From Chrysiogenia bacterium (lineage in GTDB: Bacteria > JAGRBM01): a DNA stretch of 64,000 bases. Under the pieces are notes generated by a model that searched no databases, was not told the origin of the DNA, and saw nothing but the letters and a program-made list of their open reading frames with translations. Positions 1 to 64,000 of the stretch are shown here, one piece after another; positions within the stretch are counted from its first letter, which is position 1, and each line of letters begins with the position of its first letter. Both the position numbers and the translations under genes were made by a program. Location of the stretch: contig JAGRBM010000286.1 in assembly GCA_020434085.1 (NCBI GenBank), positions 1,246 to 65,245 of the forward strand, read 5' to 3'.

Positions 1-58
1 GGGCGAGCAGGTCGGCGCGCAGCTCCTCAATCTGTGCTTGCGTCAGCTCTTCTTCCAT
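1..58 (-). CDS. Partial CDS, N-terminal 19 codons only (MEEELTQAQIEELRADLLA...), running off the window start; function unknown
   Basis: ATG at 58 on the minus strand, preceded by an AGGGG RBS-like run; the frame stays open to position 1. Confidence 0.3.
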   Translation of the reverse strand, partial: MEEELTQAQIEELRADLLA

Positions 59-140
59 GCGAGATATGTGCCCCTTGCCGCGAAGTTTTCGCGCGGCGGC
101 CCGGCATTTTCACTCTACCTGCCGGGAAGGGTGAGTCAAC

Positions 141-1403
141 GTGAATGAAGCACGCAAACGGATTGCCGTTGTCGGCGGAGGCGCCGCCGGATACTTCGGC
201 GCCATCGCCTGTGCCAACGCCCTTCGCGAGGCGGGCGTGAAGTCGCAGGTCATTGTCTTTGAGGGTTCCGACAAGGTCCTCGACAAGGTCCGCATCTCCG
301 GTGGCGGGCGCTGCAACGTGACCAACGCGCAGCAGGACCCGCGCGAGCTGGTGAAGTTCTACCCGCGCGGTGCTCGTGAGCTGCGCGGCCCGCTCACCCG
401 GTTCGGTCCGCGTGAAACGGCAGAATGGTTCACCGCGCGCGGCGTGGAGCTCAAGACCGAAGCCGACGGGCGCCTCTTTCCGGTCACCGATGATTCACGC
501 ACCATCGTTCACTGCTTAAAAGACGCGGCCCGCGCCGCCGGCGTTCGCGTGCGCATCGGCATTCGGATCAAGGCCCTCACCCGGGCCGAAGACGGACGGA
601 TCGGGCTGAGCCTCTCCGACGATACGACCGAGCATTTTGCGGCAGTGCTGCTCGCCACGGGCGGATCGCGCCCGGCCCTCAAGCTGGCGCTCGACGCCGG
701 TCACGAAATCGAGCCGCCGGTCCCCTCGCTTTTTACCTTCAAGATCTCCGACGATCGGCTACGCGGAATGCAGGGCGTTTCCTTCGACAAGGCGCGGCTG
801 CGCCTTCGCGCCGGCGCCGGCAAGCCGCTCGAGGAGACCGGCGCGGTGCTGATTACCCACTGGGGTCTGAGCGGCCCGGCCGTGCTGCGCCTCTCGGCAT
901 GGGGCGCCCGCGCGCTCTTCGAGAGCAAATACCGCGCGCGTCTGTTGGTCTCTTTCATTCCCGGCGAGAACGAGGAGTCGCTGCTCGCGTTTTTGCACCG
1001 GGAAAAGGACGCCCACCCCAAGCGCACCGTGCGCAAGTATCCCCACCCCGACGCGCCCCGGCGCTATTGGGAGAACCTGTGCGAGCTGGCCGGCATTGAG
1101 CCGACGCAGACCTGGGCCGAGGCAACAAAGAAGCAGATGCAGTATCTCGCACGCGAGCTCGGCGCAGCCGAGTTCGAGATCACCGGCAAGGGCGAATTCA
1201 AGGAAGAGTTCGTCACCTGCGGCGGCGTGCGGCTCAAGGAAGTGGACTTCCGTACCATGCAGAGCAAGCTGCTGCCCGGGCTCTACTTCGCCGGCGAGGT
1301 GCTCGACGTCGATGCGCTCACCGGCGGGTTCAACTTTCAGGCGGCCTGGACGACAAGCTGGATCGCAGGCCATGCCATCGCCGGGTCATTCGCCCAGGAA
1401 TAG
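141..1403 (+). CDS. HI0933/BaiN-like NAD(P)/FAD-dependent flavoprotein oxidoreductase
   Basis: 420 aa; N-terminal Rossmann motif IAVVGGGAAG; overall architecture of the HI0933 family (VFEGSDKV...GGGRCNVTN, C-terminal GEVLDVDALTGGFNFQ). Confidence 0.8.
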   Translation: MNEARKRIAVVGGGAAGYFGAIACANALREAGVKSQVIVFEGSDKVLDKVRISGGGRCNVTNAQQDPRELVKFYPRGARELRGPLTRFGPRETAEWFTARGVELKTEADGRLFPVTDDSRTIVHCLKDAARAAGVRVRIGIRIKALTRAEDGRIGLSLSDDTTEHFAAVLLATGGSRPALKLALDAGHEIEPPVPSLFTFKISDDRLRGMQGVSFDKARLRLRAGAGKPLEETGAVLITHWGLSGPAVLRLSAWGARALFESKYRARLLVSFIPGENEESLLAFLHREKDAHPKRTVRKYPHPDAPRRYWENLCELAGIEPTQTWAEATKKQMQYLARELGAAEFEITGKGEFKEEFVTCGGVRLKEVDFRTMQSKLLPGLYFAGEVLDVDALTGGFNFQAAWTTSWIAGHAIAGSFAQE

Positions 1404-2024
1404 AAAGACATTCCCGGCCGCCTGCTTGAGGCGCCACCCCTGCCAACGGGCGACCCATTCCATCGTAGCAATGCTGTAGAAGCTCACGTGGGTGGGGTCG
1501 CCGTGATACCACCAGCTCCCGAAGTCTTCGGGCGGGACCTCCGTCCGGATTCCCAGCACCCCGCCCGGTGCCAGTGCCGCGCCGAGGCGCCCAAACTCCT
1601 TGCGGGGATTCGAAAAGTGTTCGGCCGCCTCGCAGCAGGTGATGAAGTAGTAGTGTTTCTCCAGCGGCGCTGCGTCGAGAAAGTAGAGCGGGTCGTAGTT
1701 CGTCACCGCGTAGCCCTCCCCCATCGCGCTTCCCATTCCCGGGCCCGGGCCGCAGCCGTAGTCGAGCCCCTGCGCCGGGACCGGCACATGCGCGCGCACC
1801 GGATCGGCGAGTGAGCGCAGGTAGTCGAGGTAGCGCGGATCATCCGGGTCGTTCTCGTGTTCGGCATAGACCGCGCGCTCGCCGCGCGCGTCCAGATGCT
1901 GCGCGGCCGGCACAAAGACCAGCCTGCACGTTGCACACTCAAAGTAGTCGCGCTCTCCAAGATGCGGGTCCGTTTTCCGGAAAAAGAGAGCGGCCCCTGC
2001 CGCCTCGCAGAGCGAGCACTTCAC
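1386..2024 (-). CDS. Class I SAM-dependent methyltransferase with N-terminal CxxC...CxxC zinc ribbon
   Basis: Motif I GLDYGCGPGPG; Cys pairs CSLCE and CATC near the N-terminus. The ATG at 2081 would overlap the upstream gene by 61 nt, so a GTG start at 2024, abutting the upstream stop, is more likely. Confidence 0.6.
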   Translation of the reverse strand: MKCSLCEAAGAALFFRKTDPHLGERDYFECATCRLVFVPAAQHLDARGERAVYAEHENDPDDPRYLDYLRSLADPVRAHVPVPAQGLDYGCGPGPGMGSAMGEGYAVTNYDPLYFLDAAPLEKHYYFITCCEAAEHFSNPRKEFGRLGAALAPGGVLGIRTEVPPEDFGSWWYHGDPTHVSFYSIATMEWVARWQGWRLKQAAGNVFLFLGE

Positions 2025-3157
2025 GCGGCGGCCTGACCTGCCGGAGGCACAGCCGGGCGCGCCCTTCGCTGCTGCCACCATTCCTCTGCCGTGGCGGGGA
2101 AGGCGATCGTCGTGATGACTGCCGCCATCAGGAGGAGCCGCCGGGGCTCACTCAGAGCGTCGATCCAGCCCTCCACCGACTGCAGCAGCATCACGATCAC
2201 CAGGTGGAAGGCAAAGCAGATCAGTGGATGCTTTCCCACAAAGCGCAGCGGCCGCCAGGAAAATGCATTGGGGAAACGCCCGGCAATCACGGCCAGAACG
2301 AAACAGAACGCGGCAAAATTGATGACAAAGACAGGCGGGAAGATCGTCTTCCAGCGCAGTTCCGTGGCCAGCCACTGGGGGATCGGCCCGAACCACTCCC
2401 AGCGCGTCGCCAGTCCTGCCAGCACCACGACGATCGCGAGCCCGAGGGCGGGCGCGAAGACTTTCGGCGGGATGGCCTTGAGGAATCCCTTCGGATCCAG
2501 GCGCTTGTATCCCAGGTAGAGCCCCACCACGAAAATTGCCTGCCAGGCCAGCGGGTTGAACAGCCCGAGGTTCGAGCCTTCCACGTTCTCAAGAATCACA
2601 CCGAACAGATAGAACCCACCCACCTGCATCGAAAACCAGAGGGCCGCCGAGATGCCGAGCGCCAGCGCCGGACCGCGTTCATGGAAAGAGCGCAGCACCC
2701 ACGGTGTCATCAGCAGGTAGAGGCAGTACATCGGCAGGATGTCGTAGAAGGTCGGCTGGTAGAGCAGCATGCCCGCGAGGATGCCCTGGCGGACCGGGTG
2801 TTCCCCCATGACGGTGAAACCCCCGTCGCCCGCGATCATGGCGGGAAGGAACTGCGCGGTCACCAGCACAATCAGGAAGGTGCTCATGTGGGTGAGATAG
2901 ATCTTCCACGCCTGCACGCGCGCCGCTCGCGAGAGGGCCTCGTAGCCCTTCTTTTGATAGAGCCGGCTGTATCCCCAGCCGATCACGATTCCCGAGATCA
3001 TGATGAAGCCCGCCGCCGTGGGGGCCCAGCCGTGGGGATAGAAGGAGTAGTTCGAGATCCAGCCCGACGCGGCAAAGGGCCCCATCAGCAGGTGCTGGGA
3101 GAACATGTAGAGAACGAAGAACCCGCGCAGGGTATCGAGTGTGTGATCGCGATTCAT
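2021..3157 (-). CDS. OpgC-like / acyltransferase-3 family integral membrane protein
   Basis: 378 aa, about 10 predicted TM helices; N-terminus RDHTLDTLRGFFVLYM is typical of OpgC/acyltransferase_3. Confidence 0.6.
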   Translation of the reverse strand: MNRDHTLDTLRGFFVLYMFSQHLLMGPFAASGWISNYSFYPHGWAPTAAGFIMISGIVIGWGYSRLYQKKGYEALSRAARVQAWKIYLTHMSTFLIVLVTAQFLPAMIAGDGGFTVMGEHPVRQGILAGMLLYQPTFYDILPMYCLYLLMTPWVLRSFHERGPALALGISAALWFSMQVGGFYLFGVILENVEGSNLGLFNPLAWQAIFVVGLYLGYKRLDPKGFLKAIPPKVFAPALGLAIVVVLAGLATRWEWFGPIPQWLATELRWKTIFPPVFVINFAAFCFVLAVIAGRFPNAFSWRPLRFVGKHPLICFAFHLVIVMLLQSVEGWIDALSEPRRLLLMAAVITTIAFPATAEEWWQQRRARPAVPPAGQAAA

Positions 3158-3276
3158 CGCGGCGCCTCTTCCACCGGGCAGAGCCTAGCAGAGCTGCCCG
3201 GTCGCTACCACAGGGGCGTCTCGTCACAGAAGCTTTACAATTGCGGGCTACCCTGCGCTCCGCCAGGGGAGGCACC

Positions 3277-4380
3277 ATGACCGGTCCAATCACGGAGTGT
3301 TTCAGCGAGAACTACGCGGAGGCCCGCGCCCGCTTTATTGGCGCCGCTCTCAAGGCAGGCGCCGAAATCCGGAGCTTTCCCATCAGCGAAACCGGTCCCG
3401 CCGGGGAAGAACTGAGTATCGACATCGCCTATCTGGGGGCCGAGCGCCCTGCCCGCCTGCTCGTCATCGATTCGGGGATCCACGGCGTCGAGGGCTTTGC
3501 CGGCAGCGCCATTCAGATCCAGTTTCTGAAAGAGCGCATCGGCGGTCCCGAACTGCCCCGCTCCTTCGGCGTGCTGCTCATCCATGCGCTCAACCCCTAC
3601 GGCTTCGCTCACCTGCGACGCGCCAATGAGTGCAACGTCGATCTCAACCGCAACTTCGTGGCACACCCTGGCGGCCACGTCGCCAACTCCGGATACGAAG
3701 CACTCGATTCAGCCATCAACCCCAAGGCCCTCTCCCCGCAGGCCGACGCGCAGGCGCGTGCCTGCTTTGCCATGTACCTGAAGGAATACGGCGAACGCGC
3801 CCTGCAGGAAGCCATTTCCTGCGGGCAGTATTTCAATTCAGGGGGAATCTATTTTGGCGGCCGCGAAGAGCAGACCTCCGTGCGGATTATCCGCCAGATC
3901 GCGCGCGAGGAATTGCGCGGCGCAACGCAGGTCGCCTGGATCGACATTCACACGGGCCTCGGCCAATTCGGCGACTACGTGATGCTCTACGAAGCGGACG
4001 CCGCGGACGAAGCCTTCGCACGCGGGCAGCGCTGGTATGGGGAGAAGGCCCAGGCCGAGGCCGGCGGGCAGGCGCTCTCCCCACCGCTTCCCGGCACCAT
4101 CGATGAAGGGATCCGGCGGGAACTGGCCGGGCGCTGCGAGCTCACCTTCTTCGCGCAGGAATTCGGCACCTACGACACGACGCGCGTCTTCTGGGCGACG
4201 CGGGCCGAGAACTGGCTGCATCACCACGGCGGAGCGGATTGCCCGCGCGCCAAGGAGATCAAGCAGGAACTGCGTGAGGTCTTCGCGCCGGCGAGCGCGA
4301 TCTGGCAGCGCCGCGTTCTAGAGGGAGGGGCCCGCGTGATCGAGCAGGCGATTCGCGGCCTGCTCTCCGAAGAGGCCTAG
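3277..4380 (+). CDS. M14-family zinc carboxypeptidase-like protein (DUF2817/AstE-AspA-like)
   Basis: HxxE zinc motif (GIHGVEGF), ALNPYGF and NVDLNRNF motifs; ATG at 3277 with a GGGGAGG RBS 5-12 nt upstream. The longer ORF from 3139 overlaps the upstream gene. Confidence 0.6.
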   Translation: MTGPITECFSENYAEARARFIGAALKAGAEIRSFPISETGPAGEELSIDIAYLGAERPARLLVIDSGIHGVEGFAGSAIQIQFLKERIGGPELPRSFGVLLIHALNPYGFAHLRRANECNVDLNRNFVAHPGGHVANSGYEALDSAINPKALSPQADAQARACFAMYLKEYGERALQEAISCGQYFNSGGIYFGGREEQTSVRIIRQIAREELRGATQVAWIDIHTGLGQFGDYVMLYEADAADEAFARGQRWYGEKAQAEAGGQALSPPLPGTIDEGIRRELAGRCELTFFAQEFGTYDTTRVFWATRAENWLHHHGGADCPRAKEIKQELREVFAPASAIWQRRVLEGGARVIEQAIRGLLSEEA

Positions 4381-5222
4381 GCCGCCTGCGTTCCCTTGTG
4401 CGGGCGGGCGCTCACCCGGACCTTTGCGCCGCGCGAGCGCAGACTCGATAGCAGGCGACTGCCAAAGTAGCGCGCGCCCGTCAGCAAGCTGAACGATCCC
4501 ACCTGGAGCACCACGTCCCCGTCGCTCCAGCCCATCAGGCCGCTGTAATAGTCATTGAGATCGGCGCGGCGATGGTGAAAGCGCGTGTCCTCTGCCTTTT
4601 TCTGAAAGCAGTTGCCCGCGTTGGCGCGGCGAAACACAAATGCGTCTTCATCGAAACGGGCGTCGGCGTGAACGAACATTTTTTCCCGATGGTCTTCGCT
4701 GATCGCGCGGGCGATGCGCAGGTGCGTCTCACCGGGTCGCTCCGCGAACTCCGGTCCCGGGTAGACCTCGTCGAAATGAAGGGCCACGTTGCCGAGGCTG
4801 CTGAGCACGCAGGCAGCATTGGTGAGCCATACCTTCGAGAGCGGCCGTCGGCGCAGCAGATACTCCACCGCAACCTTCGAAGTGAGAATGTGCGTCAGGC
4901 CGGCGCTGCGGTCCTCGGGGCGCACACAGGTCAGTCCCAGGTGAAAGACCTCTCCCACCCCTTCTACTGGCAGAAGCACAGCAGAACAGAATCCGCCGAT
5001 GTGACCGTCGCGACGCCAGGCCACGGCCAACACCTTGTCGGAGAGCGCCTCCCGCGTTTCCACCAGGCACTGGTAGGCGGGAACTTCCTCGAAACAGGTC
5101 GCCGCACACTCACGCAGCTCTCCGGCGAGGGTCTCAAACTGACCGAGCGAGAGGTGCTTTCCCGGCCGATAGAGAAACTGGATCTGGTAATCGCTGATGG
5201 CACGACCTGCACTGGCGTTCAT
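4377..5222 (-). CDS. Hypothetical protein, possibly a GNAT-fold acyltransferase
   Basis: ORF with a GNAT motif-A-like stretch LTCVRPEDRSAGLTHILTSKV; internal Met (MNASAGR) taken as the start; weak. Confidence 0.35.
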   Translation of the reverse strand: MNASAGRAISDYQIQFLYRPGKHLSLGQFETLAGELRECAATCFEEVPAYQCLVETREALSDKVLAVAWRRDGHIGGFCSAVLLPVEGVGEVFHLGLTCVRPEDRSAGLTHILTSKVAVEYLLRRRPLSKVWLTNAACVLSSLGNVALHFDEVYPGPEFAERPGETHLRIARAISEDHREKMFVHADARFDEDAFVFRRANAGNCFQKKAEDTRFHHRRADLNDYYSGLMGWSDGDVVLQVGSFSLLTGARYFGSRLLSSLRSRGAKVRVSARPHKGTQAA

Positions 5223-5337
5223 GGTTGCCGGTTCCTTCTGCGGGGCGGCGCTGCCGCACCTCGCTGCCATGACCGGCATCCATTGTCGCGAACTTTCGTG
5301 GCGCTCCTGTGGCAGAGGCGCGAAAATCCGCATGCAT

Positions 5338-6201
5338 TTACCCGGGCTCGCCCCTCCAGAGGCTGAGCGCGTCGCCGAGCTTGCGCTTGAATTCTTCCTT
5401 CGCAGGTTCGCTGCGCTCGTAGATCTCGCTTGCCCGGTAGAGGTCCATCACCTGCACGTTGACCAGGTCGGGTTCGATGAAGATGTCGGGCCGTCCGCGC
5501 TCGAGTTTTTCGCGTAGCAGTGCGTTCATCAGGATCTGGTAGCCATTGGCGACGGATTCGGAGAGGCCCGGCAGCTCGGCATCTTCGCCGTCCGGCTTGC
5601 GCCTTCCCATCACATTCACTCCGATGGTGAGATCGCAGTCATCATCGAGCAGATCAAAGGGAACAGGATTGACCATGCCGCCGTCGACCAAGACGCGCCC
5701 TTCGTGCTGGACAGCCGGCAGCAGTCCGGGCATGGCCACAGTGGCACGCATGGCCGGGCCGATGAGACCCTTTTCAAAGATCACAGGCTCCCGGGCCCAG
5801 AAATCGGCGGTGACAACGCGAAGCGGGATGTCCAGCTCGTGAAAATGCCGCGCGTGCATGTGGTCGTAGTAGCCGTAAAAAAAACGATCACCCTTGATCA
5901 GCCCGCCGCTGCCCAGATCGAGGTCGAGCTTTCCCGCCAGCCCCAGCAGGTCACCGGTGAGCTGCGCCGCGAAGGATTCCTCCTTCCGCAGGCGAACCCC
6001 GGAGAGATCTCCCATGACCTCCCGCAGATTCTTCGCAGGAATGCCCGAGCAGTAGAGCCCGCCGATGAGCGCGCCGGCGCTGGCGCCTGTTACGCAGGAA
6101 GCGCGCACCCCGGCCTCTTCGAGGGCTTCGAGAATGAGGATGTGCGCCAGGCCCTTGGCCCCGCCGCTTCCCAGTGCGATGCCGATTTTGGGATCCGCCA
6201 T
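5338..6201 (-). CDS. Patatin-like phospholipase
   Basis: GSGGAKG oxyanion motif, GASAG (GxSxG) nucleophile, DGG catalytic Asp; ATG at 6201. Confidence 0.85.
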   Translation of the reverse strand: MADPKIGIALGSGGAKGLAHILILEALEEAGVRASCVTGASAGALIGGLYCSGIPAKNLREVMGDLSGVRLRKEESFAAQLTGDLLGLAGKLDLDLGSGGLIKGDRFFYGYYDHMHARHFHELDIPLRVVTADFWAREPVIFEKGLIGPAMRATVAMPGLLPAVQHEGRVLVDGGMVNPVPFDLLDDDCDLTIGVNVMGRRKPDGEDAELPGLSESVANGYQILMNALLREKLERGRPDIFIEPDLVNVQVMDLYRASEIYERSEPAKEEFKRKLGDALSLWRGEPG

Positions 6202-6211
6202 GAAGGCTACT

Positions 6212-7402
6212 CTAGCCTGCTTGCTGGACCATGCCAGAGCCCGACGGTTCAAAGGGCAGATACGCCGTCTGGTTGCGCCCGTTGGTTTTCGCACGGTAGA
6301 GCGCCTGATCGGCCGCGGAGATCAGTTCAGTGGCATCGAGGGGTTCCGGGCCCGGTGTCATGATTGTGTAGCCAATGCTCACCGTAATGCTGACGGACTT
6401 GCCCTTGGCCAGCGCGCACGGGTTCTGCTCGACCTGGAGACGCAGTCGTTCCAGCACCGCCCTCACATCACCCTCTTCAATATCGGAGAGTACCAGGACG
6501 AATTCCTCTCCACCCCAGCGCCCTACGTGGTCGTGGGCGCGCAGGCTCTTCTGCATGATTTCCGCCACGCAGGCGAGCACTTCGTCGCCGGCATCATGCC
6601 CGTGTTCGTCGTTCACATATTTGAAGTGGTCCAGGTCCAGCATCGCCATGGCAATGGGATGCTGATGTCGCTGCGCGCGGGAGAGTTCCGCATGGGCGGC
6701 GCGCAGGAACGCGCGCCTGTTGCGCAGCCCGGTGAGAAAATCGGTCTCCGACAGGTAGAGGAGCGCCGCTTCGCTGCGCCGCTCCCGCGAAATCATGACG
6801 GCTGTCAGTCCCAGCGTGATGATCGAAATCAGAATCAATAGAGATCCGATCATTCCGACCCACCAGCCATCGGCGACTCCATCGTTGAGCGGGATGCTTT
6901 TCAGCAATGGAGAGCTGGGTATGATCTGAAAAACCTCCCCCAGCCAGAGCGCGATCAGCAATGCAAGACTGAATCCCACTGCGATGTAAGCCGGGCGGGG
7001 CTCAAACAGAATCAGAACAATCACAGTCGCTGCGATGTAACCGCCAATGAACGGGCCCACGAAAAGCCCGGCGAAGTAGCAAAAGAGGGTAGCCCCCACG
7101 GCAAAGGTCAACGCGACGAACAGGATGTAACCCGGATGCGTGCCCCTGCGTTTTCTCGCCCAGAGTCCCCAGGCAATCTCAGCGATCCAAACGCAAGCCA
7201 GCAGTTGATGCCAGGGTATGTAGAATTCTCGAACAAAGGGCACGTTGTAGTGCTGGGAGATATGGGGAGAGAGCAGTGCGACCGCGGTAATCGCCCAGCT
7301 CGCTCCTGTGATCACAAGCATGATCAACGCCGGCGCCATGGCGCGATCGATCTCGCTCCAGTGTTTGATCAATCCCTGCCGCTGTCGGTGCAATGACGGC
7401 AC
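6212..7402 (-). CDS. Diguanylate cyclase (GGDEF) with an N-terminal multi-TM sensor domain
   Basis: RWGGEEFVLVL GG(D/E)EF motif; about 6 N-terminal TM helices. Confidence 0.85.
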   Translation of the reverse strand: MPSLHRQRQGLIKHWSEIDRAMAPALIMLVITGASWAITAVALLSPHISQHYNVPFVREFYIPWHQLLACVWIAEIAWGLWARKRRGTHPGYILFVALTFAVGATLFCYFAGLFVGPFIGGYIAATVIVLILFEPRPAYIAVGFSLALLIALWLGEVFQIIPSSPLLKSIPLNDGVADGWWVGMIGSLLILISIITLGLTAVMISRERRSEAALLYLSETDFLTGLRNRRAFLRAAHAELSRAQRHQHPIAMAMLDLDHFKYVNDEHGHDAGDEVLACVAEIMQKSLRAHDHVGRWGGEEFVLVLSDIEEGDVRAVLERLRLQVEQNPCALAKGKSVSITVSIGYTIMTPGPEPLDATELISAADQALYRAKTNGRNQTAYLPFEPSGSGMVQQAG

Positions 7403-7534
7403 GCGCGTGAACTCCCCTGAACGTCCCCGGTCCGGTGCACCGCCGCATTTCCCTTGCGACGGATATCCCCAATATCGAGTTGTATGATATTACCAGAAAG
7501 GGCCTTGGAAGTCCCGTGAGAAAGAAACAATAAA

Positions 7535-8824
7535 CTAATTTCCTGACAATGCAGCCTGCTCACGCCGTTCCACGCGCCCACCCCTCCAGAACGCAATTGC
7601 CGCCAGCGCGAAGGTCGGCATCGCCACCATCGCGAGGGCATCCCGCATGGCCGATGCGGAGCTCAGGCCCGCAGCCACACCCAGATCAGAGAGCCAGCCG
7701 GTGACCGGCTGGCTCCAGACATCGCCGATGGCGTGGGCCAGAAAGACATTAAATGCGAAACCCCAGGCCCGCAGATGAGACGGAGATTGTTCAATAATCG
7801 CGCGCTGGACCGGCCCGACATGCACAAAGATAAAGACAATGGATAGTGCCAGAAAGCCCAGCGCGACGATCAGATCGGAACTGAAGAAATAACCCGCCCC
7901 GAGCGCCGTGCCGATCGCCAGGCTGATTGCCGTCACATCGTAGCGAAGCCAGGGGCGCGTCTTCTCCCGCTTCTCCACGAAAAAGCCGCCGCCCATGGTA
8001 CCCACGATCGCGGTGAGCCCGAGCAGCGCGCCGCTCACGATTCCGGCCTGTCCCTCGCTGAGCAGAAAGCGCCGTTGCAGGTCGGTTGGCAGGAACATCC
8101 CCAGCGCTCCCAGCGCGGCGGTTGTCCCGGCGCTGCCGAGCAGGATCCAGCGATAACGTTCGTCCTTGAGCAGTTCCTTGATCGCCTGGGCAAAGCGCAT
8201 CATGTGCCCCGCCGGCCGCGCACCCTCGGGGTGTTCGCCCTCGCGCATGAACGGGGCCAGAACGCCGCGCGGGGCTGAGCCAAACCCCGTAATCATCAGC
8301 CCGACGCGCCAGCCGTAGCCATCTGCCAGCACGCCGCCGAGCCCGAAACCCAGCGCCGATCCCAGCGGTACCGCCAGTGCGTAGGCGGCCATCATCCGCG
8401 TGCGCACCCGCGAGGGGAACAGGTCGGCCACCAGGATCGGTGCGATTGCAGAATAGATTGCTTCGGCTGCGCCGAGCATCAGGCGCGTGCTGCCAAGGAA
8501 CGCGAAGTTCGGGGAGAACGCCCCCATTCCCGCGACGCAGGACCAGAGGATGCAGGTCACGCCGAGCGTCTTCCAGCGCGGAAGCGGATCGAGCCGGTGG
8601 CCGAGCAGGAAGTTCGCCATCATCAGACTGACCAGAAAGAGGCTGCCCAGACTTCCGGCCTGCGCGTCGGTGAGGGCCAGTTCCCTGGAAATCAGCGGAA
8701 GAAATGAAGAGAGTGACCAGCGGTCGATGAAGTTCGCCAGGTTCAGGCAGAACAGCAGCGCAAAGGCCGCTTTTGCGCGGCCCGAGATCGGCTCGTATTC
8801 CTCTGTCAGCGGCTGGGTCGGCAT
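7535..8824 (-). CDS. MFS transporter
   Basis: 429 aa, 12 TM helices, MFS-type repeats (FIDRWSLSSFLP..., GRR loop motifs). Confidence 0.85.
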   Translation of the reverse strand: MPTQPLTEEYEPISGRAKAAFALLFCLNLANFIDRWSLSSFLPLISRELALTDAQAGSLGSLFLVSLMMANFLLGHRLDPLPRWKTLGVTCILWSCVAGMGAFSPNFAFLGSTRLMLGAAEAIYSAIAPILVADLFPSRVRTRMMAAYALAVPLGSALGFGLGGVLADGYGWRVGLMITGFGSAPRGVLAPFMREGEHPEGARPAGHMMRFAQAIKELLKDERYRWILLGSAGTTAALGALGMFLPTDLQRRFLLSEGQAGIVSGALLGLTAIVGTMGGGFFVEKREKTRPWLRYDVTAISLAIGTALGAGYFFSSDLIVALGFLALSIVFIFVHVGPVQRAIIEQSPSHLRAWGFAFNVFLAHAIGDVWSQPVTGWLSDLGVAAGLSSASAMRDALAMVAMPTFALAAIAFWRGGRVERREQAALSGN

Positions 8825-8971
8825 GGGCTCTCGCTCGGGTGCGCCGCAACGCTACACGAGAACGCCGAAAAAAAGCAGCCCACCCGGGCCGCTCCGACGC
8901 GGGCGAAGACTTTCCCGAAATGATCGTGTAAGCCTTGGGGCGCATCTTCAACTGAGCGCGGGAGACGCTAC

Positions 8972-9775
8972 ATGGTTTGGCACATCGATCCGATCCTCTT
9001 TGACCTTGGCCCCATCCAGATTCGCTACTACGGCATCTGCTTCGCCACGGGCCTGCTGCTGGGCCTTCAAACCGCCAAGCAGGCATGGAGCTGGCGCGAC
9101 GGAGATCCCGAGGAAATCGACTCGATGTTTCTATGGTTGGTTCTCGGCGTCGTGGTGGGCTCGCACTGGGTCCACATGATCTTCTACGAGACCCGCCACC
9201 TGCTGGACAATCCATTCCAACTGCTCAATCCCCTTACCTACGGGCAGGGGCTGGCCAGCCACGGCGGGGCCGCCGGCGTCATCACGGCGGTGTACCTGGT
9301 CGCCCGCAAACGCGGCCGGAGTTTCTTCGCCTACGCCGACGTTCTGTCCATCGGCGGCATGTGGATGGTGGTAATGGTGCGGCTCGGCAACTTCTTCAAT
9401 TCCGAGATCGTGGGCCGGCCGACCGACATGCCCTGGGGGGTCATCTTCGCAAACCACCAGGAGAACTTCGCGCGCCACCCCTCCCAGCTCTACGAGAGCT
9501 TTCACGGCGTGCTCTGCCTGGTCTTCACCTACTGGTTCTACAAGCGCTACCACAAGAAGCTGCCCGAGGGCTCCCAGCTGCTGATTACGCTGGTTCTCTA
9601 CTTCGGCGGGCGCTTCCTGCTCGAATACTTCAAGGCCTACCAGGCCCTCTCGGAGAGCTTCCCCTTCACCATGGGCCAGCTTCTGTCGGCACCCATCGTG
9701 ATCGTCGGCGCCTGGGCACTCTTTGGAACAAAGCGCTTCGGCATCCGCCCGGCGCTTTCGGCCACTGCAGAATAA
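8972..9775 (+). CDS. lgt: Prolipoprotein diacylglyceryl transferase
   Basis: Lgt-like N-terminus (IDPILFDLGPIQIRYYGICFATG) and the HPSQLYES signature region. Confidence 0.85.
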   Translation: MVWHIDPILFDLGPIQIRYYGICFATGLLLGLQTAKQAWSWRDGDPEEIDSMFLWLVLGVVVGSHWVHMIFYETRHLLDNPFQLLNPLTYGQGLASHGGAAGVITAVYLVARKRGRSFFAYADVLSIGGMWMVVMVRLGNFFNSEIVGRPTDMPWGVIFANHQENFARHPSQLYESFHGVLCLVFTYWFYKRYHKKLPEGSQLLITLVLYFGGRFLLEYFKAYQALSESFPFTMGQLLSAPIVIVGAWALFGTKRFGIRPALSATAE

Positions 9776-9959
9776 TTGCCACAGAGGGTGCGCAGACCAG
9801 CACCGGAACTGCTGTCATCCTGAAAGAAGGCGCAACGCGCCGCAGTGAAGGATCTCAACCAGCCCCATGACGTTGAGATCCTTCGCTTCGCTCAGGATGA
9901 CAACCAGGAGGTGTCGCATTTTCTCTCTGTGAGCTCTGTGTCCTCTGTGGCGAAAATTC

Positions 9960-10787
9960 TTACTTGGCGTCGCGGGTGCGCTTGTCTACTTCGATCATGG
10001 CGTAGGCCGAGTGGTTGTGGATGGACTCGAAGTTCTCCACTTCCACGGTGTAGGCCTGGATGCGCTCGTCTTTTTCGAGCTGCGCTGCCACATCGCGCAC
10101 GAAGTCCTCGCAGAACTTGGGATTGTCGTAGGCGCGCTCGGTGACGTATTTCTCGTCGGGGCGCTTCAAAACGCCATAGAGTTCGCACGAGGCCTGCTTT
10201 TCAACAAGCTCGATGATCTCCTCGATCCACACGAAGTCGCTGGTTTCGACGGTAACCGTGACGTGGGCCCGCTGGTTGTGGGCGCCGTAGTCGGAGATGT
10301 TCTTGGAGCACGGGCACAGGCTCGTCGCCGGAACGAGCACACGCAGCTTGTCGCAGGCCTTGCCGTCCCTCACCTCACCGATGAGCGAGACGTGGTAGTC
10401 CATCAGGCTTCTCATGCCCGAGACCGGGGCGGCCTTGTCGACGAAGTAGGGGAAGCTCATTTCGATGTGCGAGTCCTTGGACTCCAGGCGCTCGCACACT
10501 TCGGTCATCATCTCGCGAAAACTCTCGACCGAGATTGCCCGCTCGTGACCGTTGAGGATCTCCACGAAGCGCGACATGTGCGTGCCCTTGAAGTGCTCGG
10601 GCAGGCTCACATACATGTTGAAGTCGGCAACCGTGTGCTGGACGCCCTCGCTGCGGTCCTGGACCTGCACGGGGTGCTTGATGTCCTTGATGCCCACCCG
10701 GTTGATGGGAATGCGCCTTGCATCGGCCGCGCCCTGCACATCGGGCATCATGCTGGCCGTGTCTGGAATCTTGTCTGGTGCTGCCAT
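9960..10787 (-). CDS. folE2: GTP cyclohydrolase FolE2/MptA family
   Basis: MPDVQ...[17 protein letters not shown]-terminal signature of FolE2; ATG at 10787 with an AGGAA RBS. Confidence 0.75.
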
Positions 10788-10806
10788 GTTCTGTCGTTCC
10801 TTCGCC

Positions 10807-11427
10807 TCAGCCCTTGGGATGCGCCTTGGAGTCCAAAGGGATCTCCAGGTGCCGTTGCAGGGCCTCGTTCTCAGTAAGTAGCGCGAGCGCGGCGCGAAGT
10901 CCCTCGCGCTGCCCCGGCCATGCAAGGCGCGCGCAGGCGGCCTCGATGTCGAGCCATTCATGCCCGTCGTGTTCGTCGTCGAGCTGCGGCGTGTTCTCCT
11001 CCACCACCGCGACGAAGACGGGGATCTCGTTCACCCGGTCGGCCTCCCACTCATAGAAGCGGTTGAGGTAGGGCACGGTCAGCAGCCGCTTCGGCGAGAA
11101 GCCGGTTTCCTCAGCCAGCTCGCGAAGGCAGGCCTGCCAGGCGCTCTCGCCTGCCTCGATCTTGCCGCCCACCATCCGCCAGTCGCCGCCGTAGATCTTG
11201 CTTGCCGAACGCCGCAGGAGCAGGAACTCGTAACAGCCATCCACCGCGCGGGACTCGCTTGAAACGCCCGCAATGCGGGCGATGTGGCAATCGAACACCC
11301 GGATCACCGGGCTTCTGGGTGTGGGACTGGTCACTTGGTCTCCGCTCCGACACAGGAGAGCCTGGAGGGCGCCTCGCGCGGGTCCCGAACCACCAATGCC
11401 GGGCCGCGTCATTCCGGGGAGTTTCAT
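10807..11427 (-). CDS. NUDIX hydrolase
   Basis: Nudix box [23 protein letters not shown]; start placed at the internal Met (MKLPG) of the longer ORF. Confidence 0.75.
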
Positions 11428-11494
11428 AGCAAGATTTCGCCGAAAAGGCGAAGGGGGAGCTGAATGGGGCTCAGGGGTCTGCTGGAACGGGGCT

Positions 11495-12541
11495 TTATAC
11501 CTGGCCTGTCGGGCTATTTGACTCGAGCCACCCCTGAATGGCCGGCCACGTTTCCCTCTCCGCATGGATACCCATGATCAGGTCCTCGTGCCCGTAGTCG
11601 TGCGTGTGCCCATAGGTGCGCCCGAAACGCTGCTCGTGCGTTCCGAATCGGCCCGACGCCTCGTGAGGGCACTGGAGGTCCGCGCACCCGGACATGGAGA
11701 GTACCGGGTAATCATAGCCGCGCTCTTCGAGCAGCTCGGTATACGGGCGGCCCTGGCTACTGAGCATCCCCCGACCGTTGATTGCGCCTGCCAGGTCGCG
11801 CAGCACCTTCGAGCTGATCGGGTGTATCCCCAGGGTCAGCAAGCGCCGGTAGACATTCATTTCAACATTCCGGTGGTTCACCAGTGAACCCAGACGCGCC
11901 CACGAGAAAAAGCGGCTGAGCTCGGCAAGCGGGATCAGGAGGAATTTGGCGGGCACGGCGGGAATTGCGTGACTGAGCGGGGCGAGCCCCACGATCTTGT
12001 GGAATGCGCTGGGAGTGCCGCTGTAGTCGAGCGAGGCGGCAATGGCGATCGCGCTCTTGATCTTGCCCGGGTCAACGGCACCGACCGCATGCGCGCCGTA
12101 GAGCACGATTCCGCCCATGGAGTGGCCGATGTAGTGAAGCGCGCGCTGGCCCGAGCGCTCAAGGACCGCGTCGATGACTGCCGGAAGGTCGAGCTCGCAG
12201 TGCTCGGCAATGCCGTGTCCCCAGACCGGTCCCTGGCTGGATGCCGGCGGCCGGCTCAGCCCGTGCCCGCGCAGCTCAAGTGAGTAGACCTCGTACCCCT
12301 CGCGTGCCAGATGCGCCGCAAGCGAATACCGGGGGTCGATGTCGAAAGTCAGCCGGTTGCTGGCCAGCCCGTGGCAGAGGAGGACGACCTCACCGCCCGA
12401 ACGCGGTTGCGAGTAGCTCGACACTGCGAGGCGCCAGCCATCGGGAGTCTCAATGGTGAGAACTTCCCGCGCCGATTCGCGCACTTCCCAAAATTGCAGT
12501 TGCCGGGTCGGTACCGGCAAGTGTGAACTGAGCTCTTCCAT
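11495..12541 (-). CDS. Alpha/beta-fold hydrolase
   Basis: GHSMGG nucleophile elbow; HGLASN oxyanion region. Confidence 0.8.
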   Translation of the reverse strand: MEELSSHLPVPTRQLQFWEVRESAREVLTIETPDGWRLAVSSYSQPRSGGEVVLLCHGLASNRLTFDIDPRYSLAAHLAREGYEVYSLELRGHGLSRPPASSQGPVWGHGIAEHCELDLPAVIDAVLERSGQRALHYIGHSMGGIVLYGAHAVGAVDPGKIKSAIAIAASLDYSGTPSAFHKIVGLAPLSHAIPAVPAKFLLIPLAELSRFFSWARLGSLVNHRNVEMNVYRRLLTLGIHPISSKVLRDLAGAINGRGMLSSQGRPYTELLEERGYDYPVLSMSGCADLQCPHEASGRFGTHEQRFGRTYGHTHDYGHEDLIMGIHAERETWPAIQGWLESNSPTGQV

Positions 12542-12699
12542 CTTCTGTCCCCTCCCGTGGCGGGATCTCCACGGAGGAGTCCACAGGCAACACGTATTAC
12601 ATTGTAGTTCAATGCGCTACGATAGAAAGGGGAAAAAATTGCTGGAATATTAATGGCTTAGGGACGTGCGATGTGTAGGGGCGATAGCCAAACCATCTT

Positions 12700-13167
12700 T
12701 CACTTCGCTTTTGGCCCCACCAGCAGCTTCACGTCGGCGCGAGCTACCTCGGTGCCGGCCTCGTCGTGCAGGTGGACCTGGGTCTTGTGCTCGATGCGCT
12801 CGCTGGTCTCGGGAATGCCTGCCTCGCAGGTGGCGGTGATGGTGCCGCGGGCCTTCTTGTAATACTGGATGGTCAGCTCCACCGGAATGAACTGGAGCTT
12901 TGGCGAGAGCCCCGCCATCGGCGCCAGGTTTCCGGTAAACTCTGCCAGATTGAACAGGGCCGCGGCGTGCAGGCAGCTCAAATGATTGCGCAGCGCCTTG
13001 CGGTCGCGCATCTCCACTTTGGCAAAGCCCGGCCGCAGCTCGACGATGCGCGGGTGGATGCTGGCGGTGTAGGGCACGACAAAGCGCAACACCTGCGGGA
13101 ACAGGGCCTTGCCGCCGGGGATTTTCTCCGCGGCGCTCCAGGCGCGCATCAGGGTGTTCTCACTCAT
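12700..13167 (-). CDS. Hot-dog fold protein, DUF4442-like (possible acyl-CoA thioesterase)
   Basis: 156 aa; LRFVVPYTASIHPRIVEL...RNHLSCLHAAALFNLAEFTG pattern; ATG at 13167 with a GGAGG RBS. Confidence 0.6.
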   Translation of the reverse strand: MSENTLMRAWSAAEKIPGGKALFPQVLRFVVPYTASIHPRIVELRPGFAKVEMRDRKALRNHLSCLHAAALFNLAEFTGNLAPMAGLSPKLQFIPVELTIQYYKKARGTITATCEAGIPETSERIEHKTQVHLHDEAGTEVARADVKLLVGPKAK

Positions 13168-13322
13168 TTGTCGACCTCCGCGCAGCATCCCGAATGCCCG
13201 CGCCCTCTCCCATAGCGCGCTCACGAGCGGCGGTCACTTTTTCCGTGAATTGGTTTCAGTTCCACGCTACCCTTTTAAGCATCCGACGCGACCCAGGGCT
13301 ACGGGCGCGAAGCGGAGGCGCC

Positions 13323-13820
13323 ATGAAAGAGATCCACACCGAACACGTCTTTCCCATTTCGCCCGAACGATTGATGGAACTGATGGACGAGGATGCCTAC
13401 CGCGACTTTGTCGCGGAGCGCATGCCGGGTCTGGTCGATTTCGAGCGGCTTGAGTTTCGCTGGGACGGTGATACCCGCATCCGGCGGGTTCGCATGAAGT
13501 TCGACACGCCGCTTCCGGCGCTCATCAAGCGGGCGCTTCCCAGCAAGGGCGAAGGATGGCTCGAGGAGACGAACCTGCTCTATCCCAAAGAGCGGCGCAT
13601 GGAGAGCACCATGGTTTCGACGGTGACCAAGACCGTGCGGCTCGTCCATTTCCACGAAGGTTCCCACCCCGGCGAGACCCGCCGGGTATCGCATTCACGG
13701 CTGGAGGCGAAAGTCCCGCTGGTTGCCGGCGCGCTCGAAAAGCTGATGGAGCGCGAAGCTCACAAACACAAGGACAGCGAATTCGACATCACGATGGCAT
13801 TTCTCCAAGAGATGGCCTGA
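13323..13820 (+). CDS. SRPBCC-like (DUF2505-type) ligand-binding protein
   Basis: 165 aa; ATG at 13323 with a GGAGG RBS; paralogous to 48548..49045 (shared IRRVRMKFDTPLPALIKRAL / KIVRVYPDLHLPAWIERAL). Confidence 0.5.
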   Translation: MKEIHTEHVFPISPERLMELMDEDAYRDFVAERMPGLVDFERLEFRWDGDTRIRRVRMKFDTPLPALIKRALPSKGEGWLEETNLLYPKERRMESTMVSTVTKTVRLVHFHEGSHPGETRRVSHSRLEAKVPLVAGALEKLMEREAHKHKDSEFDITMAFLQEMA

Positions 13821-13828
13821 GGGGATTG

Positions 13829-14872
13829 TCACGGCGCCGGGTTCGGCGATTCCAGATGAATCCGATCGATTTCCTTGAGGACTTCCTCGCTCAGCTCCAG
13901 GTCGATGCTGGCGATGTTGTTCCTAAGCTGCGCCATGGTGGTGGCGCCGATGATGGTCGCGGTCGTGTAGGGACGTGAGTTCACGAAGGCCAGCGCCATC
14001 TGCGCCGGGTCGAGGCCGTGTTTCTTTGCCAGCGCCACGTACTTCTCAATCGCCGCGTCGGTCTGGGGGCTTTCGTAGCGCTGCTGCCTTTGAAAGAGCG
14101 CCTTGCGCGAGCCCTCCGGCAGCGCGCCGTTCAAGTATTTGCCGGTCAGGAAACCCTGCCCCAATGGGGAGTAAGCGAGCAGTCCCACCTTGTCACGGTG
14201 ATAAAACTCCGAGAGCCCTTCCTCGAAGGTGCGGTTGATCAGGTTGAACGCGTTCTGCACGCTCTGCACCCGCGGCAGGTTCTTTGTCTCGCTCGCCTGC
14301 AGGAATTTGGAAACGCCCCACGGCGTTTCGTTGGAGAGCCCCACGTGACGGATCTTGCCGGCCTTCACCAGATCGGCGAGCACTTCGAGCGTTTCCTCGG
14401 GCGCTACCTCGTCGCGGCTTTCCTTGTGCGTGTAGGCGAGCCCACCAAACAAGGGGATCGGACGGTCGGGCCAGTGAAGCTGGTAGAGATCGATGTAATC
14501 GGTTTGGAGGCGCTTTAGACTCTGGTCCACCGCATACTCGATGTTCTTGCGATCGAGCCGGGTGCGCCCTTCCCACGGGCGGAACCAACCCATCTGCGAG
14601 CGACCGACTACCTTCGTTGCAATGACGACCTTGTCGCGGTTCTTGCGCGCCGCAAGCCAGGTGCCGACGATCTCCTCGGTGCGCCCCTGCGTATCGGCCT
14701 TGGGCGGAATGGCGTAGAGCTCCGCCATGTCGAAGAAGTTAATCCCCTGATCCAGCGCGTAGTCGAGCTGCTCGTGGCCCTCGGCCTCCGTGTTCTGCTC
14801 GCCGTAGGTCATGGTCCCCAGGCAGATCAGGCTGACATCGAGATCGGTGCTTCCAAGCTTGCGGTATTTCAT
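13829..14872 (-). CDS. Aldo/keto reductase (Tas/YajO-like)
   Basis: MKYRKLGSTDLDVSLICLGTMTYG N-terminus and AKR barrel length (347 aa). Confidence 0.85.
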   Translation of the reverse strand: MKYRKLGSTDLDVSLICLGTMTYGEQNTEAEGHEQLDYALDQGINFFDMAELYAIPPKADTQGRTEEIVGTWLAARKNRDKVVIATKVVGRSQMGWFRPWEGRTRLDRKNIEYAVDQSLKRLQTDYIDLYQLHWPDRPIPLFGGLAYTHKESRDEVAPEETLEVLADLVKAGKIRHVGLSNETPWGVSKFLQASETKNLPRVQSVQNAFNLINRTFEEGLSEFYHRDKVGLLAYSPLGQGFLTGKYLNGALPEGSRKALFQRQQRYESPQTDAAIEKYVALAKKHGLDPAQMALAFVNSRPYTTATIIGATTMAQLRNNIASIDLELSEEVLKEIDRIHLESPNPAP

Positions 14873-14965
14873 GGGAGCGAGGATATCACGCCCCGCCCGG
14901 GACTGGGAATGCGCACAGAAAACCCCGCATGGAGCGGGGTTTTCTGGCCGCGACTGTCGGCGAGG

Positions 14966-15250
14966 CTAGTTCTTGAGTTCCTCGCGCAGGGTGTCATAGC
15001 GCTCGCTCAGGTTTTTGAGAAACACCTTGAACTGCAGGCGCGACTCATGGGCGCTGTCCTTCATTTCCTCGCCCACCTGTTTGAGTTTGGACTGGGCCTG
15101 CTGGAATTCCTTCTCCAACTCGTCCCAGCGGTCGCGCACCTCGGCCTTGCCGAGATTGTATTTCAGCTTGAGTTCGTCGCGGCGCTGCTTGAGCTCGTCG
15201 GCAAGCTGCTGGATTGAATCATTCGAAGTATCAGAAGTCTGGGTTTCCAT
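14966..15250 (-). CDS. Small coiled-coil protein (94 aa), unknown function
   Basis: ATG at 15250 with an AGGAGGA RBS; heptad-rich K/E sequence (QQLADELKQRRDELKLKY...). Confidence 0.45.
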   Translation of the reverse strand: METQTSDTSNDSIQQLADELKQRRDELKLKYNLGKAEVRDRWDELEKEFQQAQSKLKQVGEEMKDSAHESRLQFKVFLKNLSERYDTLREELKN

Positions 15251-15503
15251 GGGTCCTCCTTTGACCGTTGAAGATGGGGTGCAGACAAATGCCTGCCATT
15301 CGGCTCGACGTAGAATCGTCCGGATGGAAGCGCACTGGCGCTCAAGCGAATGTCTGGAAGTCAGGTGGTTGTGAAGCAATCTGGCATCATCACCCGCTAC
15401 GTTAACATCCCCGCAGCCGGGACCAAAACGCGCGGCAGTGCTGCCCTTATGCGCGGGTTCAGCGGTCATGCGAAAGCGCGCGCGGCCCGAAGGATATGGT
15501 TGC

Positions 15504-17138
15504 CTAGTTCAAACGGAATCGCGCCACCGCATTGGAGAGCTGATCGGCCATGTGGGAGAGTTCCCCGGCAGTGGCGGCGATCTCTTCGGTACTGCCGGCG
15601 TTTTCTCGCGCAACGGATGCGATCTCGCCGATCTTGGCGGCCACGTTGTCGGAGGTGGCCGCTTGCTGCTCGGCGGCGGAGTTGAGTTCGGCCACGAGCT
15701 GTGCGGTTCCCGACGCCGCGGCGAGAATGGATTCAAGCGCGCCGCCGGTCCGGCTGGCCAGATCCGCGCTGGCGGTGACCGCTTCCTGCACCCCGCCCAT
15801 GGACTCGCGCACCTGCTCGACGAGCCCCTGAATGCTGGTGAGCTGGGCCTCGATGCTCTTGGTGGACGCCGCGCTCTTCTCGGCGAGCTTGCCCACTTCG
15901 TCAGCGACCACTTCAAACCCGCGGCCGTGCTCTCCCGCGCGGGCGGCCTCGATTGCGGCGTTGAGCGCAAGCAGCTTGGTCTGGCCGGCAATTTCCTGGA
16001 TCACTTCGAGAACCTTGCCGATGTCGCCGGCATGACGGGCCAGTTCCTCTACCTGGTTGCCCGCCTGATCGACCGCACCGGAAACCGAACTCATGTGCCC
16101 CACGCTCTCGCTCACGACGGAGCCGCCCTCGGTGGCGAATTCGTGCGTTTGTTCGGAGGCCCTGCGGACGTTCTGTGCATTCTGTGAGATGACCTGCACA
16201 CTCTGCGCCATCTCCTCGGCGGAGGCGGCGACCTCATTGGCCTGCCGTGACTGCTGCTCGCTTCCATCGGCGAGGCTGTTGGATGAAGCGGCAATCTGCG
16301 TTGCCGACGTGCCCAGTTCCGCGCTGGAGCGACGGATCTCCGCAATCACCGTGCGCAGGCTCTCAATCATGCGCTTCATCGCGGCAACAAGTTGGCCGGT
16401 TTCGTCACTGGACCTCACATCCAGCTTCAGATCGAGCTGACCTTCGGCCAGATGGTTCGCCGCCTCAACCGCTTCCTGCAGGGGGCGCGTAATGGCACGG
16501 GTAACCCCCATGGACATCAGGAACAGAACGACTACCAGCCCCAGAATCAGGGCGCCCATGATCATCAGGGCGTAGACTTCGTTCTCGACGACCTTTGCAA
16601 AACCATCGGCCATCAGGGTGTTGGTCGTCTGGTAAAACCCGTCAAGGTCGGCACGCAGGCCGAGGTAGGACTCGCGCATCCGCCCCAGGTCGGCGATGAC
16701 ATTCTCATCGGCCAGACCGCCCAGCAACTGTTCCGTTGCAGCACGGGCACGCTGGTAGTAGTCAGAAAAGGCCGCTTCGAGCTCTTTGACCTGCCGGGCA
16801 TCCAGACTTTCATTCTTTTCGGCTTGCTTGAGGAGAGAGAGGAACCGATCGCGCAGGTCGTCGGTGTCGTCGAGGAGCAGCGGGTCTTCGGTGGCGGCGG
16901 CATCCTGCATGCCGCGCTGGATCTCCGAGAGGATCTCGCGCAGGTCGCGGCTCAGGGCCATGGCCGGCACTTCGGCGTCGCGGATTCTCTCAATCAGTTC
17001 ACGATTCGACCGGCCGAAGTGCTGGGATACCCATAAAATAATCAGGAGCATCACCAGCACCACGGCCGGCATCGTGAGCAGTTTCACGCGGAGCGGCTGG
17101 TCGCGCCAAAGCTTTCCCAGGGGGTTTTTGTCCGCCAT
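15504..17138 (-). CDS. Methyl-accepting chemotaxis protein
   Basis: Two TM segments, a HAMP domain, and the conserved MCP signalling motif [27 protein letters not shown]. Confidence 0.9.
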
Positions 17139-17180
17139 GGCTTTGCTTTCTCTCGCCCGAACCCCGCCCGCAAGCAGTTC

Positions 17181-17627
17181 TTACCTGAGCGTGATCACCT
17201 TCACGCCGCTGACATCTGCACCGGCGCTGACATAGCCGATGGCGCCGCGGTTCTTCTTCACGAAGTCCACGACTGCGGCATCGCTGGAAAGCTCCGGCGG
17301 CGGAACGCCGCGGCCCGAGAAGATCTGCTTCTGCCAGTAGGATTTCACCGCCGTTACCGAACGCCCGTGCACGGTCTCGGAAAACGCCTCCCGAACCGCC
17401 GAGTCGGGCGCCTGGTCCACCGGGTCCGCGGAGGTGCCATCGTCCCACGTGCTCACACGCTTGATGAAGAGCTTGGCAACGTCCTTGGCGTCCATGGACG
17501 CCACCGGATTGCCTGAGTTGACGATCAGCTTGAAGGACTCGGCCGCATTCGCCGGACCGCTCAGCCCGAGGAGCGAGCCCAGGAGGACAAGGCAAACAGT
17601 GAGGGTAAATTTCTTGATTGTATTCAC
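17181..17627 (-). CDS. Periplasmic substrate-binding-like protein (PBP-like, phosphate-binding family)
   Basis: Signal peptide ending ANA-AE; 148 aa; IGYVSAGAD pattern. Confidence 0.55.
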   Translation of the reverse strand: MNTIKKFTLTVCLVLLGSLLGLSGPANAAESFKLIVNSGNPVASMDAKDVAKLFIKRVSTWDDGTSADPVDQAPDSAVREAFSETVHGRSVTAVKSYWQKQIFSGRGVPPPELSSDAAVVDFVKKNRGAIGYVSAGADVSGVKVITLR

Positions 17628-17645
17628 GCTTTTGTTCCTCCTTTC

Positions 17646-18953
17646 CTAGAAGCTGAACTGCGCGCCGGCTTCGAAGAGATGGTTGCTCTCATCAAGCGGC
17701 GGACCCGCGTAGGGGGTAACAAAGGTAACGAATGCACCGATGGCCTCCGGCTGCGAATAGCGGTTGCCGTCGATGTAATGATAGGCCGTCTTGATGACAA
17801 AATGGGTATTGAACCAGTAGTTCAGCGCCACACCGTAGTCCACGTGACGGTCGATGGACTTTGGAAGCGCTGCAGCGAGCACGGGATTGTCGCTGATGTC
17901 ACCCTTGTAGTAATCGAGTCGGCCGGCAAGCTGCACGTGGTCGACGAACATGTAGGCAACTTCCAGATACGCTGCGGCAGTCTTATAGAACCTCTGTGCA
18001 TAGGTGTAGACGCCTTCGGTGCGGATCAGCAGATTGTCGCCCGCGTATTCAATGTGCGCGCCCACCGAACCACGCTCCGCATGCGTGACAAACGGGGGAA
18101 ACGTAAAGGTGTCACCCGATTTCAGGCCAAAGTAGCCCGAAGTACCGAAGCTCAGCCCCTCAATCGGCGTCGTCACGTGCAGTCGCCCGCCAAGAACATC
18201 CAGAAGAACCGTTTCCACAGTATTGGTGGGCGAGAGTTCCAGATCTGAAATCACCTGGCCACCGTACACATCATACTGCAGGCCCCAGTCGTCGGAGTAG
18301 ACATTGCCGGTAATGCCGCCGCCCTGGTAGGACTCGGCCACCACGGCCTGCGCGCCGTAAATACCCTGAGGCACGTCAAGGAAGGGACGGAGCGTGCCCA
18401 CATCGTAAATCTCGGTATAGATGCCGAAAGGCAACTTCACCTGCCCGGCACGGAGACGAAACGCGTCGCTGTAGTGCCATTCGGCGAAGGCATAGTCGAG
18501 TTCAATATCGCTCTCCGGGGACTTGGTGACCGTTCCCTGCGGCACCGCAACAGTGCAGCCGTTTGCCAGCGCTGGCGGGGGAACAGGAATCGCGGCGCAG
18601 GGCGGCGAGGCCAGCGGGAATGTGAATGTGTTCGTATCGAGCGTGCGCCCCTGCATGAGCGTCCAGTTGGCCTGGATCACCGCAGTAATGTCCTCGGTAG
18701 GCCGCGCGGACACGTTCAGCGATCCGGAGACGTTCGTATAGTTGCCCTCTTCATCGCCCTCGGCGTAGATGTAGCCTTCGTTGCTGGTGCGCTTGTAGGC
18801 CCAGCTTCCGTAGCCGTGTACCTGGACACTGTCGCCGATGCCTTCCGCCTTTGCGGCCCTGGGGCCGGCTACCAGACTCATTGCAATCGCCAAAAACATG
18901 ACGATGGCACCGGTTCGCCAGCGTTGTACTGTACTGATTCCCTGACCTCTCAT
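17646..18953 (-). CDS. Outer-membrane beta-barrel porin-like protein
   Basis: Signal peptide, alternating amphipathic beta-strand pattern, C-terminal ...GAQFSF (terminal Phe). Confidence 0.6.
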   Translation of the reverse strand: MRGQGISTVQRWRTGAIVMFLAIAMSLVAGPRAAKAEGIGDSVQVHGYGSWAYKRTSNEGYIYAEGDEEGNYTNVSGSLNVSARPTEDITAVIQANWTLMQGRTLDTNTFTFPLASPPCAAIPVPPPALANGCTVAVPQGTVTKSPESDIELDYAFAEWHYSDAFRLRAGQVKLPFGIYTEIYDVGTLRPFLDVPQGIYGAQAVVAESYQGGGITGNVYSDDWGLQYDVYGGQVISDLELSPTNTVETVLLDVLGGRLHVTTPIEGLSFGTSGYFGLKSGDTFTFPPFVTHAERGSVGAHIEYAGDNLLIRTEGVYTYAQRFYKTAAAYLEVAYMFVDHVQLAGRLDYYKGDISDNPVLAAALPKSIDRHVDYGVALNYWFNTHFVIKTAYHYIDGNRYSQPEAIGAFVTFVTPYAGPPLDESNHLFEAGAQFSF

Positions 18954-19988
18954 ATGACCCTACTCTCCGTTAATAATGATTTTGCCGCCGGCGTCTGCCT
19001 CAACCCCGCGGACTTTGGAAAACAGAATTAGAATGTGAAATGCCTGACTTATGCCTCTGAAGTGTTTGGTCAAAAAAGCATAACTCGTGCCAAAACAGTG
19101 TACATTCGTGCAATCCACCAATGGCTCAGGAGCGACTCAGCAAGCTGAATCCCCCTGTGTTGCGCAAAACTGTGCTGTGATGCCGGAGTCAGTAATTGTC
19201 GTTTCTGGCGATTAGTAAAAAACAATTGGACGCATTTGGCAAGTCATGGGGCGCTTCACCAAAGACTGGGCGTGGTTTGCCAGAAGTGAGTCGCGATCAT
19301 CCCATTTGGATCGCCAATGGTTTGTCGGTTTGTGGCAAATTGCACCAGGGTAGTGCGGAAGAAACTGGCGCGCCCGGGTGGAGGAGTTTAGAACCGCAGT
19401 GCGGGAAATGGCAGCCTGAGAGCGGCCTGCCACTATTTTGCCTGCTGAAAACAATGGGAGGAGGCTTCTCTTCCGGTAATCTGGGCGATACCAAATCCCT
19501 GACGCGCCGAACCCACCTCAGTAGCCGACCACCCTTTGCCCTGTCCGAGTCTACGTCCACTCCGGGCAGCCGGAGCCGGTGTCGAAACCTTACGGGCATG
19601 GCTGCTGCTCCCCCCCACTATTATCGCCGCGCAAAAGATGGGCCAGCGTGCTGCGGGACTCCCATCCCGCCCCAGTGCATCAGCAATTTCAATCCGACGA
19701 TCAATCCGCGGATTTCGGGAGAACTGCACAGCTTGCATACAGATCACTCAGCAGGAGCGCCGTGCCTGAGAGGGCCGTCAGAAATGCCAGCTTGGAAATC
19801 AGGGGAGCGGTACCCTTCGCCAGCACGGCGCCGGTGAGTGAGCTGGCCGCCGACATGTCACAAGCGAACACCTCGTGACTGATCACGGATACATAACGGA
19901 CGCAAAGTTTCGTGCTTTAATGCAGACTTGTGCCGTTTTGGACAATGATTATTCATCAGTAATTCAAAACAAAGGGTGTCCAGATGAT

Positions 19989-21821
19989 TCAGTCCAAATC
20001 ATAACCATTCATACCGCCTGCATCGCGCCATGCTTTTAATAGCTTGAAATAGGCCACGGGACCCGCGCCGTAGAACCCATCCTTGAGACTCCGCTGATCG
20101 GGTTTCCCCTCGTTGTTATAGTAACCTGGAGTGCATGATTCCAAAAACTTCACGCTCATTTTGCCCAATTTGACGATCTCCGCCACCCATTTTTCCTCGG
20201 CGTCGCGCGTGACTTCGATTCTTCTCTTTCCGTCCCTGAAACAGTGCATGAGAATGTGCGAGATGTGCCTTGATTGCTCGTCCATGTGATGCGGAAAATT
20301 GGCGGTAAATGCGGCCTGCGAGTTATTGAGAAAAAACATGTTCGGGAAACCGTGTGTGGCCATGCCATGGAGCGTCGCCATGCCGTCGGACCACTTTTCC
20401 GTCAGCGTCTGCCCGCCCTTGCCCCGGACCTCAAAACCCGCGCGTCGCGTAAAACTGGTTCCCACCTCAAACCCAGTGGCAAAGATCAGACAATCGAGTC
20501 GATACTCACGACCGTTGGCAACAACGCCGGCTTCCGTCACGCACTCCACACCCTGCCCATTGGTATCCACTAGGTGAACGTTCGGCCGATTGAAAGTGTC
20601 GAGATATTCGTCGTGAAAACATGGACGCTTGCAGAACTGACGATACCAGGGCTTAAGTGAATTCGCCGTTTTCCGGTCATGCACGACCTGATCCACCCGG
20701 TCTCGAATCTGGTTCATCTTCTGAAAGTCTGCAATCTCGACCTTTGCGCTGAGACTCTCTCGCGCCAGTGCACCCGAATTTCCATCGCGAATCATCCTCA
20801 TCAGATTTCCGATGATTTCGGTCCAGCCGTCATTTACAAGGTCTTCTTCCGCGATTCCTCCCGATGTGAGAAGCGTGAAGTTTCGGATCCGCTCCTTCTG
20901 CCAACCGGGCTTCAGGCTGTCGAACCACTTACGGTCGGTCTCACTGTCGTTCCGCGCGTCGATTGATGAAGGCGTCCGCTGAAAGACATAGAGTTCTTTG
21001 GAGGAAGCTCCGAGGTGGGGAACGCACTGCACCGCCGTCGCACCCGTACCGATGATTCCAACCGATTTATCCTTGAGTTTGTGCAGGTTTCCGCCAGCGT
21101 CACCGCCAGTGTAGTCAAAATCCCAGCGGCTTGTGTGGAACGTGTGACCAAGGAATTTTGAAATACCCCTGATTCCCGGCAATTTGGGACGGTTGAGCGG
21201 GCCCGGCGCAAGACACACGAACTTTGCGCGGATTCGATCCGTCCGGTTCGTCTGCAGGATCCACCGCGCTGCTTGCTCATCCCAATCGATCCAAGTCACT
21301 TCCGTCTGCAAGCACGCATTCTTATAGAGATCATACTTTTCCGCAATCGCCTTGCTATGCGCGAGGATCTCGGCAGCCCGTAAGTATTTCCTTGAGGGGA
21401 CGGTTCCTACTTCCTCGATCAGCGGGAGATAGATATACGACTCCACATCGCACGCCGCGCCGGGATAGCGGTTCCAGTACCAAGTGCCCCCGAAATCGCC
21501 ACCCTTTTCAATAATCCGGATGCTGCCCATTCCGGCTTCGCGCAGTCTGGCGCCGAGAATAAGTCCGCTGAACCCGCCGCCGACAATCACCACATCGACT
21601 TCATCGTGGAGCGGCGCGCGCACAAAACCGGGGTCGACATAGGAATCGTCAGCATAGTGTGAGAAATCGCCCGTTACCTCAAGATACTGCTCATTCCCGT
21701 CCTCCCGCAAGCGCTTGTCACGCTCGGCCCTGTACTTTTCTCGAAGCTCGGCGGGGTCGAAGCCCAACTCATCGGCGAGAGTGTGCCGGCCTGGCCTGTC
21801 CGCGTGCGATTGAGAGCTCAC
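19989..21821 (-). CDS. Type I Baeyer-Villiger monooxygenase (610 aa)
   Basis: Two Rossmann folds (VVIVGGGFSG; GIIGTGATAVQ) and the BVMO fingerprint FLGHTFHTSRWD. Confidence 0.85.
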   Translation of the reverse strand: MSSQSHADRPGRHTLADELGFDPAELREKYRAERDKRLREDGNEQYLEVTGDFSHYADDSYVDPGFVRAPLHDEVDVVIVGGGFSGLILGARLREAGMGSIRIIEKGGDFGGTWYWNRYPGAACDVESYIYLPLIEEVGTVPSRKYLRAAEILAHSKAIAEKYDLYKNACLQTEVTWIDWDEQAARWILQTNRTDRIRAKFVCLAPGPLNRPKLPGIRGISKFLGHTFHTSRWDFDYTGGDAGGNLHKLKDKSVGIIGTGATAVQCVPHLGASSKELYVFQRTPSSIDARNDSETDRKWFDSLKPGWQKERIRNFTLLTSGGIAEEDLVNDGWTEIIGNLMRMIRDGNSGALARESLSAKVEIADFQKMNQIRDRVDQVVHDRKTANSLKPWYRQFCKRPCFHDEYLDTFNRPNVHLVDTNGQGVECVTEAGVVANGREYRLDCLIFATGFEVGTSFTRRAGFEVRGKGGQTLTEKWSDGMATLHGMATHGFPNMFFLNNSQAAFTANFPHHMDEQSRHISHILMHCFRDGKRRIEVTRDAEEKWVAEIVKLGKMSVKFLESCTPGYYNNEGKPDQRSLKDGFYGAGPVAYFKLLKAWRDAGGMNGYDLD

Positions 21822-21824
21822 GTG

Positions 21825-23327
21825 TTATCTCGCATTCGTTTCGGAATCAGCCGGAGAAACGTACGCTCGCGCCCGATTCCGTCTGGTGAAACGAATGAAG
21901 CGGTCTTCAATCGGATCCTTCTTCAGCATCGGGATATCGCGATAGTAATCGTGCGTAAGCCTCCAGGGTCTGTGGCTTCCCTGGCGTGGCATGCGATATG
22001 CGGCCCGCCTGACGTAGCCAGACATGATTGAGCCCATCACGGTTTCGGATGTGCGGCACCCCTCGGTATCGATCGGCGTGGCTACCGAGTATTTCTTTTT
22101 ATCCATGTGCCGAAGCAACCGGCAGACATATTCCGCAGCCAGATCTGCACGCAACGTCCACGAGGCGTTGGTGTAGCCAATGACAATTGAAGCATTCGGC
22201 ACACCCTCGATCAAAACGCCCTTGTAGAGCATGGAGTCACCGGCGTGATGCGGCTTGCCGTCCACGACAAGCGTCATTCCGCCCAGGAACTGCAGGTCCA
22301 GGCCGGTGGCACTCACAATGATGTCCGCATGGAGTTCCTTGCCCGATTGCAGCAGAATTCCCTCCTTCGTGAACCTGGCTATCTGGTCGGTCACCACACT
22401 GGCCTTACCGCTGCGCAGAGCCTTGAAAAGATCCCCGCCCGGCATGGCGCAAATCCGCTCGTCCCAAGGATCATAATTGGGAGTAAAGTGCCGTATGTCG
22501 ATCTGCTTGCCGAGCTGGCGCCGCGCCAACGCAAGGATGATACTGCGAGCTTGGTCTGGAAACGCCCGTGAAGCAACGAAGCTCCACCGTTGCAGAGCGA
22601 TGTTCCGCTTTCGCATGATTCGATAAGCAACGCTGTCCGGAAGTAACGTCATCAGGCGGGCTGCCATTGGATCGACTTCAGGCAGCGACATCATGTACGT
22701 AGGCGAACGCTGCAACATCGTGATGTGCTCGGTTTTGTCGGCCATCGCCGGGAGCAGCGTTACCGCCGTTGCACCGCTACCGATGATTACAACGCGCTTG
22801 CCCTCGTAGTCGAGATCCTCCGGCCAATGCTGGGGGTGAATGACTCGCCCCTCGAAGTCCTTCTCACCGGGAAAATCGGGCTTATAGCCTTTGTCGTAGT
22901 TGTAATAACCTGTGCACAGCATGAGGAAGCCGGCGCTCCAGGTTTCCTCTTTGCCGTCATTTTCCCGCTTGGTTCTGATCGTCCAGCACTGATCCAAACT
23001 GTCCCAACAAGCATCGACAACCTTCCTGTCGTAGTGGATCTTTTTGTCAACCCCGTTTTCGACAGCAGTCTCCACGATGTAGCGCTTGATCGACGGGCCA
23101 TCGGCCAGAGTTTTTGGATCTGTCCACGGTCGGAAGTTATAGCCGAACGTAAACATGTCGGAATCCGACCGGATTCCAGGGTACTTGAAAAGATCCCAAG
23201 TTCCGCCCATGGACTCGCGGCGCTCGAGAATCGCAACCGATTTATTGGGACACTCACGCGCCAAGTGACACGCGGCCCCGATGCCTGAAATACCGGCGCC
23301 GACGATCAGGACGTCAAAATCTGGCAT
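21825..23327 (-). CDS. EthA/AlmA-like flavin-binding (Baeyer-Villiger type) monooxygenase
   Basis: N-terminus DVLIVGAGISGIGAACHL...ILERRESMGGTWDLFKYPGIRSDSDMFTFGYNFRPW closely follows the EthA/AlmA pattern; FEGRVIHPQHW fingerprint; 3-nt gap to the upstream gene. Confidence 0.85.
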   Translation of the reverse strand: MPDFDVLIVGAGISGIGAACHLARECPNKSVAILERRESMGGTWDLFKYPGIRSDSDMFTFGYNFRPWTDPKTLADGPSIKRYIVETAVENGVDKKIHYDRKVVDACWDSLDQCWTIRTKRENDGKEETWSAGFLMLCTGYYNYDKGYKPDFPGEKDFEGRVIHPQHWPEDLDYEGKRVVIIGSGATAVTLLPAMADKTEHITMLQRSPTYMMSLPEVDPMAARLMTLLPDSVAYRIMRKRNIALQRWSFVASRAFPDQARSIILALARRQLGKQIDIRHFTPNYDPWDERICAMPGGDLFKALRSGKASVVTDQIARFTKEGILLQSGKELHADIIVSATGLDLQFLGGMTLVVDGKPHHAGDSMLYKGVLIEGVPNASIVIGYTNASWTLRADLAAEYVCRLLRHMDKKKYSVATPIDTEGCRTSETVMGSIMSGYVRRAAYRMPRQGSHRPWRLTHDYYRDIPMLKKDPIEDRFIRFTRRNRARAYVSPADSETNAR

Positions 23328-23360
23328 CTGCCGCCACTCCGGCTTGCGCTCGCAAGCATT

Positions 23361-24152
23361 TCAGGCGACCTTGTACTGTTCAGCGAACCGGGCCTTCCAA
23401 GCCGATACGAGATCATAGCTGTCGTGCTGCCAGGGGTGAAATCCTGGGCGACCATATTCGAGCAGACGCGCTGCAGTCCGTCTCAAAAGTCCCGTACGTC
23501 TATTGAACAAATTTCTTCCAAGGCGGCGCCATGATTTGAAATTCAAGAGCTGGCCGTCAGAACCCATTACATAGATCATTACACCCAAGCCGACCGGGGC
23601 AAATGCCGCAGCAGCGACTGGAACGACCGCCAGGCGGCGCACATCTCCACCGCCGATCGCGCGAAATACGTCGAACGCGACAGCTTTGTGCTCGGTCTCT
23701 TCGATCGCATGCCAGAGCCACATTGAGCGTTGCGACGGGTGGATGTTCTTCTGAATCTCTTCGTTCCTGAGAACCTCCTCGGCCAACGTAGCGGTAAAAT
23801 GCTCGGCCATGCAGGTAAGCGCCAACTGATCCTTCTCGGGCACGTATTTCTTGACCAGGCCAAACGCAACCCCCAACCATTGGTCTAGTCGCTCAATATC
23901 AACTCCCGCTCCCCTCAATCGCCTGTTGTAGTCTACGTGCGCTTTTGTATGCAGCACTTCCTGGCCGATGAACGCTTTGACCTGCTTCTTGAGCACTGGG
24001 TCGGTCACGCGATCACGAAAATTCCGAACCGATTCAATAAAGAAAAGCTCTCCCTCCGGAAACAGCAACGATAGCATATGGAAAAAGTGCGAGGTCGCAG
24101 GGTCGTTATCGAAAAAATAGATCGGGCTATCTTCGATTTCACTCAGGTTCAT
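23361..24152 (-). CDS. Predicted metal-dependent hydrolase (PF10118-like)
   Basis: HFFHMLSLLFPEGELFF and HTKAH / EETEHK His-rich motifs; ATG at 24152. Confidence 0.55.
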   Translation of the reverse strand: MNLSEIEDSPIYFFDNDPATSHFFHMLSLLFPEGELFFIESVRNFRDRVTDPVLKKQVKAFIGQEVLHTKAHVDYNRRLRGAGVDIERLDQWLGVAFGLVKKYVPEKDQLALTCMAEHFTATLAEEVLRNEEIQKNIHPSQRSMWLWHAIEETEHKAVAFDVFRAIGGGDVRRLAVVPVAAAAFAPVGLGVMIYVMGSDGQLLNFKSWRRLGRNLFNRRTGLLRRTAARLLEYGRPGFHPWQHDSYDLVSAWKARFAEQYKVA

Positions 24153-24312
24153 CTTCCGAACTTCGATATCCGCGCCGAAGGGCAAAACTGTTGCCTGCAC
24201 CCCCTTTTTCCGCGATGATCGGGTCGGAACAACGGCTCGGCCACTTACATCATTTTTATGCGATGTCACCACGAAGTTTGATTGCATGTGATACACCTTA
24301 TCGAATTATTGC

Positions 24313-25590
24313 TCAGCCCTTCGCGGTTGCAATGGGGCCGCCCCAAACCGCCCGACGGTCCTGTTTTGCGAGCCATCGATTGATGATCGAGCCGACACCG
24401 CCGAAGATGTCATTGCCGAAGACGTCTCTCTCCCGCATCTCCATATCTTCGCTCAGTTCTCCAAGCCCCAGCAACGTGTAATCCCGGAAGCCTTCGTACT
24501 TTTCGGGCTCCAGCACGCGCACCCATCGGTTGAACAGGATGTTTGCGCCCATCAGAAACTCCGTACGTTCGAATGGGAGTTTGAACCCGGAGTTTTCTGC
24601 AAGGCGTGACACTTTCGAAAGAGTCTTTCCAAAGAAAGCAAATGTGTCGTATCCCAGCGTTTCGAACAGCGGTTTGAACTCAAGAATCAGCGGGGCGATT
24701 GGAACAAACATCATGGCGCGCGCCCACTTGTACCGTGCGCTGTGCGTAACATGGTGCGGAATATTGCCGAGCTTCGCGTAGGTCTGCGGGAACGCCGAAT
24801 GACGCGATTCGTCCATATGAAATCCTCGCATAATATGGCGCAGGCCTGGCTGGTTCTCGAGGAATCCGAAAATGCTCGTGGCGAATCCTTCCAGAACGAC
24901 ATTCATCCCGAACAGCTTGTGGTAATAATCCTTGCGAGCGATCGTCTCAAGCAGCGCCTTGCCGGCACCGCTCATCGGATAAATCCGGTCCAACGATTTG
25001 CACATTTCCCGCAGCGTGAAGAAGTGCTTGGCCTCTTCCATTACCTGCATTGCCATGCCGAGTTTTGCACCGGTGCCCTGGACCACCGGCATCAACGTCG
25101 CCGAGGTAAAGAGCGCGTATGCTTCGCCGTGGGTGATGAAGGATACAAGGCGCATCAGGGCTTCCCGCTGCTCTGGGCTGTGGGCCTCCTGAAACTCCCT
25201 TCGAACTTCCTCGGATGTGGCAATCCCAACCGACTCCTTGATTTCCTCGGTGAGGACCACGGGATCGAGACCGCTGGCCGCTGCAGTCACAGCGCCCCCT
25301 TTGCGGGCCACGTAGTCGGCCTTTGACGCATCGTGGATGTTCAGATACGGCGCAATCAGCTCCGCCTTCCAGATATGTGCAAGGGCCTTTTCATAGTTGC
25401 GCTGGGTAAGCAGTTCCATCTCCCCGCCATAGAAGGTCGCCGTGGTATCATCGTATCGATTGGCCATGTGCTTGGGATTGTCCGCCCATCGCCGGAACTG
25501 CGCATCCAAGAAGCGCTCATTCAGGACCTGGATACCCTGGATTCCGTATTTAAAAGCCGCGTCTGCTCGCTGTTGAGTCATGATTTCCAT
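24313..25590 (-). CDS. Ferritin-like diiron-carboxylate protein, paralog 1 (425 aa)
   Basis: Two E...ExxH sites (HGEAYALF...MEEAKHF; LEGFATSIF...MDESRHSAF); ATG at 25590 with a GAGGGA RBS. Confidence 0.7.
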   Translation of the reverse strand: MEIMTQQRADAAFKYGIQGIQVLNERFLDAQFRRWADNPKHMANRYDDTTATFYGGEMELLTQRNYEKALAHIWKAELIAPYLNIHDASKADYVARKGGAVTAAASGLDPVVLTEEIKESVGIATSEEVRREFQEAHSPEQREALMRLVSFITHGEAYALFTSATLMPVVQGTGAKLGMAMQVMEEAKHFFTLREMCKSLDRIYPMSGAGKALLETIARKDYYHKLFGMNVVLEGFATSIFGFLENQPGLRHIMRGFHMDESRHSAFPQTYAKLGNIPHHVTHSARYKWARAMMFVPIAPLILEFKPLFETLGYDTFAFFGKTLSKVSRLAENSGFKLPFERTEFLMGANILFNRWVRVLEPEKYEGFRDYTLLGLGELSEDMEMRERDVFGNDIFGGVGSIINRWLAKQDRRAVWGGPIATAKG

Positions 25591-25767
25591 AATTTCCCTC
25601 GTGCACAGATTTTTTTAGGTTTTATTGAAGTGGGGGGGCATCCGGATCTGCCCGCCGGAGCCCGACAGCCGTGTCGCACTCATGATCAAAACACTATTAC
25701 AAAACAGGCAATCAAGTCAAATAATTATTGCAACCCATTGATATTATTAACAAAAATAGTATAGTTA

Positions 25768-25796
25768 TTGCTATGCTTTAAAATGATGCTATAAAT
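25768..25796 (+). promoter_or_regulatory. Candidate sigma70-like promoter (TTGCTA-N16-TATAAAT) for diiron paralog 2
   Basis: Hexamers in an AT-rich divergent intergenic region, about 80 nt upstream of the ATG at 25879. Confidence 0.35.
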
Positions 25797-25803
25797 CGAC
25801 CAT

Positions 25804-25821
25804 AAGCTGAAGCGTCAGCTT
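25804..25821. promoter_or_regulatory. Inverted repeat AAGCTGA-N4-TCAGCTT (candidate operator)
   Basis: Perfect 7-bp arms read directly; lies between the putative -10 and the start codon of 25879..27018. Confidence 0.4.
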
Positions 25822-25878
25822 ACTTCGGTGCGCCGGTTGGGCGATGGCCAGCGGAAAACAAATGCGCGAAAGGGACAA

Positions 25879-27018
25879 ATGAACATGGAACGATATCTGG
25901 AAGAAAAACGTGTATCTTATGGAAACTTCGACGGCATCGAATGGAATGACCTGACCGAGGTCAAGAAAATGCGGGAGTCGACCCGCATCACCACTCCCTT
26001 GGATATCAACTGGACTTGGGACTACGTCGGGCAGGTCGAGGAACTCCGTCGCCTCTATGATATATCGAAACGCCGCATGTGGGATGCGGAACGAGATCTG
26101 GACTGGAGCGAACCGATCGACCGCTCCAAACAGTGGGGCCAACACCCCAAGACCAGTCCCATAGCGCAACTCTTACAGATGCGCGGCGCCGGCGAGGACG
26201 AAATTCGAGAAGCGACCTGGGAGAGTTTTGAATATACGTGTTCGCAGTTGCTTCATGGCGAACAGGCTGCTCTTGAGATCTGCGGGCAGCTTACCGCTGC
26301 CTGTCCGGATGTCGACATGAAATTTTTTGCCGGATCGCAGGTTTTCGACGAAGTCCGCCATATGGAGGTCTTTGCGAAATTCCTGCAGCGAAAACTCGGT
26401 AAAATCCACCCTCTGGATCCCAATGTGAAATTCCTGCTCGAAGAAATCATGAAGGCCGATTGCTGGGAGAAGAAGACTCTCGGGATGCAGACGCTCTTTG
26501 AAGGAATGGCCCTCGGCGTAATGGATATGATGAAGAACGCGAGCGATGTCCCGCTCTTCGATGAACTGATCACCCGCGTAATCCTCGACGAATCGCGCCA
26601 CGCTGCATTCGGAATCATCTCGATGAAGAGGGTCATGGAATCGTGCGAAACATCGCCCGAGATGAAAGCCGATCTGGAGGATTGGGCCTTCAACATCCTC
26701 GAGTGCCTGAATGCAGGCCAGTACTATGGCGTCATATCCGCTTTGGGGCCGAAGTACGGCATCGATGCACACAATGTGTCGGCCATGATGTACGCCTCGA
26801 CCGACGCGCTTGAAGCCAAAAGTGTGATCTACACCCATGCCGTAATCCCCCACCTCAAAAAACTCGGCCTGATTACCGAACGCACTGAAGAAAAGTATCG
26901 CGATGCGGGATTGATCAAGGATATCACAAAGGTGGGGACCTACTCCGTCACTACGGAGAATGCCTGGGACCAAGCACCCGTGTTGCCGATGGCCAACTCC
27001 GTCGCGGCCAAAAACTGA
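25879..27018 (+). CDS. Ferritin-like diiron-carboxylate protein, paralog 2 (380 aa)
   Basis: LHGEQAAL...FDEVRHMEVF and EGMALGV...LDESRHAAFG diiron motifs; ATG at 25879. Confidence 0.7.
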   Translation: MNMERYLEEKRVSYGNFDGIEWNDLTEVKKMRESTRITTPLDINWTWDYVGQVEELRRLYDISKRRMWDAERDLDWSEPIDRSKQWGQHPKTSPIAQLLQMRGAGEDEIREATWESFEYTCSQLLHGEQAALEICGQLTAACPDVDMKFFAGSQVFDEVRHMEVFAKFLQRKLGKIHPLDPNVKFLLEEIMKADCWEKKTLGMQTLFEGMALGVMDMMKNASDVPLFDELITRVILDESRHAAFGIISMKRVMESCETSPEMKADLEDWAFNILECLNAGQYYGVISALGPKYGIDAHNVSAMMYASTDALEAKSVIYTHAVIPHLKKLGLITERTEEKYRDAGLIKDITKVGTYSVTTENAWDQAPVLPMANSVAAKN

Positions 27019-27182
27019 ACGGAAGGCACTGGAATATCCTGACAGCCGTTTACGGGGAGCACTGGTGGCTCCCCGTAAACGGCCTGCATGCGCCGCTGCC
27101 GTGGGAGTGACGAGTCCCTTTCCCGAAAAGCTCTTGCGACTTCGGAGAGCTTTCTGTTCTGCACAGCAACCAGAGGCCAACC

Positions 27183-28334
27183 ATGTTTGAAGATTTTTTT
27201 GAGAAGTATTTCGATGACACTCACCGACAATTTCGCGCGACGTGTAAGAAGTTTGCCGAAAAAGAGATCGCGCCGAATGCCTACCAATGGGAGGAAGCTG
27301 AACAGTTTGATCGTGAGCTCTATAGAAAGGCCGCAAACGCCGGGATTCTCGGCATTTCATTCCCCGAGCAATACGGCGGTGGTGGCGGGGATATCTTTCA
27401 CAGTATTTGCATGAGCGAGGAGCTGATTCGCGGAGGCTCCACTGGGACCGTGGTCGGCTTGGGCTCGCTGGGGATTGGTCTTCCGCCCATTCTGGACCTC
27501 GGAACGGAAGAGCAGAAAACAAAGTACATTCCTTCCGTCATGAGGGGGGACAAAATCGCGGCCCTGGCAATCACAGAGCCTGGTGCGGGCAGCGACGTGG
27601 CGGGCGTATCTACCAGTGCGACACGTAACGGAGATCACTATATCGTCAACGGCACCAAGATATTCATTACTTCGGGCGTCCGCGCCGATGTGGTGAGTGT
27701 TCTGACCCGCACGGGTTCCGATCCGCACGGCGGTCTCACGTTCTTTGTGATGGAACGGGGAATGCCGGGTTTCAGTGTGTCGCGCGCACTCAAGAAGACT
27801 GGCTGGAGAGCATCGGACACAGCCGAGCTCTCCTTCGACAATGTACGGGTGCCGGTCGCGAACCGACTCGGTCCTGAAGGAAGCGGCTTCCTGACGCTGA
27901 TGAAAAACTTCCAGAACGAGCGCCTCGGACTTGCAATTCAGGGATACGTTATCGCCGAGATATGTCTCGAGGAAGCGATCCGGTATGCCCGGGAGCGTCA
28001 GGCATTCGGGAAAGCGCTGAGCAGATTTCAGGTCACGCGGCACAAACTTGCCGACATGGCGACCAAGGTTTTTACGGCCAAGACCGCGGCCTACGAATGC
28101 GCGTCGCGTGTAAAGAGCGGCCAGTATCTTGTGAAAGAAATGTCCATGGCGAAGAATTACGCCGCACAAATCGCACAAGAAGTCTCGTACGAAGCGGTCC
28201 AGATTTTCGGAGGCAGTGGATATATGAGAGAAACGCTGGTGGAACGCTTGTCGCGGGATGCCCGATTGCTGCCAATCGGCGGTGGAACCCAGGAAATCAT
28301 GAATGAAATAATTGCCAAAATGATGCAGATCTGA
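27183..28334 (+). CDS. Acyl-CoA dehydrogenase
   Basis: 383 aa; ACAD N/M/C domain order; FGGSGYMRE C-terminal motif; catalytic-base region IGGGTQEI. Confidence 0.9.
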   Translation: MFEDFFEKYFDDTHRQFRATCKKFAEKEIAPNAYQWEEAEQFDRELYRKAANAGILGISFPEQYGGGGGDIFHSICMSEELIRGGSTGTVVGLGSLGIGLPPILDLGTEEQKTKYIPSVMRGDKIAALAITEPGAGSDVAGVSTSATRNGDHYIVNGTKIFITSGVRADVVSVLTRTGSDPHGGLTFFVMERGMPGFSVSRALKKTGWRASDTAELSFDNVRVPVANRLGPEGSGFLTLMKNFQNERLGLAIQGYVIAEICLEEAIRYARERQAFGKALSRFQVTRHKLADMATKVFTAKTAAYECASRVKSGQYLVKEMSMAKNYAAQIAQEVSYEAVQIFGGSGYMRETLVERLSRDARLLPIGGGTQEIMNEIIAKMMQI

Positions 28335-28564
28335 GACCGGAATCAGCAAGGTGAAAGCCCGCCGGTTTCGCGGAACGGATCGTGAGTAATAGCCCGGCGT
28401 GTTTCCCTGACATGCGCGATTCCAACATACTGGCGGCGCGTGGCCAGCAACCTGAGGTCGCATCCCCGAGAGTGTTGGGTAGTACCGCCGTTTTTCACCG
28501 AAACCGTTTACCGCCCGTCACATCCATTTTGGGGCGATTCGATACTTCCGCGCTGGCGGACATC

Positions 28565-30115
28565 CTATTCGAAGTGGTAATGGCTCAACGGAAAATGCCT
28601 GCTTCGCCAGAGCATTTCGTAGCTCGACGCCGGTCGAAGGAATGGAGCGTCCCCATGACGATCGAAGTAGTAGCTGTTGGCGCCGCCGCAATTGTTGTTA
28701 AAAAACACCGTGTTCTTCTGACGCTTCAGCGTCATCTCAAAGTGCTTGTCGTGAGCGTCCTGCTTGATCTCGACACGGGTAGCGTTCTTCCTGCGCGCTT
28801 CCCGAATACAGCGAAGCGCGTGGGTCGTCTGGGCTTCCACCATCGCAAACCAGGATGACCCCGAAAAGGAATATGGGCCCAGAATCAGAAAGTAGTTGGG
28901 AAATCCCGGGACGGAAGTCCCCTCGTATGCCTGGTAGCGATTCTCAGCCCAGAATCCGCCCAAATTCATGCCGCTGCGTCCGGTCACATCGTAGGAAGGC
29001 AAATTTCCCTTTTCGAACGTCCTGTATCCGGTTGCCGCAATCAGAACATCGATCGCTCGCTCCGTCCCGTCGGCCGTAACAATCCCATTCTTGGTGATCC
29101 TTTTGATCGGCGTGGTTATGAGCCCCACGTTTTCACGCCCAAACGTGCGGAAATAGTCGTTGGAGAAAGACGGCCGCTTGCACCCGAAGCCGTAATGTGG
29201 AATCAGCTTCGCCCACAAGTCCGGACGATTGGGAAGCTGCCGCTTGATATTCCGAATGCCGGCGACTTCGGCCCGTTTGACGATACCCGGCATCTGCCTG
29301 TTGTACACGACGCCAGTGACCATCACGAGCTCGGTTCCCAGGTCCGTGGCGATTCGAAGTCCCCGCTGAATCATCGGAACACGACGGAAAAGCAGTTTTA
29401 TCCAGTTCGGAATCTCCCTGTCGGGTTTAGGAAGTACCCAGATTGGAGTGCGCTGATAGACATCCAGATGCTGCACCTTCGGGGCAATTTCCGGCAATAA
29501 TTGGACCGCAGTAGCCCCCGTGCCGATCACCGCTACCCGTTTCCCCTCCAACTTGAAACTGTGGTCCCATTTCGCCGTATGAATCAGCTTGCCCTCGAAA
29601 GAGTCGATGCCTTCAATGTCGGGCAGCTTGGGGTGGATTAATCCCCCGGTGGCTGAGATAATGTAGCGTGCGGTAAGCTCTTCCCCATCGTTTACGCGAA
29701 CCCGCCACAAGTTACATGCTTCATCGAAAGTTGCCGACTCCACACTGGTGCTGAACCGCATCTTCTCACGAACGCCGTATTTGCGGGCACAATGCTGGGC
29801 ATAGGCTTGCAGCTCCCGGCCCGGTGCAAACACACGAGACCAGTTGGGGTTGGGTTCAAAGGAGTAGGAATACGTAAACGAGGTGATATCGACGGCGATC
29901 CCGGGATAAGAATTGTCCCGCCATGTACCTCCAAGATCACCAGCACGCTCGAGAATGATGTAAGGACCGATGCCTGCCTTGTTCAGCTTAATTCCGGCGC
30001 CGATGCCAGAAAAGCCCGAGCCGATTATGATCACTTCATAATCAGGCCGGGGTGACGGCGATATCGAGACGTCATTCCGGCCATTGGACCCTACCGATGC
30101 GGACGCAAATCCCAT
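28565..30115 (-). CDS. Type I Baeyer-Villiger monooxygenase (516 aa)
   Basis: VIIIGSGFSGIG Rossmann fold, GGTWRDNSYPG, BVMO fingerprint FEGKLIHTAKWD. Confidence 0.85.
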   Translation of the reverse strand: MGFASASVGSNGRNDVSISPSPRPDYEVIIIGSGFSGIGAGIKLNKAGIGPYIILERAGDLGGTWRDNSYPGIAVDITSFTYSYSFEPNPNWSRVFAPGRELQAYAQHCARKYGVREKMRFSTSVESATFDEACNLWRVRVNDGEELTARYIISATGGLIHPKLPDIEGIDSFEGKLIHTAKWDHSFKLEGKRVAVIGTGATAVQLLPEIAPKVQHLDVYQRTPIWVLPKPDREIPNWIKLLFRRVPMIQRGLRIATDLGTELVMVTGVVYNRQMPGIVKRAEVAGIRNIKRQLPNRPDLWAKLIPHYGFGCKRPSFSNDYFRTFGRENVGLITTPIKRITKNGIVTADGTERAIDVLIAATGYRTFEKGNLPSYDVTGRSGMNLGGFWAENRYQAYEGTSVPGFPNYFLILGPYSFSGSSWFAMVEAQTTHALRCIREARRKNATRVEIKQDAHDKHFEMTLKRQKNTVFFNNNCGGANSYYFDRHGDAPFLRPASSYEMLWRSRHFPLSHYHFE

Positions 30116-30163
30116 TTCATCACCTCCAACAGTATCTTCCTTCCCATCTGTTCCGGCGTAAAC

Positions 30164-30607
30164 CTACTTTTTCTTCGGATCCCGAATCAGCAAAGTACCT
30201 TGCGCCGCACAAACCAACCGCCCCTCATTGGAAACCTCGCCCCTTACCACTGCTGTCGTCTTTGTCATCGCGATGACTTCCGCGCTGCCATCGAGAGTCC
30301 CCGTCTTCACCGGCGCAAGATAATTCAATTTGAATTCAGTCGTCGCGGCCCACTGGCCGGGTGCCATCAGCGGATAGAGTACGACTCCAAGAATATGATC
30401 CATGTAACCAGCGAGTACGCCACCATGCATGTTTCCAATAGGCGTTAGCAGCTCCTTCCGCACTGGAAGCACGGCCTTGAGCGTACCGGGGCCGAGTTCC
30501 GTCACTTCGCATCCAAGAAATTTTGGCAGCCCGGTCATGGCGTTATTGGCCGCCATAATCCCCTTGGCTATTTGTGCGTTGAATTTCTCTGAAAAGTCTG
30601 CCTTCAC
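30164..30607 (-). CDS. PaaI-type hot-dog thioesterase
   Basis: 147 aa; NMHGGVLAGYMDHILG motif typical of PaaI/4HBT thioesterases. Confidence 0.8.
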   Translation of the reverse strand: MKADFSEKFNAQIAKGIMAANNAMTGLPKFLGCEVTELGPGTLKAVLPVRKELLTPIGNMHGGVLAGYMDHILGVVLYPLMAPGQWAATTEFKLNYLAPVKTGTLDGSAEVIAMTKTTAVVRGEVSNEGRLVCAAQGTLLIRDPKKK

Positions 30608-31500
30608 TTGTACCCTCTTTGCTTTTTGTTCGCAGCTGCCCAGCGCAGAAAATTCATAAACACCTTCTGTCCCCGCAACCCCCGACGAAAGACTCCGTAG
30701 TCCATCGCATGAGGTGCCTTGGAAGGCACGGACTTAACGCGGTCCCAGTAGATGCGAATCCGCTCAGGCTGAAACATCTCCGCCTGCATATGGCGCGTAG
30801 CGCGCGCAATTGCCCAGAGACCAAGTGGCGCGAGCGGCGCGACGATTGCCAGTTCCATCAAGTCGGAAATGCCAAACTTAAGGTCGGCTTTTTCCGATTT
30901 CTTGCCCTTGCGGTCAAGAAGCCAGTAGTCCATCGCTAGATGGTGGGATTCGTCGACGTCAATTCGTCGAAAGACTTCATCCTGAAGTGAGTCCTTGACC
31001 TTCTCCTTCAACAGCGGGATCAGGAGGCCGTCGAGCCCGATCTCGAAGAGAACAATCTGCGACGCCGTCACTTCATGTAAGAATCGGCTTTGAGATTGCC
31101 AAATATGTCGAATCGCCCGAAAATTGAGCCGCGTCAACAGCGGCATATCCTGCCAACTGACGCCGAGCCGCTTGGCCATGGCTATCTCGGATCGCGCGTG
31201 GCGCATTTCGTCGACGTAAAAATATTCATAAATCTGCTTCGCGCGAGAATCCCCGACATACCGCGCACAAAGCCGAAATATTTCAGCAGCCTGATATTCC
31301 AGGCCGGCCGTGAACACCAACATCAGACCCAGTTCTTTGCGCTCCCGAGACGACAGGTCGTCCGCCCCTTCGAGCGGCCGATCCCAGTCAAACTGATGCA
31401 CGGACCATTGCGTTTCGCGCGTGATGCGGAGCATTCTGTCCAAGTCGACGACATCTCTGCTACCATTTCCCTTGCTCTCGACTACTGATACTGAACTCAT
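30604..31500 (-). CDS. Ferritin-like diiron-carboxylate protein, paralog 3 (298 aa; group A)
   Basis: TQWSVHQFDW N-terminal motif; YVDEMRHARSE and DVDESHHLAMDYWLL diiron motifs; 4-nt overlap with the downstream thioesterase. Confidence 0.7.
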   Translation of the reverse strand: MSSVSVVESKGNGSRDVVDLDRMLRITRETQWSVHQFDWDRPLEGADDLSSRERKELGLMLVFTAGLEYQAAEIFRLCARYVGDSRAKQIYEYFYVDEMRHARSEIAMAKRLGVSWQDMPLLTRLNFRAIRHIWQSQSRFLHEVTASQIVLFEIGLDGLLIPLLKEKVKDSLQDEVFRRIDVDESHHLAMDYWLLDRKGKKSEKADLKFGISDLMELAIVAPLAPLGLWAIARATRHMQAEMFQPERIRIYWDRVKSVPSKAPHAMDYGVFRRGLRGQKVFMNFLRWAAANKKQRGYK

Positions 31501-31540
31501 CTCATCAACTCCTTGGGGATTCCGGCGTCCAGTCGGGAAG

Positions 31541-32911
31541 TTAACCAGACGATTTTGGATAGAAAAAGCCGGCGTCCAGCCAAAACGGCTTCTTCAGAAC
31601 CGCTTTCTGATGCACGAATGTATCGAAAGTTCGGCGGCCGTGGTAGCTGCCCATCCCGCTGGGACCCACCCCGCCAAAGGGGAGAGACTGATTGCCGGCA
31701 TGCATCACGGTGTGATTGATGCACATCCCGCCGGACGATGTAGTCTTGACGGCGCGACGCTGCAGGTGCTGATCGCGAGTAAACAAGTAGCATGCAAGCG
31801 GTTTCGGCCTACCGCGCACGAATGCAAGTGCTTCATCCATGCTGTCCACGCTCAACACGGGCAGCACTGGACCGAAAATTTCCTCGCTCATGACCGGGCT
31901 TTGCGGCGTCACATTTCGGATCACGGTCGGCGCAATATAGAGATCGTCTCTGTCGCTTTCGCCCCCGACGACCAACTCGCCGTCATTGAGGAACCGTGAC
32001 ACACGCTCGAAATGACGTTCGTTGACGATTCGCGCATAGCGTTTGCTTCTTTGTGGATCGGAGCCGTAAAAATCGCGGATCGTCGCTTTCAGACATTCGA
32101 GCAACTCAGATTCGACTTTCTGATGGACAAGCGCATAGTCCGGCGCAATGCAGGTTTGCCCCGCATTCATGAATTTGCCGAGTGCAATGCGTCGCGCTGT
32201 GACATCCAAATCAGCTGTTGTATCCACGATGCAAGGACTTTTCCCTCCAAGCTCCAAAGTGACCGGCGTCAAATTTTCGGAGGCGGCATTCATCACAACA
32301 CGTCCGATCGTGCCATTTCCGGTATAGAAAATATGATCGAATCGCTGTGCAAGAAGCGTCTGGGTCTCTTCCGGACCGCCCTCGACAATCCGTATGCAAT
32401 CGGAATCGATGTAATCACCAAGCCTGTTTGCAAGCAGATCCGAAGTATGCGGCGCAATTTCCGACGGTTTCACAACCGCACAGTTCCCGGCGGCAATCGC
32501 TCCGGCCAGTGGAATCAACGTGAGTTGGACCGGATAGTTCCAGGCTCCAATTATCAGGACAACGCCAAGCGGATCCTTATGGATATAACTCGCCGCCGGC
32601 TGCAGCATCAGCGGCGAGGGAACTTTTTGCGGCCTCAGGTAACGCTTTAAATTGAACTTGAGGCTCGCAATTTCCATTCCCACGGAAAGTACGTCGGCTG
32701 CCATTGCTTCCTGCGCAGGCTTGCCAAGATCGGCAGACAGGGCACGGAGTATAGCCGTCCGTTGCTCGTAGCAAAACTTCAACAATCCCGTAAGTTGCCG
32801 TTGACGCCAGCGAAGCGGTTGCGCATGCCCTGCGTCGAAGTGCCTTCGAAGCTCTTCAACCACCCTTGCGATTCGATGCCTTTCAGCATCCTTGAGCATA
32901 GAACTCCCCAT
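31541..32911 (-). CDS. Aldehyde dehydrogenase (class 3 / fatty aldehyde dehydrogenase-like)
   Basis: ELGGKSP Glu motif and catalytic Cys motif FMNAGQTCIAPDY. Confidence 0.85.
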   Translation of the reverse strand: MGSSMLKDAERHRIARVVEELRRHFDAGHAQPLRWRQRQLTGLLKFCYEQRTAILRALSADLGKPAQEAMAADVLSVGMEIASLKFNLKRYLRPQKVPSPLMLQPAASYIHKDPLGVVLIIGAWNYPVQLTLIPLAGAIAAGNCAVVKPSEIAPHTSDLLANRLGDYIDSDCIRIVEGGPEETQTLLAQRFDHIFYTGNGTIGRVVMNAASENLTPVTLELGGKSPCIVDTTADLDVTARRIALGKFMNAGQTCIAPDYALVHQKVESELLECLKATIRDFYGSDPQRSKRYARIVNERHFERVSRFLNDGELVVGGESDRDDLYIAPTVIRNVTPQSPVMSEEIFGPVLPVLSVDSMDEALAFVRGRPKPLACYLFTRDQHLQRRAVKTTSSGGMCINHTVMHAGNQSLPFGGVGPSGMGSYHGRRTFDTFVHQKAVLKKPFWLDAGFFYPKSSG

Positions 32912-32928
32912 GCGTGCCTACCTCCTCG

Positions 32929-34017
32929 TTACCGAGGGAGCGCACGCTCCTCTTGAATTATGACTTCAAACTCACCAGTTCGCTCGTCAAAAGCCATTAC
33001 GTCGCAGGCACACCAATTGGATACCGCAGATTCCATGACTCCCACCAGAAGAATGGGATTCACCTTTTTGCCGGCGACCCCTGCCTGGAGTGCCGCGAAA
33101 CTCAGATCGACAAGCCGTCGCGGTCGCCGCTCAAGCTCGCCCCATGCCCAATCCAAAAGCCCTTCGCGCTGGTTCATCACGTGCTTGAGAGCACCGTTGC
33201 CGTCCGAAAACAACGGTCCGTGCGAAGGCAATACCAACCCAAGATCCCAATCCGTCAGTTTCACCAGTGAACGAAGGTACACCGAAACGTCGTCACCCAT
33301 GGATCGCATGATCGGGGTTCCGTGCTCCAGAATTACGTCACCGGTTACCGATGCCCGACGCTCCGCCTCGACAAACACAAGGTGGTGCGGATTGTGCCCT
33401 GGGGTTTCAATCGTTTCCCACAAGTATCGCCCGGCTTCAAACTCATCTCCTTCCCTGAGACCCCTGGAAAATGGTATCGAGGTCGCGTCCTCGGCGAACT
33501 CGTGATACTCCGTCTCCGTTGAATCCGGGTTGGATTCTCCTGAAAATACCTTGTTACATGCATCGGCATCCATCGGAATGTAGCGTTTCACTTGGTCTCG
33601 AATCGCAGGAGCGTAGTTGAGGTGCGTAATCAGCGCTTTCCATGAACTGGTCTTTCTGTTGTAGGCAGAGAAATCTTCGCATAGCCCGATGCACCCTGTG
33701 TGCGCAACATGTTCAATATGGCCGGCCCGGCCCGCGAGAACGGCTCCCCCTCCCATATGGTCCACATGAGAGTGCGTGTACACGATCTGTTCGATATCGC
33801 CCAGGGTAATTCCTAGGCGTTTCAGTTGGACGACCAATGCATTTTGTGTCATCTCATGCGGAAGCCCTGCATCAAGCAGCGTCACCGGGCCGGGTCCACC
33901 CACAGCCAGATGAACGTAAACACTTCCGTATTTGGGTTGTGGCAGGCGAATCCTGTAGAGCCCGGGCAGTACTTCTTTCGGCTCGGCGAGGTTTTCCGTC
34001 TGGCATTGAATTGACAT
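32929..34017 (-). CDS. MBL-fold metallo-hydrolase
   Basis: HSHVDHMGG (HxHxDH) motif; paralogous to 47478..48536. Confidence 0.8.
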   Translation of the reverse strand: MSIQCQTENLAEPKEVLPGLYRIRLPQPKYGSVYVHLAVGGPGPVTLLDAGLPHEMTQNALVVQLKRLGITLGDIEQIVYTHSHVDHMGGGAVLAGRAGHIEHVAHTGCIGLCEDFSAYNRKTSSWKALITHLNYAPAIRDQVKRYIPMDADACNKVFSGESNPDSTETEYHEFAEDATSIPFSRGLREGDEFEAGRYLWETIETPGHNPHHLVFVEAERRASVTGDVILEHGTPIMRSMGDDVSVYLRSLVKLTDWDLGLVLPSHGPLFSDGNGALKHVMNQREGLLDWAWGELERRPRRLVDLSFAALQAGVAGKKVNPILLVGVMESAVSNWCACDVMAFDERTGEFEVIIQEERALPR

Positions 34018-34150
34018 GCTGAAACATCTCCATGTTGTCTTTCGTTACCGAAACAACGAGTTCGAGCTTTTTCATGCTTAAACATTAAGGGAGCCGTTGT
34101 TCGTTGCCGACCCCTCGCCCAGATCCATCCATAATTTCCACGGAATCCGG

Positions 34151-34951
34151 CTACATCATGTCCATTCCCATTCCGCACGTGACGCCGCCGTCCACTACAA
34201 GAGTCGTTCCCGTAACGAAATCAGCCAGGGGACTTGCCAGGAACACACAGGCCCTTGCGATGTCGTCAGGAACGCCGATTCTCTTCAACGGAGTGCGCTT
34301 CAGTAACGGTTTTCGAATCATGTCGGGAATCTCTTTTAGCCCCATTCTGAGCATCGGCGTATTGACGGCACCCGGACAGACCGCATTCACCCGAATTCCA
34401 TGCTGGCCAAGCTCCATTGCAAGCGCTTTTGTAAAGCCGACGACCCCGTGCTTGGACGAACAATATGCTGTGAGCAACGGCGATCCGATCAGCCCTTCAA
34501 CCGAAGAGATGCTGACAATCGCACCGCCTCGTTTTTTCAGCAAAGGGACCGCGGATCTGGAGCAGAAAAATATGCCGTTGAGGTTGGGACCGATCACTTC
34601 GTGCCATTGCTCGTCGGTTTGAAACTCGGCCAGGTTGCCTTTACCCACACCGGCGCAGTTTATGAGGGCGTCGAGCCGCCCGAATTCCTTTTCAATCGCC
34701 TTGGCACTCTGCATTGCTTGTTTCGAATCAGCGGTATTCGAGACTTCGATGATCACCTTCCGTCCGAACTGCGCCCGGATCAAATCTTTCGTTTCCTGCA
34801 GGCCTTCTTCATTCAGGTCGGTACCGTAAATGTCGGCACCGTGTGCGGCAAAACGCAGTGCAACACCGCGCCCAATTCCTGACGCTGCTCCCGTTACCCA
34901 GGCGATTTTGTCCGAGAAATCCGTTAGTCCGGTATCCATTACATCTGCCAA
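34151..34951 (-). CDS. Short-chain dehydrogenase/reductase (SDR)
   Basis: TGAASGIGRG cofactor motif; catalytic YCSSK; 266 aa. Confidence 0.9.
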   Translation of the reverse strand: MADVMDTGLTDFSDKIAWVTGAASGIGRGVALRFAAHGADIYGTDLNEEGLQETKDLIRAQFGRKVIIEVSNTADSKQAMQSAKAIEKEFGRLDALINCAGVGKGNLAEFQTDEQWHEVIGPNLNGIFFCSRSAVPLLKKRGGAIVSISSVEGLIGSPLLTAYCSSKHGVVGFTKALAMELGQHGIRVNAVCPGAVNTPMLRMGLKEIPDMIRKPLLKRTPLKRIGVPDDIARACVFLASPLADFVTGTTLVVDGGVTCGMGMDMM

Positions 34952-35013
34952 AGCCGGTTTACCCCTGCATCCGTGTCTAAAAATTCAGCGGGACTCTGTG
35001 GAGATCATCATGA

Positions 35014-36015
35014 TCAGCTTGTACGCCCTGTAGCCAAAAACAGCGCGGCTTTAAAAAGGCCGGGGCGTTTCTCAAAGAAATCGACAGCGGATTTCATGAA
35101 GTCCACGGACACTCGAAACGATTTGACTTCCATGGAATGTGGAGCTTTAGCATCGACGCTGAGCAGACGACCCCAGTAGGCTACGAACTCATCACCACCC
35201 ATCGGGGCTTCACGTACGCTCCATGCAAATGAGACGAGCCCCATCGCCGCGAAGCCGAACGAGAGCGGCCGAAACGGATAGGAGTATTTCTTGCCATTTC
35301 GTCTTCGCTTAGCCTTGAGGCCGTGCTTCGCTGCTTGCCCCTTCTCATCCAGTAACCAGTAATCCATGGCTATATGACGTGCTTCGTCACGATCGATGAG
35401 CTTGAAAACCTCCATCAAGAGCGGGTCATTGCTCATCTTTTTCAATGTCGGGAGTAGAATTGTATCGAGAGCGAGTTCGGCGATGGGGATGCCCGAGGCT
35501 CCAAATTCGTGGAGCAGCCTGCTCACTGGAGTTCTTCCTGCGCGGCGGATATCCTGTGAAAACTGCTTGAACATCGCACGAACCGGAAAGGGCAAATCAC
35601 GCCACGTAACTCCCAACCGCTTGGCGAGCTCGACCTCGGAATCCGCATGTCGCTGCTCATCCAAGGCAATCAACTGAAAAATGGTTTTTGCGGTCTTGTC
35701 ATTAGAGTGTCTGGCATGGTTCATGAACGCATCAACTCCGAGCCGCTCAAAGCCCGCGGTCATCAGGAGCATTTTCCCTAGCAGTTTCCTCTGTTTCCGA
35801 GTCTTTGCAATGTCATCCGCAATCGGCGAGTGCCAGTCAAAGTCGTGAACCGACCACTGGTTGCGCATGGCCACCTCGAGGAGGGTTTCAAGATTGACGG
35901 ACTTCGAGCGCCTCACGCCGAGGCCATCGACGTCAGAAAGTTGCGTGGCCAATCCAGCCGCGCTTTCCGCATTCAACACATGATTCTCTGAATTTTCTGG
36001 CGTACTTCTAGCCAT
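35014..36015 (-). CDS. Ferritin-like diiron-carboxylate protein, paralog 4 (334 aa; group A)
   Basis: NQWSVHDFDW; ALDEQRHADSE; DRDEARHIAMDYWLL; start taken at the Met at 36015 (the longer ORF reaches 36099). Confidence 0.7.
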   Translation of the reverse strand: MARSTPENSENHVLNAESAAGLATQLSDVDGLGVRRSKSVNLETLLEVAMRNQWSVHDFDWHSPIADDIAKTRKQRKLLGKMLLMTAGFERLGVDAFMNHARHSNDKTAKTIFQLIALDEQRHADSEVELAKRLGVTWRDLPFPVRAMFKQFSQDIRRAGRTPVSRLLHEFGASGIPIAELALDTILLPTLKKMSNDPLLMEVFKLIDRDEARHIAMDYWLLDEKGQAAKHGLKAKRRRNGKKYSYPFRPLSFGFAAMGLVSFAWSVREAPMGGDEFVAYWGRLLSVDAKAPHSMEVKSFRVSVDFMKSAVDFFEKRPGLFKAALFLATGRTS

Positions 36016-36100
36016 GGTCGGATCGATACCTCGCGTGACCAGAGCCCTCCCGCTGGGCCAAGTATATCGGTTGGCTGCGGGAGCAGCGGAGATCAACATG

Positions 36101-36126
36101 TGTAATATAGCATTTGCTATATTACA
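36101..36126. promoter_or_regulatory. Perfect 12-bp inverted repeat TGTAATATAGCA-tt-TGCTATATTACA (candidate operator)
   Basis: Read directly in the 270-bp divergent intergenic region between diiron paralog 4 and the ACAD operon. Confidence 0.5.
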
Positions 36127-36258
36127 AAGTCTAGTTGAAAATGACCTATACTTGAGGTAGCGTTTTTGCGCTGCGTGGGCGTGCGTGTCGACGAAGCTTC
36201 AAATGGGCGTAGTCGCCCCTAATCGGCAAAAAGCCTGTATATTCAGTTACTTTTAAAC

Positions 36259-36274
36259 ATTGCTCTAGAGCAAT
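36259..36274. promoter_or_regulatory. Perfect 16-bp palindrome ATTGCTCTAGAGCAAT (candidate operator or RBS-proximal regulatory site)
   Basis: Read directly; ends 10 nt before the ATG at 36285 and abuts the RBS AGGGGG. Confidence 0.5.
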
Positions 36275-36284
36275 AGGGGGTCTC

Positions 36285-37397
36285 ATGAACTTTGACTTTT
36301 CGCAAGACCAGAAGCTACTTCAGATGTCTGCTCAGGGCTTCCTCAGAGACCATGCGAGCTTGGCAGGGGTCAGGAAAATCCTGGATACAGATGCGGACTG
36401 GGATGCGACCCTCTGGACTCGGATGGCTGAACAGGGCTGGCAGGGCACCGCAATACCCGAAGAGTTCGGGGGGGCGGGTTTGGGTTATCTGGAACTGGCT
36501 CTCCTTTCCGAAGAGCTGGGAGCCTCTTTGGCACCTGTGCCGTTCTCGTCGTCAGTCTATTTCGTTACCGAAGCGGTCTTGCACTTCGGCACCGATGAGC
36601 AGAAGCGCAAGTACCTTCCAAAGCTTGCCACAGGCGAAACAATCGGCGCCTTGGCCTGGGCGGAAGGCCCAGGCATGCCAGGAGTGTCAGGACCGCTGAA
36701 AACATGCTTCGATGGAAACTCCCTCAGCGGCACCAAACTGCCGGTACTCGATGGCCAGGTTGCGAACCTGGCAGTCGTTGTGACATCGGAAAACGACGCC
36801 CTCAGCTTGGTCCTCGTAGATCTGAATTCCGATGGGGTCCAGCGCTCTCGGCTCGACTCCATGGATCCGACGCGATCTCAATCGAGCATTAGTTTTAATG
36901 GCGCCCCCGGCGAGCGCCTTGGTTCCTCCGGTGACGGGAGTCGAATACTTGATTGGCTCCTCGACCGGGCGGCTGTCCTCGTCGCATTTGAACAGCTTGG
37001 CGGGGCGAATCGAGCGCACAAAATGTCGCTCGAATATGCGAAGGAGCGATACGCGTTTGGCAGACAGATCGGCTCTTTCCAGGCCATCAAGCACAAAATC
37101 GTCGACATGTTGATGAGCGTGGATCTGGCGCGCTCCAACTGTCTCTACGCTGCATGGGCGCTACAGAACAATACTGATCTTCCCGTTGCTGCCGCGGCAG
37201 CGCGGGTTGCAGCAACCGAAGCATTCGAGTTCTGCTCCAAGGAAAACATTCAGGTTCACGGAGGTATCGGTTTTACCTGGGAGGCCGATGCTCACTTGTT
37301 TTTCAAAAGATCCAAGCTGCTGACGCTCTGGCTCGGAAATGCGGATCTCTGGCGTGACCGCCTGATGGCCAAACTCGACGACAAGCACGCGGCCTGA
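36285..37397 (+). CDS. Acyl-CoA dehydrogenase family protein (370 aa)
   Basis: ACAD N-terminal/middle/C-terminal domain architecture; IQVHGGIGFTWE C-terminal motif. Confidence 0.85.
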   Translation: MNFDFSQDQKLLQMSAQGFLRDHASLAGVRKILDTDADWDATLWTRMAEQGWQGTAIPEEFGGAGLGYLELALLSEELGASLAPVPFSSSVYFVTEAVLHFGTDEQKRKYLPKLATGETIGALAWAEGPGMPGVSGPLKTCFDGNSLSGTKLPVLDGQVANLAVVVTSENDALSLVLVDLNSDGVQRSRLDSMDPTRSQSSISFNGAPGERLGSSGDGSRILDWLLDRAAVLVAFEQLGGANRAHKMSLEYAKERYAFGRQIGSFQAIKHKIVDMLMSVDLARSNCLYAAWALQNNTDLPVAAAAARVAATEAFEFCSKENIQVHGGIGFTWEADAHLFFKRSKLLTLWLGNADLWRDRLMAKLDDKHAA

Positions 37398-37452
37398 CAC
37401 CTGGAACCCAATCGACTGAGCCGCCGCTTGCGGCGGGAAGGGAACTTCTACA

Positions 37453-38700
37453 ATGGATTTCAACGATACCAAGCAGGAAAGCGAATTTCGGAATGAAGCA
37501 CGAGCGTGGCTCAACGCCAATGCCAAGAAACGAGAAGACTCCGAAGACTTCTTCAGCATGTTTTCCGAGCGTGACGATTCCAATATGGTCGAAGCCGCCA
37601 AGGCATGGCAGGCCAAGAAAGTGGATGCGGGATGGGCGGGCATCACCTGGCCAAAGAGCTTTGGCGGCAGAGGCGGTTCGCCGATGCAGTCCGTCATCTG
37701 GGGTCAAGAAGAGTCAAAATTCAATGTCCCGCCCAATATCTTTGCGATCGGCATCGGCATGGCGGGCCCGACCATCATGGCCCATGGGACCAAGGAGCAA
37801 AAAGAGCAGCTTCTTCCGCCCATGCTTCGGGGCGACGAGATCTGGTGTCAGCTGTTCAGTGAGCCGGGTGCCGGCTCCGATCTCGCCGGGCTGAAGACTC
37901 GCGCCGTCAAAGACGGTGATGTCTGGGTCATCAACGGCCAAAAAGTCTGGACCTCGGGGGCGCACTACTCGGACTGGGGAATTCTCGTAGCACGGACCGA
38001 CTTCGACGCACCCAAGCACAAGGGCATTACGTACTTTGTCGTCAATATGAAAAGCCCGGGGATCGAGGTCAGGCCCATCAAGCAGATATCGGGTGGAGCG
38101 AACTTCAACGAGGTGTTCTTCACGGACGTTCGAATTCCCGACTCCAACCGCCTGGGCGGCGTGAACAAGGGTTGGCCGGTGGCTCTGACCACATTGATGA
38201 ACGAACGTTTCACAATTGGTGGCGGCGGCATGATGGGCGGCGGATTTGGGTTTGAAGACCTGGTCCAGCTAGCCAAGAAATTCGGTCAAAATGGCACCGC
38301 TGCGTACGGCGACATCGGTGTGCGCCGACGCCTTGCCGACATATACATTCGCTCCAAGGGACTTCAATACACCGGATATCGCGCCATCACGGCGCTCTCC
38401 AAGGGTGGGATACCCGGCCCCGAAGCCTCCGGCGGAAAGCTCATTTTTGGACAACTTTTGCAGGACATGGCGGCGCTGGCGCTCGAAATTCAGGGCCCCG
38501 TCGGCAGCCTGACCGAGGCATCGATCACGGCGCAGAATGCCGTGTGGCAAGAAGCCTTCATGTGGGCGCCCGGTATTCGCATTGCCGGCGGCACCGATGA
38601 AGTTCTTCGCAACATCATCGGCGAACGCGTACTCGGACTTCCAGGTGACGTTCGTGTTGATAAGGATGTGCCGTTCAGCAAAATCCCTTCGGGAAACTAG
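37453..38700 (+). CDS. Acyl-CoA dehydrogenase family protein (415 aa)
   Basis: ACAD architecture; GQKVWTSGA motif; adjacent to a second ACAD, a possible heteromeric pair. Confidence 0.85.
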   Translation: MDFNDTKQESEFRNEARAWLNANAKKREDSEDFFSMFSERDDSNMVEAAKAWQAKKVDAGWAGITWPKSFGGRGGSPMQSVIWGQEESKFNVPPNIFAIGIGMAGPTIMAHGTKEQKEQLLPPMLRGDEIWCQLFSEPGAGSDLAGLKTRAVKDGDVWVINGQKVWTSGAHYSDWGILVARTDFDAPKHKGITYFVVNMKSPGIEVRPIKQISGGANFNEVFFTDVRIPDSNRLGGVNKGWPVALTTLMNERFTIGGGGMMGGGFGFEDLVQLAKKFGQNGTAAYGDIGVRRRLADIYIRSKGLQYTGYRAITALSKGGIPGPEASGGKLIFGQLLQDMAALALEIQGPVGSLTEASITAQNAVWQEAFMWAPGIRIAGGTDEVLRNIIGERVLGLPGDVRVDKDVPFSKIPSGN

Positions 38701-38785
38701 CGCTGGAACTGCGCGCGTGTGCAGCCGCACAAAAGTTCCGGTCCGGTGATCGACCGCGAAGGGGAACAATCGAAGGGGAACAATA

Positions 38786-40348
38786 ATGAATGAGAAACTT
38801 CCGCTCGGATTCTGGCAGTGGGCACAGAAGGCGCCGGATCGGCATGGACTCGTCTCCCCTGATGGTAAGGAATATTCGGCGGGCGAGTTGCTTCAATTGA
38901 TCAACCAGCTATCGCATGGCCTGCGGTCCTTGGGGCTTCAAAAGGGCGACGGGATCGCAATGATGTTGGGAAACGGTACGGAATGGGTCGCATTGGCCCT
39001 CGCAGCATCACAGATCGGACTTTATTATACGCCGATTAATTATCACCTCACCGGGGAGGAAGCCGCTTACATCGTCGACGATTGCGAAGCGAAAGTCCTG
39101 ATAGTCGACGCCGCCTACTCCGATGCCGCACGTGTCATCGCGCAGCAGGCATCACTCCCTCAGGACCGGCGGTTTTCCGTGGGTTCTGTTGAGGGCTACC
39201 GGCCTTTTTCAGAAATTCACCAGGGCCAGCCAACGGACCTGCCTGAGAATCGCCTGGCAGGCCAGAATATGAACTACACGTCTGGAACGACTGGAAAACC
39301 CAAAGGTGTCCGACGACCGCTCATGCCCGCTACCCCTGAGCAAGCGGCACAGTTGGGAACACTGCTGGCCGGTCTCTTCAACATACCAGCTGGTTCCTAC
39401 GACGGGGTACATCTATGTGCCGGACCGCTCTACCACACCGCGCCCGGCGCCTTTAGCCTGATGGGTCTGCATCTTGGCCAGTCACTGGTGCTGATGCATC
39501 GATGGGATCCCGAGAAAACACTTGAACTGATCGATAAATTTCGCGTAACAACCACCCATCTGGTCCCGACCATGTTTCACAGAATGCTCGCACTGCCCGA
39601 TGAGGTCAAATCCAGATACAAGTTCGATTCCCTCAGGAGCGTCATTCATGCTGCTGCACCCTGTCCTCCGGATATCAAGCACCGAATGATCGAATGGTGG
39701 GGCCCGGTAATCTATGAATACTACGGCGCCACTGAAGGCGGCGGAACGTCGGTAAAACCCAAGGAATGGCTTCAGCATCCGGGTACCGTGGGGCGCGCAT
39801 GGCCGGGTTCCACGATCAAGGTTCTTGACGATGAAGGGAATGAGTGCCCACCGAACACTCAGGGAACGGTCTATATGGGGTCACCCATCGGATCCTTCGA
39901 GTACTACAAGGACCCGAAGAAGACGAACGAGAATCGCCGGAAAGACCTTTTCACTGTGGGAGATATTGGTTACCTGACCGAAGACGGCTTTCTCTTCCTG
40001 TGCGACAGAAAGTCAGACATGATCATCGCCGGCGGTGTGAACATCTACCCGGCAGAAATTGAAGCCGTCTTTCTTTCCCATCCCAAAGTCGCAGATGTGG
40101 CTGTTTTTGGAGTCCCCGACAACGATATGGGAGAGAGTGTCTACGCAGTGATCCAGCTCAGTGAAGGATCAGAGGATCTCGATGCCTTGAAGAATGAGCT
40201 CAATAAGTTTGCCGAGGCAAAGTTGGCCAAATTCAAGTTGCCGCGCGGGATGGAGTTCCGGAAAGAACTCCCTCGTGAGCCCAGTGGCAAACTTTTCAAA
40301 CGAAAACTTCGCGACGAGTTCTGGAAACATTCGGGTCGGCACATCTAG
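38786..40348 (+). CDS. Acyl-CoA synthetase (AMP-binding, fatty-acid-CoA ligase)
   Basis: YTSGTTGKPKGV AMP-binding motif; 520 aa. Confidence 0.9.
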   Translation: MNEKLPLGFWQWAQKAPDRHGLVSPDGKEYSAGELLQLINQLSHGLRSLGLQKGDGIAMMLGNGTEWVALALAASQIGLYYTPINYHLTGEEAAYIVDDCEAKVLIVDAAYSDAARVIAQQASLPQDRRFSVGSVEGYRPFSEIHQGQPTDLPENRLAGQNMNYTSGTTGKPKGVRRPLMPATPEQAAQLGTLLAGLFNIPAGSYDGVHLCAGPLYHTAPGAFSLMGLHLGQSLVLMHRWDPEKTLELIDKFRVTTTHLVPTMFHRMLALPDEVKSRYKFDSLRSVIHAAAPCPPDIKHRMIEWWGPVIYEYYGATEGGGTSVKPKEWLQHPGTVGRAWPGSTIKVLDDEGNECPPNTQGTVYMGSPIGSFEYYKDPKKTNENRRKDLFTVGDIGYLTEDGFLFLCDRKSDMIIAGGVNIYPAEIEAVFLSHPKVADVAVFGVPDNDMGESVYAVIQLSEGSEDLDALKNELNKFAEAKLAKFKLPRGMEFRKELPREPSGKLFKRKLRDEFWKHSGRHI

Positions 40349-40371
40349 GCGACTTACGTGGGGATTATTTC

Positions 40372-41568
40372 GTGGCAAAGCACAGAACATCAATCCGCGG
40401 GCAGGCAGCCATCGTCGGCGCGCATGATATCGTCTCACCTACCGGGAAGCTCGATGGAACCGAGAGACAGCTGGAAGTTCGGGCGATTCGCGCCGCGCTG
40501 GACGATGCGGGTCTGAAGCTGAGTGACGTGGATGGGTTGCTCTGCACCGGCATGATGATGCCTTCCATGGATCTCGCAGAACATCTCGGGATCCAACCTC
40601 GGTACACCGATACCACGATGACCGGAGGTTCGAGTTTTGAGGTAATGGTCGAGCACGCCGCTCTGGCCATCACCTGCGGGCTTTGCGAGGTTGCCATCAT
40701 CGTCTATGCAGCAACCCCGCGTGCCAAGGGCGGCGGGCGAAAGTACGCCGCGATGATGCAGGCAATGATGGAACCGGGAAACCCACCGCCCATGGCGGAG
40801 TGGGAATTGCCATACGGCCTGCTGAGTCCGTCCGGAGCGTACGCGCTTGCCGCAAGCAGGCACATGCATGTTTATGGCACGACTCCGGAACAACTTGCTC
40901 AGATCGCCGTTTCGACACGGCAATGGGCGAGCATGAACAAGAATGCAAGATATCAGGAGCCGATCACCATTGATGACGTCCTGGCATCCCCCTACGTAGC
41001 AGAACCTTTACATCGCCTTGATTGTTGCCTTGTTACAGACGGTGCCGGTGCAATTGTCATGACTTCGGCCGAGCGTGCGAAGGATTTGAGGAAACCGCCG
41101 GTGTACGTTCTCGGTGCGGCAACCCACCATGACCACGCCATGATGATCGCACAGATGCCCGATCTGACACGGACCGCCGGAGCTGTCTCCGGGCCGCGAG
41201 CGTTCGAGATGGCCGGGATCACCCCCAGGGACGTCGATGTTTTCGAGGGATATGATTCCTTTACGATTACCTTGCTTTTGCACCTCGAAGATCTGGGATT
41301 TTGCCCGAAGGGCGAAGGCGGTCGGTTTGTCGAAGGAAATCGACTCGGCCCCGGAGGGTCACTACCCACCAATACCAACGGCGGAGGACTCTCATACACC
41401 CATCCAGGAATGTATGGAATGTTCCTGCTTGTCGAGGCGACAAGACAGCTGCGTGGCGAATGCAACGACCGCCAGGTCTCTGATGCTGAAATTGCCGTAG
41501 CTCACGGATGTGGCGGCATCCTTTCATCAACGGGGACGATTGTTCTTGGAACGGAGGGCACGCTTTGA
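40372..41568 (+). CDS. SCP-x / nsLTP-type thiolase (thiolase-like protein)
   Basis: 398 aa; thiolase fold with a C-terminal HGCGG-like region; paired with the downstream DUF35 protein, as in SCP-x/Ltp systems. Confidence 0.75.
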   Translation: MAKHRTSIRGQAAIVGAHDIVSPTGKLDGTERQLEVRAIRAALDDAGLKLSDVDGLLCTGMMMPSMDLAEHLGIQPRYTDTTMTGGSSFEVMVEHAALAITCGLCEVAIIVYAATPRAKGGGRKYAAMMQAMMEPGNPPPMAEWELPYGLLSPSGAYALAASRHMHVYGTTPEQLAQIAVSTRQWASMNKNARYQEPITIDDVLASPYVAEPLHRLDCCLVTDGAGAIVMTSAERAKDLRKPPVYVLGAATHHDHAMMIAQMPDLTRTAGAVSGPRAFEMAGITPRDVDVFEGYDSFTITLLLHLEDLGFCPKGEGGRFVEGNRLGPGGSLPTNTNGGGLSYTHPGMYGMFLLVEATRQLRGECNDRQVSDAEIAVAHGCGGILSSTGTIVLGTEGTL

Positions 41569-41576
41569 GCGGACGA

Positions 41577-41978
41577 ATGTCAGTCGGGACGTCCGGGACG
41601 GGTACCCCCTTTTGGGATGCCACCCGGGAAAAGCGCCTTGTTTTGCAATGGTGCAAGGCTTGCGACCGCGCAATTTTCTACCCACGAGATTTCTGCCCGA
41701 ATTGCTTGGGGGAGGAACTGGTCTGGGAAGACGCGAAAGGCACCGGAGTTGTTTATGCCCTTAGCGTCATGCACAAGCCCGGCAATCCTCTAATGGCCCA
41801 GAGAGTTCCATATATCGTCGCGATCATCGAGCTTGCCGAGGGCGTACGTATGCTGTCGACAGTCGTGGGCGACGGACGGATCACTGCAAAGGTAGGCGAT
41901 AAGGTACGGGTTTCCTGGGAAGATCTCAATGATGGTCGCTATCTTCCGGTGTTCGAACTAATCGCTCGGACATCCTGA
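41577..41978 (+). CDS. DUF35 OB-fold / zinc-ribbon protein (thiolase partner)
   Basis: CKACDRAIFYPRDFCPNC zinc ribbon followed by an OB-fold; ATG at 41577, 9 nt after the thiolase stop. Confidence 0.7.
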   Translation: MSVGTSGTGTPFWDATREKRLVLQWCKACDRAIFYPRDFCPNCLGEELVWEDAKGTGVVYALSVMHKPGNPLMAQRVPYIVAIIELAEGVRMLSTVVGDGRITAKVGDKVRVSWEDLNDGRYLPVFELIARTS

Positions 41979-41992
41979 TCAGAGGATATCCC

Positions 41993-43411
41993 ATGCTTCA
42001 TAACCGTGTCATCCGCAGCGTTGTTTCCGTCCTGTTTTTCACCCGTATCCTGATGAGCTACGTCTGGTTCGGGATGGTTACTCAGAAGCGCATTCCCAGA
42101 GGCCAGGGCATGCGACGCAGGGCTTTGGAATCACTGCACGAGATCAATGCAAAGAGAATGTATGGCTATTTTGTTCGCCTGAAGGGCGTATATATCAAAA
42201 TCGGCCAATTCCTCTCCACCCAGGCCGCTTTCTTGCCTCCGGCCTATCTCATTGAAATGGTCAAGATGCAGGATCAAAACCCGATCGCTCATGAGTCGGC
42301 AATTCGCACGCGAATTGTGGAGGAGTTCGGTGCACAACCAGAAGAGATCTTCGCCCGATTTGACGCCGCACCTTTGGCTTGCGCCTCGATCGGGCAGGTT
42401 CACCGTGTTCGACTCAAGGATGGGCGCCAGGCGGTTCTAAAGGTGAAATATCCCGGCATCGACCGGTTCTTTTTTGCAGACCAGAAAGTCGTAAAGCTGA
42501 TGCTGCCCTGGTTTATTCGGATTCTTGAATACGGCCTTTATCAGGAGTCCACCGGCATCAATTACAACGCGCTGATCGACGAATTCGTCAAATACATCAG
42601 CAAAGAGTTGGATTATCGCAACGAAGTACTCAATCAGGAGAGGATGTACGAACAGTTGGAGGGAATGCGCAACAGGCGTATGGTGGCCATTCCACGGCTC
42701 TACAAGGAGTATTGCCGTGACTCCATCATCTGCATGGAGTTCATTGATGCCCTGAAAATAGTGCCGTGGTATACGAACCCCAAAGTCCCCAATCAGAAGA
42801 AAGACTGGATTTTTCGGTGCATGGTCGAGTGCCTGTTCTATACCATTGCGTACCACGGCTTCTTTCAGGCTGACACGCATCCTGGCAATTTTATGGTGCT
42901 GGATGACGATCCGGAGAATCCCGATGTCCCAGCGACACTGGTGATGCTGGATTTCGGGTGCACCAAGGATTTCCCGGAAGGATTCCGCCTCGGGGTTGTC
43001 GAAGTCGTCAATGGATATCTGACGAAGATGCCCGAGAAGATCACTGCCGCGCTGTGGAAACAGGGATTTCGCACCAAGTTACAGACACTCGAATCCCTCG
43101 AATTGTGGGTAACCCAAGGCGTCGGAGTTACAGACGAGATTCTCGGATTCTTTCGGGACGGCACCGATATCGTCGAACACTTGCGCCACAACCTCGCCGA
43201 AATGGCTTCTGAATTTCTTGAACTTCACGACGCTCACCGGATCGCTGCAGTCCCGGAGCATTACGCATTGCTCGCACGCGTGATCGCTACGGCACCGGTT
43301 CCGCTTGAGGAATACATGCCGCGGGTGGATTTCCTGCCGATTGCGCTCACATATGTCAGCGTACTTGCAAGCAAGGCACGCGAGGACTCGCCTCGAGCGG
43401 CCGCATCATAG
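41993..43411 (+). CDS. ABC1/UbiB (Coq8-like) atypical protein kinase
   Basis: IKIGQFLST, ASIGQVHRVRL (Lys region), HADTHPGNFMV catalytic motif. Confidence 0.8.
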   Translation: MLHNRVIRSVVSVLFFTRILMSYVWFGMVTQKRIPRGQGMRRRALESLHEINAKRMYGYFVRLKGVYIKIGQFLSTQAAFLPPAYLIEMVKMQDQNPIAHESAIRTRIVEEFGAQPEEIFARFDAAPLACASIGQVHRVRLKDGRQAVLKVKYPGIDRFFFADQKVVKLMLPWFIRILEYGLYQESTGINYNALIDEFVKYISKELDYRNEVLNQERMYEQLEGMRNRRMVAIPRLYKEYCRDSIICMEFIDALKIVPWYTNPKVPNQKKDWIFRCMVECLFYTIAYHGFFQADTHPGNFMVLDDDPENPDVPATLVMLDFGCTKDFPEGFRLGVVEVVNGYLTKMPEKITAALWKQGFRTKLQTLESLELWVTQGVGVTDEILGFFRDGTDIVEHLRHNLAEMASEFLELHDAHRIAAVPEHYALLARVIATAPVPLEEYMPRVDFLPIALTYVSVLASKAREDSPRAAAS

Positions 43412-43486
43412 CTCATGATACTCCGGCTGGGACCGCCGGGAGTTTGACCATGAATACCAAGCGAACATGCAGGGAGATATAGGCCG

Positions 43487-44602
43487 ATGAGTACAAAGAA
43501 GACCTCGAAAAAGAGTAATAACACCGAGAAAAGACGAGCTTCTACCAAAACGGGCAAACCCGTCGGTTCGCAGCGGGTTCGTGGCAAAACGCTGGTGACC
43601 GGCGCCGCCGGTTTTATCGGCTCTCATGTCGTACGTGAGTTGCTCAAAGAGGGCAGAGAAGTCCGCGCCTTGGTAATGCCCGGAGAGAATCGAAAAAACC
43701 TGGAAGCACTGGATGTCGAAATCGTAGAGGGAAATCTTCTAGAGCCCTCCACTCTCAAACCGGCTGTAACGGGCTGCTCGCGCATTCACCATTTGGCCGC
43801 CATTTATGCGATCTGGCTCCCGCGACGAGAGAAGATGTTCGAAGTCAACTGCATCGGCTCGTTGAACCTTCTCTGGGAAGCCTATCATCAGTCGGTCGAA
43901 AAACTCGTCTTTACATCGTCGATCGCGGCAGTAGGCATCAAGCCCGGCAAGACGCCCGCAAAGGAGGACGACCGATTTAACCAGGTGGCTGCGGCAAACG
44001 ATTACGTCAACTCCAAATGGCTTTCTGAAGAGGAGGCGAAGACCTTTGTTCGCCAGGGAATGGACATTTCGTTCTGCAACCCCGGATTTCCCTTTGGCGC
44101 AAGAGACGTCGCGCCGACCCCGACCGGCCAGATATTGCTCGATATCGTGAATGGGAAGAATCGATTCTACTTTGACGCGGGATTTTCCGCAGTGGACGTT
44201 GAAGATGTGGCACGGGGTCACGTACTGGCTGAAAAACACGGAAAGCCTGGTGAACGCTACATCCTTTCAAATCACAATCTGACGTTCAAGGAATTTTACG
44301 ATTTGATTTCCGACGTGAGTGGTGTTCGGCACAAGGCGAGGAAACTCCCGATCCAGTTCGCCGCTCCCCTTGGTGATTGGCTTGAGCGCCGGGCCGATCA
44401 AACAGGCAAACGGCCTGTGCTGACGGGAAGCGGTATTCGCTATGCGAACAACTACCTGTACTTCGATAACTCGAAAGCGCGCAACGAACTGGGCCTGACA
44501 TTCACGCCGATTGAGGACAGCATCAGACGCGCAATTTCATGGTTTGCGGAGAACCGCTACATCACGAACCAGGAGTTTCTTCGGCGCTACCGGAATTGCT
44601 GA
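43487..44602 (+). CDS. NAD-dependent epimerase/dehydratase family (extended SDR)
   Basis: TLVTGAAGFIGSHVV Rossmann motif; 371 aa. Confidence 0.8.
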   Translation: MSTKKTSKKSNNTEKRRASTKTGKPVGSQRVRGKTLVTGAAGFIGSHVVRELLKEGREVRALVMPGENRKNLEALDVEIVEGNLLEPSTLKPAVTGCSRIHHLAAIYAIWLPRREKMFEVNCIGSLNLLWEAYHQSVEKLVFTSSIAAVGIKPGKTPAKEDDRFNQVAAANDYVNSKWLSEEEAKTFVRQGMDISFCNPGFPFGARDVAPTPTGQILLDIVNGKNRFYFDAGFSAVDVEDVARGHVLAEKHGKPGERYILSNHNLTFKEFYDLISDVSGVRHKARKLPIQFAAPLGDWLERRADQTGKRPVLTGSGIRYANNYLYFDNSKARNELGLTFTPIEDSIRRAISWFAENRYITNQEFLRRYRNC

Positions 44603-45524
44603 CCGACGGGCTTTCCAATCGTGCAGCCACGAGCGACTCGAGTGCTGCCCGCTCATCCTGCGAGTACGGGGTCGGGTCCACGGGCTCCAGGAATCGCACC
44701 TGAATGCGCTCCCTACGAAGGATGTGGCTGCCGCGAGGCAGAGCCCGATCGGCGCCGACGATCCGGATCGGGATAATCGGCGCGCGGGCCTCGATGGCCA
44801 AGATGAAAGCGCCGCGTTTCATCGGCAGCAGGCGTCCGTCCCAGCTGCGTGTGCCCTCGGGAGAGACGAGGATGGAAATGCCCCGTTCCCTCACGTCCTG
44901 CGCTGCTTGTGCAATGCTCCCCCGCCACTGATCTTCGTCGTAGCGATCGACGAGGTAGTGCTGTTGCCTTTTCAGCCACTTTCCATAGAGTGGCATCCGA
45001 CTAAGTTCGACGTTATAGAGACTGCGAAACCGGCGGTCGGCTATGGCACCCAGAATCAGATGGTCGAGATGGCTGGTCTGGTTCCACATGAAAATAGCGC
45101 CCGACTCTGCCGGCGGACAGTTCTCCGTTCCCGAGATGGTCAGCTCCACACCGAGTGCACCGAGCAGTTCCCGGCAAATGTAGCGCTCTCGCTCCACACC
45201 CGGCAGGGCATCGCTTGCGCGAAGGATGGCTGGAAATCTGAAGGCTGCCTGCAACCATGCACGAATGGAATGGATACGTTCCATTGCGGAGTAGCCGGGC
45301 GGTTGCCATCCGAGGGGCGGAAGAATGCCTGCATCACGGGCCTCGGCATCGCTCATGCCGACATCCTTTTGCGGCTGCAGGTGCTTCCAGAATTGCCAAG
45401 CGGGAACACTGGCCCGAACGTGATCGGATTTTTTGTCCATCAGAACTCGACGCCGGTACCAATGATCGGGCCATGGAACCGGTATCTCAACTTCCGCCCG
45501 GGGTGCAGATCGCCGGGAGTCCAA
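44562..45524 (-). CDS. Lysophospholipid/1-acylglycerol-3-phosphate acyltransferase family (PlsC-like)
   Basis: NQTSHLD (HxxxxD) and PEGTRS motifs; the true start may be an internal Met; 41-nt convergent overlap with the upstream epimerase. Confidence 0.7.
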   Translation of the reverse strand: MDSRRSAPRAEVEIPVPWPDHWYRRRVLMDKKSDHVRASVPAWQFWKHLQPQKDVGMSDAEARDAGILPPLGWQPPGYSAMERIHSIRAWLQAAFRFPAILRASDALPGVERERYICRELLGALGVELTISGTENCPPAESGAIFMWNQTSHLDHLILGAIADRRFRSLYNVELSRMPLYGKWLKRQQHYLVDRYDEDQWRGSIAQAAQDVRERGISILVSPEGTRSWDGRLLPMKRGAFILAIEARAPIIPIRIVGADRALPRGSHILRRERIQVRFLEPVDPTPYSQDERAALESLVAARLESPSVSNSGSAEETPGS

Positions 45525-45758
45525 TCAAGAGCGTGACCGGTATCCGGCCCAGATACTCGGGCCCGCGCTTTGCATCTCGAATGCATAGCGAATACTGCCC
45601 TTGAGCGTCAAGACAAAACCATCCCCCACCGATCCCTCCGATCAGCGGCAGGGCGCGATTCCAAGATCGATGATCCCATTGGTTACGTGTGCCAACGAGC
45701 CCATCGGCCTGAAGTAGCGGGAATTCGATCTTGAAAGCCGATTGCCGAATCGGCACTA

Positions 45759-45796
45759 TTGATCAACTTAAATTGATTGATGTGTACGGGTATCAA
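45759..45796. promoter_or_regulatory. Cluster of TTGAT/ATCAA inverted and direct repeats (candidate operator array)
   Basis: TTGATCAActtaaaTTGATTGATgtgtacgggtATCAA, AT-rich in a GC-rich genome, upstream of the acyltransferase gene. Confidence 0.3.
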
Positions 45797-46023
45797 CAGT
45801 CTTTCAATTGGGCCTCTCGGTATCGTCCATCGTCGGTGCATTTTGTGCCGCGTGCCAGTGGAACGGTGCCTCAAATGCCTGCGGTCGCGCACGACCTAAC
45901 CGATGAACGGAAGGGCCGTCCGGGGCGAAATCTACAAGGAAGCGGCCATCTCGCAGCGGTTTCCCGGGGGCAATATGACGGCGTTTGACAAAATTCGCCG
46001 AAGCTTATGGCGGTCACCGGTCC

Positions 46024-47466
46024 CTAGACGCTCGGCAGCTCCACCCAAAAGACCGAACCTTCTCCTGGTTCGCTCTCAACCCAAATGCGGCCGCCGTGCA
46101 TTTCGACAAATCTTTTAACAATCGAGAGCCCGAGCCCCGTGCTGAGTGCATTGCCGATCTTTTGGTTTTCGTGCTTGCGCCTGCGGGCAAGTGCCATAGG
46201 ATCAAAGAGAATGGCTTGCACTTCCGGGGGGATGCCGGTTCCGGAATCCCGCACGGCGATCCGCGCCCTACCTTCTGCCACCCGGGCCAACTCCATCGTG
46301 ATGGTACCTCCTTCGGGTGTGTGAATCACGGCATTCTGGACGAGATTTGTAAACGCCTGGACCAGTTTCGATCTGTCGGCGTAAAAAGCGGGATCGGCGC
46401 CGCAATCAACAAATTTGAGCCTGGTGTTCTTGAGCCTGGCATTGGCTGTCTGGGTTGCTTCGACGTCATGGACAAGGTCCCCGTATGAGAAATGGGAGCG
46501 CGAAAGGACGATTTTCCCCCCTTCCAGGCGGGCAGAATCCAGCAGATTCGAGATCAGTTCCAGCATTCTTTGACTTGCGCCATGAATTTCACGGGCATGG
46601 GTAAGAGCGCTCTCACGTGAGCCATCGAGTTCCATCACCAGGAGTTCGCTGTAGCCTCCCACGGATACGAGTATATTTTTGAGATCATGGGAGCACACGG
46701 CAAGCATTTCATTCTTTGTCTGCACGGCGGCCTCCGCCACCCGACGCCGCAGCTCTACTTCGTACGTAAGCAGACCGGCGCAAAACGCGGATCCATAGTT
46801 GATCATATGAGCTACCAGGAGGACTACAATTGGAAATGTCGGAATGCCATAAAATTCATAGGCCGGAAGCCGATGCCCCAGCAGGGGGGAATAGGGAAGA
46901 ACACCGAAATATTCCAAACTCACAATGAGGGCGTAGGCCCCGGAGCACATGGCCGCATACGCAAGACCCCAGAAAAAATTCAAAAACAGGCTGGCAAGCG
47001 TAACGAGCAAAGGATAGAAAACAACCACCACGCTGGTCAGAGAACCGAAGAGATGAATTGCAAAAGTTATAACGAAGACATCGAGAGCCGCAAGCACCGC
47101 GAAGATCGCTCTGGGCGCTACCCTGAAGAGAATGAGGACGATCAGGATCGCGTTTAGAAAGCTGTAGGCACCCGCGATCGGCAGGTAGTCGTAGAACATC
47201 GGCGCCAGCATGGCTGCCATCAGGAAAGAAGAGAGGATAACGATTCTGGCGAAGGCGGCACGGCGGTACCTCTGATAACCCTCGCGCTCGCCGCCAAACA
47301 AAAAGTAGGCATGCCCGAGAACCGAACGCAGTCGCCCGAGATATCTATCGTAGCGTGAGAGGTCCGCCCAGCGCTCAAGACGTCCGAGGTACCCCTCGAT
47401 ATCCTTTTCGAACTCGGCGAATTCGTCAGCTTTTGTGTCGCCTTGGGGCGTTTCCGGTGTCGGCAT
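46024..47466 (-). CDS. Sensor histidine kinase with a multi-TM N-terminal domain (no cognate response regulator nearby)
   Basis: H-box SHDLKNIL; G1 DSGTGIPPE; G2 GLGLSIVKRFVEMHGG; about 6 N-terminal TM helices. Confidence 0.85.
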   Translation of the reverse strand: MPTPETPQGDTKADEFAEFEKDIEGYLGRLERWADLSRYDRYLGRLRSVLGHAYFLFGGEREGYQRYRRAAFARIVILSSFLMAAMLAPMFYDYLPIAGAYSFLNAILIVLILFRVAPRAIFAVLAALDVFVITFAIHLFGSLTSVVVVFYPLLVTLASLFLNFFWGLAYAAMCSGAYALIVSLEYFGVLPYSPLLGHRLPAYEFYGIPTFPIVVLLVAHMINYGSAFCAGLLTYEVELRRRVAEAAVQTKNEMLAVCSHDLKNILVSVGGYSELLVMELDGSRESALTHAREIHGASQRMLELISNLLDSARLEGGKIVLSRSHFSYGDLVHDVEATQTANARLKNTRLKFVDCGADPAFYADRSKLVQAFTNLVQNAVIHTPEGGTITMELARVAEGRARIAVRDSGTGIPPEVQAILFDPMALARRRKHENQKIGNALSTGLGLSIVKRFVEMHGGRIWVESEPGEGSVFWVELPSV

Positions 47467-47477
47467 ACACGCTTAGT

Positions 47478-48536
47478 CTAGCGTGAAGGGGTAGCCTCGA
47501 AAAGATAGTGACGCCCGTCATCATGGCGTCGGACACGGCCTGCCTCTTCCATAACTTCCAGGTTCCCCAGAAGTTCGCAGGTGGCGAGAAAAAGCTGCAT
47601 TCCAAACGCCTTCGGGAAGAGTCTTTCGGCCAGTTGACGCAGGTTGGAGGGGCCCATCTCGCCCAATGCATTCCATATTTTTTTCTGACGTTTATCATAA
47701 AAAAGGAACAGGGAGTCGATAACCGCCTCGTGCCCGGCGAATGGCAGCCCATGTCCCGGGAGGACGCAGGAGAGGTTCAGCTTGCGCACCCGCTCGATCT
47801 GTTCGAAATAACTGGCCAGAGAGCGGAACTTCAGATTGTAGTCCCTTTCTCCCTCGGGGCCCAAATCAATGAGCGGGTTGGGACTGGTTTCCTGAAGCAA
47901 ATGGTCGCTGGAGAAGATCAGCCCCTGATCAGGTTCGTGATAGCAGACGATCTCACGCGTGTGTCCGGGAGTATAAAGAACTTCGAGCACAAAATCCTGG
48001 AATGGAATCCGGTCCCCTTCCTTAACAAGCGTGACATCACCCTGGATGCAGGGGGCCATGGCTCGCATCATTTCCCCGGAGAGCGCCAGCGTGGCGAACA
48101 CCTGTTCGTCCAGACCGAGACGCAAGAAAAATTCTCTATAAACAGGCTTGCGCTGGGCTACCGCGTCCGTATCGTTGAGAGCAAATGAGTCCACGCTGTG
48201 TTCGCCGATGAATACCTGTGCGCCGGAAAGCTGCCTGACGCGTTCCGCGAAACCGAAATGATCGGGATGGGCGTGGGTAATCAGAATTCTCTCAAACTGA
48301 TCCGGCCGATATCCGATGGCTTCAAGGTAATCTACAAAGACCTTCCAGGCTGCAGGGCTGTTGAGGCCGGCGTCAACGAGAGTGAGCGGTTCTTCGATAA
48401 TGTAGCAGTTGACGGTGGGAACGCCCGGAAAATCGAGCGGCGTCCTTACTTGGTGAATCCCGCGAGGCAAATCCACCTTGTGAGCGATCATTGTGCCCCG
48501 ATCCAGTGGTACTTGTTTCTTCTGGCTTGCATCCAC
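47478..48536 (-). CDS. MBL-fold metallo-hydrolase
   Basis: ITHAHPDHFG motif; paralog of 32929..34017. Confidence 0.8.
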   Translation of the reverse strand: MDASQKKQVPLDRGTMIAHKVDLPRGIHQVRTPLDFPGVPTVNCYIIEEPLTLVDAGLNSPAAWKVFVDYLEAIGYRPDQFERILITHAHPDHFGFAERVRQLSGAQVFIGEHSVDSFALNDTDAVAQRKPVYREFFLRLGLDEQVFATLALSGEMMRAMAPCIQGDVTLVKEGDRIPFQDFVLEVLYTPGHTREIVCYHEPDQGLIFSSDHLLQETSPNPLIDLGPEGERDYNLKFRSLASYFEQIERVRKLNLSCVLPGHGLPFAGHEAVIDSLFLFYDKRQKKIWNALGEMGPSNLRQLAERLFPKAFGMQLFLATCELLGNLEVMEEAGRVRRHDDGRHYLFEATPSR

Positions 48537-48547
48537 GTTGTATCGCC

Positions 48548-49045
48548 CTACGCGGCTGATCTACGGTCAATGTATTGTTGGGTCAAATCGGCTTCCCGGT
48601 CATACATGCCAGCCATGCGGGCCATGTAGAATCGCTCGACGGCTCGCCCCACCAGCCGGACTTCACACTCAAACGATCCCTTGAAACGCCGTATCGTCCC
48701 GCCCCGTCCGTCTGGCTCGTAGAGGGTTTTGCCGTTTAGTTTTCCGATCCGGGCTTCCCCCGAAACCGTCTCAATCATCGTCTCCTTATCGAGAACGTAA
48801 TTCATCTCAAAATAGGGTTCGCGATGCTTGAGGGCCCGTTCGATCCAGGCGGGCAAGTGCAGGTCCGGGTAAACTCGAACAATTTTGCGCCGCTGGGTTG
48901 GAGAGTCTTCGTAAACGAGGCGGTCAGATTGGCGAATTGTTCCCAGGTGCTCAATCAGATATCGGCGAAAGCCGCTATCGTCGATCCAATTGACCAACTC
49001 GATGGGGGGGAGGGGAAAACAGTGTCTGAATTCGAATTCCTGCAT
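48548..49045 (-). CDS. SRPBCC-like (DUF2505-type) protein, paralog of 13323..13820
   Basis: 165 aa; shared motifs with 13323..13820; 4-nt gap to the merR-like gene upstream. Confidence 0.5.
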   Translation of the reverse strand: MQEFEFRHCFPLPPIELVNWIDDSGFRRYLIEHLGTIRQSDRLVYEDSPTQRRKIVRVYPDLHLPAWIERALKHREPYFEMNYVLDKETMIETVSGEARIGKLNGKTLYEPDGRGGTIRRFKGSFECEVRLVGRAVERFYMARMAGMYDREADLTQQYIDRRSAA

Positions 49046-49049
49046 GAAT

Positions 49050-50531
49050 TCATTCCTGCGGCCATGCGCGCTGATAGGCGTATTGGCCGAAATTCGACGC
49101 TGGATCGCGGAGGATCACTTGCTGGAAGGCCTCGTTGGCCTGTTTTTTTTCCCTTTTGAGATCAAAGGCCTCTCCGAGATAAAAGTAGGTATTGACCCGG
49201 TATATCTCGTTGAATCCCTTGAATGGAAGCCCCAGTTGGGCTTCGGTGTGTGTATCGACGATTTCCAGAAGGTCTCTCAGCGCGCCGATTCCCTCGTCTA
49301 CCTGATTGAGAGGCGCCGGAAGAATCGTGTAGGCGCGTCCTTTCATGAGGAGGATTTCAAGACGGTCCTTGAGGCGCCGGGGCGTAAGTCGCAGGCTTTC
49401 CTGGAACAACTGGAGCGATTTATTTAGCCACTGGGCCGGTGAGATGACCCCACCCACCCGCGCGGCCTGCATTAAGTTGGCTATCGCGGCGTAGGCTGTG
49501 GTTCTCGCATCGTGGGGCGCGACTTTGTGCGCTTTGGCGGCCATCTGAACCGCCTCGTCCGTCCGATTAAGAAACGTATCGGCGACGGTTTTGAGTAGCA
49601 TCGCGTCGGAGTCATATTTGTCGTTTTTGAGTATCCGGGTGGCCTGTTCAGCACCCTCTTCGTAGCGCCCGATCGCGAGGTAAGCCTCGGCAAGTCGGAG
49701 CTGCAGATCACGTCTTTGCTTCGCGTCGCCGTCGCGCAGCTGGGTTTCGATCTCTTCAATCTGGGAGGGAATAGCGTGCTTTTCCAAAAATGCTTCACTG
49801 GGGATATAGATCTTCTTTCGCAGTTTTTCGACAGACAGCGGGCCTTCTTCATATGCGCGCTCGAAATGCAGCCGAAGAGCTCGTGTCTTCGCGGCTTCCA
49901 AAAATCGGTTAATGAGTGAATCGATTTCCCCCAACCGTCCCACTACTTCCCGGAAACTGGCGTCCCCGTCAATGGTGTGAATGAGGGCCTTGGATTCCTT
50001 GGTAACGACGGCTTCGATCGGGTTGAGAAGGTCAACGAAGAATTCGACGGGCAGTCCCTTGCTGTGAGCGGTCGAAACGATCCACGCGATTTTCCGTTCT
50101 TCGCCGGAGAGCGGCCCTTCGATGGCGCTGATGAGCCCGGCCTCCGCAAGGTATTTCTGCAAGTCCTCTGGTATTTCAACTTCGGCCGCGGGCTCCGTCG
50201 CCAGAACACCAACGCTGGGCGGAAGAAACCCTTTCCCCTCGGTTGCCCGCTCGAACATGTCAGCCACCAGGCTGAGTTCGAGCGCCTGGGCATCGTAGTT
50301 GCCCTGCTTGAAAAGCTGAGCGATGAAGGCCAGTGGGAGTTTCTTTTCCTTTTGTAGCTTGCGGACGAGTTCGAGAAGCTTGAGATGGTTTTCGTCGTAA
50401 AGGGCCAGTTTTTCGCGTACTTTGCGGGGCGGGGGCAGGATCCCCGCCCGCAAATAGTAGTGGATTGTTTTGCCGGCCACGCCCGCGGCATCTGCCAATT
50501 CTGAAAGTTTAAATTGTTTCTTTTTCGCCAT
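49050..50531 (-). CDS. MerR-family HTH transcriptional regulator fused to a long helical/TPR-like domain
   Basis: N-terminal FKLSELADAAGVAGKTIHYYLRAGIL MerR HTH; 493 aa, with alpha-helical repeats in the rest. Confidence 0.7.
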   Translation of the reverse strand: MAKKKQFKLSELADAAGVAGKTIHYYLRAGILPPPRKVREKLALYDENHLKLLELVRKLQKEKKLPLAFIAQLFKQGNYDAQALELSLVADMFERATEGKGFLPPSVGVLATEPAAEVEIPEDLQKYLAEAGLISAIEGPLSGEERKIAWIVSTAHSKGLPVEFFVDLLNPIEAVVTKESKALIHTIDGDASFREVVGRLGEIDSLINRFLEAAKTRALRLHFERAYEEGPLSVEKLRKKIYIPSEAFLEKHAIPSQIEEIETQLRDGDAKQRRDLQLRLAEAYLAIGRYEEGAEQATRILKNDKYDSDAMLLKTVADTFLNRTDEAVQMAAKAHKVAPHDARTTAYAAIANLMQAARVGGVISPAQWLNKSLQLFQESLRLTPRRLKDRLEILLMKGRAYTILPAPLNQVDEGIGALRDLLEIVDTHTEAQLGLPFKGFNEIYRVNTYFYLGEAFDLKREKKQANEAFQQVILRDPASNFGQYAYQRAWPQE

Positions 50532-50605
50532 GGCCTCAAAAATACCACGAGTTCAAATAGTTATGATGCGCGCCCGGTCCCTTGCCCCGTGCAGTATAAT
50601 CCAGC

Positions 50606-50638
50606 CCTTGACGGCGAATCAAGGATAGTGTTTACTAT
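50606..50638 (+). promoter_or_regulatory. MerR-type promoter: TTGACG -35 and TACTAT -10 with a 19-bp spacer, overlapped by the inverted repeat CCTTGA-N7-TCAAGG
   Basis: Read directly; lies between the divergent merR-like gene and diiron paralog 5. Confidence 0.5.
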
Positions 50639-50714
50639 ATTTGTAGTCGGATGGGCGTTTTCCGGGGTCTTTCCCGGAGTGCCTCAATGGATACGGAGCA
50701 AAGGAGCGACTCTT

Positions 50715-51647
50715 ATGGCGGAGCTAGTTCAAAGAGCAACTCGTGAGCAACTTACCAAGGTGGATGCCAGTGACAACATTTACAAGGTGGACCTGTGGCT
50801 CAAGACGGCACCGCAGGGCTATCTCGTCAAGACCCGTTACGGAAAATACGAGGACCGGCCAATCGAAGAGAATCCCCTCCTTTTTGAAGAAGGGGATCTG
50901 CGGGACCAGCAGCTGATGACCCTCGCTCATTTCGTGGTGGGGGAGCGGGCGGCCCTCCTCTCGGCAGCGGGCTGTATTCCCCGTGAGCCTGACCATGCGG
51001 CGCGGGCGTTTCTCTCGACCCAGACGGCTGATGAGGGGCGGCATGTGGAGGTCTTCTCCCAGCGCCTCTTCGACCTGGGGGTAACCAGGGAACAGTTTGA
51101 GGACTTTCTCGACAGCTGGACCAATCCCTATCTCAAAAAGTTTTGCCTTGCCCTCGAAGACCTCGTCAAGAATGGCGATTACGTCGCTGCCATCGTTTGC
51201 AACAATATCATTCTGGAGGGGCTCGCTTTCAGCGTCTTTGAGTTCTCCCGCGGGATAAGCCAATTCATGGATCCCGTTGGCGAGCAGGTGCTCTGCGGCG
51301 TCATCGCCGACGAGCGTCGGCACGTCGGTTTTGGGGAAAATCATCTTGCAAAACTCGTGGCCCGTTTTCCCGAAAGCAAGCGTAAAATCGAGAATGCCCA
51401 GAAGGAACTGTCCGGGTTCATGATGGCCAGCTTCAAGAGCATGCTCAGCAAGTTTGGATCAGTTATGAATCGGACGATCGGCGAATACAAAGAAGTTCTT
51501 GGCGATTTCGAGCCGTATCCGGGAATCAAGCTTGGTCGCTCGAACTCCGAAGATCTGATGGGCGCAATGTGGACCAAGATGGAGCGGGAGTTCAAAGACC
51601 GTCTCACCCGGATCGGCGTGGATTACCAAGAGCCGTACCAGAATTAG
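50715..51647 (+). CDS. Ferritin-like diiron-carboxylate protein, paralog 5 (310 aa)
   Basis: ATG at 50715 with an AAGGAG RBS; GERAAL...TADEGRHVEVF and EGLAFSV...ADERRHVGFG motifs. Confidence 0.7.
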   Translation: MAELVQRATREQLTKVDASDNIYKVDLWLKTAPQGYLVKTRYGKYEDRPIEENPLLFEEGDLRDQQLMTLAHFVVGERAALLSAAGCIPREPDHAARAFLSTQTADEGRHVEVFSQRLFDLGVTREQFEDFLDSWTNPYLKKFCLALEDLVKNGDYVAAIVCNNIILEGLAFSVFEFSRGISQFMDPVGEQVLCGVIADERRHVGFGENHLAKLVARFPESKRKIENAQKELSGFMMASFKSMLSKFGSVMNRTIGEYKEVLGDFEPYPGIKLGRSNSEDLMGAMWTKMEREFKDRLTRIGVDYQEPYQN

Positions 51648-51708
51648 CCCTTCCTCAACGGATCCGGTCGCCGATGCCCATACATTGCGGATCAAGTGAG
51701 GGTAGAAG

Positions 51709-53781
51709 ATGTCCCAGGATATCAGCACAAAAGCGCGGAGCCACAAGCACCCGCTGAAAATTGCGCCGCCTAAGAAGATCCCTGTCCATGTCGGCGAAGA
51801 CGCCGATGAGACCGTTACCTTGGAAGGCCTGGCCCCCCACGTTGAACTCCCCGAGGGACTGGCGTTCGATAAGTCGAAGTTTGATTCGGTTGGGACGGGA
51901 GCCGGCCATCCCCCCCTGAAGGTGCCTCCGCCGCCAAGGCCCAAGGCCGCCAAGCGTCCGCCCCTGTCTCCCCCGGCTGCCTCACCATCCGCTTCGGACA
52001 CAGCACATGACGGAGAAGAAGAGGTCATCATTGAGCAGCGTCGTCCGAAGGAAAAGAAGGTTGTAGGCGGTCGCCTGCAGAATCCAGACGCACTGGCCCG
52101 GCTGGAACCACCCGATTTCTCCGCAATTCCGCCGGATCCTGAGGTACACGTCCCCTCCAGACTCCGGGCAGATCCGCAGCGGCTCGTGGAAATTGCGCGT
52201 GTGCTATTCCGCCACGGCCTCGGGTTTCCCCTGGAATGCGTCCGGGGCAGGAACTCGCGCAAGGCCCTTGCCCGGCGGTTGCGCCTGGCTTTTGAAGAGC
52301 TGGGTCCGACCTTTATCAAGCTGGGGCAGATGGTGGCGTCGAGTCCCGGAATTTTCCCAAGGGAAGTATCCGATGAATTCCTCAAATGCCTCGATAAGGT
52401 CCCCGCGTTTCGGTTTTCGGAAGTAAAACGCATTCTTGGGGACGAGCTCGGACCCGGTTGGGAGGCCCGATTTCAGAAGATCGAGGCCGTTCCGGTTGCT
52501 GCCGCAAGCATCGCCCAGGTCCACTTCGCCGAATTGGCCGACGGCACGCCTGTCGTCATCAAAGTGCAGCGACCGGGCATTCAAAAGGTCATTGAGCGGG
52601 ATCTCGGAATTCTGTTTTTGCTGGCGAAAGGGCTTGTGCGTGCCTTCGAAAATGCCCATCTGGCCAATCCGGTGGGAATCGTCTCGGATTTCAATCAGAC
52701 GCTGCATGAGGAACTCGACTTCCGACTGGAAGCCAACAGCATGGAGCGGTTCAATGCGGTGTTTTCCTCTGCTGGAGACAAGCGCATCTATGCGGCCCAA
52801 GTGTACCGCGAACTTACCACGAAACGCATCTTGGTGATGGAGCGGCTACATGGCGCCCGGGTGGACGACCTCGATTCGATTCGAAATCTTGGTGTGGACC
52901 CTGAAGACGCTCTCCGCCTCGGAATCAAGGCAGTTCTTCGTACGATGATGTTGCATGGATTTTTCCATGGCGATGTGCATGCGGGCAATCTCCTCATCAC
53001 CGCAGATGCCGGCGTCCATTTCATGGATTTCGGAATCGTCGGCAGGCTCGACGACGAGCGAAGTAAACGCGTCACTCACCTTCTGGTTTCGCTCATGGCG
53101 GGCACTTTCGAGAACCTGGCCGACGTGCTCATGAAGCTGGGTACTACAAATGCAAAGACCGACCGGATTCAGCTGAAGGATGATCTGAAGAACCTGCTGG
53201 GACAGTTCAAGGACACGGCGCTTGGTGCGCTCAACTTCGGAGACCTGCTGACCGCCGTCGTCAAAGCAGCCGTACGGAACCATGTGCGCCTTCCGCGAGA
53301 GTTCGTTCTACTGGTGAAACAGATAGTTTACTTCGACCGCTACGCCCACGTTCTTGCTCCCGATCTGAATATATTCGACGACCGTTTCTTGATCGATTTC
53401 CTGTGGCGTGACCCGCTGGGTCGAAAACGATTTCCGCAGATGCAGATGATCGGCATGCTTGGAAATGTCCGCTCCATCAAGGATCTTCGCAATAATCGCC
53501 GGCGCTCTTTCGACGAGCTTCCGGAGCGGTACAGGGGGAAATACCGATACTGGGATGGCTCTCCCCTTCAGCCCAATGAGCTCCAGTGCGTTGTCTGCAA
53601 CATCATCGTGATTGCCAAACGCCCGTTTCAGGTCGGAGACAGGGTGTTCTGTCAACCCTGCGGCACCAAAATGGTGGTGATCGAGAAGGAAGGAAAACTC
53701 ACGGCCGAACCGATTTATTCCCAAGAAGCGCAGGCATCCTTCCGGATAACAGAGGGTTTGCAGGAATTCGCGCCGATCTGA
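51709..53781 (+). CDS. ABC1/UbiB (Coq8-like) kinase with a Pro-rich N-terminal extension and a C-terminal Cys-rich (zinc-ribbon-like) tail
   Basis: [35 protein letters not shown]1 motifs; C-terminal CVVCN...CQPCG. Confidence 0.8.
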
Positions 53782-53808
53782 GAATTCCATTACTGGGGGA
53801 TTACGGAA

Positions 53809-54684
53809 ATGCTTGATCTGGAATCGCTGCTGGAGAAGTCCCACGCGGGTCAGTGGTCGGTCGCTGATTTCGATTGGGAAACGCCGTTTCCACCGGGGCT
53901 GCCGATCAGTGAGCGCAAGCGCCAGCTGCTGGGAAGAGTCCTGCTTTTCACTGCAGGGGTTGAACGTTTGGGCGCCTACGCATTTCAGATTAACGCCCGG
54001 AACTCGATGCACCCGACCGTCCGGGAGCTCTTCGAGGTCATCGCAAAAGATGAGTTCCGGCACGCGGAGGCTGAGACTCTTCTGGCGAGACGGCTGGGGG
54101 TCGAATGGAAAGATCTGCCGTGGCTCATGCGCCGGGCCTTCAAGGTGCTCTCGCACGACCTGCGGAAACTGAAGGGAGTACGAGGTCGCCTCTTCCACGA
54201 AATCGTGGGGACCCAGATCGTCCTGTTCGAACTTGGACTCGATTCGCTTTGGAGTCCGACGGTCCGGGAGATGATTGACGATCCGTTCCAGAACGAGATT
54301 ATCCGCATGATCGACCGCGATGAATCACGGCATCTGGCCATGGACTACTGGTTGCTCGAACAGAAGGGCACGGGTACTGACCGCACTTCGCTCAATGCGC
54401 GGCGAATTCTAGCCAACCTTCCCTTGCGCCTTTCGTCGGCAGCACTGGGAGCGGGCGCATTCCTGACGTTTTTCTGGAGTGTCCGGAACCTCGAAATCTC
54501 ACCCGAACGATTTGATGACTACTGGACTCGCGTACAGGCAATCGTCGACAAATCGCCGCACGCGCGCAGATTTCCGCCGCATCGCACGACGGTGGGTCTG
54601 ATAGACGCACTTGTGAACTTTTTCGACGGAAATAAGGCAGCATTCAAGGGATTTATGCTTCTGGTGACAGGACGAAATATTTAG
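53809..54684 (+). CDS. Ferritin-like diiron-carboxylate protein, paralog 6 (291 aa; group A)
   Basis: GQWSVADFDW; AKDEFRHAEAE; DRDESRHLAMDYWLL. Confidence 0.7.
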   Translation: MLDLESLLEKSHAGQWSVADFDWETPFPPGLPISERKRQLLGRVLLFTAGVERLGAYAFQINARNSMHPTVRELFEVIAKDEFRHAEAETLLARRLGVEWKDLPWLMRRAFKVLSHDLRKLKGVRGRLFHEIVGTQIVLFELGLDSLWSPTVREMIDDPFQNEIIRMIDRDESRHLAMDYWLLEQKGTGTDRTSLNARRILANLPLRLSSAALGAGAFLTFFWSVRNLEISPERFDDYWTRVQAIVDKSPHARRFPPHRTTVGLIDALVNFFDGNKAAFKGFMLLVTGRNI

Positions 54685-54693
54685 ACGGAGGAA

Positions 54694-55431
54694 TTGTCCA
54701 TGCGTACCGACAGCGATCTTTACGCGATCAGGCCCGGGCAGGCGCTCGATGCCGCCATAAAGGGAATGAAAAATCCTGATGATACCAAGCAGGCTGCGCG
54801 GATGGTTGAGGCATTGCAGGGAAGATCTCCTCTGCGCATGCTTCAGCGCGTCAAGCGCAGCAGCAAGGGGCGCCGCCTGCTGCAGGAAAGGCCCGATCTG
54901 CTCTCGGCGCTCAAGGACGCCAAGTGGTTGGCTTCCCTGCCCGAGGGTACCTTGGGCCGTGAGTATTACGAGTTTTGCCAGCGCGAGCAGCTCACCCCCG
55001 GAGGACTGGATGAAGCCGTGGCCGAGGGGTTTGATCGTTCACGTCTGGAGCGCATGAGCGAGGACGAGCAGTTTCTGCAGACGTGGATGCGTGATACGCA
55101 CGACCTCTACCACGTGTTGACAGGTTACGGAACCGATCTGCTCGGAGAATTGGGCGTCCTGACCTTTACCGCGACACAGACCAGGAATCCGGCAATCTGG
55201 TTCATGGTGCTCGTAGGTGGAACGGTGTTTGCGGCCAGAGGGCATGCGAACCCGAGGCTGTTTGCGGGCGCAATCTGGCGGGGGCTCCGCGCGCGCTCGA
55301 TCATCACGCCGAATTGGAAGAGGCTTCTTGAACAGCCCTTGTCGCAGATTCGCCGGGAACTGCGCGTCCCCCAGCCCCCGCGATACAAACCGGCCTACAC
55401 AAGCCTGGACCGGTCGGCGATGCAGCTATAG
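54694..55431 (+). CDS. Coq4-family protein (ubiquinone-biosynthesis Coq4-like)
   Basis: HDLYHVLTGYGTDLLGE matches the Coq4 zinc motif HDxxH-x11-E. Confidence 0.65.
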   Translation: MSMRTDSDLYAIRPGQALDAAIKGMKNPDDTKQAARMVEALQGRSPLRMLQRVKRSSKGRRLLQERPDLLSALKDAKWLASLPEGTLGREYYEFCQREQLTPGGLDEAVAEGFDRSRLERMSEDEQFLQTWMRDTHDLYHVLTGYGTDLLGELGVLTFTATQTRNPAIWFMVLVGGTVFAARGHANPRLFAGAIWRGLRARSIITPNWKRLLEQPLSQIRRELRVPQPPRYKPAYTSLDRSAMQL

Positions 55432-55434
55432 CCG

Positions 55435-56699
55435 TTGGTGGAAGGGGGACTCATGCCGCCATTTAATCCGCTCGTCGTATTCACTAAAAATGATCGCTTT
55501 GCCGAATACCGGCGGGCGAGGGCCGAATGTCCGGTGAGTCAGTCACGGCTTCTACCGATGTGGAACGTGATGTGCTACGACGATTGTGTGCGCGTGCTCA
55601 GAGACCCCGAACATTTTGCTTCCAGTCCGCGTGTTGCATTCGAGCGAAAGGCGCAAGGTGCCAAGGGCCTGACCGGGGCGCTCGATATGGCACAGGTGTT
55701 CGAATTACTGCCGCCGATGATGCAGCACATGATGGTGGCGACCGCCCCCCCGATCACCAGCGCTTGCGTTCACTCGTTACAAAGGCATTTACGCCCCGCA
55801 TGATCACGCAGCTCGAACCCAGAATCTCTGAACTGTCCGACGAACTGTTCGATGAGATCGAGAAGAAAGATAAGTTCGACCTAATGGAGGATTTTGCCAT
55901 TCCGCTTCCCATCTACGTGATCGCGGAGATTCTGGGAATCGATCCCCACATGTGCCATCAATTCAAGGACTGGTCGAACAAGATGGTGCTCGACCCGACA
56001 GCAAATATTTTCCTGAATGCCGGCAAGCCGATGGATATGGATTGGCTTGAAGAGTTTACAGACTATTTCGGTCGCCTCTTCGAGGAGCGACGCAAGCGGC
56101 CGATGGGAGATCTGATCAGTCAGCTGGTGAAGCTTGAAGATGCCGGGGATCGGCTGTCCGGTGACGAACTTCTTGCCATGTGCGGCATTCTTCTGGTCGC
56201 GGGGAACGAAACTACAACCAATTGGCTCGGCAATGCGCTTGTTGCTCTGACGGAGTCCCCAGAAGCTTTGAGGGAGCTTGAGCAGGATCCCTCGCTGATC
56301 CCCTGTGCGATGGAAGAAGTCCTCCGGTTTTACTCGCCGGTGCAGTGCCTGTTTCGATTTGCGAAAGAAGGCGCGAAGATCGGTGACCGTGAGATCCCGC
56401 CGGGCGAGGGCGTGCTGGTCTGGATTCAGTCGGCGCACCGGGACGAGGCGGTTTTCGATCAGCCTGATTCGTTCGACATCCACCGCGATCCCAATCCTCA
56501 TATCGCATTCGGCAGCGGCATCCATTTTTGTCTGGGCGCCCCGCTTGCGCGACTGGAAGCGAAGATCGGGATGGAGAAACTGCTTGGCAGACTGCCCGGC
56601 ATCGTGCGTGCGAGTGAAAACCCGGTACGATATCGCAAATCGATCATGCTTTATGGGCCCGACCGCGTGGACCTCGCCTCCAAGCAAAGAGCAGCGTAG
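55435..56699 (+). pseudogene. Cytochrome P450 interrupted by a -1/+1 frameshift at a C7 homopolymer (55745..55751)
   Basis: The N-terminal 100 aa (PPFNPLV...MMQHMMV) sit in frame 1 and the rest in frame 3: DPPDHQRLRSLV, I-helix AGNETT, EEVLRF, heme loop FGSGIHFCLGAPLA. Adding one C restores a continuous P450. Confidence 0.75.
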
Positions 56700-56897
56700 A
56701 AAGACTTCGGCTTTCTCTGCGTTATTCCACTTGCTGCGCGAGCCTGCGGCAAATTGCGTGCGATTGATGCGGAAAGGTGATTGAGGAATGCGCGTACCGA
56801 ACAAGTTCCGGCAGTTCCCTGCACGGTCGGCTTATTTGAGGCCTCGTCCGGCCATCGCACAATTTCTCCCGACCGCCATTGTCTCAGATTTTCAACC

Positions 56898-58262
56898 TCA
56901 AAAACTCCAGCGCATTTCCGCGAACGCCGTCGTATTGTCTTCCAGAAAGCCGAATTGGGAGATGTTTTCGCCCTTGTAGATTTCTCCGCCGACCGTGGCC
57001 TTCCATTCATCCGTCAGGTCATAGGTCAGTTTGGGCCGGAGAAACCAGTTGGTTCTCTCGAAGTTGATGACATAGGTCAGATCGAGGTCGAGAGTATCGT
57101 TCCACCACTTCTTGTTGAATCGCACGGATACACCGTTTTGCCATGTGTCCAACTGACTTGTGAACAAGGCGTTGTATTGGGCCAACTGATCATCCGGGCG
57201 CCCCAACACCGTCTCGTACTTATGGAACACCCTTCTTCCATAGTACTGGACGATCAGGTTGGTGCTGTTCCCAAAGTCCTTTTCAATGCCAAGAACATAA
57301 AAAGCGTAGGGGGTTTGGATGTCCCTGCGCCGGCCTTTGGAATTCTTCGTATGAACGTACGCACCTTCCCCCCGAAACCCCCAGCTCCCGTGGATATACA
57401 CGAAATCCGCTCCCGCACCGTGTATACGGTGGTGCGAAAGTTCGACAACCGTCACCGGCGGAGGCGGGACGATCAGATTTACTTCCGGCAGTTTGTTGAA
57501 GCCCGTAAAATAGCTCACGGACCACTCAATATCTCCGCCGGACTGGTCCAGTTTGAAACCGAACTCGCCGTTTTCGATTTCCACATCCGGAGGCTGCTGC
57601 TGAAAGGATATTCCAGGAACCGAGGGAAGCGGAATCACGCTGGCTGTTGGCACCGGCTGCCAGACGCCTGTCACGCGGAAGCCCTTGGGAAGATAGTAGT
57701 CGGCTTTGACGCCGAAGACGCCGATTCGCTGATCGAAAGGGTCCGGAAAGAGAAGCGTCAGATTTCTCGCCGAGAGCCAGTCGGTGGGATTGATCTCATC
57801 GGCACGGCCCCAAACAATGATCTGCTTTCCGACCCGGAGTTCCAGGTCCCCGGCATAGACGTCGACATAGCCCTCGCGCAACTCCAACGTGACCTCTTCG
57901 TAGAGAGTCTGCGTTCGCCCATCCCAATGGTTTGGCGTGGTTGAGTGATTCAGGTCTTGCGCCATCACCCGAGCCTCGCCATAGAGCCTGACGTGATCGC
58001 CAAATCCGGGCTCCGACCTAAGAACAAGATTGAGGCCGGGAAAATGCCGATTCTTGGTTAGGGATTTGTCCGAACTAAAATAATCAAAAGCCGCATAACC
58101 GTGGATCCCTGCTTGCTTGACGGGGTTCCATAGTTTCATGAACGGGGTTTCACGGCCCTCTGGAATCGGACCCGGGCCGTCCTCTGCCGCTGCGGCGGTC
58201 GGGAGGGAGGCAAGAATGATTCCAAGAAAGAGCAGATTGCGAAAATGAAACGTCGTCCGCAT
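56898..58262 (-). CDS. Outer-membrane beta-barrel protein (DUF1302-like?) in the exporter operon
   Basis: Signal peptide MRTTFHFRNLLFLGIILASLPTAAAA; C-terminal ...EMRWSF; ATG at 58262 is 4 nt after the upstream stop. Confidence 0.55.
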   Translation of the reverse strand: MRTTFHFRNLLFLGIILASLPTAAAAEDGPGPIPEGRETPFMKLWNPVKQAGIHGYAAFDYFSSDKSLTKNRHFPGLNLVLRSEPGFGDHVRLYGEARVMAQDLNHSTTPNHWDGRTQTLYEEVTLELREGYVDVYAGDLELRVGKQIIVWGRADEINPTDWLSARNLTLLFPDPFDQRIGVFGVKADYYLPKGFRVTGVWQPVPTASVIPLPSVPGISFQQQPPDVEIENGEFGFKLDQSGGDIEWSVSYFTGFNKLPEVNLIVPPPPVTVVELSHHRIHGAGADFVYIHGSWGFRGEGAYVHTKNSKGRRRDIQTPYAFYVLGIEKDFGNSTNLIVQYYGRRVFHKYETVLGRPDDQLAQYNALFTSQLDTWQNGVSVRFNKKWWNDTLDLDLTYVINFERTNWFLRPKLTYDLTDEWKATVGGEIYKGENISQFGFLEDNTTAFAEMRWSF

Positions 58263-58266
58263 GTTT

Positions 58267-59106
58267 CTAGCGCTTGAGATAACGTTCGCTGAACGTGTAT
58301 TCCGGGACGCCCACATTTACCTTGATCTCATCGAAAGAAATTTCCGTGACTCCTCCTGTCTGCAAATTTTTCATTCGAAGCGACTTCGCCATCCAGCGAC
58401 CGAGCTTGGGGTCCGCCTCGAAAAGGTCGCTCGCGCCAAACTCTTTCAGAGGGCGCCCTGCAAGGTCGGCGTATTCACCTTTAACGGTCATGTAATTGTC
58501 AGTCCGGATCCACTGGATTTTCTTCCCGTAGCCGGTGTTGCGTTTTACTTCTTCCGACACAGGAGTGGACTCGACCACGTAACAATTGTGCTCGCCACAC
58601 GGCTCGGTCTTCACAAGCGTGTGATTCCAGTCCTCCACCCGCGGGGTGATCACGTCTCCGTAGGAGAAGTCCGATCCCATGAAACTGTCCCGCTTGTTCG
58701 ACGCTACCAGCCTCCGGACCTTTTTGAGGGCTGGAAGGTAAACCCAGATATCGTCGTCTCCTCCCGAGTGTTCCCGGGTCAGGGTCGCCGTGCCGCGCAC
58801 GTCCGGAGGGCTCAGGAATTTCGCCACGCGCTCCTGGTCGATCCCGTTGGGAAGGAGTCTGGAGAAGGACTCGGCTTTGCGCTCGCGCCGGATCCCCCTC
58901 GAATCAATGAGTACCATGGTCATTCTGGACTCGGAATCGGTGAGCTTTCCGACCATGAAGTTCTTCTTCATGATCTCGATGACGTCGGGTGGCCCGGCGC
59001 TTTCGACAGCTTCCTCCCCATGAGCCGGAAGACTCATGGAAACGGCAAACCCAATGCCGAGGACAATCATTACCGTTCTAAAATTATGCATTGCATACCT
59101 CCTCAT
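58267..59106 (-). CDS. LolA-like outer-membrane lipoprotein-sorting family protein
   Basis: Signal peptide; 279 aa; LolA-like fold signature (DIWVYLPALKKVRRL); GGAGG RBS before the ATG at 59106. Confidence 0.55.
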   Translation of the reverse strand: MRRYAMHNFRTVMIVLGIGFAVSMSLPAHGEEAVESAGPPDVIEIMKKNFMVGKLTDSESRMTMVLIDSRGIRRERKAESFSRLLPNGIDQERVAKFLSPPDVRGTATLTREHSGGDDDIWVYLPALKKVRRLVASNKRDSFMGSDFSYGDVITPRVEDWNHTLVKTEPCGEHNCYVVESTPVSEEVKRNTGYGKKIQWIRTDNYMTVKGEYADLAGRPLKEFGASDLFEADPKLGRWMAKSLRMKNLQTGGVTEISFDEIKVNVGVPEYTFSERYLKR

Positions 59107-59124
59107 AGCAGCAAGACCTCCGGT

Positions 59125-61470
59125 TTATTGGTCCTTCTGCGGTTTCAGAAAAAATGCCTTCGGCCGCACGTGTTTGATCAATGCCGGGAGAACCGTGATC
59201 GCTCCCAGGGAACTGATGACCATCGCCAACGCCACCAGAAGGCCCAATTTCCGGTGGAACCCAAACGGTGAGAGCGCCAGGCAGAGATAACCCGCGGTAA
59301 TCGCGCTGGACACAAAAAATACCGCCTTGCCCGAAGTGCGCATGGTGGTGAGCAGAGCTTCGTCGAAATTCTGATTCTTGCGGAGTTCCTCCTTAAGACG
59401 GAAGATAAAATAAAGGGCGTAATCAGCACCGATTCCCACAGCCATGGGCAGGATGGCCGAAGTTCCTATATCCAGATTGGCGCGGAAAAATCCCAGGGCC
59501 GCAAACTCCCCGAATACTGAAAGGATGAGCGGGACGGTTACAAGCAGGCCCGCGACGAGTGAACGCAGGACAAGCGAAGCCAGAACAACCACTATGAGCC
59601 AGATCTGGACGATGTTGCGGATCTTGCCTTCCACCATGACGTGGTTGAGCGCGTCGGCCGAGGCCACCGAGCCGGCGATCTTGACCTCATAGCCGGGCGG
59701 AAAATGCTTGGGGATGTAATCCCGTACTTTTCGAATGATCTCGTCAGCGACTGCCGTGTTGTCCTTCTTCATGAAGGTCTGGATGATCGCCTTATCATAG
59801 GTTTTGGTCACGTACGCATCAAAATCATCCGGTCCCCCGGAGATGGAATACAGAAAAAGGTATTGGGCAATGAGTTCCTGCGAGTCGGGAATTCTCTCGA
59901 ATTCGGGATCATCGGCATTCATCGCTTTGTTCATTTTCTTGAGGAAATCGACGATGGAGAGCGTCTTGCCGACGGCTTCCTGTTCTCCAAGGAGATCCTG
60001 CAGGCCCTCCATGCTCCTGAGAACTTCGGGGTTCTTGAGTTTATCTGGTTCCTTGCCGTCGATGACGAAGAGAAGATTGTTGGTTCCCGCAAACCGGTCA
60101 TTCAGCCAGGTGTCGTCTTGGTAAAACTGGTCCTTGGGGCTGAAATAGGGCTTGAGGCTGTTGTCTATCTTTACCATGGACGTGCCGTAGCCCCATGCGC
60201 CGAGGGCCACCACCGTCGCTCCAATGATGGCTTTGCTGCCGGAACCGCTTACATAGGGTGCAAGCCATTCGAGCGCCCCGTCGAGATATTTTCTTTCGAC
60301 CGACTCGGCCTGCGCCTCCTTTTGCTTCGGTGCGGGCAGCATCGCCCGCAGGGCCGGAATCATCGTCATTTCGATGACCAGGACCGAAAGAATGCCGAAA
60401 CCGGTGAAGAGCCCAAACGTGCGGATGGTCGTGGTCTGGAAGGTCATGAGCGAAAAAAAGGCGAGCGCGGCGATAATGCCCGTGGTCAGCATGACGGTTC
60501 CCACCTTGACGGTAGACTCGATCACCGCCTTGCGATTGTCCTGATAAACGGCATATTCCTCGTAATAGCGCTTGAGTATCTGAACGGCGTGCCCGGCTCC
60601 CACGGCCAGGATCAGAATGGGCGTGGTGGCGTTGAAGGGATCGAGAGCGACGCCCACGATCCCCATCAAGCCAAGTCCCCACACGACCGCCAGCAGGGCC
60701 GTCAACAACGGAAGAAACAACCCCTGGAGAGTGCGGAATGCCTCGAAATGAACAAGCCCGATAACGATGACGGCAATGATAAAATAGATGGCCATTCGTT
60801 CCGAGTATTTCGCCATCCACGATGCGGCCACTGGGAAACCCGAATAATGAATTTCTACCGAGTCATCCAGCTCGCTCTGCACGATTTCTTCAACCACCTT
60901 ATGGATCGAGGGAAAATCAGGCAGCTCCCGATTGAAGCGGAAATCGGCCAGAATCGCGGCCGTCTTCCCGTCCTTGGAATAGATCGAATTGGCAAACAGC
61001 GGATTCCGAAAGAGCTTATCCTTGAGTTCCTGCATCTCCCGTTCGGTAGCCGGCACTGTTTCCATGAACGGAGTCACAATCATCCCGTCTTCGGTCCCCA
61101 GAATATCCTTTGCCCGATTTGCGGAGATGGAAAGAACGTTGGCCCGGATGATTCCGGGAACCAGAAGTAGTTTGTCGGTAATTTGTTGGATTTTCTCAAG
61201 AACAATGGGCTGAAAAATATCGCCCTGCTTCGGTGCGATTCCAATCACTACAATGTTTTTCCCGCCAAAAATATCGTCGATTTCGTTTTGGGCCTGGATG
61301 TACGGGTGGCCCTGGGGAAGATTTTTGTCCGGGTCTACTTCGACATGGAGATTCCCGAGATTTGCACCCAGATAGACCGAAATCACGCCCAATATGACCA
61401 TCACTGCAACGCGATACCGGACAATCGCCTCAACATAGGATCGCAACATTATTGGTGCTCCTTTTTCCAA
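59125..61470 (-). CDS. RND-superfamily MMPL-type exporter
   Basis: 781 aa; two 6-TM bundles with large periplasmic loops; typical MMPL/RND-exporter layout. Confidence 0.85.
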   Translation of the reverse strand: MEKGAPIMLRSYVEAIVRYRVAVMVILGVISVYLGANLGNLHVEVDPDKNLPQGHPYIQAQNEIDDIFGGKNIVVIGIAPKQGDIFQPIVLEKIQQITDKLLLVPGIIRANVLSISANRAKDILGTEDGMIVTPFMETVPATEREMQELKDKLFRNPLFANSIYSKDGKTAAILADFRFNRELPDFPSIHKVVEEIVQSELDDSVEIHYSGFPVAASWMAKYSERMAIYFIIAVIVIGLVHFEAFRTLQGLFLPLLTALLAVVWGLGLMGIVGVALDPFNATTPILILAVGAGHAVQILKRYYEEYAVYQDNRKAVIESTVKVGTVMLTTGIIAALAFFSLMTFQTTTIRTFGLFTGFGILSVLVIEMTMIPALRAMLPAPKQKEAQAESVERKYLDGALEWLAPYVSGSGSKAIIGATVVALGAWGYGTSMVKIDNSLKPYFSPKDQFYQDDTWLNDRFAGTNNLLFVIDGKEPDKLKNPEVLRSMEGLQDLLGEQEAVGKTLSIVDFLKKMNKAMNADDPEFERIPDSQELIAQYLFLYSISGGPDDFDAYVTKTYDKAIIQTFMKKDNTAVADEIIRKVRDYIPKHFPPGYEVKIAGSVASADALNHVMVEGKIRNIVQIWLIVVVLASLVLRSLVAGLLVTVPLILSVFGEFAALGFFRANLDIGTSAILPMAVGIGADYALYFIFRLKEELRKNQNFDEALLTTMRTSGKAVFFVSSAITAGYLCLALSPFGFHRKLGLLVALAMVISSLGAITVLPALIKHVRPKAFFLKPQKDQ

Positions 61471-61485
61471 TTCCGTATTCGCTCA

Positions 61486-62112
61486 TTAGTGATCGGGGAG
61501 TGGGGATCCGCAGAAAAGCCGGAGTGTTGTTTCTACGAGAACATCAACGGGGCGTGGCTCAGGCCGCTGAACCTCCATGGTCAGGAGCGCATTCAGAATC
61601 CCGCTGAGCTTGAGCGCCAACTCTTCACCCGTAGCCCCCACAAACTCGCCCGATGCCAGGCCGCTCTCAAAGGTCTCTACGAGCCCGGTCTGGTAACGAT
61701 GGTACTTCGCCAGTACGCCCCGCCCGAACTGCGCCTGGAGGCGCATTTCAAAGCCGAGAGTCTCATTGACGAAGAGTTTCAGTAGCAGGGGGTTCTCCTC
61801 AAAATAGGAGAGTTGTTCACGGACTGCATTCTCAATCCTTTGCCGGGCCCCGTCCGCCCCCCCCAACGCGGCCTCTACCCGGTCCAGGAGTTCGGCGAGG
61901 TGCTGGTCAAGCATTTCCTGATAAAGCGCTTCCTTGCTTGAGAAATGGAGATAGAGCTTTCCTACGGAAAACTCGGCCGATTGGGCTACGTCCCGCATGG
62001 TGGCCGTGTGGAAGCCCTTTTCAACGAAAACCTGCATGGCGGCATTCAGTATGTCCCTGCGGTGGCGGGCTTCCTCGGCTTCCTGACGCGCTTTGCTGGC
62101 ATAGCGAGGCAT
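61486..62112 (-). CDS. TetR/AcrR-family transcriptional regulator
   Basis: N-terminal HTH RRDILNAAMQVFVEKGFHTATMRDVAQSAEFSVGKLYLHF; 15 nt upstream of the MMPL gene. Confidence 0.85.
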   Translation of the reverse strand: MPRYASKARQEAEEARHRRDILNAAMQVFVEKGFHTATMRDVAQSAEFSVGKLYLHFSSKEALYQEMLDQHLAELLDRVEAALGGADGARQRIENAVREQLSYFEENPLLLKLFVNETLGFEMRLQAQFGRGVLAKYHRYQTGLVETFESGLASGEFVGATGEELALKLSGILNALLTMEVQRPEPRPVDVLVETTLRLFCGSPLPDH

Positions 62113-63087
62113 TCGTCAATATTATGAACATTGATTCATCATGTCAATAGGTATTCATATTAGCGAAACCTTCGGCTAGGATGGAAGGAGCCATAGCCAA
62201 GTTATTGGAGTTACATGCAAATTCCGCTACCGTTCGAATTTCGGTCGATCAGACATATCAATCAAGCAAACCTGAGGGCTCCGCGCAGGAGATGACCGCG
62301 CGTGAAACCTCTTCGCGAGTGAGCTCTCGGACCGCAGCCGGGCGACTTGTCCGGGTTCGCGCTGCTCGAACCGAACCCGAGCCGTTCCGAGCCGACGTTC
62401 GAACCGAATGGGCCGCACGCGGACCGCGCACGAGCGGGCGGAAAATTTTACCAGGCCGCGCGCGTTCCGATCCCGCATTTCCCAGCGCCGCGCCCGAGTG
62501 GCACCCGAAATCCCTCGTGCGGCAAGCGCTCCGCACGCGTACCGGAGGTTCTAGCACTCCAGCGCACCTCGCCGGGCCCCGTCGTGGTGGACGAAATGAG
62601 TTCGGAGGGGGCAAATCCCATTCCGGCAAGGGAACTGTGCAAGCGCGGTTCGCACAATGTTTAGCACGGTGCAAGGCCGAGCATTCCGGTTCGCGACGCA
62701 CATGCGGTGAGAACCCGAACCCGGCATGGCTGGAAGGTGTTACCTATGTTAGGGATCGGACAACAGTCCACCACAGGGCCACCACGGAAGTGCCTAATTT
62801 TATTGAAAGATTAGCGAAGTGGTGGAGATGGTGGAGCTAGACGTGACGCGCCGGCGCGAAATTTAGCGGCAGGGAAGCACGCGCGTACAAACTACCGTTT
62901 TCCACGTGAGCCCACGCAAGGGATATTTTTGTTCACCCCCGCGCGGCGCATTCTTGGGGCATGGCTACCCCGCTCCCAGTGCCGCAGTTCGAATTCTCGC
63001 GCGAAGAGATCGCCGCGCTGGCGGAGGTTTTCGCGCTGCTGCTAGAATGGGACGCGGAGGAGCGGGCGCACAAGCCCGCACAAAGCC

Positions 63088-64000
63088 ATGAACAACCAAT
63101 CCCTGAGTGCGACTGATCTTCCTTCCTGGCTCGGCGCGAGCCGCAGGGCCGTGGGCATCGTCCGCGTCTCTTCCCACAAGCAAGGCGACGGGAATTCCCC
63201 CGATGTGCAACGCGCGGGAATCGAGCGCTACGCCACGAGTCTTGGACTTGATCTGACCGGCATTGAGATCATTGAGGAATCGGCGAAGAGCTCATCAAGC
63301 CGGAAGAAATTCCACGAGGCCATGGCTCGCGCCAGACGAAAGCGCGTCCGGCACCTCGTCTTCTGGGTCTGGGACCGCATCGCCCGAAACTATACCGACG
63401 TCGAGAAGCTTGAGGAACAGGTCCGCGACGATCTCTTCGTCCTGCACGTCGCCAACGAGCGGCGCGTACTTCACGCGCTCAGCACCGATTCCGAGTGGCT
63501 GACAGCCGATGTGAACACGCTCACGAGCAAACACTATTCGAGAGAGCTTCGACGCCGGGCCATCGAGAGCATGGCCGAGAAGGCCCGGGCCGGGTGGTTC
63601 CCCATGAAGGCACCGCTCGGATATCGCAATGCCAAGGCTCGCACCGCCGGAGGCGGGATCAAGGACCGCGGCGGCACCATCGAGACGGTTCCCGAGCAGA
63701 AAGCACTCGTCCGCCGCATGGCGGCGCTACGGATCGATGGCTACAGCCTCGACCGGATTGCGACAAAGGTGCTCGAAGAAGGCCTCGTGCCCCGCTCCCA
63801 TGAACGGGGTTTCAAAGGCCCCGGCGCGGTTTCCAGGGTCGAGAGCATCCTCAAGAATCCCTTTTACCGGGGCGAGTTTCTCTGGCGCGGCGACGTCTAC
63901 GAAGGAAGGCACGAAGCCTTCTTCACCCAGTCCGAATGGGAAGCCCTGCAGGCGACATTCGGGACAATCCCGGCGCATACCAAGCGCACCCGCCATTCCG
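63088..64000 (+). CDS. Large serine recombinase (partial; continues past the window end)
   Basis: Hand translation of frame 1 gives VGIVRVSSHKQ (catalytic Ser), VFWVWDRIARN, GWFPMKAPLGYR, ILKNPFYRGEF, which are resolvase plus recombinase-domain hallmarks; no stop before 64000. Confidence 0.75.
   Translation, partial: MNNQSLSATDLPSWLGASRRAVGIVRVSSHKQGDGNSPDVQRAGIERYATSLGLDLTGIEIIEESAKSSSSRKKFHEAMARARRKRVRHLVFWVWDRIARNYTDVEKLEEQVRDDLFVLHVANERRVLHALSTDSEWLTADVNTLTSKHYSRELRRRAIESMAEKARAGWFPMKAPLGYRNAKARTAGGGIKDRGGTIETVPEQKALVRRMAALRIDGYSLDRIATKVLEEGLVPRSHERGFKGPGAVSRVESILKNPFYRGEFLWRGDVYEGRHEAFFTQSEWEALQATFGTIPAHTKRTRHS

Follow-up and report, generated by a model that had tools for sequence, protein, structure and literature searches.

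A conserved and portable bacterial gene module that couples a UbiB/COQ8-family protein with a Coq4-family protein and diiron proteins away from quinone-biosynthesis genes

The DNA analysed here, a stretch of 64,000 nucleotides referred to as the window, carries a conserved, portable gene module in which a UbiB/COQ8-family protein (ABC1#2) is encoded together with a Coq4-family protein, two ferritin-like diiron proteins (diiron310 and diiron291) and a cytochrome P450 (Table 1). Reasoning from related systems, we tentatively favour the reading of an inducible system for oxidising a membrane lipid, in which O2-dependent metalloenzymes would receive their substrate from an ATP-driven lipid chaperone. 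Proteins of the CoQ type are poorly understood, and because this rare conserved operon couples Coq8-, Coq4- and oxygenase-type genes while CoQ genes are absent nearby, it could serve as a test case for how such proteins cooperate.

Table 1. Positions in the window of the features discussed in the text
Feature	Position	Strand	Evidence or remark
Diiron291 paralogue	30604-31500	-	
Diiron291 paralogue	35014-36099	-	
Beta-oxidation-type operon	36285-44602	+	ABC1#1 is gene 6
ABC1#1, UbiB family, 472 aa	41993-43411	+	PF03109, E 8e-51
Sensor histidine kinase, downstream of the MBL gene	46024-47466	-	HisKA + HATPase_c
Metallo-beta-lactamase-fold (MBL) hydrolase, divergent unit	47478-48536	-	PF00753, E 8e-21
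DUF2505 protein, divergent unit	48548-49045	-	PF10698, E 1e-10; kept in L002, L003, L087, L090
MerR-HTH + TPR regulator, divergent from operon	49050-50531	-	PF13411, E 1.3e-13, + TPR matches
Divergent promoter-like site	50622 to 50593	-	Overlaps operon promoter
MerR-style operon promoter	50608-50638	+	-35 TTGACG, 19-nt spacer, -10 TACTAT; read from sequence
Diiron310, ferritin-like diiron-carboxylate protein, 310 aa; operon gene 1	50715-51647	+	VlmB-homolog/R2lox/ADO type
ABC1#2, UbiB/COQ8-family ATPase-like, soluble, 690 aa	51709-53781	+	PF03109, E 1e-64, domain residues 228-471
Zinc-ribbon-like core of ABC1#2 tail, residues 627-651	53587-53661	+	CxxC-x17-CxxC, invariant in orthologues
Diiron291, ferritin-like diiron-carboxylate protein, 291 aa	53809-54684	+	Family without Pfam model
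Coq4-family protein	54694-55431	+	PF05019, E 1.7e-29, 103 bits vs cut-off 22.9
Coq4 metal motif, residues 136-152	55099-55149	+	HDLYH-x11-E
Cytochrome P450, closing gene of operon	55453-56699	+	PF00067, E 1e-32

The module recurs in four other metagenomic lineages (L001; L002/L090/L091; L003; L087/L088), while a fifth (L089) carries it without Coq4. The diiron310-ABC1 pair, with diiron310 always directly upstream of ABC1#2, was the invariant core across all carriers, and its presence without Coq4 in L089 indicates that Coq4 is not essential to this core. An earlier note on this DNA had hinted at a functional trio of Coq8-, Coq4- and Coq7-like proteins; ABC1#2 does form a tight recurring operon with Coq4 and the pair of diiron genes, but ABC1#1, the first of the two kinases named in that note, belongs to a separate operon, and Coq4 is dispensable in one variant. 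Seven module genes were retained in L087 amid unrelated neighbours, so that the module behaves as a unit. Since no Baeyer-Villiger monooxygenase (BVMO) or beta-oxidation gene was found within 10 kb of the L087 module, the catabolic link is frequent rather than obligatory: orthologues of BVMO, aldehyde dehydrogenase and MBL genes lie alongside the module in L001 and L090, BVMO and aldehyde dehydrogenase genes in L002, and BVMO and MBL genes in L089. The carriers, inspected at these loci, are without exception uncultured MAGs or metagenome contigs.

Elsewhere the linkage was not encountered. None of 80 other bacterial Coq4 loci had an adjoining ABC1 or diiron gene (three had an ABC1 gene 5-9 kb off), no diiron or Coq4 gene was seen near any of 80 other ABC1 loci, and more distant diiron310 relatives showed no ABC1 linkage. 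The ABC1-Coq4-diiron linkage is clade-specific and atypical of the Coq4 and ABC1 families.

The operon runs in the order diiron310, ABC1#2, diiron291, Coq4-like gene and P450 gene, all co-directional, with intergenic gaps of 61, 27, 9-15 and ~21 nt. The 19-nt spacer of its promoter contains the dyad CCTTGA...TCAAGG, and the promoter core was invariant in an alignment of the four loci of the window, L003, L002 and L087. To judge from known MerR promoter architecture, the operon would be under MerR-type control. Orthologues of the MerR/TPR regulator (60-84% identical) occupy the same position in L002, L003, L087 and L090, where the MBL-fold hydrolase is also found (68-85% identical); in L089, the MBL gene is located within the operon instead of in the divergent unit. 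L002, L003 and L090 also carry the sensor histidine kinase gene, which L087 lacks.

Both ABC1/UbiB proteins announced in the earlier note were recovered by profile search, and the unusual termini that it ascribed to the second were confirmed. The N-terminal extension of ABC1#2 (approximately residues 1-180) holds 28 prolines (15.6% versus 4.1% elsewhere in the protein), and the "Cys-rich" tail consists of four cysteines (C627, C630, C648 and C651) that are invariant in six orthologues. This tail had no matching Pfam family, and when the tail alone was searched against 1.84 billion representatives, a single ABC1-sized 50%-identity cluster (P0259) was recovered, the other matches being stand-alone proteins of ~100 aa and one 3214-aa repeat protein. 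The motifs KLGQ204, AAASIAQVH264, K285, ELDF335, HGDVHAGN420 and DFG440 were likewise invariant in the six orthologues, and no transmembrane segment was found in ABC1#2. ABC1#2 is best read as a UbiB-family ATPase that is soluble and would be catalytically competent. Assignment of either kinase as a UbiB equivalog was rejected, as ABC1#2 and ABC1#1 scored 325 and 176 bits against the TIGR01982 cut-off of 487.55 bits.

ABC1#1 is 25% identical to ABC1#2, carries the motifs KIGQ69, ACASIGQVH129, LKVKYPG149, ELDY205, ADTHPGN293 and DFG320, and has an N-terminal hydrophobic segment (residues 6-29). Its operon comprises, in order, two ACAD genes, an acyl-CoA ligase gene, an SCPx-type thiolase gene, a DUF35 gene, ABC1#1 and a 3beta-HSD/FAR-like reductase gene. 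L001 has a 68% orthologue at a distance of ~5 kb from its module, and partial orthologues occur in L090 and L091. ABC1#1 is presumably a separate, membrane-anchored paralogue with a similar substrate-handling role in this beta-oxidation-type operon.

The Coq4-like protein retains the intact HDxxH-x11-E motif that had been claimed for it, and its H136, D137, H140 and E152 were invariant in an alignment of 27 bacterial sequences. Its sequence matched PDB entries 3MSQ (1.6e-11) and 6E12 (Alr8543; 7.7e-10), and orthologues 64-71% identical adjoin ABC1#2 in L001, L002, L003, L087 and L090. The open reading frame opens at a TTG (54694), and NCBI places the start of this gene at an ATG (54700; 243 aa), which is probably the true start codon. 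Similarly, the start codon of diiron310 is most likely an ATG at 50715, giving the 310 aa of its orthologues, rather than at the TTG at 50514 of the originally listed reading frame.

Diiron310 and diiron291 each carry an E...ExxH...E...ExxH ligand set, invariant across their respective families. The diiron proteins reported earlier are real, but the suggested likeness to Coq7 was rejected in favour of a VlmB-homolog/R2lox/ADO-like affinity. The nearest structural relative of diiron310, 6D9F, is annotated with aldehyde-deformylating activity, and R2lox binds long-chain fatty acids. The P450 gene, which the earlier note did not mention, is broken by a frameshift in a C7 run (55745-55751), a homopolymer visible in the sequence; in tblastn, the intact 416-aa L003 orthologue aligned in two different frames, with residues 4-101 and 100-416 respectively. 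The operon contains neither a ferredoxin nor a reductase gene that could serve its diiron enzymes and P450.

The surroundings correspond to the hydrocarbon/lipid oxidation island described before, with two FMO-like/BVMO proteins and a third flavoprotein oxidoreductase, seven ferritin-like proteins, an aldehyde dehydrogenase, ACADs, an SCPx-thiolase/DUF35 pair and an MMPL/LolA-like/DUF1302 block. This catabolic island is low in GC. The reported absence of a quinone-pathway context also held: Pfam scans of the likely genes of the whole window revealed no UbiA-type prenyltransferase, UbiE/UbiG-type methyltransferase, UbiD/UbiX, Ubi-type flavin hydroxylase or men gene, and thus no ubi or men gene at all.

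The ATPase COQ8 draws CoQ precursors out of membranes and supplies the COQ metabolon with them (PMC13418538). Acting like its mitochondrial counterpart, ABC1#2 might hydrolyse ATP in order to draw a very hydrophobic lipid, embedded in a membrane or droplet, out of the bilayer and pass it to the O2-dependent metalloenzymes of the same operon. These partners would be the Coq4-type binuclear-metal enzyme (whose eukaryotic counterpart is an oxidative decarboxylase of a prenylated aromatic acid), the two ferritin-like diiron oxygenases of ADO/R2lox/VlmB-homolog type, and the P450. The earlier idea of a scaffold extracting hydrophobic substrates would agree with this recent COQ8 biochemistry. Most likely, the module would act, when induced, to oxidise or catabolise a lipid whose head group is aromatic, isoprenoid or long-chain, and it would feed the enzymes of the surrounding Baeyer-Villiger monooxygenase, esterase, aldehyde dehydrogenase and beta-oxidation genes. 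Against this reading stand the lack of a ferredoxin or reductase gene in the operon, the L087 module with its different surroundings, and the loss of Coq4 in L089.

Alternatively, albeit improbably, the module could form another biosynthetic route to a benzoquinone or prenyl-phenol lipid, with the prenyltransferase and methyltransferases encoded elsewhere. A Coq4, two diiron oxygenases and a UbiB-like protein match in number the O2-dependent steps by which the ubiquinone ring matures. COQ4 itself catalyses an O2-dependent oxidative decarboxylation at C1 and has a binuclear metal site and a hydrophobic tunnel (PMC10680789). Coq4 would then perform this C1 step in place of UbiD/UbiX and UbiH, ABC1#2 would take the UbiB role, in keeping with its near end-to-end match to the UbiB model (positions 40-416 of 436), and the ring hydroxylations that remain would fall to the two diiron proteins, alone or together with the P450, in the functional role of Coq7. 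The neighbouring DUF2505 protein, which may have a lipid-binding fold, would also fit. However, UbiA, UbiG and UbiE are absent from the window and from every related locus, an inducible MerR-type promoter and a low-GC catabolic island are unlike housekeeping cofactor synthesis, L089 does without Coq4, and the diiron proteins are unrelated to Coq7. Moreover, bacterial Coq4 homologues were also found in Myxococcota, Spirochaetales and cyanobacteria, which are not known as ubiquinone makers.

The MerR-type control with its conserved operator would also suit a membrane-lipid damage or stress-response module, which we consider distinctly improbable. The MerR/TPR protein would serve as the sensor of a lipophilic or oxidative signal, the ABC1 ATPase would extract oxidised lipids or lipid aldehydes, and the ADO-like diiron enzymes, MBL-fold hydrolase and Coq4 would detoxify them. 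In its favour, the structural relatives closest to diiron310 include aldehyde-deformylating enzymes, conservation of the MBL and DUF2505 genes strictly follows that of the regulator, the L087 module stands alone, remote from catabolic genes, and ABC1K proteins of plants and cyanobacteria are tied to stress and lipid droplets (PMC12223511). Nevertheless, BVMO, aldehyde dehydrogenase and esterase-type catabolic genes accompany the module in four of six lineages, no peroxidase, glutathione or thiol component was recognisable, and no evidence indicated an inducer.

It is more doubtful still that the ABC1 proteins are regulatory protein kinases that phosphorylate neighbouring oxygenases or regulators instead of handling lipids, as claimed for some plant ABC1K proteins. 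Precedent comes from AtABC1K6, reportedly a Mn2+-dependent kinase (PMC8956952). The full set of kinase-like catalytic motifs is intact in both ABC1#1 and ABC1#2, and the Pro-rich extension and zinc-ribbon tail of the latter could mediate protein-protein interaction. In COQ8, however, the KxGQ domain and Ala-rich loop block the cleft for protein substrates and bias the protein towards ATPase activity, and both elements are conserved here. Recently, COQ8A and COQ8B have been assigned ATPase and lipid-chaperone activity (PMC13418538).

Finally, there is very little likelihood that these are ordinary ubiquinone accessory genes in a catabolic island by chance, with the rest of the pathway elsewhere and the diiron adjacency incidental: CoQ biosynthesis is the best-known setting of both families and our view covers loci rather than whole genomes, but the UbiB equivalog scores are far under the cut-off, the TM-less, extended and zinc-ribbon-tailed architecture of ABC1#2 is unlike UbiB, gene order is kept across lineages despite the modest Coq4 identity, and linkage occurred in none of the 160 control loci.

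Compared with E. coli UbiB, ABC1#2 shows 28% identity and lacks the single transmembrane segment of the E. coli protein, while the ubiE and ubiJ neighbours present in E. coli are missing here. Taken with the preferred reading of an ATP-driven chaperone supplying lipid oxidation, this points to a role other than housekeeping ubiquinone synthesis, with a putative mechanism derived from COQ8 and COQ4.

One of the two UbiB-family proteins encoded in the window (ABC1-2, 690 aa), a Coq4-family protein and two ferritin-like proteins (diiron310 and diiron291, of 310 and 291 aa, respectively) were found to be encoded in a single conserved operon that ends with a P450 gene. The earlier note had regarded both UbiB-family kinases, Coq4 and the diiron proteins as a single unit, and this held for ABC1-2, Coq4 and the diiron genes, while the other UbiB-family protein (ABC1-1, 472 aa) is encoded in a separate operon. 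The P450 gene is split by a one-base frameshift within a run of seven C. Because the 416-aa P450 orthologue on a JGI metagenome contig (L003) is intact, this frameshift may be an assembly or homopolymer error, or else the gene may be a recent pseudogene.

Coordinates (window positions) of the operon, its promoter region and related features of the island
Feature	Position	Strand	Remark
Island of lower G+C	~18000-62000		
Diiron family B (diiron310 family) member	24313-25590	-	26-27% identity within family
Diiron family B member	25828-27018		
Diiron family A (diiron291 family) member	30604-31500	-	37-40% identity within family
Diiron family A member	35014-36099	-	
ABC1-1 operon	36285-44602	+	two acyl-CoA dehydrogenases (ACAD), acyl-CoA ligase, SCPx-type thiolase, DUF35, ABC1-1 (6th), 3beta-HSD/FAR-like reductase
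Thiolase ORF	40372-41568		as listed
DUF35 ORF	41508-41978		as listed
ABC1-1	41993-43411	+	472 aa
Promoter-like site	50622 to 50593	-	
Dyad CCTTGA...TCAAGG	50606-50624		
-35 element TTGACG	50608-50613	+	
-10 element TACTAT	50633-50638	+	
diiron310 (family B)	50715-51647	+	then 61-nt gap
ABC1-2	51709-53781	+	then 27-nt gap
ABC1-2 tail (residues 545-690)	53341-53778	+	
diiron291 (family A)	53809-54684	+	then 9-15 nt gap
Coq4	54694/54700-55431	+	TTG-start ORF (54694) or second start option (54700); then gap of ~21 nt
P450	55453-56699	+	last gene of operon
Seven-C run in P450	55745-55751		frameshift
DUF1302/LolA-like/MMPL/TetR block	56898-62112	-	directly downstream of operon

The divergent intergenic region upstream of the operon (183 nt) contains a –35 and a –10 element separated by a 19-nt spacer, with a dyad, a putative operator, lying across the –35 element and the spacer. 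The gene diverging from the operon encodes a MerR-HTH regulator (PF13411 match), and the region fits a MerR-type divergent operon, for which a 19–20 nt spacer with a dyad operator is expected. MerR-activated promoters classically show such an arrangement of TTGACG, 19-nt spacer, dyad and TACTAT. The promoter core is invariant in the window and in the related contigs L003, L002 and L087, while its flanks have diverged, and the promoter-like site on the minus strand overlaps the plus-strand promoter. By analogy with known MerR systems, this layout argues for ligand- or stress-inducible expression of the operon.

The G+C content is 52–58% between ~18 kb and 62 kb versus 60–66% outside, and the flanks carry housekeeping-type genes (FolE2, NUDIX, MCP and GGDEF), which suggests that this island was horizontally acquired. 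As the earlier note had proposed in describing a lipid-oxidation setting, the island is dense in oxidation genes. Three flavoproteins are encoded there, two of the FMO-like/Baeyer-Villiger monooxygenase type (BVMO) and one further oxidoreductase, together with a PF10118 protein, an aldehyde dehydrogenase, an SDR, two metallo-beta-lactamase-fold (MBL) hydrolases, three acyl-CoA dehydrogenases, an acyl-CoA ligase and a PlsC-type acyltransferase, as well as an SCPx-type thiolase paired with DUF35 and a 3beta-HSD/FAR-like reductase. The absence of quinone genes was likewise confirmed: when the likely genes across all 64 kb were compared with Pfam, none encoded a prenyltransferase, a methyltransferase of ubiquinone or menaquinone synthesis, UbiD/UbiX or a flavin hydroxylase of the Ubi type. 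This non-quinone, inducible-type, catabolic-island setting is new. The block downstream of the operon comprises genes for a DUF1302 outer-membrane protein, a LolA-like protein, an MMPL/RND-type transporter and a TetR regulator, for which uptake or export of hydrophobic compounds is a plausible role; L003 has orthologues of the LolA-like (93%) and DUF1302 (87%) proteins.

Co-occurrence of UbiB-like and Coq4-like genes with diiron genes, which the earlier note had suggested surveying in other genomes, indeed recurred in a 'Deltaproteobacteria' MAG (L001), in L002/L091 and the near-identical L090, in L003, and in another MAG (L087/L088). All of these contigs share diiron310 (83–96% identical), followed by ABC1-2 (66–84%) and Coq4 (64–71%), and diiron291 (60–66%) follows in all but L003, which carries the P450. 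A 290-aa ORF after the P450 in L003 was considered as a diiron291 orthologue and rejected, as it is unrelated and probably an outer-membrane protein. Upstream and divergent from the operon lie genes for the MerR-HTH/TPR regulator, a DUF2505 protein and an MBL-fold hydrolase (together with the operon referred to as the module), and a histidine kinase gene comes after this divergent unit in three lineages. The unit was not seen in L001, whose contig breaks off immediately upstream of the operon. In L087, the seven module genes stand amid genes for an unrelated ABC transporter, a radical SAM protein and a P-type ATPase, indicating that the module moves as a unit.

A variant on contig L089 (positions 1148–6602 of that contig) has the order 4HBT thioesterase–diiron310–ABC1–MBL–diiron291-like, with neither Coq4 nor the MerR/TPR unit; a TetR gene and two FMO-like genes come next. 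What stays constant throughout is the diiron310–ABC1 pair, and Coq4 is frequent but facultative. L001 and L090 carry, along with the module, orthologues of the window's BVMO, aldehyde dehydrogenase and MBL, with BVMO and aldehyde dehydrogenase found in L002 and BVMO and MBL in L089; none of these three island orthologues accompanies it in L087. The conserved operon linking these families is new, its clade is narrow, and its carriers are uncultured.

Outside this clade the co-occurrence disappeared, and the ABC1–Coq4–diiron linkage is specific to the module rather than a property of the families. An ABC1 or diiron310/291 gene was adjacent to Coq4 in 0 of 80 other genome loci in GTDB species representatives (relatives 34–49% identical, among the matches listed), the nearest approach being an ABC1 gene 5–9 kb from Coq4 in three Sphingomonadales loci. 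Three more Coq4 loci inspected gene by gene had Coq4 alone or, twice, beside a TetR gene. Likewise, a diiron or Coq4 neighbour was found at none of 80 other metagenome ABC1 loci (31–41% identical, retrieved with the generic pattern FE[EQ]LGPTF, among the matches listed), and the metagenome scan that supplied these loci, made with an alignment of ABC1-2 orthologues, yielded no new module copies among the matches listed. Distant diiron310 relatives (43–48% identity) were not ABC1-adjacent at the two loci concerned. Bacterial Coq4 loci number at the least more than 521 among GTDB species representatives, and homologues occur in Myxococcota, Spirochaetales, Sphingomonadales, Rhodobiaceae and Halieaceae. 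Tandem Coq4 duplicates are present at two loci (L031 and L055), and a P450 gene lies ~3 kb upstream of Coq4 in several Sphingomonadales. Neither a described bacterial ABC1–Coq4 cluster nor a characterised bacterial Coq4 was found in the searchable literature.

Both kinases that the earlier note had read as ABC1/UbiB proteins belong to PF03109, as ABC1-2 scored 218.5 bits (E 1e-64) and ABC1-1 173 bits (E 8e-51) against a Pfam gathering threshold of 22.9. Both also possess the UbiB-family motif set (KxGQ, Ala-rich loop, catalytic Lys, Glu, HxDxHxGN-type loop and DFG), in the form of KLGQ204, AAASIAQVH264, K285, ELDF335, HGDVHAGN420 and DFG440 in ABC1-2, where they are invariant across six orthologues, and of KIGQ69, ACASIGQVH129, LKVKYPG149, ELDY205, ADTHPGN293 and DFG320 in ABC1-1. 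The two proteins are 25% identical to each other. Placement inside canonical UbiB, which the earlier note had considered, was contradicted by the equivalog profiles: ABC1-2 and ABC1-1 reached 325 and 176 bits with TIGR01982 (cut-off 487.55) and 239 and 140 bits with NF003404 (cut-off 667). Identity to E. coli UbiB is 28–29%, with 28% for ABC1-2. This placement rests on the NCBIfam equivalog cut-offs, pairwise identities and architecture; adjacency to ubiE/ubiJ, used as a label in the kinase tree, occurred only at the E. coli locus, and no UbiE/UbiJ homologue was found beside either kinase or in any module locus. A crude Kyte-Doolittle scan revealed a hydrophobic segment at residues 501–520 of E. 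coli UbiB, none in ABC1-2 and only an N-terminal one (residues 6–29) in ABC1-1, so that neither kinase has the C-terminal membrane anchor of E. coli UbiB.

The two extensions previously noticed in ABC1-2 were borne out as well. Residues 1–180 contain 15.6% Pro versus 4.1% elsewhere, and this N-terminal extension is variable in length with conserved islands (PLKIPPP..HVG, EEE-(V/I)IIEQ-(K/R)RP and DPDAL), while the C-terminal tail, with four Cys as CxxC-x17-CxxC, is almost invariant in the orthologues. A search with the last 146 residues against 1.84 billion cluster representatives returned a single ABC1-sized protein with the tail, the other matches being stand-alone proteins of ~100 aa and one 3214-aa repeat protein, which indicates that the architecture, and hence the module, is rare. 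The stand-alone homologues (P0260–P0265) are 36–48% identical to the tail over 70–75 residues, and the tail is repeated ~15 times in the 3214-aa protein; neither the tail nor its stand-alone homologues matched any Pfam family above noise. Judged from sequence, this combination of a Pro-rich arm with a zinc-ribbon-like tail is a new architecture.

The Coq4-family assignment stood as well (PF05019, 103 bits versus a cut-off of 22.9, E 1.7e-29, model positions 17–221 of 221). Its HDxxH-x11-E zinc motif is present as HDLYH-x11-E at residues 136–152 and is invariant in an alignment of 27 bacterial sequences. Structural matches by PDB sequence were 3MSQ and 6E12, both cyanobacterial Coq4-like proteins. 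The deposited Coq4 protein begins two residues after the start of the TTG-start ORF.

The likeness to Coq7 that the earlier note had attributed to the diiron proteins was not upheld: neither diiron310 nor diiron291 matched PF03232 at E ≤ 0.01 or an NCBIfam Coq7 model, and COQ7 was not their closest structural neighbour. They do show the ferritin-like four-helix-bundle core with ligands E, ExxH, E and ExxH. Neither showed Pfam or NCBIfam membership above cut-offs, and the diiron291 family is without any model. Seven proteins of the island have the paired ExxH motifs of ferritin-like diiron enzymes, and six of them fall in two families, which, being without models, are new. The seventh is the PF10118 protein. 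These seven proteins sit at 23361–36099 and 50715–54684, within ~31 kb, where the putative diiron proteins are interleaved with the two FMO-like/BVMO flavoproteins and the third flavoprotein oxidoreductase. Such a density of putative O2-activating enzymes is unusual, and neither a reductase nor a ferredoxin was identified as their partner. By their sequences, the parts are assigned to known superfamilies (ABC1, Coq4 and ferritin-like diiron).

ABC1-1 is encoded in a beta-oxidation-type operon, and represents a second, independent UbiB-family protein in a catabolic setting. L001 has an orthologue (68%) at a distance of 5 kb from the module, and another is located at the edge of L090/L091; in L001 and L090 this orthologue faces an MBL–4HBT–aldehyde dehydrogenase–FMO operon instead. 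The thiolase and DUF35 ORFs upstream of ABC1-1 overlap by 61 nt as listed, and the true DUF35 start is probably located further downstream than listed.

These data could tentatively be read, with a likelihood that we place just short of even, as a set of O2-dependent metalloenzymes fed by an ATPase and oxidising or catabolising an environmental or membrane lipid. ABC1-2, driven by ATP, would extract and chaperone a very hydrophobic substrate, which would then be modified by O2-dependent enzymes, namely Coq4, both diiron proteins and the P450; and the MerR/TPR regulator would switch the whole unit on. The island context and the inducible-type promoter favour lipid oxidation or catabolism over housekeeping cofactor synthesis. 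Gene content, motifs, folds, conserved gene order, linkage specificity and promoter anatomy are observed; ATPase activity and lipid extraction, physical hand-off, reactions, substrate and direction (catabolic or biosynthetic) we infer by analogy with characterised relatives.

An oxidative decarboxylase, two diiron oxygenases and a UbiB-like protein might also account for the O2-dependent steps of benzoquinone ring maturation. However, biosynthesis of a quinone or prenyl-phenol is unlikely given that UbiA, UbiG and UbiE are in no locus, that the promoter is of the inducible type, that Coq4 is lost in L089, and that Coq4 homologues occur in lineages not known as ubiquinone makers. MerR control, the ADO-like enzymes and the solitary module of L087 would all suit a response to membrane-lipid damage, which we nevertheless deem rather improbable, and a role of the ABC1 proteins as regulatory protein kinases appears quite improbable. 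That an ordinary UbiB and Coq4 are at work here, with the remaining pathway encoded elsewhere, is contradicted by the equivalog scores, by the architecture and by the conserved, clade-specific operon, and has very little likelihood.

A bolder and doubtful proposal is that the operon forms a self-contained bacterial counterpart of the COQ metabolon. In this proposal, a soluble UbiB-family ATPase would dock via its zinc-ribbon tail and Pro-rich arm on a Coq4-type oxidative decarboxylase and on two diiron hydroxylases from families not described before; a prenylated or long-chain aromatic lipid would in this way have its head group matured or dismantled, with neither a flavin hydroxylase nor UbiD/UbiX taking part. 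If true, a bacterial Coq4 and a bacterial ABC1 protein other than UbiB would here, for the first time, be assigned direct partners and a class of substrate on genetic grounds. To our knowledge, the ancient and widespread UbiB/COQ8 family has essentially no assigned function outside CoQ synthesis. With one ABC1 ATPase-like protein, Coq4, two diiron proteins and one inducible-type promoter, the operon offers a compact and genetically defined system in which to ask whether UbiB-family ATPases deliver lipids to particular partner enzymes, what metal a bacterial Coq4 uses and what reaction it performs, and what roles the two ferritin-like families and the zinc-ribbon-like tail play. The COQ8-like/Coq4-like pairing should be notable and experimentally useful for CoQ/UbiB specialists, and the operon shows that an annotation as 'Coq4' or 'UbiB' should not be taken to indicate ubiquinone synthesis.

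Among known systems, the bacterial UbiB of the E. coli ubiE-ubiJ-ubiB locus shares its ATP-binding and hydrolysis motifs with ABC1-2, whose domain aligns over almost the full model length, but it differs from ABC1-2 in the low identity and sub-cut-off scores, the C-terminal TM segment and the neighbouring genes. Mycobacteria, which host bacterial UbiB-family ABC1 proteins, lack ubiquinone. Their ABC1 structures (MABP-1, PDB 5YJZ; 7CY2) are the best PDB sequence matches of both kinases (E 1e-22 to 1e-26); COQ8A/B match both about equally well. The kinases reach only 87–112 bits with the NF050082 model (cut-off 800) and differ from the mycobacterial proteins in architecture and gene context. The module diiron proteins are 13–21% identical to the VlmB-homolog/R2lox/ADO group, and we know of no member of that group encoded beside an ABC1 protein. 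Cyanobacteria are without ubiquinone, and their Coq4 proteins Alr8543 (PDB 6E12) and an Npun protein (PDB 3MSQ) share family and metal motif with the module Coq4, at a sequence match of only E 1e-10 to 1e-11. ABC1 or diiron linkage is not reported for these homologues, and none of the 80 loci of the wider family has it. The structure of 6E12 reveals a hydrophobic tunnel with a lipid-like ligand adjoining a binuclear metal site (PMC10680789).

The closest parallel is offered by the mitochondrial COQ metabolon (COQ3–COQ9), in which COQ4 acts as an O2-dependent C1 oxidative decarboxylase of a prenylated 4-hydroxybenzoate derivative, with a hydrophobic tunnel next to its binuclear metal site (PMC10680789). 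Unlike that assembly, the module has no prenyltransferase, methyltransferase, flavin hydroxylase or COQ9, its diiron proteins are not Coq7 homologues, and its operon, of putatively inducible type, lies in a catabolic island; moreover, the Pro-rich extension and zinc-ribbon-like tail of ABC1-2 are undescribed for COQ8, and the PDB sequence matches between the kinases and COQ8A/B reach only E 1e-14 to 1e-22. Like COQ8A/COQ8B (ADCK3/4), however, the module's ABC1 protein has the KxGQ motif, the Ala-rich loop and the catalytic K/E/D/N/DFG residues, and, as in the metabolon, a Coq4 with an HDxxH-x11-E site is found alongside diiron-carboxylate proteins and a very hydrophobic substrate would be expected. 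COQ8 is an ATPase that draws insoluble CoQ intermediates out of membranes and passes them on, via loose contacts, to the COQ metabolon, and the division between ATPase and oxygenases that we propose for the module would be the one shown for COQ8 (PMC13418538).

Follow-up and report, generated by a model that had tools for sequence, protein, structure and literature searches.

In canonical MerR regulation, the regulator binds a palindrome within the 19–20-bp spacer of its target promoter, with RNA polymerase alongside, and an induced kink aligns the -35 and -10 boxes (PMC9909328). The operator is a long palindrome lying in the spacer and centred between the two boxes (PMC9909328, PMC1526738), and a long dimerisation helix directly after the DNA-binding domain forms an antiparallel coiled coil (PMC9909328). 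In merOP, the promoters of regulator and target are divergent and partly overlapping (PMC11049809). The textbook MerR rules are thus a 19–20-bp spacer, a mid-spacer palindrome and a rigid coiled-coil dimer, with activation by DNA distortion. Other described regulators combine related parts in different ways. CarH, CarA and LitR are light-controlled repressors in which a MerR-type DNA-binding domain is tethered to a B12-binding sensor, and the CarH operator consists of tandem direct repeats. RNPP receptors (PlcR, PrgX, NprR, ComR/Rgg) are signal receptors that join an HTH to TPR repeats, which also occur in MalT domain III and the Rap proteins. HspR, a MerR-family repressor with an inverted repeat over promoter elements, recognises the HAIR operator of chaperone genes, whose consensus is CTTGAGT-N7-ACTCAAG, i.e. 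CTTGA-N11-TCAAG.

Here we analyse a window of 64,000 nucleotides of DNA from a Chrysiogenia bacterium, in which a MerR-type regulator gene and a diiron operon diverge from a 183-bp intergenic region. The regulator gene (49050–50531, minus strand) encodes a protein of 493 aa, here called MerR-TPR. The plus-strand operon begins with a ferritin-like diiron protein of 310 aa (50715–51647; best solved relative 6d9f, a VlmB homologue, E 3.8e-17), whose ATG at 50715 has AAAGGAG immediately 5′ of it. It continues with a UbiB/ABC1 kinase-like protein of 690 aa (51709–53781), a second EXXH protein (53809–54684) and a Coq4-like protein (54694–55431), and ends with a cytochrome P450 (55527–56699), all on the plus strand. 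Judged by what is preserved in related loci, the control region between the MerR-TPR gene and this iron-oxygenase operon is real and evolutionarily conserved. Positions 50593–50641 would form a control region shared by a pair of sigma-70-type promoters that diverge and overlap. Of these, P_diiron (TTGACG, 19 bp, TACTAT) is predicted to drive the diiron/UbiB-like/Coq4-like/P450 operon, and P_R (TTGATT, 18 bp, TATACT, minus strand) is predicted to drive an operon encoding MerR-TPR, a DUF2505 protein, a metallo-beta-lactamase-fold protein and a histidine kinase.

The preliminary description of this DNA had assigned the divergent gene to a MerR HTH fused to roughly 400 residues of helical or TPR-like structure, and both profiles and model bear this out. 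PF13411 (MerR_1) matches residues 8–76 with 51 bits, where the cut-off is 21.6 (E 1.3e-13), several TPR matches follow, and profile matches reach the solved MerR-family members 2dg6, 4ua1, CadR, CueR and MerR. By these matches, the DNA-binding domain makes MerR-TPR a MerR superfamily member. NCBIfam also gave a weak match to HspR (E 0.0016); a dedicated model for MerR-TPR was found neither there nor in Pfam. The AlphaFold model, built on a shallow alignment of 21 sequences, has a mean pLDDT of 81.7. It places a winged helix-turn-helix at residues 9–76 (helix-turn-helix, beta wing, two helices), a 17-residue helix at 81–97 with confidence falling from 89, helices at 122–239, one of them 47 residues long, and TPR-like helical repeats at 246–489, the domain that the preliminary description had proposed to examine by structure prediction. 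Residues 89–114 are a low-confidence segment of variable length among homologues and in the model probably form a flexible linker; the low confidence there may also be a mere effect of the 21-sequence alignment. A long coiled-coil dimerisation helix is not evident in this monomer model with its shallow alignment, and the C-terminal part contains none of the known MerR ligand-binding domains (metal loop, GyrI-like, TipAS, B12). The architecture is indeed unusual for the family: the literature searched yielded no characterised MerR-TPR example. The TPR domain could serve as the signal sensor, perhaps, as the preliminary description had proposed, for a lipid.

Like MerR/PmerT of Tn501, CueR/PcopA, ZntR, SoxR/PsoxS, BmrR and EcmrR, MerR-TPR carries an N-terminal MerR winged helix-turn-helix, but its model lacks the long coiled-coil helix of those activators, and some 400 residues of helices and TPR repeats stand in place of a metal, redox or drug-binding domain. 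With CarH, CarA and LitR it shares a MerR-like domain and, as the model suggests, a linker, which leads to a large C-terminal part by which oligomerisation might be governed. As modelled, its shape is closer to that of tethered repressors, CarH among them, than to the rigid coiled-coil activators (PMC9909328). A CarH/LitR identity is nevertheless excluded by the missing B12 domain, Pfam and NCBIfam scans having found no B12-binding family in MerR-TPR, and the locus departs from CarH in having an inverted dyad and a 19-bp-spacer promoter. MerR-TPR also contains a TPR domain, as RNPP receptors do, in which an XRE-type HTH is joined to a peptide-binding TPR domain. RNPP identity is excluded in turn because the HTH is MerR-type, not XRE- or LuxR-type; further differences from RNPP systems are that no signalling-peptide gene is evident and that the hosts belong to Gram-negative lineages.

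We turn to the operon promoter. The preliminary description had proposed a MerR-type promoter with a 19-bp spacer, and its two hexamers can be read directly from the plus strand as TTGACG (50608–50613) and TACTAT (50633–50638), separated by 19 bp (50614–50632). P_diiron has the style of a classic MerR target, in that its -35 is perfect, its -10 is mediocre and its spacer falls within the MerR-type range of 19–20 bp; canonical MerR activators likewise combine a near-consensus -35 with a weak -10 and a 19-bp spacer at their targets. The pattern TTGACn-19-TAnnnT arose on the plus strand in 0.2% of shuffles of the 183-bp intergenic region, and the full 31-bp pattern occurs once in the window, where 0 matches are expected. 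An alternative -10, TATATT (50636–50641), fits TAnnnT at its position in 9 of 10 related loci; it lies 22 bp from TTGACA, is accompanied by no other -35, and counts as a reservation only. A scan of 50300–50900 against Rfam for riboswitch or leader RNA gave nothing meaningful.

Relatives of the regulator are numerous. Among representatives at 50% identity, 57 clusters match at E<1e-30, and the full-length relatives, each about 500 aa long, number more than 100. Close homologues number 21. Of the loci fetched around these relatives, ten independent ones share a block: that of the window (equivalent to L001), L004, L005, L009, L010, L011, L014, L015, L017 and L020. The regulators of these ten loci span 100% to 45% identity and several phyla, with labelled hosts including Chrysiogenetes and Bdellovibrionota. 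The block lies upstream of the regulator gene on the strand opposite to it and reads TTGAC(A/G), a spacer of 19 bases, and TACTAT with at most one base changed, L020 being the exception. TTGAC is invariant (10/10), the spacing is 19 in all nine loci with a TACT-type -10, and within the spacer the 5′ part varies among loci and the 3′ part, CAAGGATAGTGTT, is kept. With the same spacing recurring across relatives, the earlier reading of a 19-bp-spacer promoter that points at the plus-strand diiron operon is upheld. In seven loci the corresponding site is the best or sole promoter-like site on its strand, and no alternative promoter with a 16–18-bp spacer on the operon strand was common to all ten loci. 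Between the block and the regulator start codon lie 36 to 354 nt, depending on the locus.

What the block accompanies is the regulator. The MerR-TPR gene is the sole gene common to all ten loci, and the gene downstream of the block encodes the 310-aa diiron protein in six loci, a 434-aa EXXH protein unrelated to it in three, and a DUF3604 protein in one. Because these three downstream genes are unrelated, the block travels with the regulator gene and not with the target gene, as expected for a regulator's own operator-promoter. A chance resemblance lacking regulatory function has next to no probability in our estimate: the inverted repeat that overlaps the -35 is, alone, not significant, but the 31-bp block is free of indels in ten loci from different phyla whose flanks are unalignable, which refutes chance as its origin.

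In the three loci with the 434-aa gene (L004, L010, L017), a leader hairpin, GCAAAACGAT-GTTCT-ATCGTTTTGC, lies about 10–40 nt downstream of the -10; the window lacks it. Two other loci, L011 (1791–2085) and L014 (3647–4001), have 300–350 nt between the promoter block and the MerR-TPR start codon. There, the DNA directly upstream of the start is alike in the two, and the small ORFs it contains (81 and 73 aa) are dissimilar.

Which part of the block is the operator? The preliminary description had pointed to the inverted repeat CCTTGA-N7-TCAAGG (50606–50624), a perfect 6-bp repeat with a 7-base loop, and it is indeed present and overlaps the -35. Its claim to be the conserved operator did not hold. 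In the relatives, 2–5 of its 6 pairs are kept (mean 3.5 over the ten loci), essentially TTG/CAA. When the 183-bp intergenic region was shuffled, 28% of the shuffles contained a perfect inverted repeat with arms of 6 bp or more and a loop of 3–12, so that the repeat is not significant in itself, and an exact and 2-mismatch search of the window found no second copy, with counts at chance level. The repeat is superficially like the CTTGA...TCAAG of HspR, a fellow member of the MerR family, but the arrangement here is CTTGA-N7-TCAAG against CTTGA-N11-TCAAG in HAIR, and the repeat is not conserved. HspR identity is excluded, there being no HAIR and no chaperone genes; the neighbours are oxygenase and lipid-metabolism genes.

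The remnant symmetry of this repeat has a simpler source in the regulator's own promoter. P_R consists of a -35 box TTGATT (50617–50622) and a -10 box TATACT (50593–50598), both on the minus strand, with an 18-bp spacer. TTGnnn is found at the P_R -35 position in L004, L010 and L015 as well, the conserved plus-strand ATA block of the relatives corresponds to the TATnnT box of P_R, and the P_R spacing drifts among loci (16 bp in L009). The -35 boxes of P_diiron and P_R oppose each other with 9 bases between them, and two -35 boxes that face each other automatically make TTG...CAA an inverted repeat, which by coincidence is six pairs long in the genome studied here. We therefore regard as very unlikely the model of the preliminary description, in which the regulator binds CCTTGA-N7-TCAAGG over the -35 and activates by canonical MerR distortion. 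In its favour, the repeat is perfect here, keeps 4–5 of 6 pairs in L010, L011, L015 and L017, and accompanies a 19-bp spacer that is real. Against it, only 2 of 6 pairs survive in three loci, the surviving TTG/CAA is accounted for by the opposed -35 boxes, the centre of the repeat (50615) is displaced upstream from the canonical MerR dyad position by 6 bp, or roughly half a turn, and conservation of the block is strongest downstream of the repeat.

The conserved symmetry lies further downstream. Counting from the first T of TTGAC (window position 50608) as position 1, we scored every possible symmetry centre over the ten sites. Invariant or near-invariant positions are TTGAC (1–5), A10, A14-A15-G16, A18, T19, A20-G21-T22, T24, T26-A27-C28-T29 and T34. 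Dyad symmetry peaks at position 24.5, where 63% of pairs are complementary, compared with 47% at position 8, the centre of CCTTGA-N7-TCAAGG. At the canonical MerR centre (positions 13.5–14.5), the ten aligned sites have no palindrome above background (21–32% paired). In the window, the peak corresponds to the dyad AGGATAGT-GTTT-ACTATATT (50622–50641, centre 50631.5), whose core is ATAG (50625–50628) and CTAT (50635–50638), or ATAG-N6-CTAT, and whose family form is AGnATAGT-N4-ACTATnCT. Nine loci keep 6–8 of its 10 pairs; in L020 the core has a 5-base centre, with the right arm shifted by one base and the distance from TTGAC to ATAG unchanged. That distance is 17 nt, and the register of -35 to dyad is fixed in 10 of 10 loci.

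Because its right arm is the -10 box itself, TACTAT would serve both as promoter element and as half-site. The third and fourth positions of the hexamer, C and T, are both non-consensus and each is kept in 9 of 10 loci, which implies a constraint beyond -10 function, as for an operator half-site. Like the operators of canonical MerR activators, the site is dyad-symmetric with half-sites about one turn apart; unlike them, it has its centre about 10 bp further downstream, over the -10 and not in the spacer. The long palindrome inside the spacer that typifies canonical MerR operators is absent here, the symmetry peaking at the junction of spacer and -10. Its left half-site occupies what we take, from alignment with the Tn501 mer promoter, to be the place of the downstream half-site in canonical MerR operators. 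MerR-TPR most likely recognises the dyad at 50622–50641 and not CCTTGA-N7-TCAAGG.

The association between dyad and regulator reaches into distant subfamilies. ATAG-N6-CTAT adjoins MerR-TPR genes that are only 38–42% identical (L007, L022, L024), and L013 has ATAG-N6-CTAC; the proteins of all four keep the recognition-helix motif KTIHYY. P0021 has EMIKYY in its place, and its locus has no ATAG-N6-CTAT-type site. L022 and L024 each have a promoter-like site, TATACA-17-TATACT, with a pair of dyads over its two hexamers, which by its layout is the classical arrangement of a repressor, and in L007 the core sits inside a perfect 17-6-17 palindrome. The gammaproteobacterial MerR-TPR loci L006, L007, L008 and L013 have large ACTATAGT-rich palindromes just upstream of their own -35 box, in a geometry unlike that of the window site. 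The ACTATAGT-type palindromes of L006 and L008 fit no single model, and they are left out of the mechanism. In L025 (1–162), an orthologous locus whose regulator is 59% identical, the site has decayed to AAGGATAACACAACTAG, and TTGACA is missing.

This association bears on who binds the block. It might instead be a promoter plus the operator of some other transcription factor, or serve only to autoregulate the regulator operon, with MerR-TPR acting elsewhere. The dyad does lie just upstream of the P_R -35, and its centre falls at about -45 from the predicted P_R start, a position that would permit activation of P_R. A different factor is hard to reconcile with the MerR-TPR gene as the sole gene shared by the ten loci, or with the core dyad co-occurring with the conserved recognition helix in distant subfamilies, and we consider this explanation unlikely.

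The divergence of the regulator gene from the diiron operon, noted at the outset by the preliminary description, is confirmed by the MerR-TPR ORF on the minus strand, and the promoters overlap as well. As in merOP, the regulator promoter is divergent and partly overlaps the target promoter, running from 50622 down to 50593 on the minus strand, an arrangement of gene and promoters shared with the canonical MerR activators. The DUF2505 gene (48548–49045, minus strand) starts 4 nt past the regulator stop codon. The same regulator–DUF2505 order is found in L001, L014, L015 and L016, and DUF2505 is absent from L017 and L020. Sequence searches with the DUF2505 protein returned no informative solved relative; a role as co-sensor would be speculative. 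The last gene of the regulator operon encodes a membrane histidine kinase (HisKA plus HATPase_c; 46024–47466, minus strand), with no response regulator nearby, and the order MerR-TPR, DUF2505, metallo-beta-lactamase fold, kinase is kept in L014–L016. MerR-TPR is the sole DNA-binding regulator detected between 19 and 57 kb.

How might MerR-TPR act from this site? Our favoured view, to which we give about an even chance, is that it represses P_diiron from the dyad that overlaps the -10 and that a signal relieves the repression. The half-sites are one helical turn apart and the right arm is identical to the -10 hexamer; a dimer on this dyad, or a larger oligomer formed through the helical/TPR part, would stop RNA polymerase from opening P_diiron, a promoter already handicapped by its 19-bp spacer. 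A signal at the C-terminal TPR region, perhaps a peptide, another protein or a small hydrophobic compound, would then relax or remodel the complex and so induce the operon. Repression is favoured because the right half-site covers -11A and -7T, the bases that sigma flips out, so that a block of open-complex formation is expected. Here the candidate operator lies over core promoter elements and its action would probably be repressive, as with CarH, CarA and LitR; the tethered-domain look of the MerR-TPR model and the layout of L022 and L024 are consistent with repression. What speaks against a plain repressor is the strict preservation of the 19-bp spacing and of the 17-nt TTGAC–ATAG register, kept even in L020. 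A plain repressor has no need of a frozen spacing and register, and MerR-style activation therefore stays a serious rival.

That rival is a dual control through the same dyad, possible in our judgement but doubtful, in which regulator and RNA polymerase would occupy the 19-bp-spacer promoter together. The complex would be locked without signal; with signal, the DNA would be untwisted or kinked at the dyad centre (50630–50633), just upstream of the -10, either bringing -35 and -10 into register or helping melting, and the right half-site would be released. The constancy of spacing in nine loci and of the -35-to-dyad register in ten is what such a mechanism would demand, and a 1–2-bp deletion, which would improve both promoters, has never occurred, yet the P_R spacing drifts. 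The MerR wHTH in the protein, the possibility of 19-bp spacers at two further sites (S2 and S3, below) and a left half-site at what is presumably the canonical place of the downstream half-site, by the Tn501 mer alignment, also speak for it, as do divergent and overlapping promoters of regulator and target like those of mer (PMC11049809). Several observations weigh the other way. The right half-site lies over the very bases that sigma must flip out, whereas in solved MerR-family activation complexes the palindrome is inside the spacer (PMC9909328). The register of -35 to dyad differs by 3 bp between the main site and S2/S3, which a face-specific mechanism would not tolerate. Finally, the model has no long dimerisation helix and a linker that is probably flexible, and the spacer in L022 and L024 is 17 bp.

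The two further sites came from a position weight matrix of positions 14–34, built with the window site left out. The main site (50622–50641) scores 31.6 bits. S2, ATAGT-TATT-GCTAT (25757–25777), scores 16.1 bits and lies in an AT-rich divergent region between a gene for a 425-aa EXXH (diiron-like) protein (24313–25590, minus strand) and an AurF-like gene (25879–27018, plus strand); the 425-aa protein is 52% identical to the product of the MerR-TPR neighbour in L017 (Bdellovibrionota-type loci). S3 is a perfect 12-2-12 palindrome, TGTAATATAGCA-TT-TGCTATATTACA (36101–36126), that holds the ATAG-N6-CTAT core, and scores 14.4 bits (36103–36123); in 38 kb there is just one other perfect repeat that is long. 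It lies between an AurF-like gene (minus strand) and an acyl-CoA dehydrogenase gene (36285, plus strand). The start listed for this AurF-like ORF, 36099, would leave no room for a promoter; the ATG at 36015, with GAGGT 5′ of it, looks like the real start. Best scores in shuffled windows were 8–15 bits, and once 20.6, a range that includes S2 and S3. Their scores alone are thus marginal, and the candidacy of both sites owes more to context, the diiron paralogs beside them, than to score. Possible plus-strand promoters are TTAACA-19-TATGCT at S2 and TCAACA-19-TATATT at S3, with -35 boxes assigned post hoc, and at both sites TATnnT directly follows the C of CTAT, 3 bp closer to the dyad than at the main site. 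Given this context, MerR-TPR probably also controls diiron-gene promoters at S2 and S3. A matrix scan of the related loci (about 9 kb each) for extra operator sites found only the one adjacent to the regulator. Directly after the AurF-like gene that ends at 27018, a perfect 16-bp GC-rich hairpin with a 7-nt loop (27045–27083) is probably a terminator.

Taken together, MerR-TPR proteins form a sizeable, uncharacterised subfamily in which the spacer rule of the MerR textbook is strictly kept and the other two, mid-spacer palindrome and rigid coiled-coil dimer, appear to be broken. Should they act as plain repressors, some other reason for the conserved 19-bp spacing has to be sought; should they activate, they must do so by a mechanism unlike that of CueR, BmrR and EcmrR in their solved complexes. 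In both cases the purpose of the long spacer comes into clearer view. A bolder proposal, which we think rather improbable, would make MerR-TPR a distinct MerR class: the 19-bp spacer is kept, the regulator docks one turn downstream with a half-site on the -10, and activation proceeds by untwisting at the -12/-11 melting point in place of mid-spacer re-phasing. The TPR domain would then be signalled through a partner, for example DUF2505 as a lipid-binding co-sensor, and the regulon would comprise at least three diiron-oxygenase operons in a cluster for degradation of a lipid or steroid-like compound.

The ATAG-N6-CTAT motif and the three candidate promoters offer a handle on the regulation of this cluster, and therefore on its inducer and substrate; the cluster so opened, with its diiron oxygenases, Baeyer-Villiger-type monooxygenases and UbiB/Coq4-like proteins, is unstudied. 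The gene content at 19989–45536 and 56898–61470 suggests that the cluster encodes the catabolism of a lipid, an isoprenoid or a steroid-like substance. Its oxidation genes encode three FMO/Baeyer-Villiger-type monooxygenases, four acyl-CoA dehydrogenases, an aldehyde dehydrogenase and an SDR. Also present are a PF10118 hydrolase, an acyl-CoA ligase, a thiolase-like protein with a ChsH2-type OB-fold protein, a 3beta-HSD-like epimerase and a second ABC1 kinase. GC content falls near 18 kb, from 0.60–0.66 (1–18000) to about 0.55 (18000–62000), a step that could be the boundary of a genomic island or a metagenome mis-join. The transport genes of the cluster encode an MMPL transporter with a sterol-sensing domain, together with LolA-like and DUF1302 proteins.

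Follow-up and report, generated by a model that had tools for sequence, protein, structure and literature searches.

Here we show that a locus in a Chrysiogenia bacterium (JAGRBM01) is a four-gene operon for a predicted envelope-spanning transporter of greasy molecules, and that it is an ordinary example of a widespread, already known and under-characterised transporter type. The data provide gene identities, predicted folds, a conserved three-gene core, pump-carrier fusions, a conserved candidate promoter/operator and the portability of the unit. We give about even weight to the interpretation that this portable, TetR-controlled cassette is a three-part transporter of hydrophobic or amphiphilic small molecules, working outward from pump to LolA-like carrier to barrel. 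The locus lies in what we call the window, the whole stretch of DNA that was analysed (64,000 nt; assembly GCA_020434085.1, contig JAGRBM010000286.1, positions 1,246 to 65,245 of the forward strand), and has the following features.

56898-58262, minus strand: outer-membrane beta-barrel, 454 aa, DUF1302 (PF06980)
58267-59106, minus strand: periplasmic LolA-like protein, 279 aa, PF17131 / TP_0789-like
59125-61449, minus strand: HAE3-type RND inner-membrane transporter, 774 aa from ATG 61449, two MMPL stretches
61486-62112, minus strand: TetR-family repressor, 208 aa, PF00440
62119-62162, minus strand: candidate promoter/operator block upstream of tetR, from a consensus scan and conservation in relatives

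The four genes are all co-directional on the minus strand at 56898-62112, and the identities assigned to them in a preliminary description agree with Pfam and NCBIfam. The spacing of 4-18 nt given there applies to the gaps between RND and LolA-like genes (18 nt) and between LolA-like and barrel genes (4 nt), but not to the tetR-RND gap, which is 36 nt, or 15 nt with a TTG start of the RND gene. The proposed operon is real: in a comparative set of 81 loci, 80 of them from genomes other than the window's, the LolA-like gene has the barrel gene directly downstream in 78 and an RND gene before it in 69, which is far beyond chance. The RND protein most likely starts at ATG 61449, which follows an AAGGAG ribosome-binding site at a distance of 8 nt and from which an independent gene call likewise gives 774 aa; TTG 61470 (781 aa) is less likely.

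The pump matches MMPL (PF03176, E 1.6e-56) in two stretches, and also the Sterol-sensing and Patched SSD families of Pfam. Its best-scoring NCBIfam model is the HAE3 model TIGR00921 (E 1.4e-68), despite a score of 231.7 bits that is below the curated cut-off of 351.9, and several homologues at 48-49% identity carry the JGI name 'HAE3 family protein'; the term 'HAE3-type' accordingly describes a kind here and does not claim strict family membership. Hydropathy gives a 1+5 / 1+5 topology (TM1, loop, TM2-6, second loop, TM8-12, with TM7 under the threshold used) and two periplasmic loops of ~185 aa each, and the protein has the 12-helix, two-half layout and the two MMPL/RND repeats that define the HAE3 kind. 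Invariant in 57 RND homologues are G-H287-A-V-Q290 in TM4 and G-A-D676-Y677-x-x-Y680 in TM10, a pattern compatible with a candidate proton relay of His287 and Asp676-Tyr677. The earlier label 'MMPL-type RND' holds for the Pfam domain but not in the sense of a mycobacterial MmpL: such an HAE2 identity was rejected on scores far under cut-off against TIGR00833 (MMPL-family RND; 185.6 bits, cut-off 874.7) and the MmpL3 model (49.4 bits, cut-off 1400), and the best PDB sequence matches (MmpL4/5, HpnN and MmpL3, E 1e-12 to 1e-14) are confined to the C-terminal transmembrane bundle (~residues 550-775). Against the NCBIfam model of HpnN the protein scores 119 bits (cut-off 752), and similarity to BstA was also seen.

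The LolA-like protein belongs to PF17131 (E 2.5e-57, Pfam), with a weak match to DUF1329 (PF07044; 29.3 bits, gathering score 23.1) over one 64-residue stretch only. Its signal peptide carries an A-H-G↓EE site; a lipobox cysteine is absent. When compared with the PDB, its family profile finds LolA3 of Porphyromonas gingivalis (9TP6) at E 9e-55; 3BK5, 4Z48 and 3BUU are further hits. The AF2 model (pLDDT 86) superimposes in Foldseek on 9TP6 with a TM of 0.90 at 36% identity, and on the LolA3/3BK5/4Z48 subgroup, whose structures have hydrophobic grooves, with a TM of 0.86-0.90; the close structural relative 4Z48 is itself labelled DUF1329.

The barrel gene starts at ATG 58262 (MRTTF...), 4 nt past the LolA-like stop codon, and its product begins with a signal peptide (...TAAAA↓ED) and ends in Phe. 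Judged by its profile match, which exceeds the gathering score of PF06980 (31.7 against 23.2 bits) over profile positions 133-541 only, it is a short, divergent DUF1302-type protein, and PF06980 is present in many of its homologues. A sequence comparison with the PDB gave no match. The AF2 model, built from 48 sequences (pLDDT 86, pTM 0.81), predicts an Occ/AlgE-like barrel of roughly 18 strands without a TolC-type tunnel; its closest folds are Occ/OprD uptake channels, and the Occ/AlgE-like fold is what is published for DUF1302.

Neither an HlyD-family membrane-fusion protein nor a TolC-family outer-membrane factor is encoded in the four-gene unit. Without an HlyD-type adaptor, a soluble carrier is needed, and the combination of no adaptor, no TolC tunnel and short RND loops means that a continuous duct is not expected. 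This separates the unit from HAE1 pumps of the AcrAB-TolC type, with which it shares a TetR-controlled RND operon, an outer-membrane component and possible efflux of hydrophobic compounds, but which have a membrane-fusion protein, a TolC tunnel instead of an Occ/AlgE-like barrel, and loops of ~300 rather than ~185 aa.

The regulator carries a TetR_N helix-turn-helix domain (PF00440, E 1.1e-16), and among named NCBIfam models the closest ones describe repressors that respond to lipids or control efflux (FasR at 1e-18, Bacillus FadR, MtrR, KstR and AcrR), all of them matched far under the model cut-offs. Its gene is preceded by a sigma-70-like promoter (-35 TTGACA at 62147-62142, 17-nt spacer, -10 TAATAT at 62124-62119; 10/12 consensus positions in the scan), and the tetR ATG follows the -10 element after 6 nt, which would allow a leaderless transcript. 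Spacer and -10 element contain an inverted repeat, ATGAA-N6-TTCAT (62139-62124), which is accompanied by an outer pair, TAATATGAA (62162-62154) / TTCATAATA (62128-62120). The regulator would thus have a palindrome in its own promoter as a putative operator. This block of ~45 nt is kept upstream of tetR in six loci (the window, L002, L003, L004, L005 and L083), while the flanking DNA does not align between loci. The regulatory gene itself is less constant, as it stands directly upstream of the RND gene in only 10 of the 48 loci with room for such a gene.

Pump and carrier are frequently one protein. RND and LolA-like sequences form a single ORF in 34/81 loci, PF17131 is also found on 36 of the best 120 independently called RND homologues, and the RND tree records at least four fusion/fission events. 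In all fusion linkers the layout of a signal peptide is retained, with n-region, h-region and a c-region of AxA type, which fits an N-in/C-out 13th helix that would place the LolA-like domain in the periplasm, where it may be cleaved. The fusions suggest physical coupling, and from them and from published AlphaFold-Multimer work on DUF1302/DUF1329 we infer contacts among RND, LolA-like protein and barrel. In 11 loci LolA-like and barrel genes occur without an adjacent RND gene, and in a clade of this kind the pair lies near HpnH-like, polyprenyl synthase and Lnt-like genes. At least 356 relatives of the cassette were found in a pattern-limited scan of one genome per species, and environmental bacteria commonly carry the type.

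A trans-envelope route for hydrophobic molecules by way of a LolA-like carrier and a barrel, as first suggested for this locus, agrees with the AmeABCD, Pseudomonas putida and Thalassolituus oleivorans systems, and the fusions lend it further support. The published relatives point to a common handling of hydrophobic compounds and to differing physiology and direction. Systems of the AmeABCD type share with the window an HAE3-type RND protein of ~780 aa, a LolA-superfamily periplasmic protein, a DUF1302-type barrel and the lack of HlyD adaptor and TolC, and often reside in islands of hydrophobic-substrate metabolism. They differ in having a DUF1329 carrier of ~450 aa (279 aa and PF17131 in the window), a barrel of 540-605 aa (454 aa and a partial DUF1302 profile), a LuxR instead of a TetR regulator, and a gene for a BNR/Ycf48-like (COG4447) beta-propeller; Pfam detects no BNR/PSII_BNR family among ~50 window ORFs of >=180 aa, nor does one occur within the cassette of related loci. 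Deletion of ameABCD in Castellaniella defragrans lowers monoterpene tolerance and increases Nile Red accumulation (PMC6394551). Mutants of P. putida in PP_0765/0766 and PP_2018/2019 (DUF1302/DUF1329/BNR/RND) fail on Tween 20 and butyl stearate (10.1101/2020.07.04.188060, PMC10866462). Cofit genes of this set are known in Shewanella, Kangiella and Pseudomonas (10.1101/072470; 10.1101/2020.07.04.188060; PMC10866462), and Price et al., who described their cofitness as pleiotropic, proposed export of a cell-wall component (10.1101/072470).

Two further systems resemble the window in layout. TOL_3187/3188 of T. oleivorans, likened here by described architecture and not by sequence, combines two MMPL domains with a LolA-like one in a single protein, followed by a gene of porin-like type without Pfam domain, that is, the fused form of 34/81 loci, whereas in the window pump and carrier are separate genes with tetR in front. 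On n-C28, TOL_3187 is 42-fold up, the neighbouring porin is expressed on this substrate only, and a BVMO and an esterase are induced too (PMC6304351), enzymes that the window island holds as well. The authors' proposal that the pump exports the porin (PMC6304351) we judge unlikely. P. gingivalis PG1178-PG1181 and its counterparts in Prevotella intermedia have the same order of TetR, MMPL/RND, LolA-like and hypothetical protein; the LolA-like proteins of window and P. gingivalis are clear homologues by the profile and structure matches above, and PG1178 is likened to the window barrel by gene order and architecture alone, not by sequence. PG1178-81 is transcribed as a single unit under autoregulation by its TetR (PMC11018363) and belongs to a low-iron and NO stimulon (PMC10434189, PMC11018363). 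PG1175-81 and three Prevotella copies rise 13- to 223-fold under iron limitation, co-regulated with hmuY (PMC10434189, PMC11018363), and the Prevotella copies, unlike the window, have two extra ABC ATPase genes inside the operon; iron/heme limitation and NO stress are thus the inducing conditions of these units.

HpnN (HAE3) and MmpL3/4/5 are, like the window RND protein, small-loop transporters with a conserved Asp-Tyr in TM10, and LprG, a mycobacterial MmpL partner, shares the LolA-like fold at a distance (Foldseek). HpnN and MmpL3/4/5 move lipids from the inner membrane to periplasmic acceptors. Their similarity to the window RND protein is low, they have no dedicated barrel gene, and their carrier is neither fused nor adjacent.

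The cassette is a portable, compositionally distinct unit. Its GC content is lower than that of the flanks in both genomes examined, some genomes hold two copies (L003 and L004 in one MAG, L010 and L011 in another), and in L002, a Bdellovibrionota MAG, a cassette 90-95% identical to that of the window is set among unrelated genes. In the window it adjoins an island with three class-B flavin monooxygenases, hydrolases, an ALDH, SDRs and ACADs. A link between cargo and such adjacent oxidation enzymes, as proposed earlier, stands for a close clade (62-76% identity), the only one to keep the cassette near P450 (L003/L005), BVMO (two in L004) or Coq4/ABC1 genes (MerR/MBL/di-iron/ABC1/Coq4 in L083/L084, Coq4 in L088); it does not extend to the other loci, where L002 has unrelated neighbours and no neighbour family recurs in more than 11/80 loci. 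Occurrence in genomes lacking lipid-oxidation genes and an unrelated function, which the preliminary description had set against its own proposal, are seen in part, in the L002 context and in the low-iron/NO stimulon of P. gingivalis.

For the outward hand-off we infer an order, proton coupling, a direction and a cargo. A proton-driven HAE3-type RND protein with a sterol-sensing-like domain and short periplasmic loops (~185 aa) would act as the inner-membrane component and hand its cargo to the secreted LolA-like protein, whose hydrophobic groove would receive it. The LolA-like protein would dock on the monomeric Occ/AlgE-like barrel of ~18 strands, and the barrel would take the cargo across or into the outer membrane. 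The cell would thereby export, or gain relief from, a long-chain aliphatic or isoprenoid compound or the intermediates of its oxidation. TetR, bound to the conserved palindrome within the promoter, would block expression until build-up of a hydrophobic ligand, which probably releases the block. No feature of the sequence itself fixes the direction of transport. To our knowledge, all characterised bacterial HAE2/HAE3 relatives (MmpL3/4/5, HpnN) are exporters. We favour the outward direction because of the tolerance and Nile Red phenotypes of the ameABCD deletion (PMC6394551), a hydrophobic cargo because of the induction of TOL_3187 and its porin on n-C28 and the oxidation enzymes of the window island, and TetR control because of the promoter/operator kept in six loci and the autoregulation of PG1178-81 (PMC11018363). 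Several observations count against outward hand-off. The response of P. gingivalis to iron limitation and NO rather than to hydrocarbons is one, and the sub-cut-off TIGR00921 score and the loci without an adjacent RND gene are others.

A further challenge comes from growth substrates. C28 alkane is not toxic, and for the induction seen on it in Thalassolituus (PMC6304351), uptake or export of a surfactant is a better explanation than detoxification; the failure of P. putida mutants on Tween 20 and butyl stearate likewise reads as uptake (10.1101/2020.07.04.188060; PMC10866462). In such a scheme, comparable to NPC1/NPC2, a substrate of low solubility (for example a long-chain alkane, ketone, ester or isoprenoid) would enter through the barrel and cross the periplasm on the LolA-like protein; the RND protein, by way of its sterol-sensing-like domain, would then place it in the inner membrane, where the P450, BVMO and beta-oxidation enzymes of the island would use it. 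NPC1, of the RND superfamily, receives cholesterol from NPC2, a soluble carrier, and transfers it into the membrane. This precedent of a soluble, beta-rich lipid carrier feeding an RND-superfamily protein, the Sterol-sensing and Patched SSD matches of the pump, the Occ/OprD-like fold of the barrel and the oxidation genes of the close clade all speak for uptake. The likeness is analogy only, as NPC2 is not LolA-like, transport by NPC1/NPC2 runs inward into the membrane and the homology seen is that of the RND core. We know of no bacterial RND protein shown to import, and TetR-controlled RND operons are typically efflux systems. With most homologous cassettes lacking catabolic neighbours, L002 with its unrelated surroundings among them, and the AmeABCD data pointing to export and tolerance (PMC6394551), uptake is in our view a serious but rather doubtful candidate. 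Slightly more doubtful is its narrower form, in which the carrier would in many lineages be the C-terminal part of the pump, freed by signal peptidase at the internal signal peptide.

Constitutive delivery of an endogenous lipid (hopanoid-like, quinone-like or other) to the outer membrane, in the manner of HpnN or MmpL3, would accord with the pleiotropic cofitness and cell-wall export proposed for DUF1302/DUF1329/BNR/RND genes (10.1101/072470), the similarity of the pump to HpnN and BstA, the HpnH-like, polyprenyl synthase and Lnt-like genes near RND-less pairs and the recurrence of Coq4 beside the cassette. Repressor control, low GC, duplicate copies and a varied genomic context indicate an accessory inducible function rather than core envelope assembly, and we regard this role as improbable. 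A role in moving a lipophilic compound related to iron or heme, modelled on siderophore export by MmpL4/5 and on the low-iron induction in Porphyromonas and Prevotella (PMC10434189, PMC11018363), is more improbable still: the MmpL4/MmpL5 structures are the best PDB matches of the pump, but the similarity is weak (E ~1e-14) and restricted to the shared transmembrane bundle, no iron, heme, siderophore or TonB family is matched among the scanned window ORFs of >=180 aa, and the regulator is a TetR protein with its own candidate operator, not a Fur-type one. Finally, the LolA-like protein has the LolA/LolB superfamily fold implied by its earlier description and by the NCBI/JGI name 'outer membrane lipoprotein-sorting protein', but a place in the Lol pathway can be practically dismissed, as its gene is adjoined by RND and barrel genes with no LolCDE-type ABC transporter in the unit, Foldseek gives a probability of 1.0 but a TM of only 0.5-0.6 to canonical LolA and LolB, and its homologue LolA3 (9TP6) has neither the signature Arg of LolA (beta2-beta3 loop) nor the signature Leu of LolB (beta3-beta4 loop) and shows very weak LolB binding at most (PMC13103446).

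Outside the Lol, Lpt and Mla systems, the passage of very hydrophobic molecules through the periplasm still calls for an explanation, and the cassette type described here is found in hydrocarbon degraders and, under iron stress, in oral pathogens. The comparative result offers a concrete, testable architecture, consisting of a constant LolA-like/barrel pair, frequent fusions, a signal-peptidase-like linker site and a conserved candidate operator. Should NPC1/NPC2-like uptake prove true, bacteria would have a first case of nutrient import driven by an RND protein. The window locus is one more, fairly ordinary example, and its main use is as a well-delimited, portable four-gene unit.

Here we show that the span 56898-62112 of the window encodes four co-directional ORFs, all on the minus strand. 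Their Pfam and NCBIfam matches uphold the single-strand four-gene unit and the gene identities proposed in the preliminary description:

61486-62112, minus strand: TetR-family regulator (PF00440, 1e-16, Pfam)
59125-61449, minus strand: RND pump (two MMPL stretches, PF03176 1.6e-56, and sterol-sensing/Patched SSD matches)
58267-59106, minus strand: LolA_like / TP_0789-like protein (PF17131, 2.5e-57)
56898-58262, minus strand: barrel protein (DUF1302 at 31.7 bits, passing the gathering score of 23.2)

The best NCBIfam model for the pump is HAE3 (TIGR00921, 1.4e-68), with a score under the model cut-off. Its start was placed at the ATG at 61449, downstream of an AAGGAG site, which corrects an earlier coordinate; the length of 774 aa was also returned by an independent gene call on the copy of the locus in a Logan contig. 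The barrel gene starts at the ATG at 58262, 4 nt past the stop of the LolA-like gene. The spacing of 4-18 nt described earlier thus holds for two gaps (18 and 4 nt), but the tetR-pump gap is 36 nt after the start correction. The translations show a signal peptide on the LolA-like protein that ends A-H-G before EE, without a lipobox cysteine; that of the barrel protein ends AAA before ED, and its last residue is phenylalanine.

With the LolA-like protein as anchor and one genome per species scanned, at least 356 relatives were found and 80 loci were kept, all from environmental MAGs of many phyla and groups, including Bdellovibrionota, Binatia, Rokubacteria, Nitrospinota, Nitrospirota, Burkholderiales, Gallionellaceae, Polyangiaceae, and Gemmatimonadota. 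Adding the window locus in its Logan copy brings the count to 81. The LolA-like gene is followed by a barrel homologue in 78 of them (contig ends cut two of the three exceptions) and preceded by an RND homologue in 69, so that what recurs on comparison is a three-gene core. TetR was rejected as a core member, adjoining in just 10 of the 48 loci with room for it. All-against-all clustering of ORFs from the 80 loci revealed no conserved flanking family in more than 11, and the largest flanking clusters represent one synteny-conserved clade without an adjacent RND gene. In this Binatia/'delta' clade (11 loci) the LolA-like/barrel pair lies divergent beside Lnt-like and HpnH-like genes and a gene for a lipoprotein with beta-propeller-like repeats:

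8443-9888 of L082, minus strand (same position in L085 and L086): propeller-like lipoprotein of ~480 aa, lipobox LSAC, no Pfam match

The Lnt-like N-acyltransferase and the HpnH-like radical SAM gene of this clade are accompanied by an AAA/PG-binding protein. Elsewhere (L089, 9146-11431), a TetR gene is followed directly by a 59%-identical barrel homologue without pump or LolA-like gene; its neighbours are a TonB/ExbBD/XusB cluster and an esterase. It seems that the barrel can be used on its own. Two Nitrospirota loci (L065, 2501-9968; L068, 194-9962) carry two or three tandem RND paralogues 5' of a single LolA-like/barrel pair, and some MAGs hold two complete cassettes (L003 with L004; L010 with L011), which suggests that cassettes have diversified by substrate.

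In 34 of the 81 loci (L017, L019-L021, L023, L024, L028, L029, and 26 others), the pump and the LolA-like protein form a single ORF of ~1050-1100 aa, and PF17131 is present on 36 of the best 120 RND homologues as predicted by independent gene callers. In the neighbour-joining tree of the pump, fused forms are scattered among split ones, which requires at least four changes of state. In every fusion the linker (~residues 790-825) runs from a basic through a hydrophobic stretch to an AxA-type motif immediately before the LolA-like domain, the same n-h-c layout as in the signal peptide of the window LolA-like protein. Topologically, this is what it takes to bring the LolA-like domain into the periplasm, given that the C-terminus of the pump is cytoplasmic, and the layout suggests an internal signal peptide, possibly cleaved by signal peptidase with release of the carrier. 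The constancy of the LolA-like/barrel pair and the recurrent fusion of pump and carrier point to the LolA-like protein as the bridging element, which would connect an energised inner-membrane pump with a passive barrel.

Because the barrel sequence has no match in the PDB, its fold was taken from a model based on 48 homologues (pLDDT 86, pTM 0.81), in which it is predicted to be neither TolC-like nor FadL-like; an independent study assigned DUF1302 proteins the same kind of barrel fold, Occ/AlgE-like (PMC13499233). The model of the LolA-like protein (pLDDT 86) matched Porphyromonas gingivalis LolA3 (9TP6; TM 0.90, 36% identity), followed by 3BK5, 4Z48, and 3BUU, while canonical LolA, LolB, RseB, and LprG were distant in the structure search; the sequence profile of the family agrees with the matches to the LolA3 group. 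LolA3 binds LolB very weakly, and the signature residues of LolA and LolB are absent from it (PMC13103446), which makes 'lipoprotein-sorting protein' a misleading database name. The pump has helices arranged 1+5 / 1+5 with two short periplasmic loops of ~185 aa, and the 57 homologues compared all share a His in TM4 and an Asp-Tyr pair in TM10. Among solved structures, the pump is related to MmpL4/5, HpnN, and MmpL3 (E 1e-12 to 1e-14).

The closest genetically studied relative is AmeABCD of Castellaniella defragrans, in which a DUF1302 barrel and an HAE3 RND pump are joined by a BNR/Ycf48-like protein and a LolA-superfamily protein of the DUF1329 type. Deletion of AmeABCD makes cells less tolerant of monoterpene hydrocarbons and increases their accumulation of Nile Red (PMC6394551). 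These four families are also cofit in Shewanella, Kangiella, and Pseudomonas (10.1101/072470), and P. putida cannot do without them when growing on Tween 20 and butyl stearate (10.1101/2020.07.04.188060); AlphaFold co-folding of the P. putida proteins pointed to either the barrel or the BNR-RND pair as the binding partner of DUF1329 (PMC10866462). In Thalassolituus oleivorans, growth on n-C28 raises TOL_3187, which combines two MMPL domains with a LolA-like domain, 42-fold; the adjoining porin-like TOL_3188 is expressed only on n-C28, and a BVMO and an esterase are induced there too (PMC6304351). The P. gingivalis genes PG1181 (TetR), PG1180 (MMPL), PG1179 (LolA3), and PG1178 are transcribed as a single autoregulated unit, which responds to iron limitation with 13- to 136-fold induction and is also strongly induced by NO (PMC10434189, PMC11018363). 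The links to AmeABCD, PP_0765/0766, TOL_3187/3188, and PG1178 rest on Pfam families and published architecture, and that to LolA3 on its PDB entry. Whereas the DUF1302/DUF1329/BNR/RND systems have four parts, a Pfam scan of roughly 50 window ORFs of at least 180 aa found no BNR component, and the cassette is a three-part variant; by architecture, this short form is already on record in the Thalassolituus and Porphyromonas omics studies. In the pump-less clade, the propeller-like lipoprotein might take the place that the BNR protein has in AmeABCD.

The cassette includes neither an HlyD adaptor nor a TolC tunnel, which rules out a continuous duct and leaves carrier hand-off as the economical model, whereby cargo would pass among pump, LolA-like protein, and barrel. 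We favour outward transport, with about even confidence, since to our knowledge all characterised bacterial relatives of the pump are exporters, AmeABCD behaves as one, and TetR-controlled RND operons are usually exporters. A serious but less probable alternative is NPC1/NPC2-like import, for which the evidence is induction of TOL_3187/3188 on non-toxic C28, the growth defects of P. putida on fatty esters, and the Occ-like fold of the barrel. Less likely are export of endogenous envelope lipids, an iron-related cargo, and a true Lol function.

The cassette closes a block of lower GC (0.55; ~18 to 62 kb of the window, with 0.60-0.66 outside), which contains three class-B flavin monooxygenases, hydrolases, an aldehyde dehydrogenase, SDRs, acyl-CoA dehydrogenases, an acyl-CoA ligase, an SCP-x-type thiolase, several ferritin-like di-iron proteins, two ABC1/UbiB kinases, Coq4, and a P450. 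The climb in GC from 0.54 to 0.63 across 62113-63700 marks the island edge; no convincing ORF was found in this ~1.6 kb past tetR, where a 219-aa ORF (62181-62840) is Arg/Ala-rich with no Pfam match, and no tRNA marking an integration site was detected in the window. One set of island genes resembles coenzyme-Q synthesis accessory proteins, whose products may act on a quinone-like lipid or assist in processing hydrophobic substrates:

30604-31500, minus strand: ferritin-like di-iron protein, one of three or four paralogues with ExxH motifs
35014-36099, minus strand: ferritin-like di-iron protein
50514-51647, plus strand: ferritin-like di-iron protein
53809-54684, plus strand: ferritin-like di-iron protein
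41993-43411, plus strand: ABC1/UbiB kinase
51709-53781, plus strand: ABC1/UbiB kinase
54694-55431, plus strand: Coq4 homologue
13194-13820, plus strand: DUF2505 protein

The cytochrome P450 gene (55435-56699, plus strand), convergent with the barrel gene, is split over two frames (N-terminal ORF 55435-55803 and main ORF 55527-56699). One more C in a C7 run (55745-55751), which is identical in the Logan contig, would give ...MMVATAPPDHQRLRSLVTKAFTPR..., a normal P450 motif; the split reflects either a sequencing error in the homopolymer or a genuine pseudogene.

Relatives at 62-76% identity keep the cassette near rearranged parts of the island gene set: a P450 convergent after the barrel (L003, L005), two BVMOs and an SDR (L004), MBL, DUF2505, MerR-TPR, di-iron, ABC1, and Coq4 genes (L083/L084), or Coq4 divergent from tetR (L088), the Coq4 gene thus again lying beside the cassette in L084 and L088. 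The most similar copy, in a Bdellovibrionota MAG (L002; proteins ~90-95% identical), shares the four genes only, at GC 0.53-0.55 against 0.61-0.64 in its flanks. One flank there carries a LysR gene and a lipase-like hydrolase, and the opposite flank a flavoprotein, a TPR protein, and a CDP-alcohol phosphatidyltransferase. The four-gene unit accordingly acts like a portable cassette. The proposed tie to the adjacent oxidation enzymes is genuine in one lineage, the 62-76% clade, but does not define the cassette: it is missing from the Bdellovibrionota copy and is no general rule, as no neighbour family exceeds 11 of the 80 loci.

Directly 5' of tetR lies a sigma-70-like promoter (TTGACA, 17 nt, TAATAT) with inverted ATGAA/TTCAT half-sites in and around its spacer. 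This ~45-nt block is the sole part of the upstream region that aligns between the window and five related loci (proteins 62-95% identical), and we read it as a putative TetR operator. Across 62112-62124, the tetR ATG comes just 6 nt past the -10 hexamer, with no Shine-Dalgarno sequence, and the operon may be transcribed as a leaderless mRNA. A Shine-Dalgarno sequence is missing from the barrel gene as well, and its start 4 nt past the preceding stop suggests translational coupling to the LolA-like gene. A consensus scan found no terminator 3' of the barrel gene, the 200-nt convergent spacer there folds no better than shuffles (z = 0.73), and the search for known RNAs around the unit gave a single sub-threshold sRNA match (BjrC68, which scores 23 bits where the gathering score is 39).

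The trans-envelope conduit for hydrophobic molecules proposed earlier, via a LolA-like carrier and an outer-membrane protein, gains from the pump-carrier fusions, the constant barrel pairing, and the published relatives, but its tie to the island enzymes does not extend beyond one lineage. The most useful by-products are the pattern of fusions with their linkers and the conserved putative operator.

What the first reader, a model, noticed from the sequence alone, without database searches (positions are those of the whole stretch)
62113..64000. Island boundary: repeat-dense non-coding gap followed by a large serine recombinase
After the TetR gene there is a roughly 975-bp stretch without a convincing ORF. 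It is packed with short direct and inverted repeats: TCGAACCGAA at 62366 and 62399; tandem CCGAGCCG-tt-CCGAGCCG at 62377-62394; and GGTTCG/CGAACC inversions. It is followed by a gene for a large serine recombinase (63088 onward; catalytic VRVSS, recombinase-domain motifs). Together with the roughly 1-kb low-GC gap at 18954-19988, this suggests that the 20-62 kb lipid-oxidation island is, or once was, a mobile integrative element. The repeats are candidate attachment or iteron sites.
Basis: partly seen in the sequence, partly recalled or inferred. Interest (0 to 1): 0.5.

Follow-up and report, generated by a model that had tools for sequence, protein, structure and literature searches.

The report
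Serine-integrase island inserted at tRNA

Summary
The large serine recombinase (LSR) at 63088 onward is real, and so is the 975-nt gap before it. The repeats in the gap are ordinary and are not conserved in a relative about 90% identical. The gap has four parts: a TetR promoter, a 570-nt conserved non-coding block of unknown role, a variable spacer, and a conserved 51-aa gene coupled to the LSR.

The island idea holds, with different boundaries. Public contigs 100% identical to 19367-63739 all break or diverge at 19366. There sits TGGCGCGCCCGG, the reverse complement of the last 12 nt of tRNA-Arg(TCT). In the relative, that tRNA overlaps the orthologous LSR's stop codon.

In 8 of 10 related loci the LSR gene runs convergently into a tRNA gene at its CCA end. 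Of 158 clade representatives, 74 end in an antisense-tRNA peptide. At least 16 end in a conserved alternative tail, which is exactly what window 19366-19419 encodes. So attP lies inside the LSR gene, and integration swaps its C-terminus.

The closest precedent is DsiB of the Dehalococcoides ssrA islands. I call this a new variant of a known kind. The right-hand junction lies outside the window and is inferred.

The parts
19366..19377 (.). attL core TGGCGCGCCCGG, the displaced 3'-terminal fragment (acceptor strand plus CCA, reverse complement) of tRNA-Arg(TCT)
   Evidence: It occurs once in the 64 kb. Three different sequences adjoin exactly here in the window, L012 and L014, and contigs L013, L015 and the 43,621-bp contig behind L001 end here. 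It is identical to the first 12 nt of the reverse-complemented tRNA-Arg(TCT) that overlaps the orthologous LSR in L017.
19366..19419 (+). Detached 3' end of the LSR reading frame (P' arm of attP). It encodes W-RARVEEFRTAVREMAA-stop, the conserved native C-terminal tail of this LSR clade.
   Evidence: The same tail motif ends at least 16 clade representatives, and it ends the LSRs of the tRNA-less, phage-like contigs L035 and L036. Equivalent remnants lie upstream of integrated LSRs in L023 and L024. F-R-T is kept with different codons, so the constraint is on the protein.
19420..61485 (.). Island cargo at about 55% GC: Baeyer-Villiger/FMO-type monooxygenases, acyl-CoA dehydrogenases, thiolase, acyl-CoA ligase, SDR, aldehyde dehydrogenase, P450, aldehyde-decarbonylase-like protein, UbiB/ABC1 kinases, Coq4, MerR, histidine kinase, and the DUF1302/DUF1329/MMPL exporter set
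   Evidence: Pfam hits; GC profile. No relaxase, type IV secretion or phage structural genes were seen.
61486..62112 (-). TetR-family regulator, first gene of the TetR-MMPL-DUF1329-DUF1302 operon (cargo)
   Evidence: PF00440, 1e-16
62113..62150 (-). TetR promoter (TTGACA-17-TAATAT) and AT-rich candidate operator
   Evidence: Promoter scan at 62147-62119, 10 of 12 matches; conserved in L017
62181..62748 (.). Conserved non-coding block of unknown function
   Evidence: Divergence from L017 is 5.5%, against 16-20% at third codon positions of the neighbouring genes and 26% in the next 212 nt. There is no 3-nt periodicity and no conserved ORF. No Rfam family reaches threshold. Folding z-score is about 0 on both strands. 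No match in plasmids or phages.
62749..62960 (.). Variable spacer where the more diverged integration module begins
   Evidence: 26% divergence plus a 41-nt indel against L017
62961..63116 (+). Conserved 51-aa ORF overlapping the LSR start by 29 nt; candidate accessory or directionality factor
   Evidence: Homologous small ORFs with the core [DE]x[LI]xxLxEVFxxLLxW[DNQ]xE lie immediately upstream of, or overlap, the LSR start in L017, L018, L021, L023, L024, L025, L035 and L036. Divergence by codon position is 0.135/0.096/0.327. No Pfam or PHROG family.
63088..64000 (+). Large serine recombinase, first 304 of about 532 codons; it runs off the window
   Evidence: Pfam Resolvase plus Recombinase; phrog_95 'integrase', 2e-40; 100% identical to NCBI MCB0219995.1 (P0038; 521 aa, partial, ends ...GEWRA at the end of a 65,896-bp MAG contig).

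Best explanation
Window 19366 to about 64641 (about 45.3 kb) is a genomic island integrated into the 3' (CCA) end of a tRNA-Arg gene by the LSR encoded at its tRNA-proximal end (63088 onward).

In this LSR clade, attP lies inside the recombinase gene's own 3' coding end. On the free element the gene ends in a conserved helical tail of about 16 aa (W-R-x-x-V-E-E-F-R-T...AA). After integration, the gene is cut at the Trp codon TGG, which is the complement of the tRNA's CCA. It then reads on into the antisense strand of the tRNA, giving tails such as ...EW-RARRDSNPQPTA. The native tail is left at the far end of the island, here at 19366-19419.

The flagged 975-nt gap is the region between cargo and integration module. 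It holds a TetR promoter, a constrained non-coding block that belongs with the cargo, a variable spacer, and a small conserved gene translationally coupled to the LSR.

Shown: the junction polymorphism at 19366, the tRNA-derived 12-mer, the clade-wide overlap of LSR and tRNA genes, and the two tail classes. Inferred: the right junction of this island (outside the window), the crossover lying within the 12-mer, current mobility, and any regulatory meaning of the tail swap.
For: 1. Public contigs from several samples are 100% identical to the window over 19367-63739. At 19366 the window, L012 and L014 each continue differently, and three other contigs end there.
2. The 12-mer at 19366 is unique in the window. 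[quoted passage not shown]
3. The window's LSR protein (P0038) ends '...GEWRA' exactly at its contig end, which is consistent with TGG-CGC-GCC.
4. In 8 of 10 related loci with readable downstream DNA, a convergent tRNA (Arg-TCT, Arg-ACG, Arg-CCT, Glu, His) overlaps the LSR's 3' end, and the ORF always enters at TGG = CCA.
5. In the census of 158 clade representatives, 74 carry the antisense-tRNA signature W....[DEGN][SL]N in the last 45 aa, against 0.003 expected per 45 aa elsewhere in the same proteins. In 43 of them the W sits exactly 15 aa after the KKPF motif. At least 16 carry the alternative FRT tail.
6. LSRs with the FRT tail (P0012, P0014) sit in tRNA-less, phage-like contigs.
7. The model predicts a tail remnant at the far end of each integrated element. 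This was found in L023 (a 5.5-kb element with Rep_trans and an HTH_17 Xis-like gene; 8-nt direct repeat) and in L024 (two remnants; an element with Bro-N and an OLD-family nuclease).
8. AlphaFold models the native tail of P0012 as a confident helix (residues 502-518, pLDDT about 90).
9. Left of 19366 the window carries core genes at about 63% GC (Lgt, FolE2, MCP, porin). Right of the tRNA, L017 has Lnt and similar genes at 61-65% GC. The segment between them is about 55% GC.
Against: - The right junction and the tRNA are not in the window, and the exact LSR could not be retrieved with its flank.
- No empty attB and no circular attP junction of this island were found. The only porin homologue with context is too diverged to help.
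- The LSR/orf51 module differs from the cargo in GC (63% vs 55%) and in synonymous divergence from L017 (0.31 vs 0.16-0.20), so module and cargo have different histories.
- The three left-hand contexts could arise from neighbouring elements (an LSR element in L012, a tyrosine-integrase element in L014) coming and going while this island stays put.
- No recombination activity has been tested.
Confidence: 0.85

Rival explanations
1. The island was delivered by the LSR but is now a fixed, immobile remnant. The polymorphism at 19366 reflects other elements (an LSR element and a tyrosine-integrase element) integrating and excising next to it in a tandem array at the same tRNA.
For: L012 and L014 carry other recombinase genes reading into the junction. 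No attP circle or empty site was found. The integrated LSR lacks its conserved native tail.
Against: New arrivals at a tRNA attB should insert next to the tRNA body, so the elements to the left would be older than the island. The island is 100% identical across at least six sequencing runs over tens of kb, which suggests recent spread. In L012 the neighbour's LSR regains a native-like tail from this island's left end, so arrays could stay active.
Confidence: 0.25
2. The recombinase belongs to a separate element or prophage downstream of the window and has nothing to do with the 20-62 kb segment.
For: The LSR region has higher GC and deeper divergence than the cargo. L025 shares only the LSR gene body with the window.
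Against: In L017 the LSR is followed at once by the tRNA and ordinary chromosomal genes, with no phage genes. In every integrated relative the element lies upstream of the LSR. The matching detached tail of the gene sits at 19366, the other end of the low-GC segment. No relatives were found in viral contigs.
Confidence: 0.04
3. The short direct and inverted repeats at 62.3-62.7 kb are attachment sites or iterons.
For: There is a modest excess of 8- and 9-mer direct repeats over shuffles. The surrounding 570 nt are under constraint.
Against: The counts are within the range of other tiles. The named repeats are broken in L017. There is no tandem array. Contigs cross the region colinearly with no junction. 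The true att core is elsewhere.
Confidence: 0.03
4. The junction at 19366 is a metagenome mis-assembly that joins two organisms of different GC content.
For: The window's left flank (porin P0040) is on record only on the source contig. The GC step coincides with the junction.
Against: Only 12 nt are shared between the alternative contexts, which is too short for an assembler to bridge. The break falls exactly at the CCA end of a tRNA-derived fragment, as expected for a genuine attL.
Confidence: 0.03

Closest known systems
DsiB serine integrase and ssrA-specific genomic islands of Dehalococcoides (McMurdie et al. 2011, PMC3146451; read)
   Same: A serine recombinase of about 540 aa sits at the island edge. 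Its 3' end always overlaps the att repeat and reads into the target RNA gene or an adjacent island. The islands carry metabolic cargo, form tandem arrays and have no transfer genes. The authors already speculated that the gene is complete only on the circular element or behind another island.
   Different: The target here is a true tRNA gene (Arg; Glu and His in relatives), not the tmRNA gene. The DsiA, RecF-like, ParB and Mom module genes are absent, and a conserved ~50-aa ORF is coupled to the LSR instead. A conserved alternative tail is documented here. Sequence relatedness to DsiB was not tested.
tRNA-targeting genomic islands and prophages with tyrosine integrases (Islander signature; PMC4383910, PMC7192596)
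   Same: The island lies between an intact tRNA gene and a displaced 3' fragment. The integrase gene is next to the tRNA. The composition is foreign, and islands occur in tandem arrays at the same tRNA.
   Different: The enzyme is a serine recombinase, not a tyrosine recombinase. The direct repeat is only 7-12 nt. [quoted passage not shown]
Myxophage Mx8 IntP/IntX, and SSV-type archaeal integrases (cited from my own knowledge, not checked here)
   Same: attP lies inside the integrase coding sequence, so integration into a tRNA gene rewrites or splits the integrase's C-terminal part.
   Different: Those are tyrosine recombinases. Here only about 16 C-terminal residues of a serine integrase are exchanged.
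Characterised large serine integrases (A118/LI, phiC31, Bxb1, CcrB)
   Same: Domain order: catalytic domain, recombinase domain, zinc ribbon, coiled coil. The closest solved structure is the A118 integrase C-terminal domain (E about 1e-6). Small RDFs are known for some of these (my own knowledge).
   Different: Their attB sites lie in protein-coding genes or intergenic DNA, and attP is outside the integrase gene. Identity to any isolated phage or plasmid LSR is 27% or less.

Membership tests
Large serine recombinase (serine integrase) | N-terminal resolvase-type catalytic domain with a serine nucleophile | tested here: met
   PF00239, 2.3e-17, residues 21-169; 'GIVRVSS'; R27 and S29 invariant in the clade alignment
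Large serine recombinase (serine integrase) | Recombinase domain followed by a zinc ribbon and a coiled coil | tested here: met
   PF07508, 1.3e-12, in the window. The rest lies beyond the window but is in the same protein, P0038: a CxxC...C motif. The long coiled-coil helices are seen in the model of the homologue P0012. PF13408 hits occur in relatives.
Large serine recombinase (serine integrase) | Catalyses attP x attB recombination | not testable with these tools
   Needs an in vitro or in vivo assay
tRNA-gene-integrated genomic island | Displaced tRNA 3' fragment at the integrase-distal end | tested here: met
   12 nt at 19366-19377, identical to the tRNA-Arg(TCT) 3' end of L017 and unique in the window
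tRNA-gene-integrated genomic island | Intact tRNA gene at the integrase-proximal end | tested here: inconclusive
   It lies outside the window. It is inferred from the protein tail '...EWRA' at the contig end and from the orthologous L017 locus.
tRNA-gene-integrated genomic island | Occupancy polymorphism (empty site or different neighbours in related genomes) | tested here: inconclusive
   Three different left neighbours were found, but no empty attB.
tRNA-gene-integrated genomic island | Composition distinct from the flanks | tested here: met
   55% against 61-66% GC
DsiB-type ssrA genomic island | The serine integrase gene's 3' end overlaps the att repeat and the target RNA gene | tested here: met
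DsiB-type ssrA genomic island | The target is the tmRNA gene ssrA | tested here: not met
   ARAGORN calls tRNA-Arg, tRNA-Glu and tRNA-His, and no tmRNA
DsiB-type ssrA genomic island | Six-gene integration module (DsiA small serine recombinase, RecF-like, ParB, Mom, large protein) | tested here: not met
   Upstream of the LSR the window has only orf51, non-coding DNA and TetR
DsiB-type ssrA genomic island | Sequence homology of the LSR to DsiB beyond the general LSR fold | not tested
Prophage | Phage structural, packaging or lysis genes within the element | tested here: not met
   No phage structural, packaging or lysis family appears among the Pfam hits for the island's genes. No relatives in viral contigs.
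Integrative conjugative element | Relaxase, coupling protein and type IV secretion genes | tested here: not met
   No relaxase, coupling-protein or type IV secretion family appears among the Pfam hits for the island's genes

The most novel reading that the evidence does not exclude
This LSR clade may be a widespread, so far uncharacterised class of serine integrases that target the CCA end of tRNA genes. In it, recombination itself rewrites the enzyme: a native C-terminal helix on the free element, an antisense-tRNA peptide in the integrated state. That would act as a built-in directionality or lock switch. The translationally coupled ~50-aa protein may be its partner or RDF, and tandem arrays may re-arm an upstream integrase by lending it the next island's tail.
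Probability: 0.3. Interest if true: 0.8.

Novelty: new variant of a known kind. Interest (0 to 1): 0.6.

Why it matters
Textbook and database practice treats tRNA genes as targets of tyrosine integrases. Islander restricts itself to tyrosine integrases, and the 2020 TIGER survey called its 14 serine cases unproven.

Here one window leads to a large, environmentally widespread LSR clade. Its members are recognisable from protein sequence alone, by an antisense-tRNA C-terminal peptide. That gives exact att sites for dozens of uncultured elements.

This yields a simple rule for delimiting such islands: the LSR-tRNA overlap at one end and a 'W..V[DE][DE]FRT' ORF fragment at the other. It also offers a natural experiment on what an LSR's C-terminal tail does. 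And it provides candidate integrases whose attB sites are highly conserved tRNA ends, which is of practical interest for genome engineering.

For this genome, it shows that a 45-kb lipid- and hydrocarbon-oxidation gene set was acquired horizontally.

Tried and rejected
- tRNA and Rfam scans of the window found nothing at threshold. A permissive Rfam scan of the gap gave only a sub-threshold BjrC68 hit (23 bits against a gathering score of 39).
- Tandem-repeat search: none.
- Search for direct repeats between the two gaps (18.5-20.2 kb against 62-64 kb): nothing of 11 nt or more. The right-hand copy lies beyond 64000.
- Structured-RNA reading of the conserved block: folding z-score about 0 on both strands. 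Two-sequence alifold was equally good on both strands, so uninformative.
- Coding reading of the block: every ORF is broken or has more nonsynonymous than synonymous changes, except a weak 48-aa case. The 219-aa ORF has no homologues and no Pfam hit.
- oriT or phage origin for the block: no similarity in PLSDB or INPHARED, nor in any other fetched locus.
- Empty-site search via the flanking porin: the exact protein occurs only on the source contig, and the 79% homologue's contig (L026) is not syntenic.
- Retrieving the source contig's end via P0038 failed.
- The genome-contig scan did not contain the source genome.
- LSR-mediated inversion as an explanation for the 45915-56844 inversion relative to L017: no convincing inverted repeats or paralogue at the breakpoints.

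Full report
**What is at the coordinates.** TetR (61486-62112, minus strand) and an MMPL exporter operon lie to the left. From 63088 a plus-strand gene encodes Resolvase plus Recombinase domains with the catalytic GIVRVSS. It runs off the window after 304 codons. It is 100% identical to NCBI MCB0219995.1. That protein is a partial 521-aa 'recombinase family protein' on a 65,896-bp 'Chrysiogenetes bacterium' MAG contig, and it ends ...GEWRA at the contig end. Full-length relatives are about 532 aa. The closest solved structure is the A118 serine integrase C-terminal domain, and PHROGs files the protein as an integrase.

**The repeats.** The decamer pair and the CCGAGCCG pair exist, but there is no tandem array. 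Repeats of 10 nt or more, and inverted repeats, are at shuffle level. The excess of direct 8- and 9-mers is matched by 2-5 of 64 other tiles of the window. In the best relative (L017, SRR19361205, about 90% nucleotide identity, same TetR-gap-LSR order) those very repeats are broken. They are not attachment sites or iterons.

**Anatomy of the gap.**
- 62113-62150 holds a good sigma-70 promoter for TetR.
- 62181-62748 is non-coding but constrained. It diverges 5.5% from L017, against 16-20% at third codon positions of neighbouring genes and 26% plus a 41-nt indel in 62749-62960. It shows no codon periodicity, and every ORF in it is broken or changes mostly nonsynonymously.
- I could not assign this block a function. 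It has no Rfam family, no folding signal on either strand, no similarity to plasmids, phages or any other fetched locus, and no protein homologues.
- The block travels with the cargo, not with the integrase module. L025 has a 92%-identical LSR with unrelated upstream DNA.
- 62961-63116 is a real 51-aa gene that overlaps the LSR start. Homologues with the core [DE]x[LI]xxLxEVFxxLLxW[DNQ]xE sit in the same position in every clade locus examined.

**The island and its true left end.** GC is about 63% at 1-19 kb, about 55% at 19.4-62 kb and 59-63% afterwards. Exact-protein look-ups returned contigs from several runs that are 100% identical to the window between 19367 and 63739 and cross TetR-gap-LSR colinearly. 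On the left, every contig either stops at 19367/19368 or diverges there. One of them is 43,621 bp and spans 19367-62987.
- The window continues into ordinary chromosomal genes: porin, MCP, FolE2, Lgt.
- L012 continues into the 3' part of a different LSR gene.
- L014 continues into a tyrosine integrase gene. Both recombinase genes read toward the junction.
- The shared sequence starts with TGGCGCGCCCGG (19366-19377), which occurs once in the window.

**Why that 12-mer matters.** In L017 the LSR's last 42 nt overlap, convergently, a tRNA-Arg(TCT) gene. The reverse complement of that tRNA's 3' end begins TGGCGCGCCCGG. So 19366-19377 is a displaced tRNA 3' fragment (attL). The partner copy is predicted at the Trp-519 codon of the window's LSR, at about 64642, which fits the ...EWRA contig end. 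That makes the island about 45.3 kb long. Right of the tRNA, L017 carries NUDIX, PilZ, glycosyltransferases and Lnt at 61-65% GC, not phage genes.

**Generality.** Of 10 related loci with readable downstream DNA, 8 have a convergent tRNA overlapping the LSR stop (L017, L018/L022, L021, L023, L024, L025, L027, L028). The targets are Arg-TCT, Arg-ACG, Arg-CCT, Glu-TTC and His-GTG. The ORF always enters the tRNA at TGG = CCA. Because the T-loop is near-universal, the antisense translation is recognisable as W-x4-[DE]-S-N. A profile search of 1.84 billion representatives gave 147 top hits. Together with 11 earlier proteins:
- 74 of 158 carry this signature in the last 45 aa, against 0.003 expected per 45 aa elsewhere in the same proteins;
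- in 43 of them the W lies exactly 15 aa after the KKPF motif;
- a further 14 end W-G-G-stop or similar, as at the tRNA-His locus.

**The other tail.** At least 16 representatives instead end W[RC]xx[VL][DE][DE]F[RL]T...AA-stop. Window 19366-19419 encodes exactly such a peptide, in the LSR's orientation: W-RARVEEFRTAVREMAA-stop.
- Two such proteins (P0012, P0014) lie in tRNA-less, phage-like contigs carrying ParB, an M15 peptidase, large structural ORFs, DUF5131 and a methylase. I read these as the un-integrated attP form.
- The model predicts a tail remnant at the far end of each integrated element, and this is met. L023 has one 5.5 kb upstream of its tRNA-Glu junction. It bounds a small element with Rep_trans, an HTH_17 Xis-like gene, the small ORF and the LSR, and the direct repeat is 8 nt.
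- L024 has two remnants, bounding an element with Bro-N and an OLD-family nuclease.
- F-R-T is kept with different codons (TTT/TTC; AGA/CGG/CGA), so the constraint is on the protein.
- AlphaFold models the tail of P0012 as a confident helix.
- In L012 the neighbouring LSR acquires this island's tail, as expected in a tandem array.

**Mechanism.** attP lies inside the LSR gene. Integration at a tRNA CCA end exchanges a conserved C-terminal helix for an antisense-tRNA peptide and leaves a repeat of 7-12 nt, short as expected for serine recombinases. Whether the swap locks the element, changes directionality or is neutral is inference. So is a role for the 51-aa protein as an accessory or directionality factor.

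[quoted passage not shown] The TIGER survey (2020) found 14 of 297 serine-integrase elements at t(m)RNA genes and asked for experimental proof. The closest precedent is McMurdie et al. 2011. [quoted passage not shown] The present case shares that architecture, but it targets true tRNA genes, lacks the DsiA/RecF/ParB/Mom module and has a different coupled small ORF. It also shows that the alternative tail is conserved. No isolated phage or plasmid carries a close relative; identity is 27% or less. I therefore rate it a new variant of a known kind.

**Limits.** The right junction is outside the window, and I could not retrieve it. No empty site or circle junction was found. The integrase module and the cargo have different GC and divergence, so the element is mosaic. 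The left-junction polymorphism could reflect the mobility of neighbouring elements rather than of this island.

Noticed in passing
window 45915-56844 (breakpoints 45914/45915 and 56844/56845): Relative to the related contig L017, this 10.9-kb segment (MerR, DUF2505, metallo-beta-lactamase, histidine kinase, aldehyde-decarbonylase-like protein, UbiB, Coq4, P450) is inverted. Only a weak 38-nt, 74% inverted repeat lies near the breakpoints, and there is no paralogue there.
   Followed up: partly
window 45915-49618 against 56845-64000: Identity to L017 is mosaic: 98.1% in the first block and 89.7% in the second. Synonymous divergence in orf51 and the LSR (0.31-0.33) is about twice that of the cargo genes (0.16-0.20). 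This points to recombination between island lineages.
   Followed up: partly
window 63088-64000 and beyond (P0038 against P0002 in L025): The window's LSR and a second LSR from the same community (ERZ23498357) differ only within residues 1-296. They are identical from residue 297 to 520, yet they sit in unrelated contexts next to different tRNA-Arg genes whose 3' ends differ by 1 nt in the first 12. This looks like recent recombination between integrase genes.
   Followed up: partly
window 62181-62748: A 570-nt non-coding block evolves 3-4 times more slowly than neighbouring synonymous sites. It has no Rfam family, no folding signal and no homologues outside this island lineage. Its function is unexplained.
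   Followed up: yes
window 62594-62662 (+): A sub-threshold Rfam match to the Bradyrhizobiaceae sRNA BjrC68 (23 bits against a gathering score of 39; E = 0.003) lies inside the conserved block. It is probably chance.
   Followed up: no
L014 8953-10368 and L012 12457-13381: At the same tRNA-derived site, other metagenome contigs carry a P4-like tyrosine integrase element (L014) or a different LSR element (L012) directly left of the island. These are tandem islands at one tRNA, using two unrelated recombinase families.
   Followed up: partly
P0039 (96%-identical LSR, ENA contig of 2,371 bp): Its first 43 residues are replaced by a sequence that resembles a transposase helix-turn-helix (…YGVSRPTAYKWIERY…). 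This suggests an IS insertion or a chimeric join in the 5' end of that LSR copy.
   Followed up: no
L024 1080 and 2166: Two successive native-tail remnants (WGGHIDDFRTACQQFSMAA and WGEYIDDFRTACQQFSIAA) lie upstream of one tRNA-His-linked LSR. This implies a decayed 1.1-kb element remnant beside a 9.3-kb element that carries an OLD-family nuclease.
   Followed up: partly
L030 and L031 (38%-identical LSR): These LSRs stop early (...RYELKKP-stop), before the usual tail, and have no tRNA downstream. They are exceptions to the clade rule and are unexplained.
   Followed up: no
window 41993-43411, 50514-55431: The island carries two UbiB/ABC1 atypical kinases, a Coq4-family protein and an aldehyde-decarbonylase-like di-iron protein next to a P450. 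This is an unusual quinone- or hydrocarbon-related set for a horizontally acquired island.
   Followed up: no
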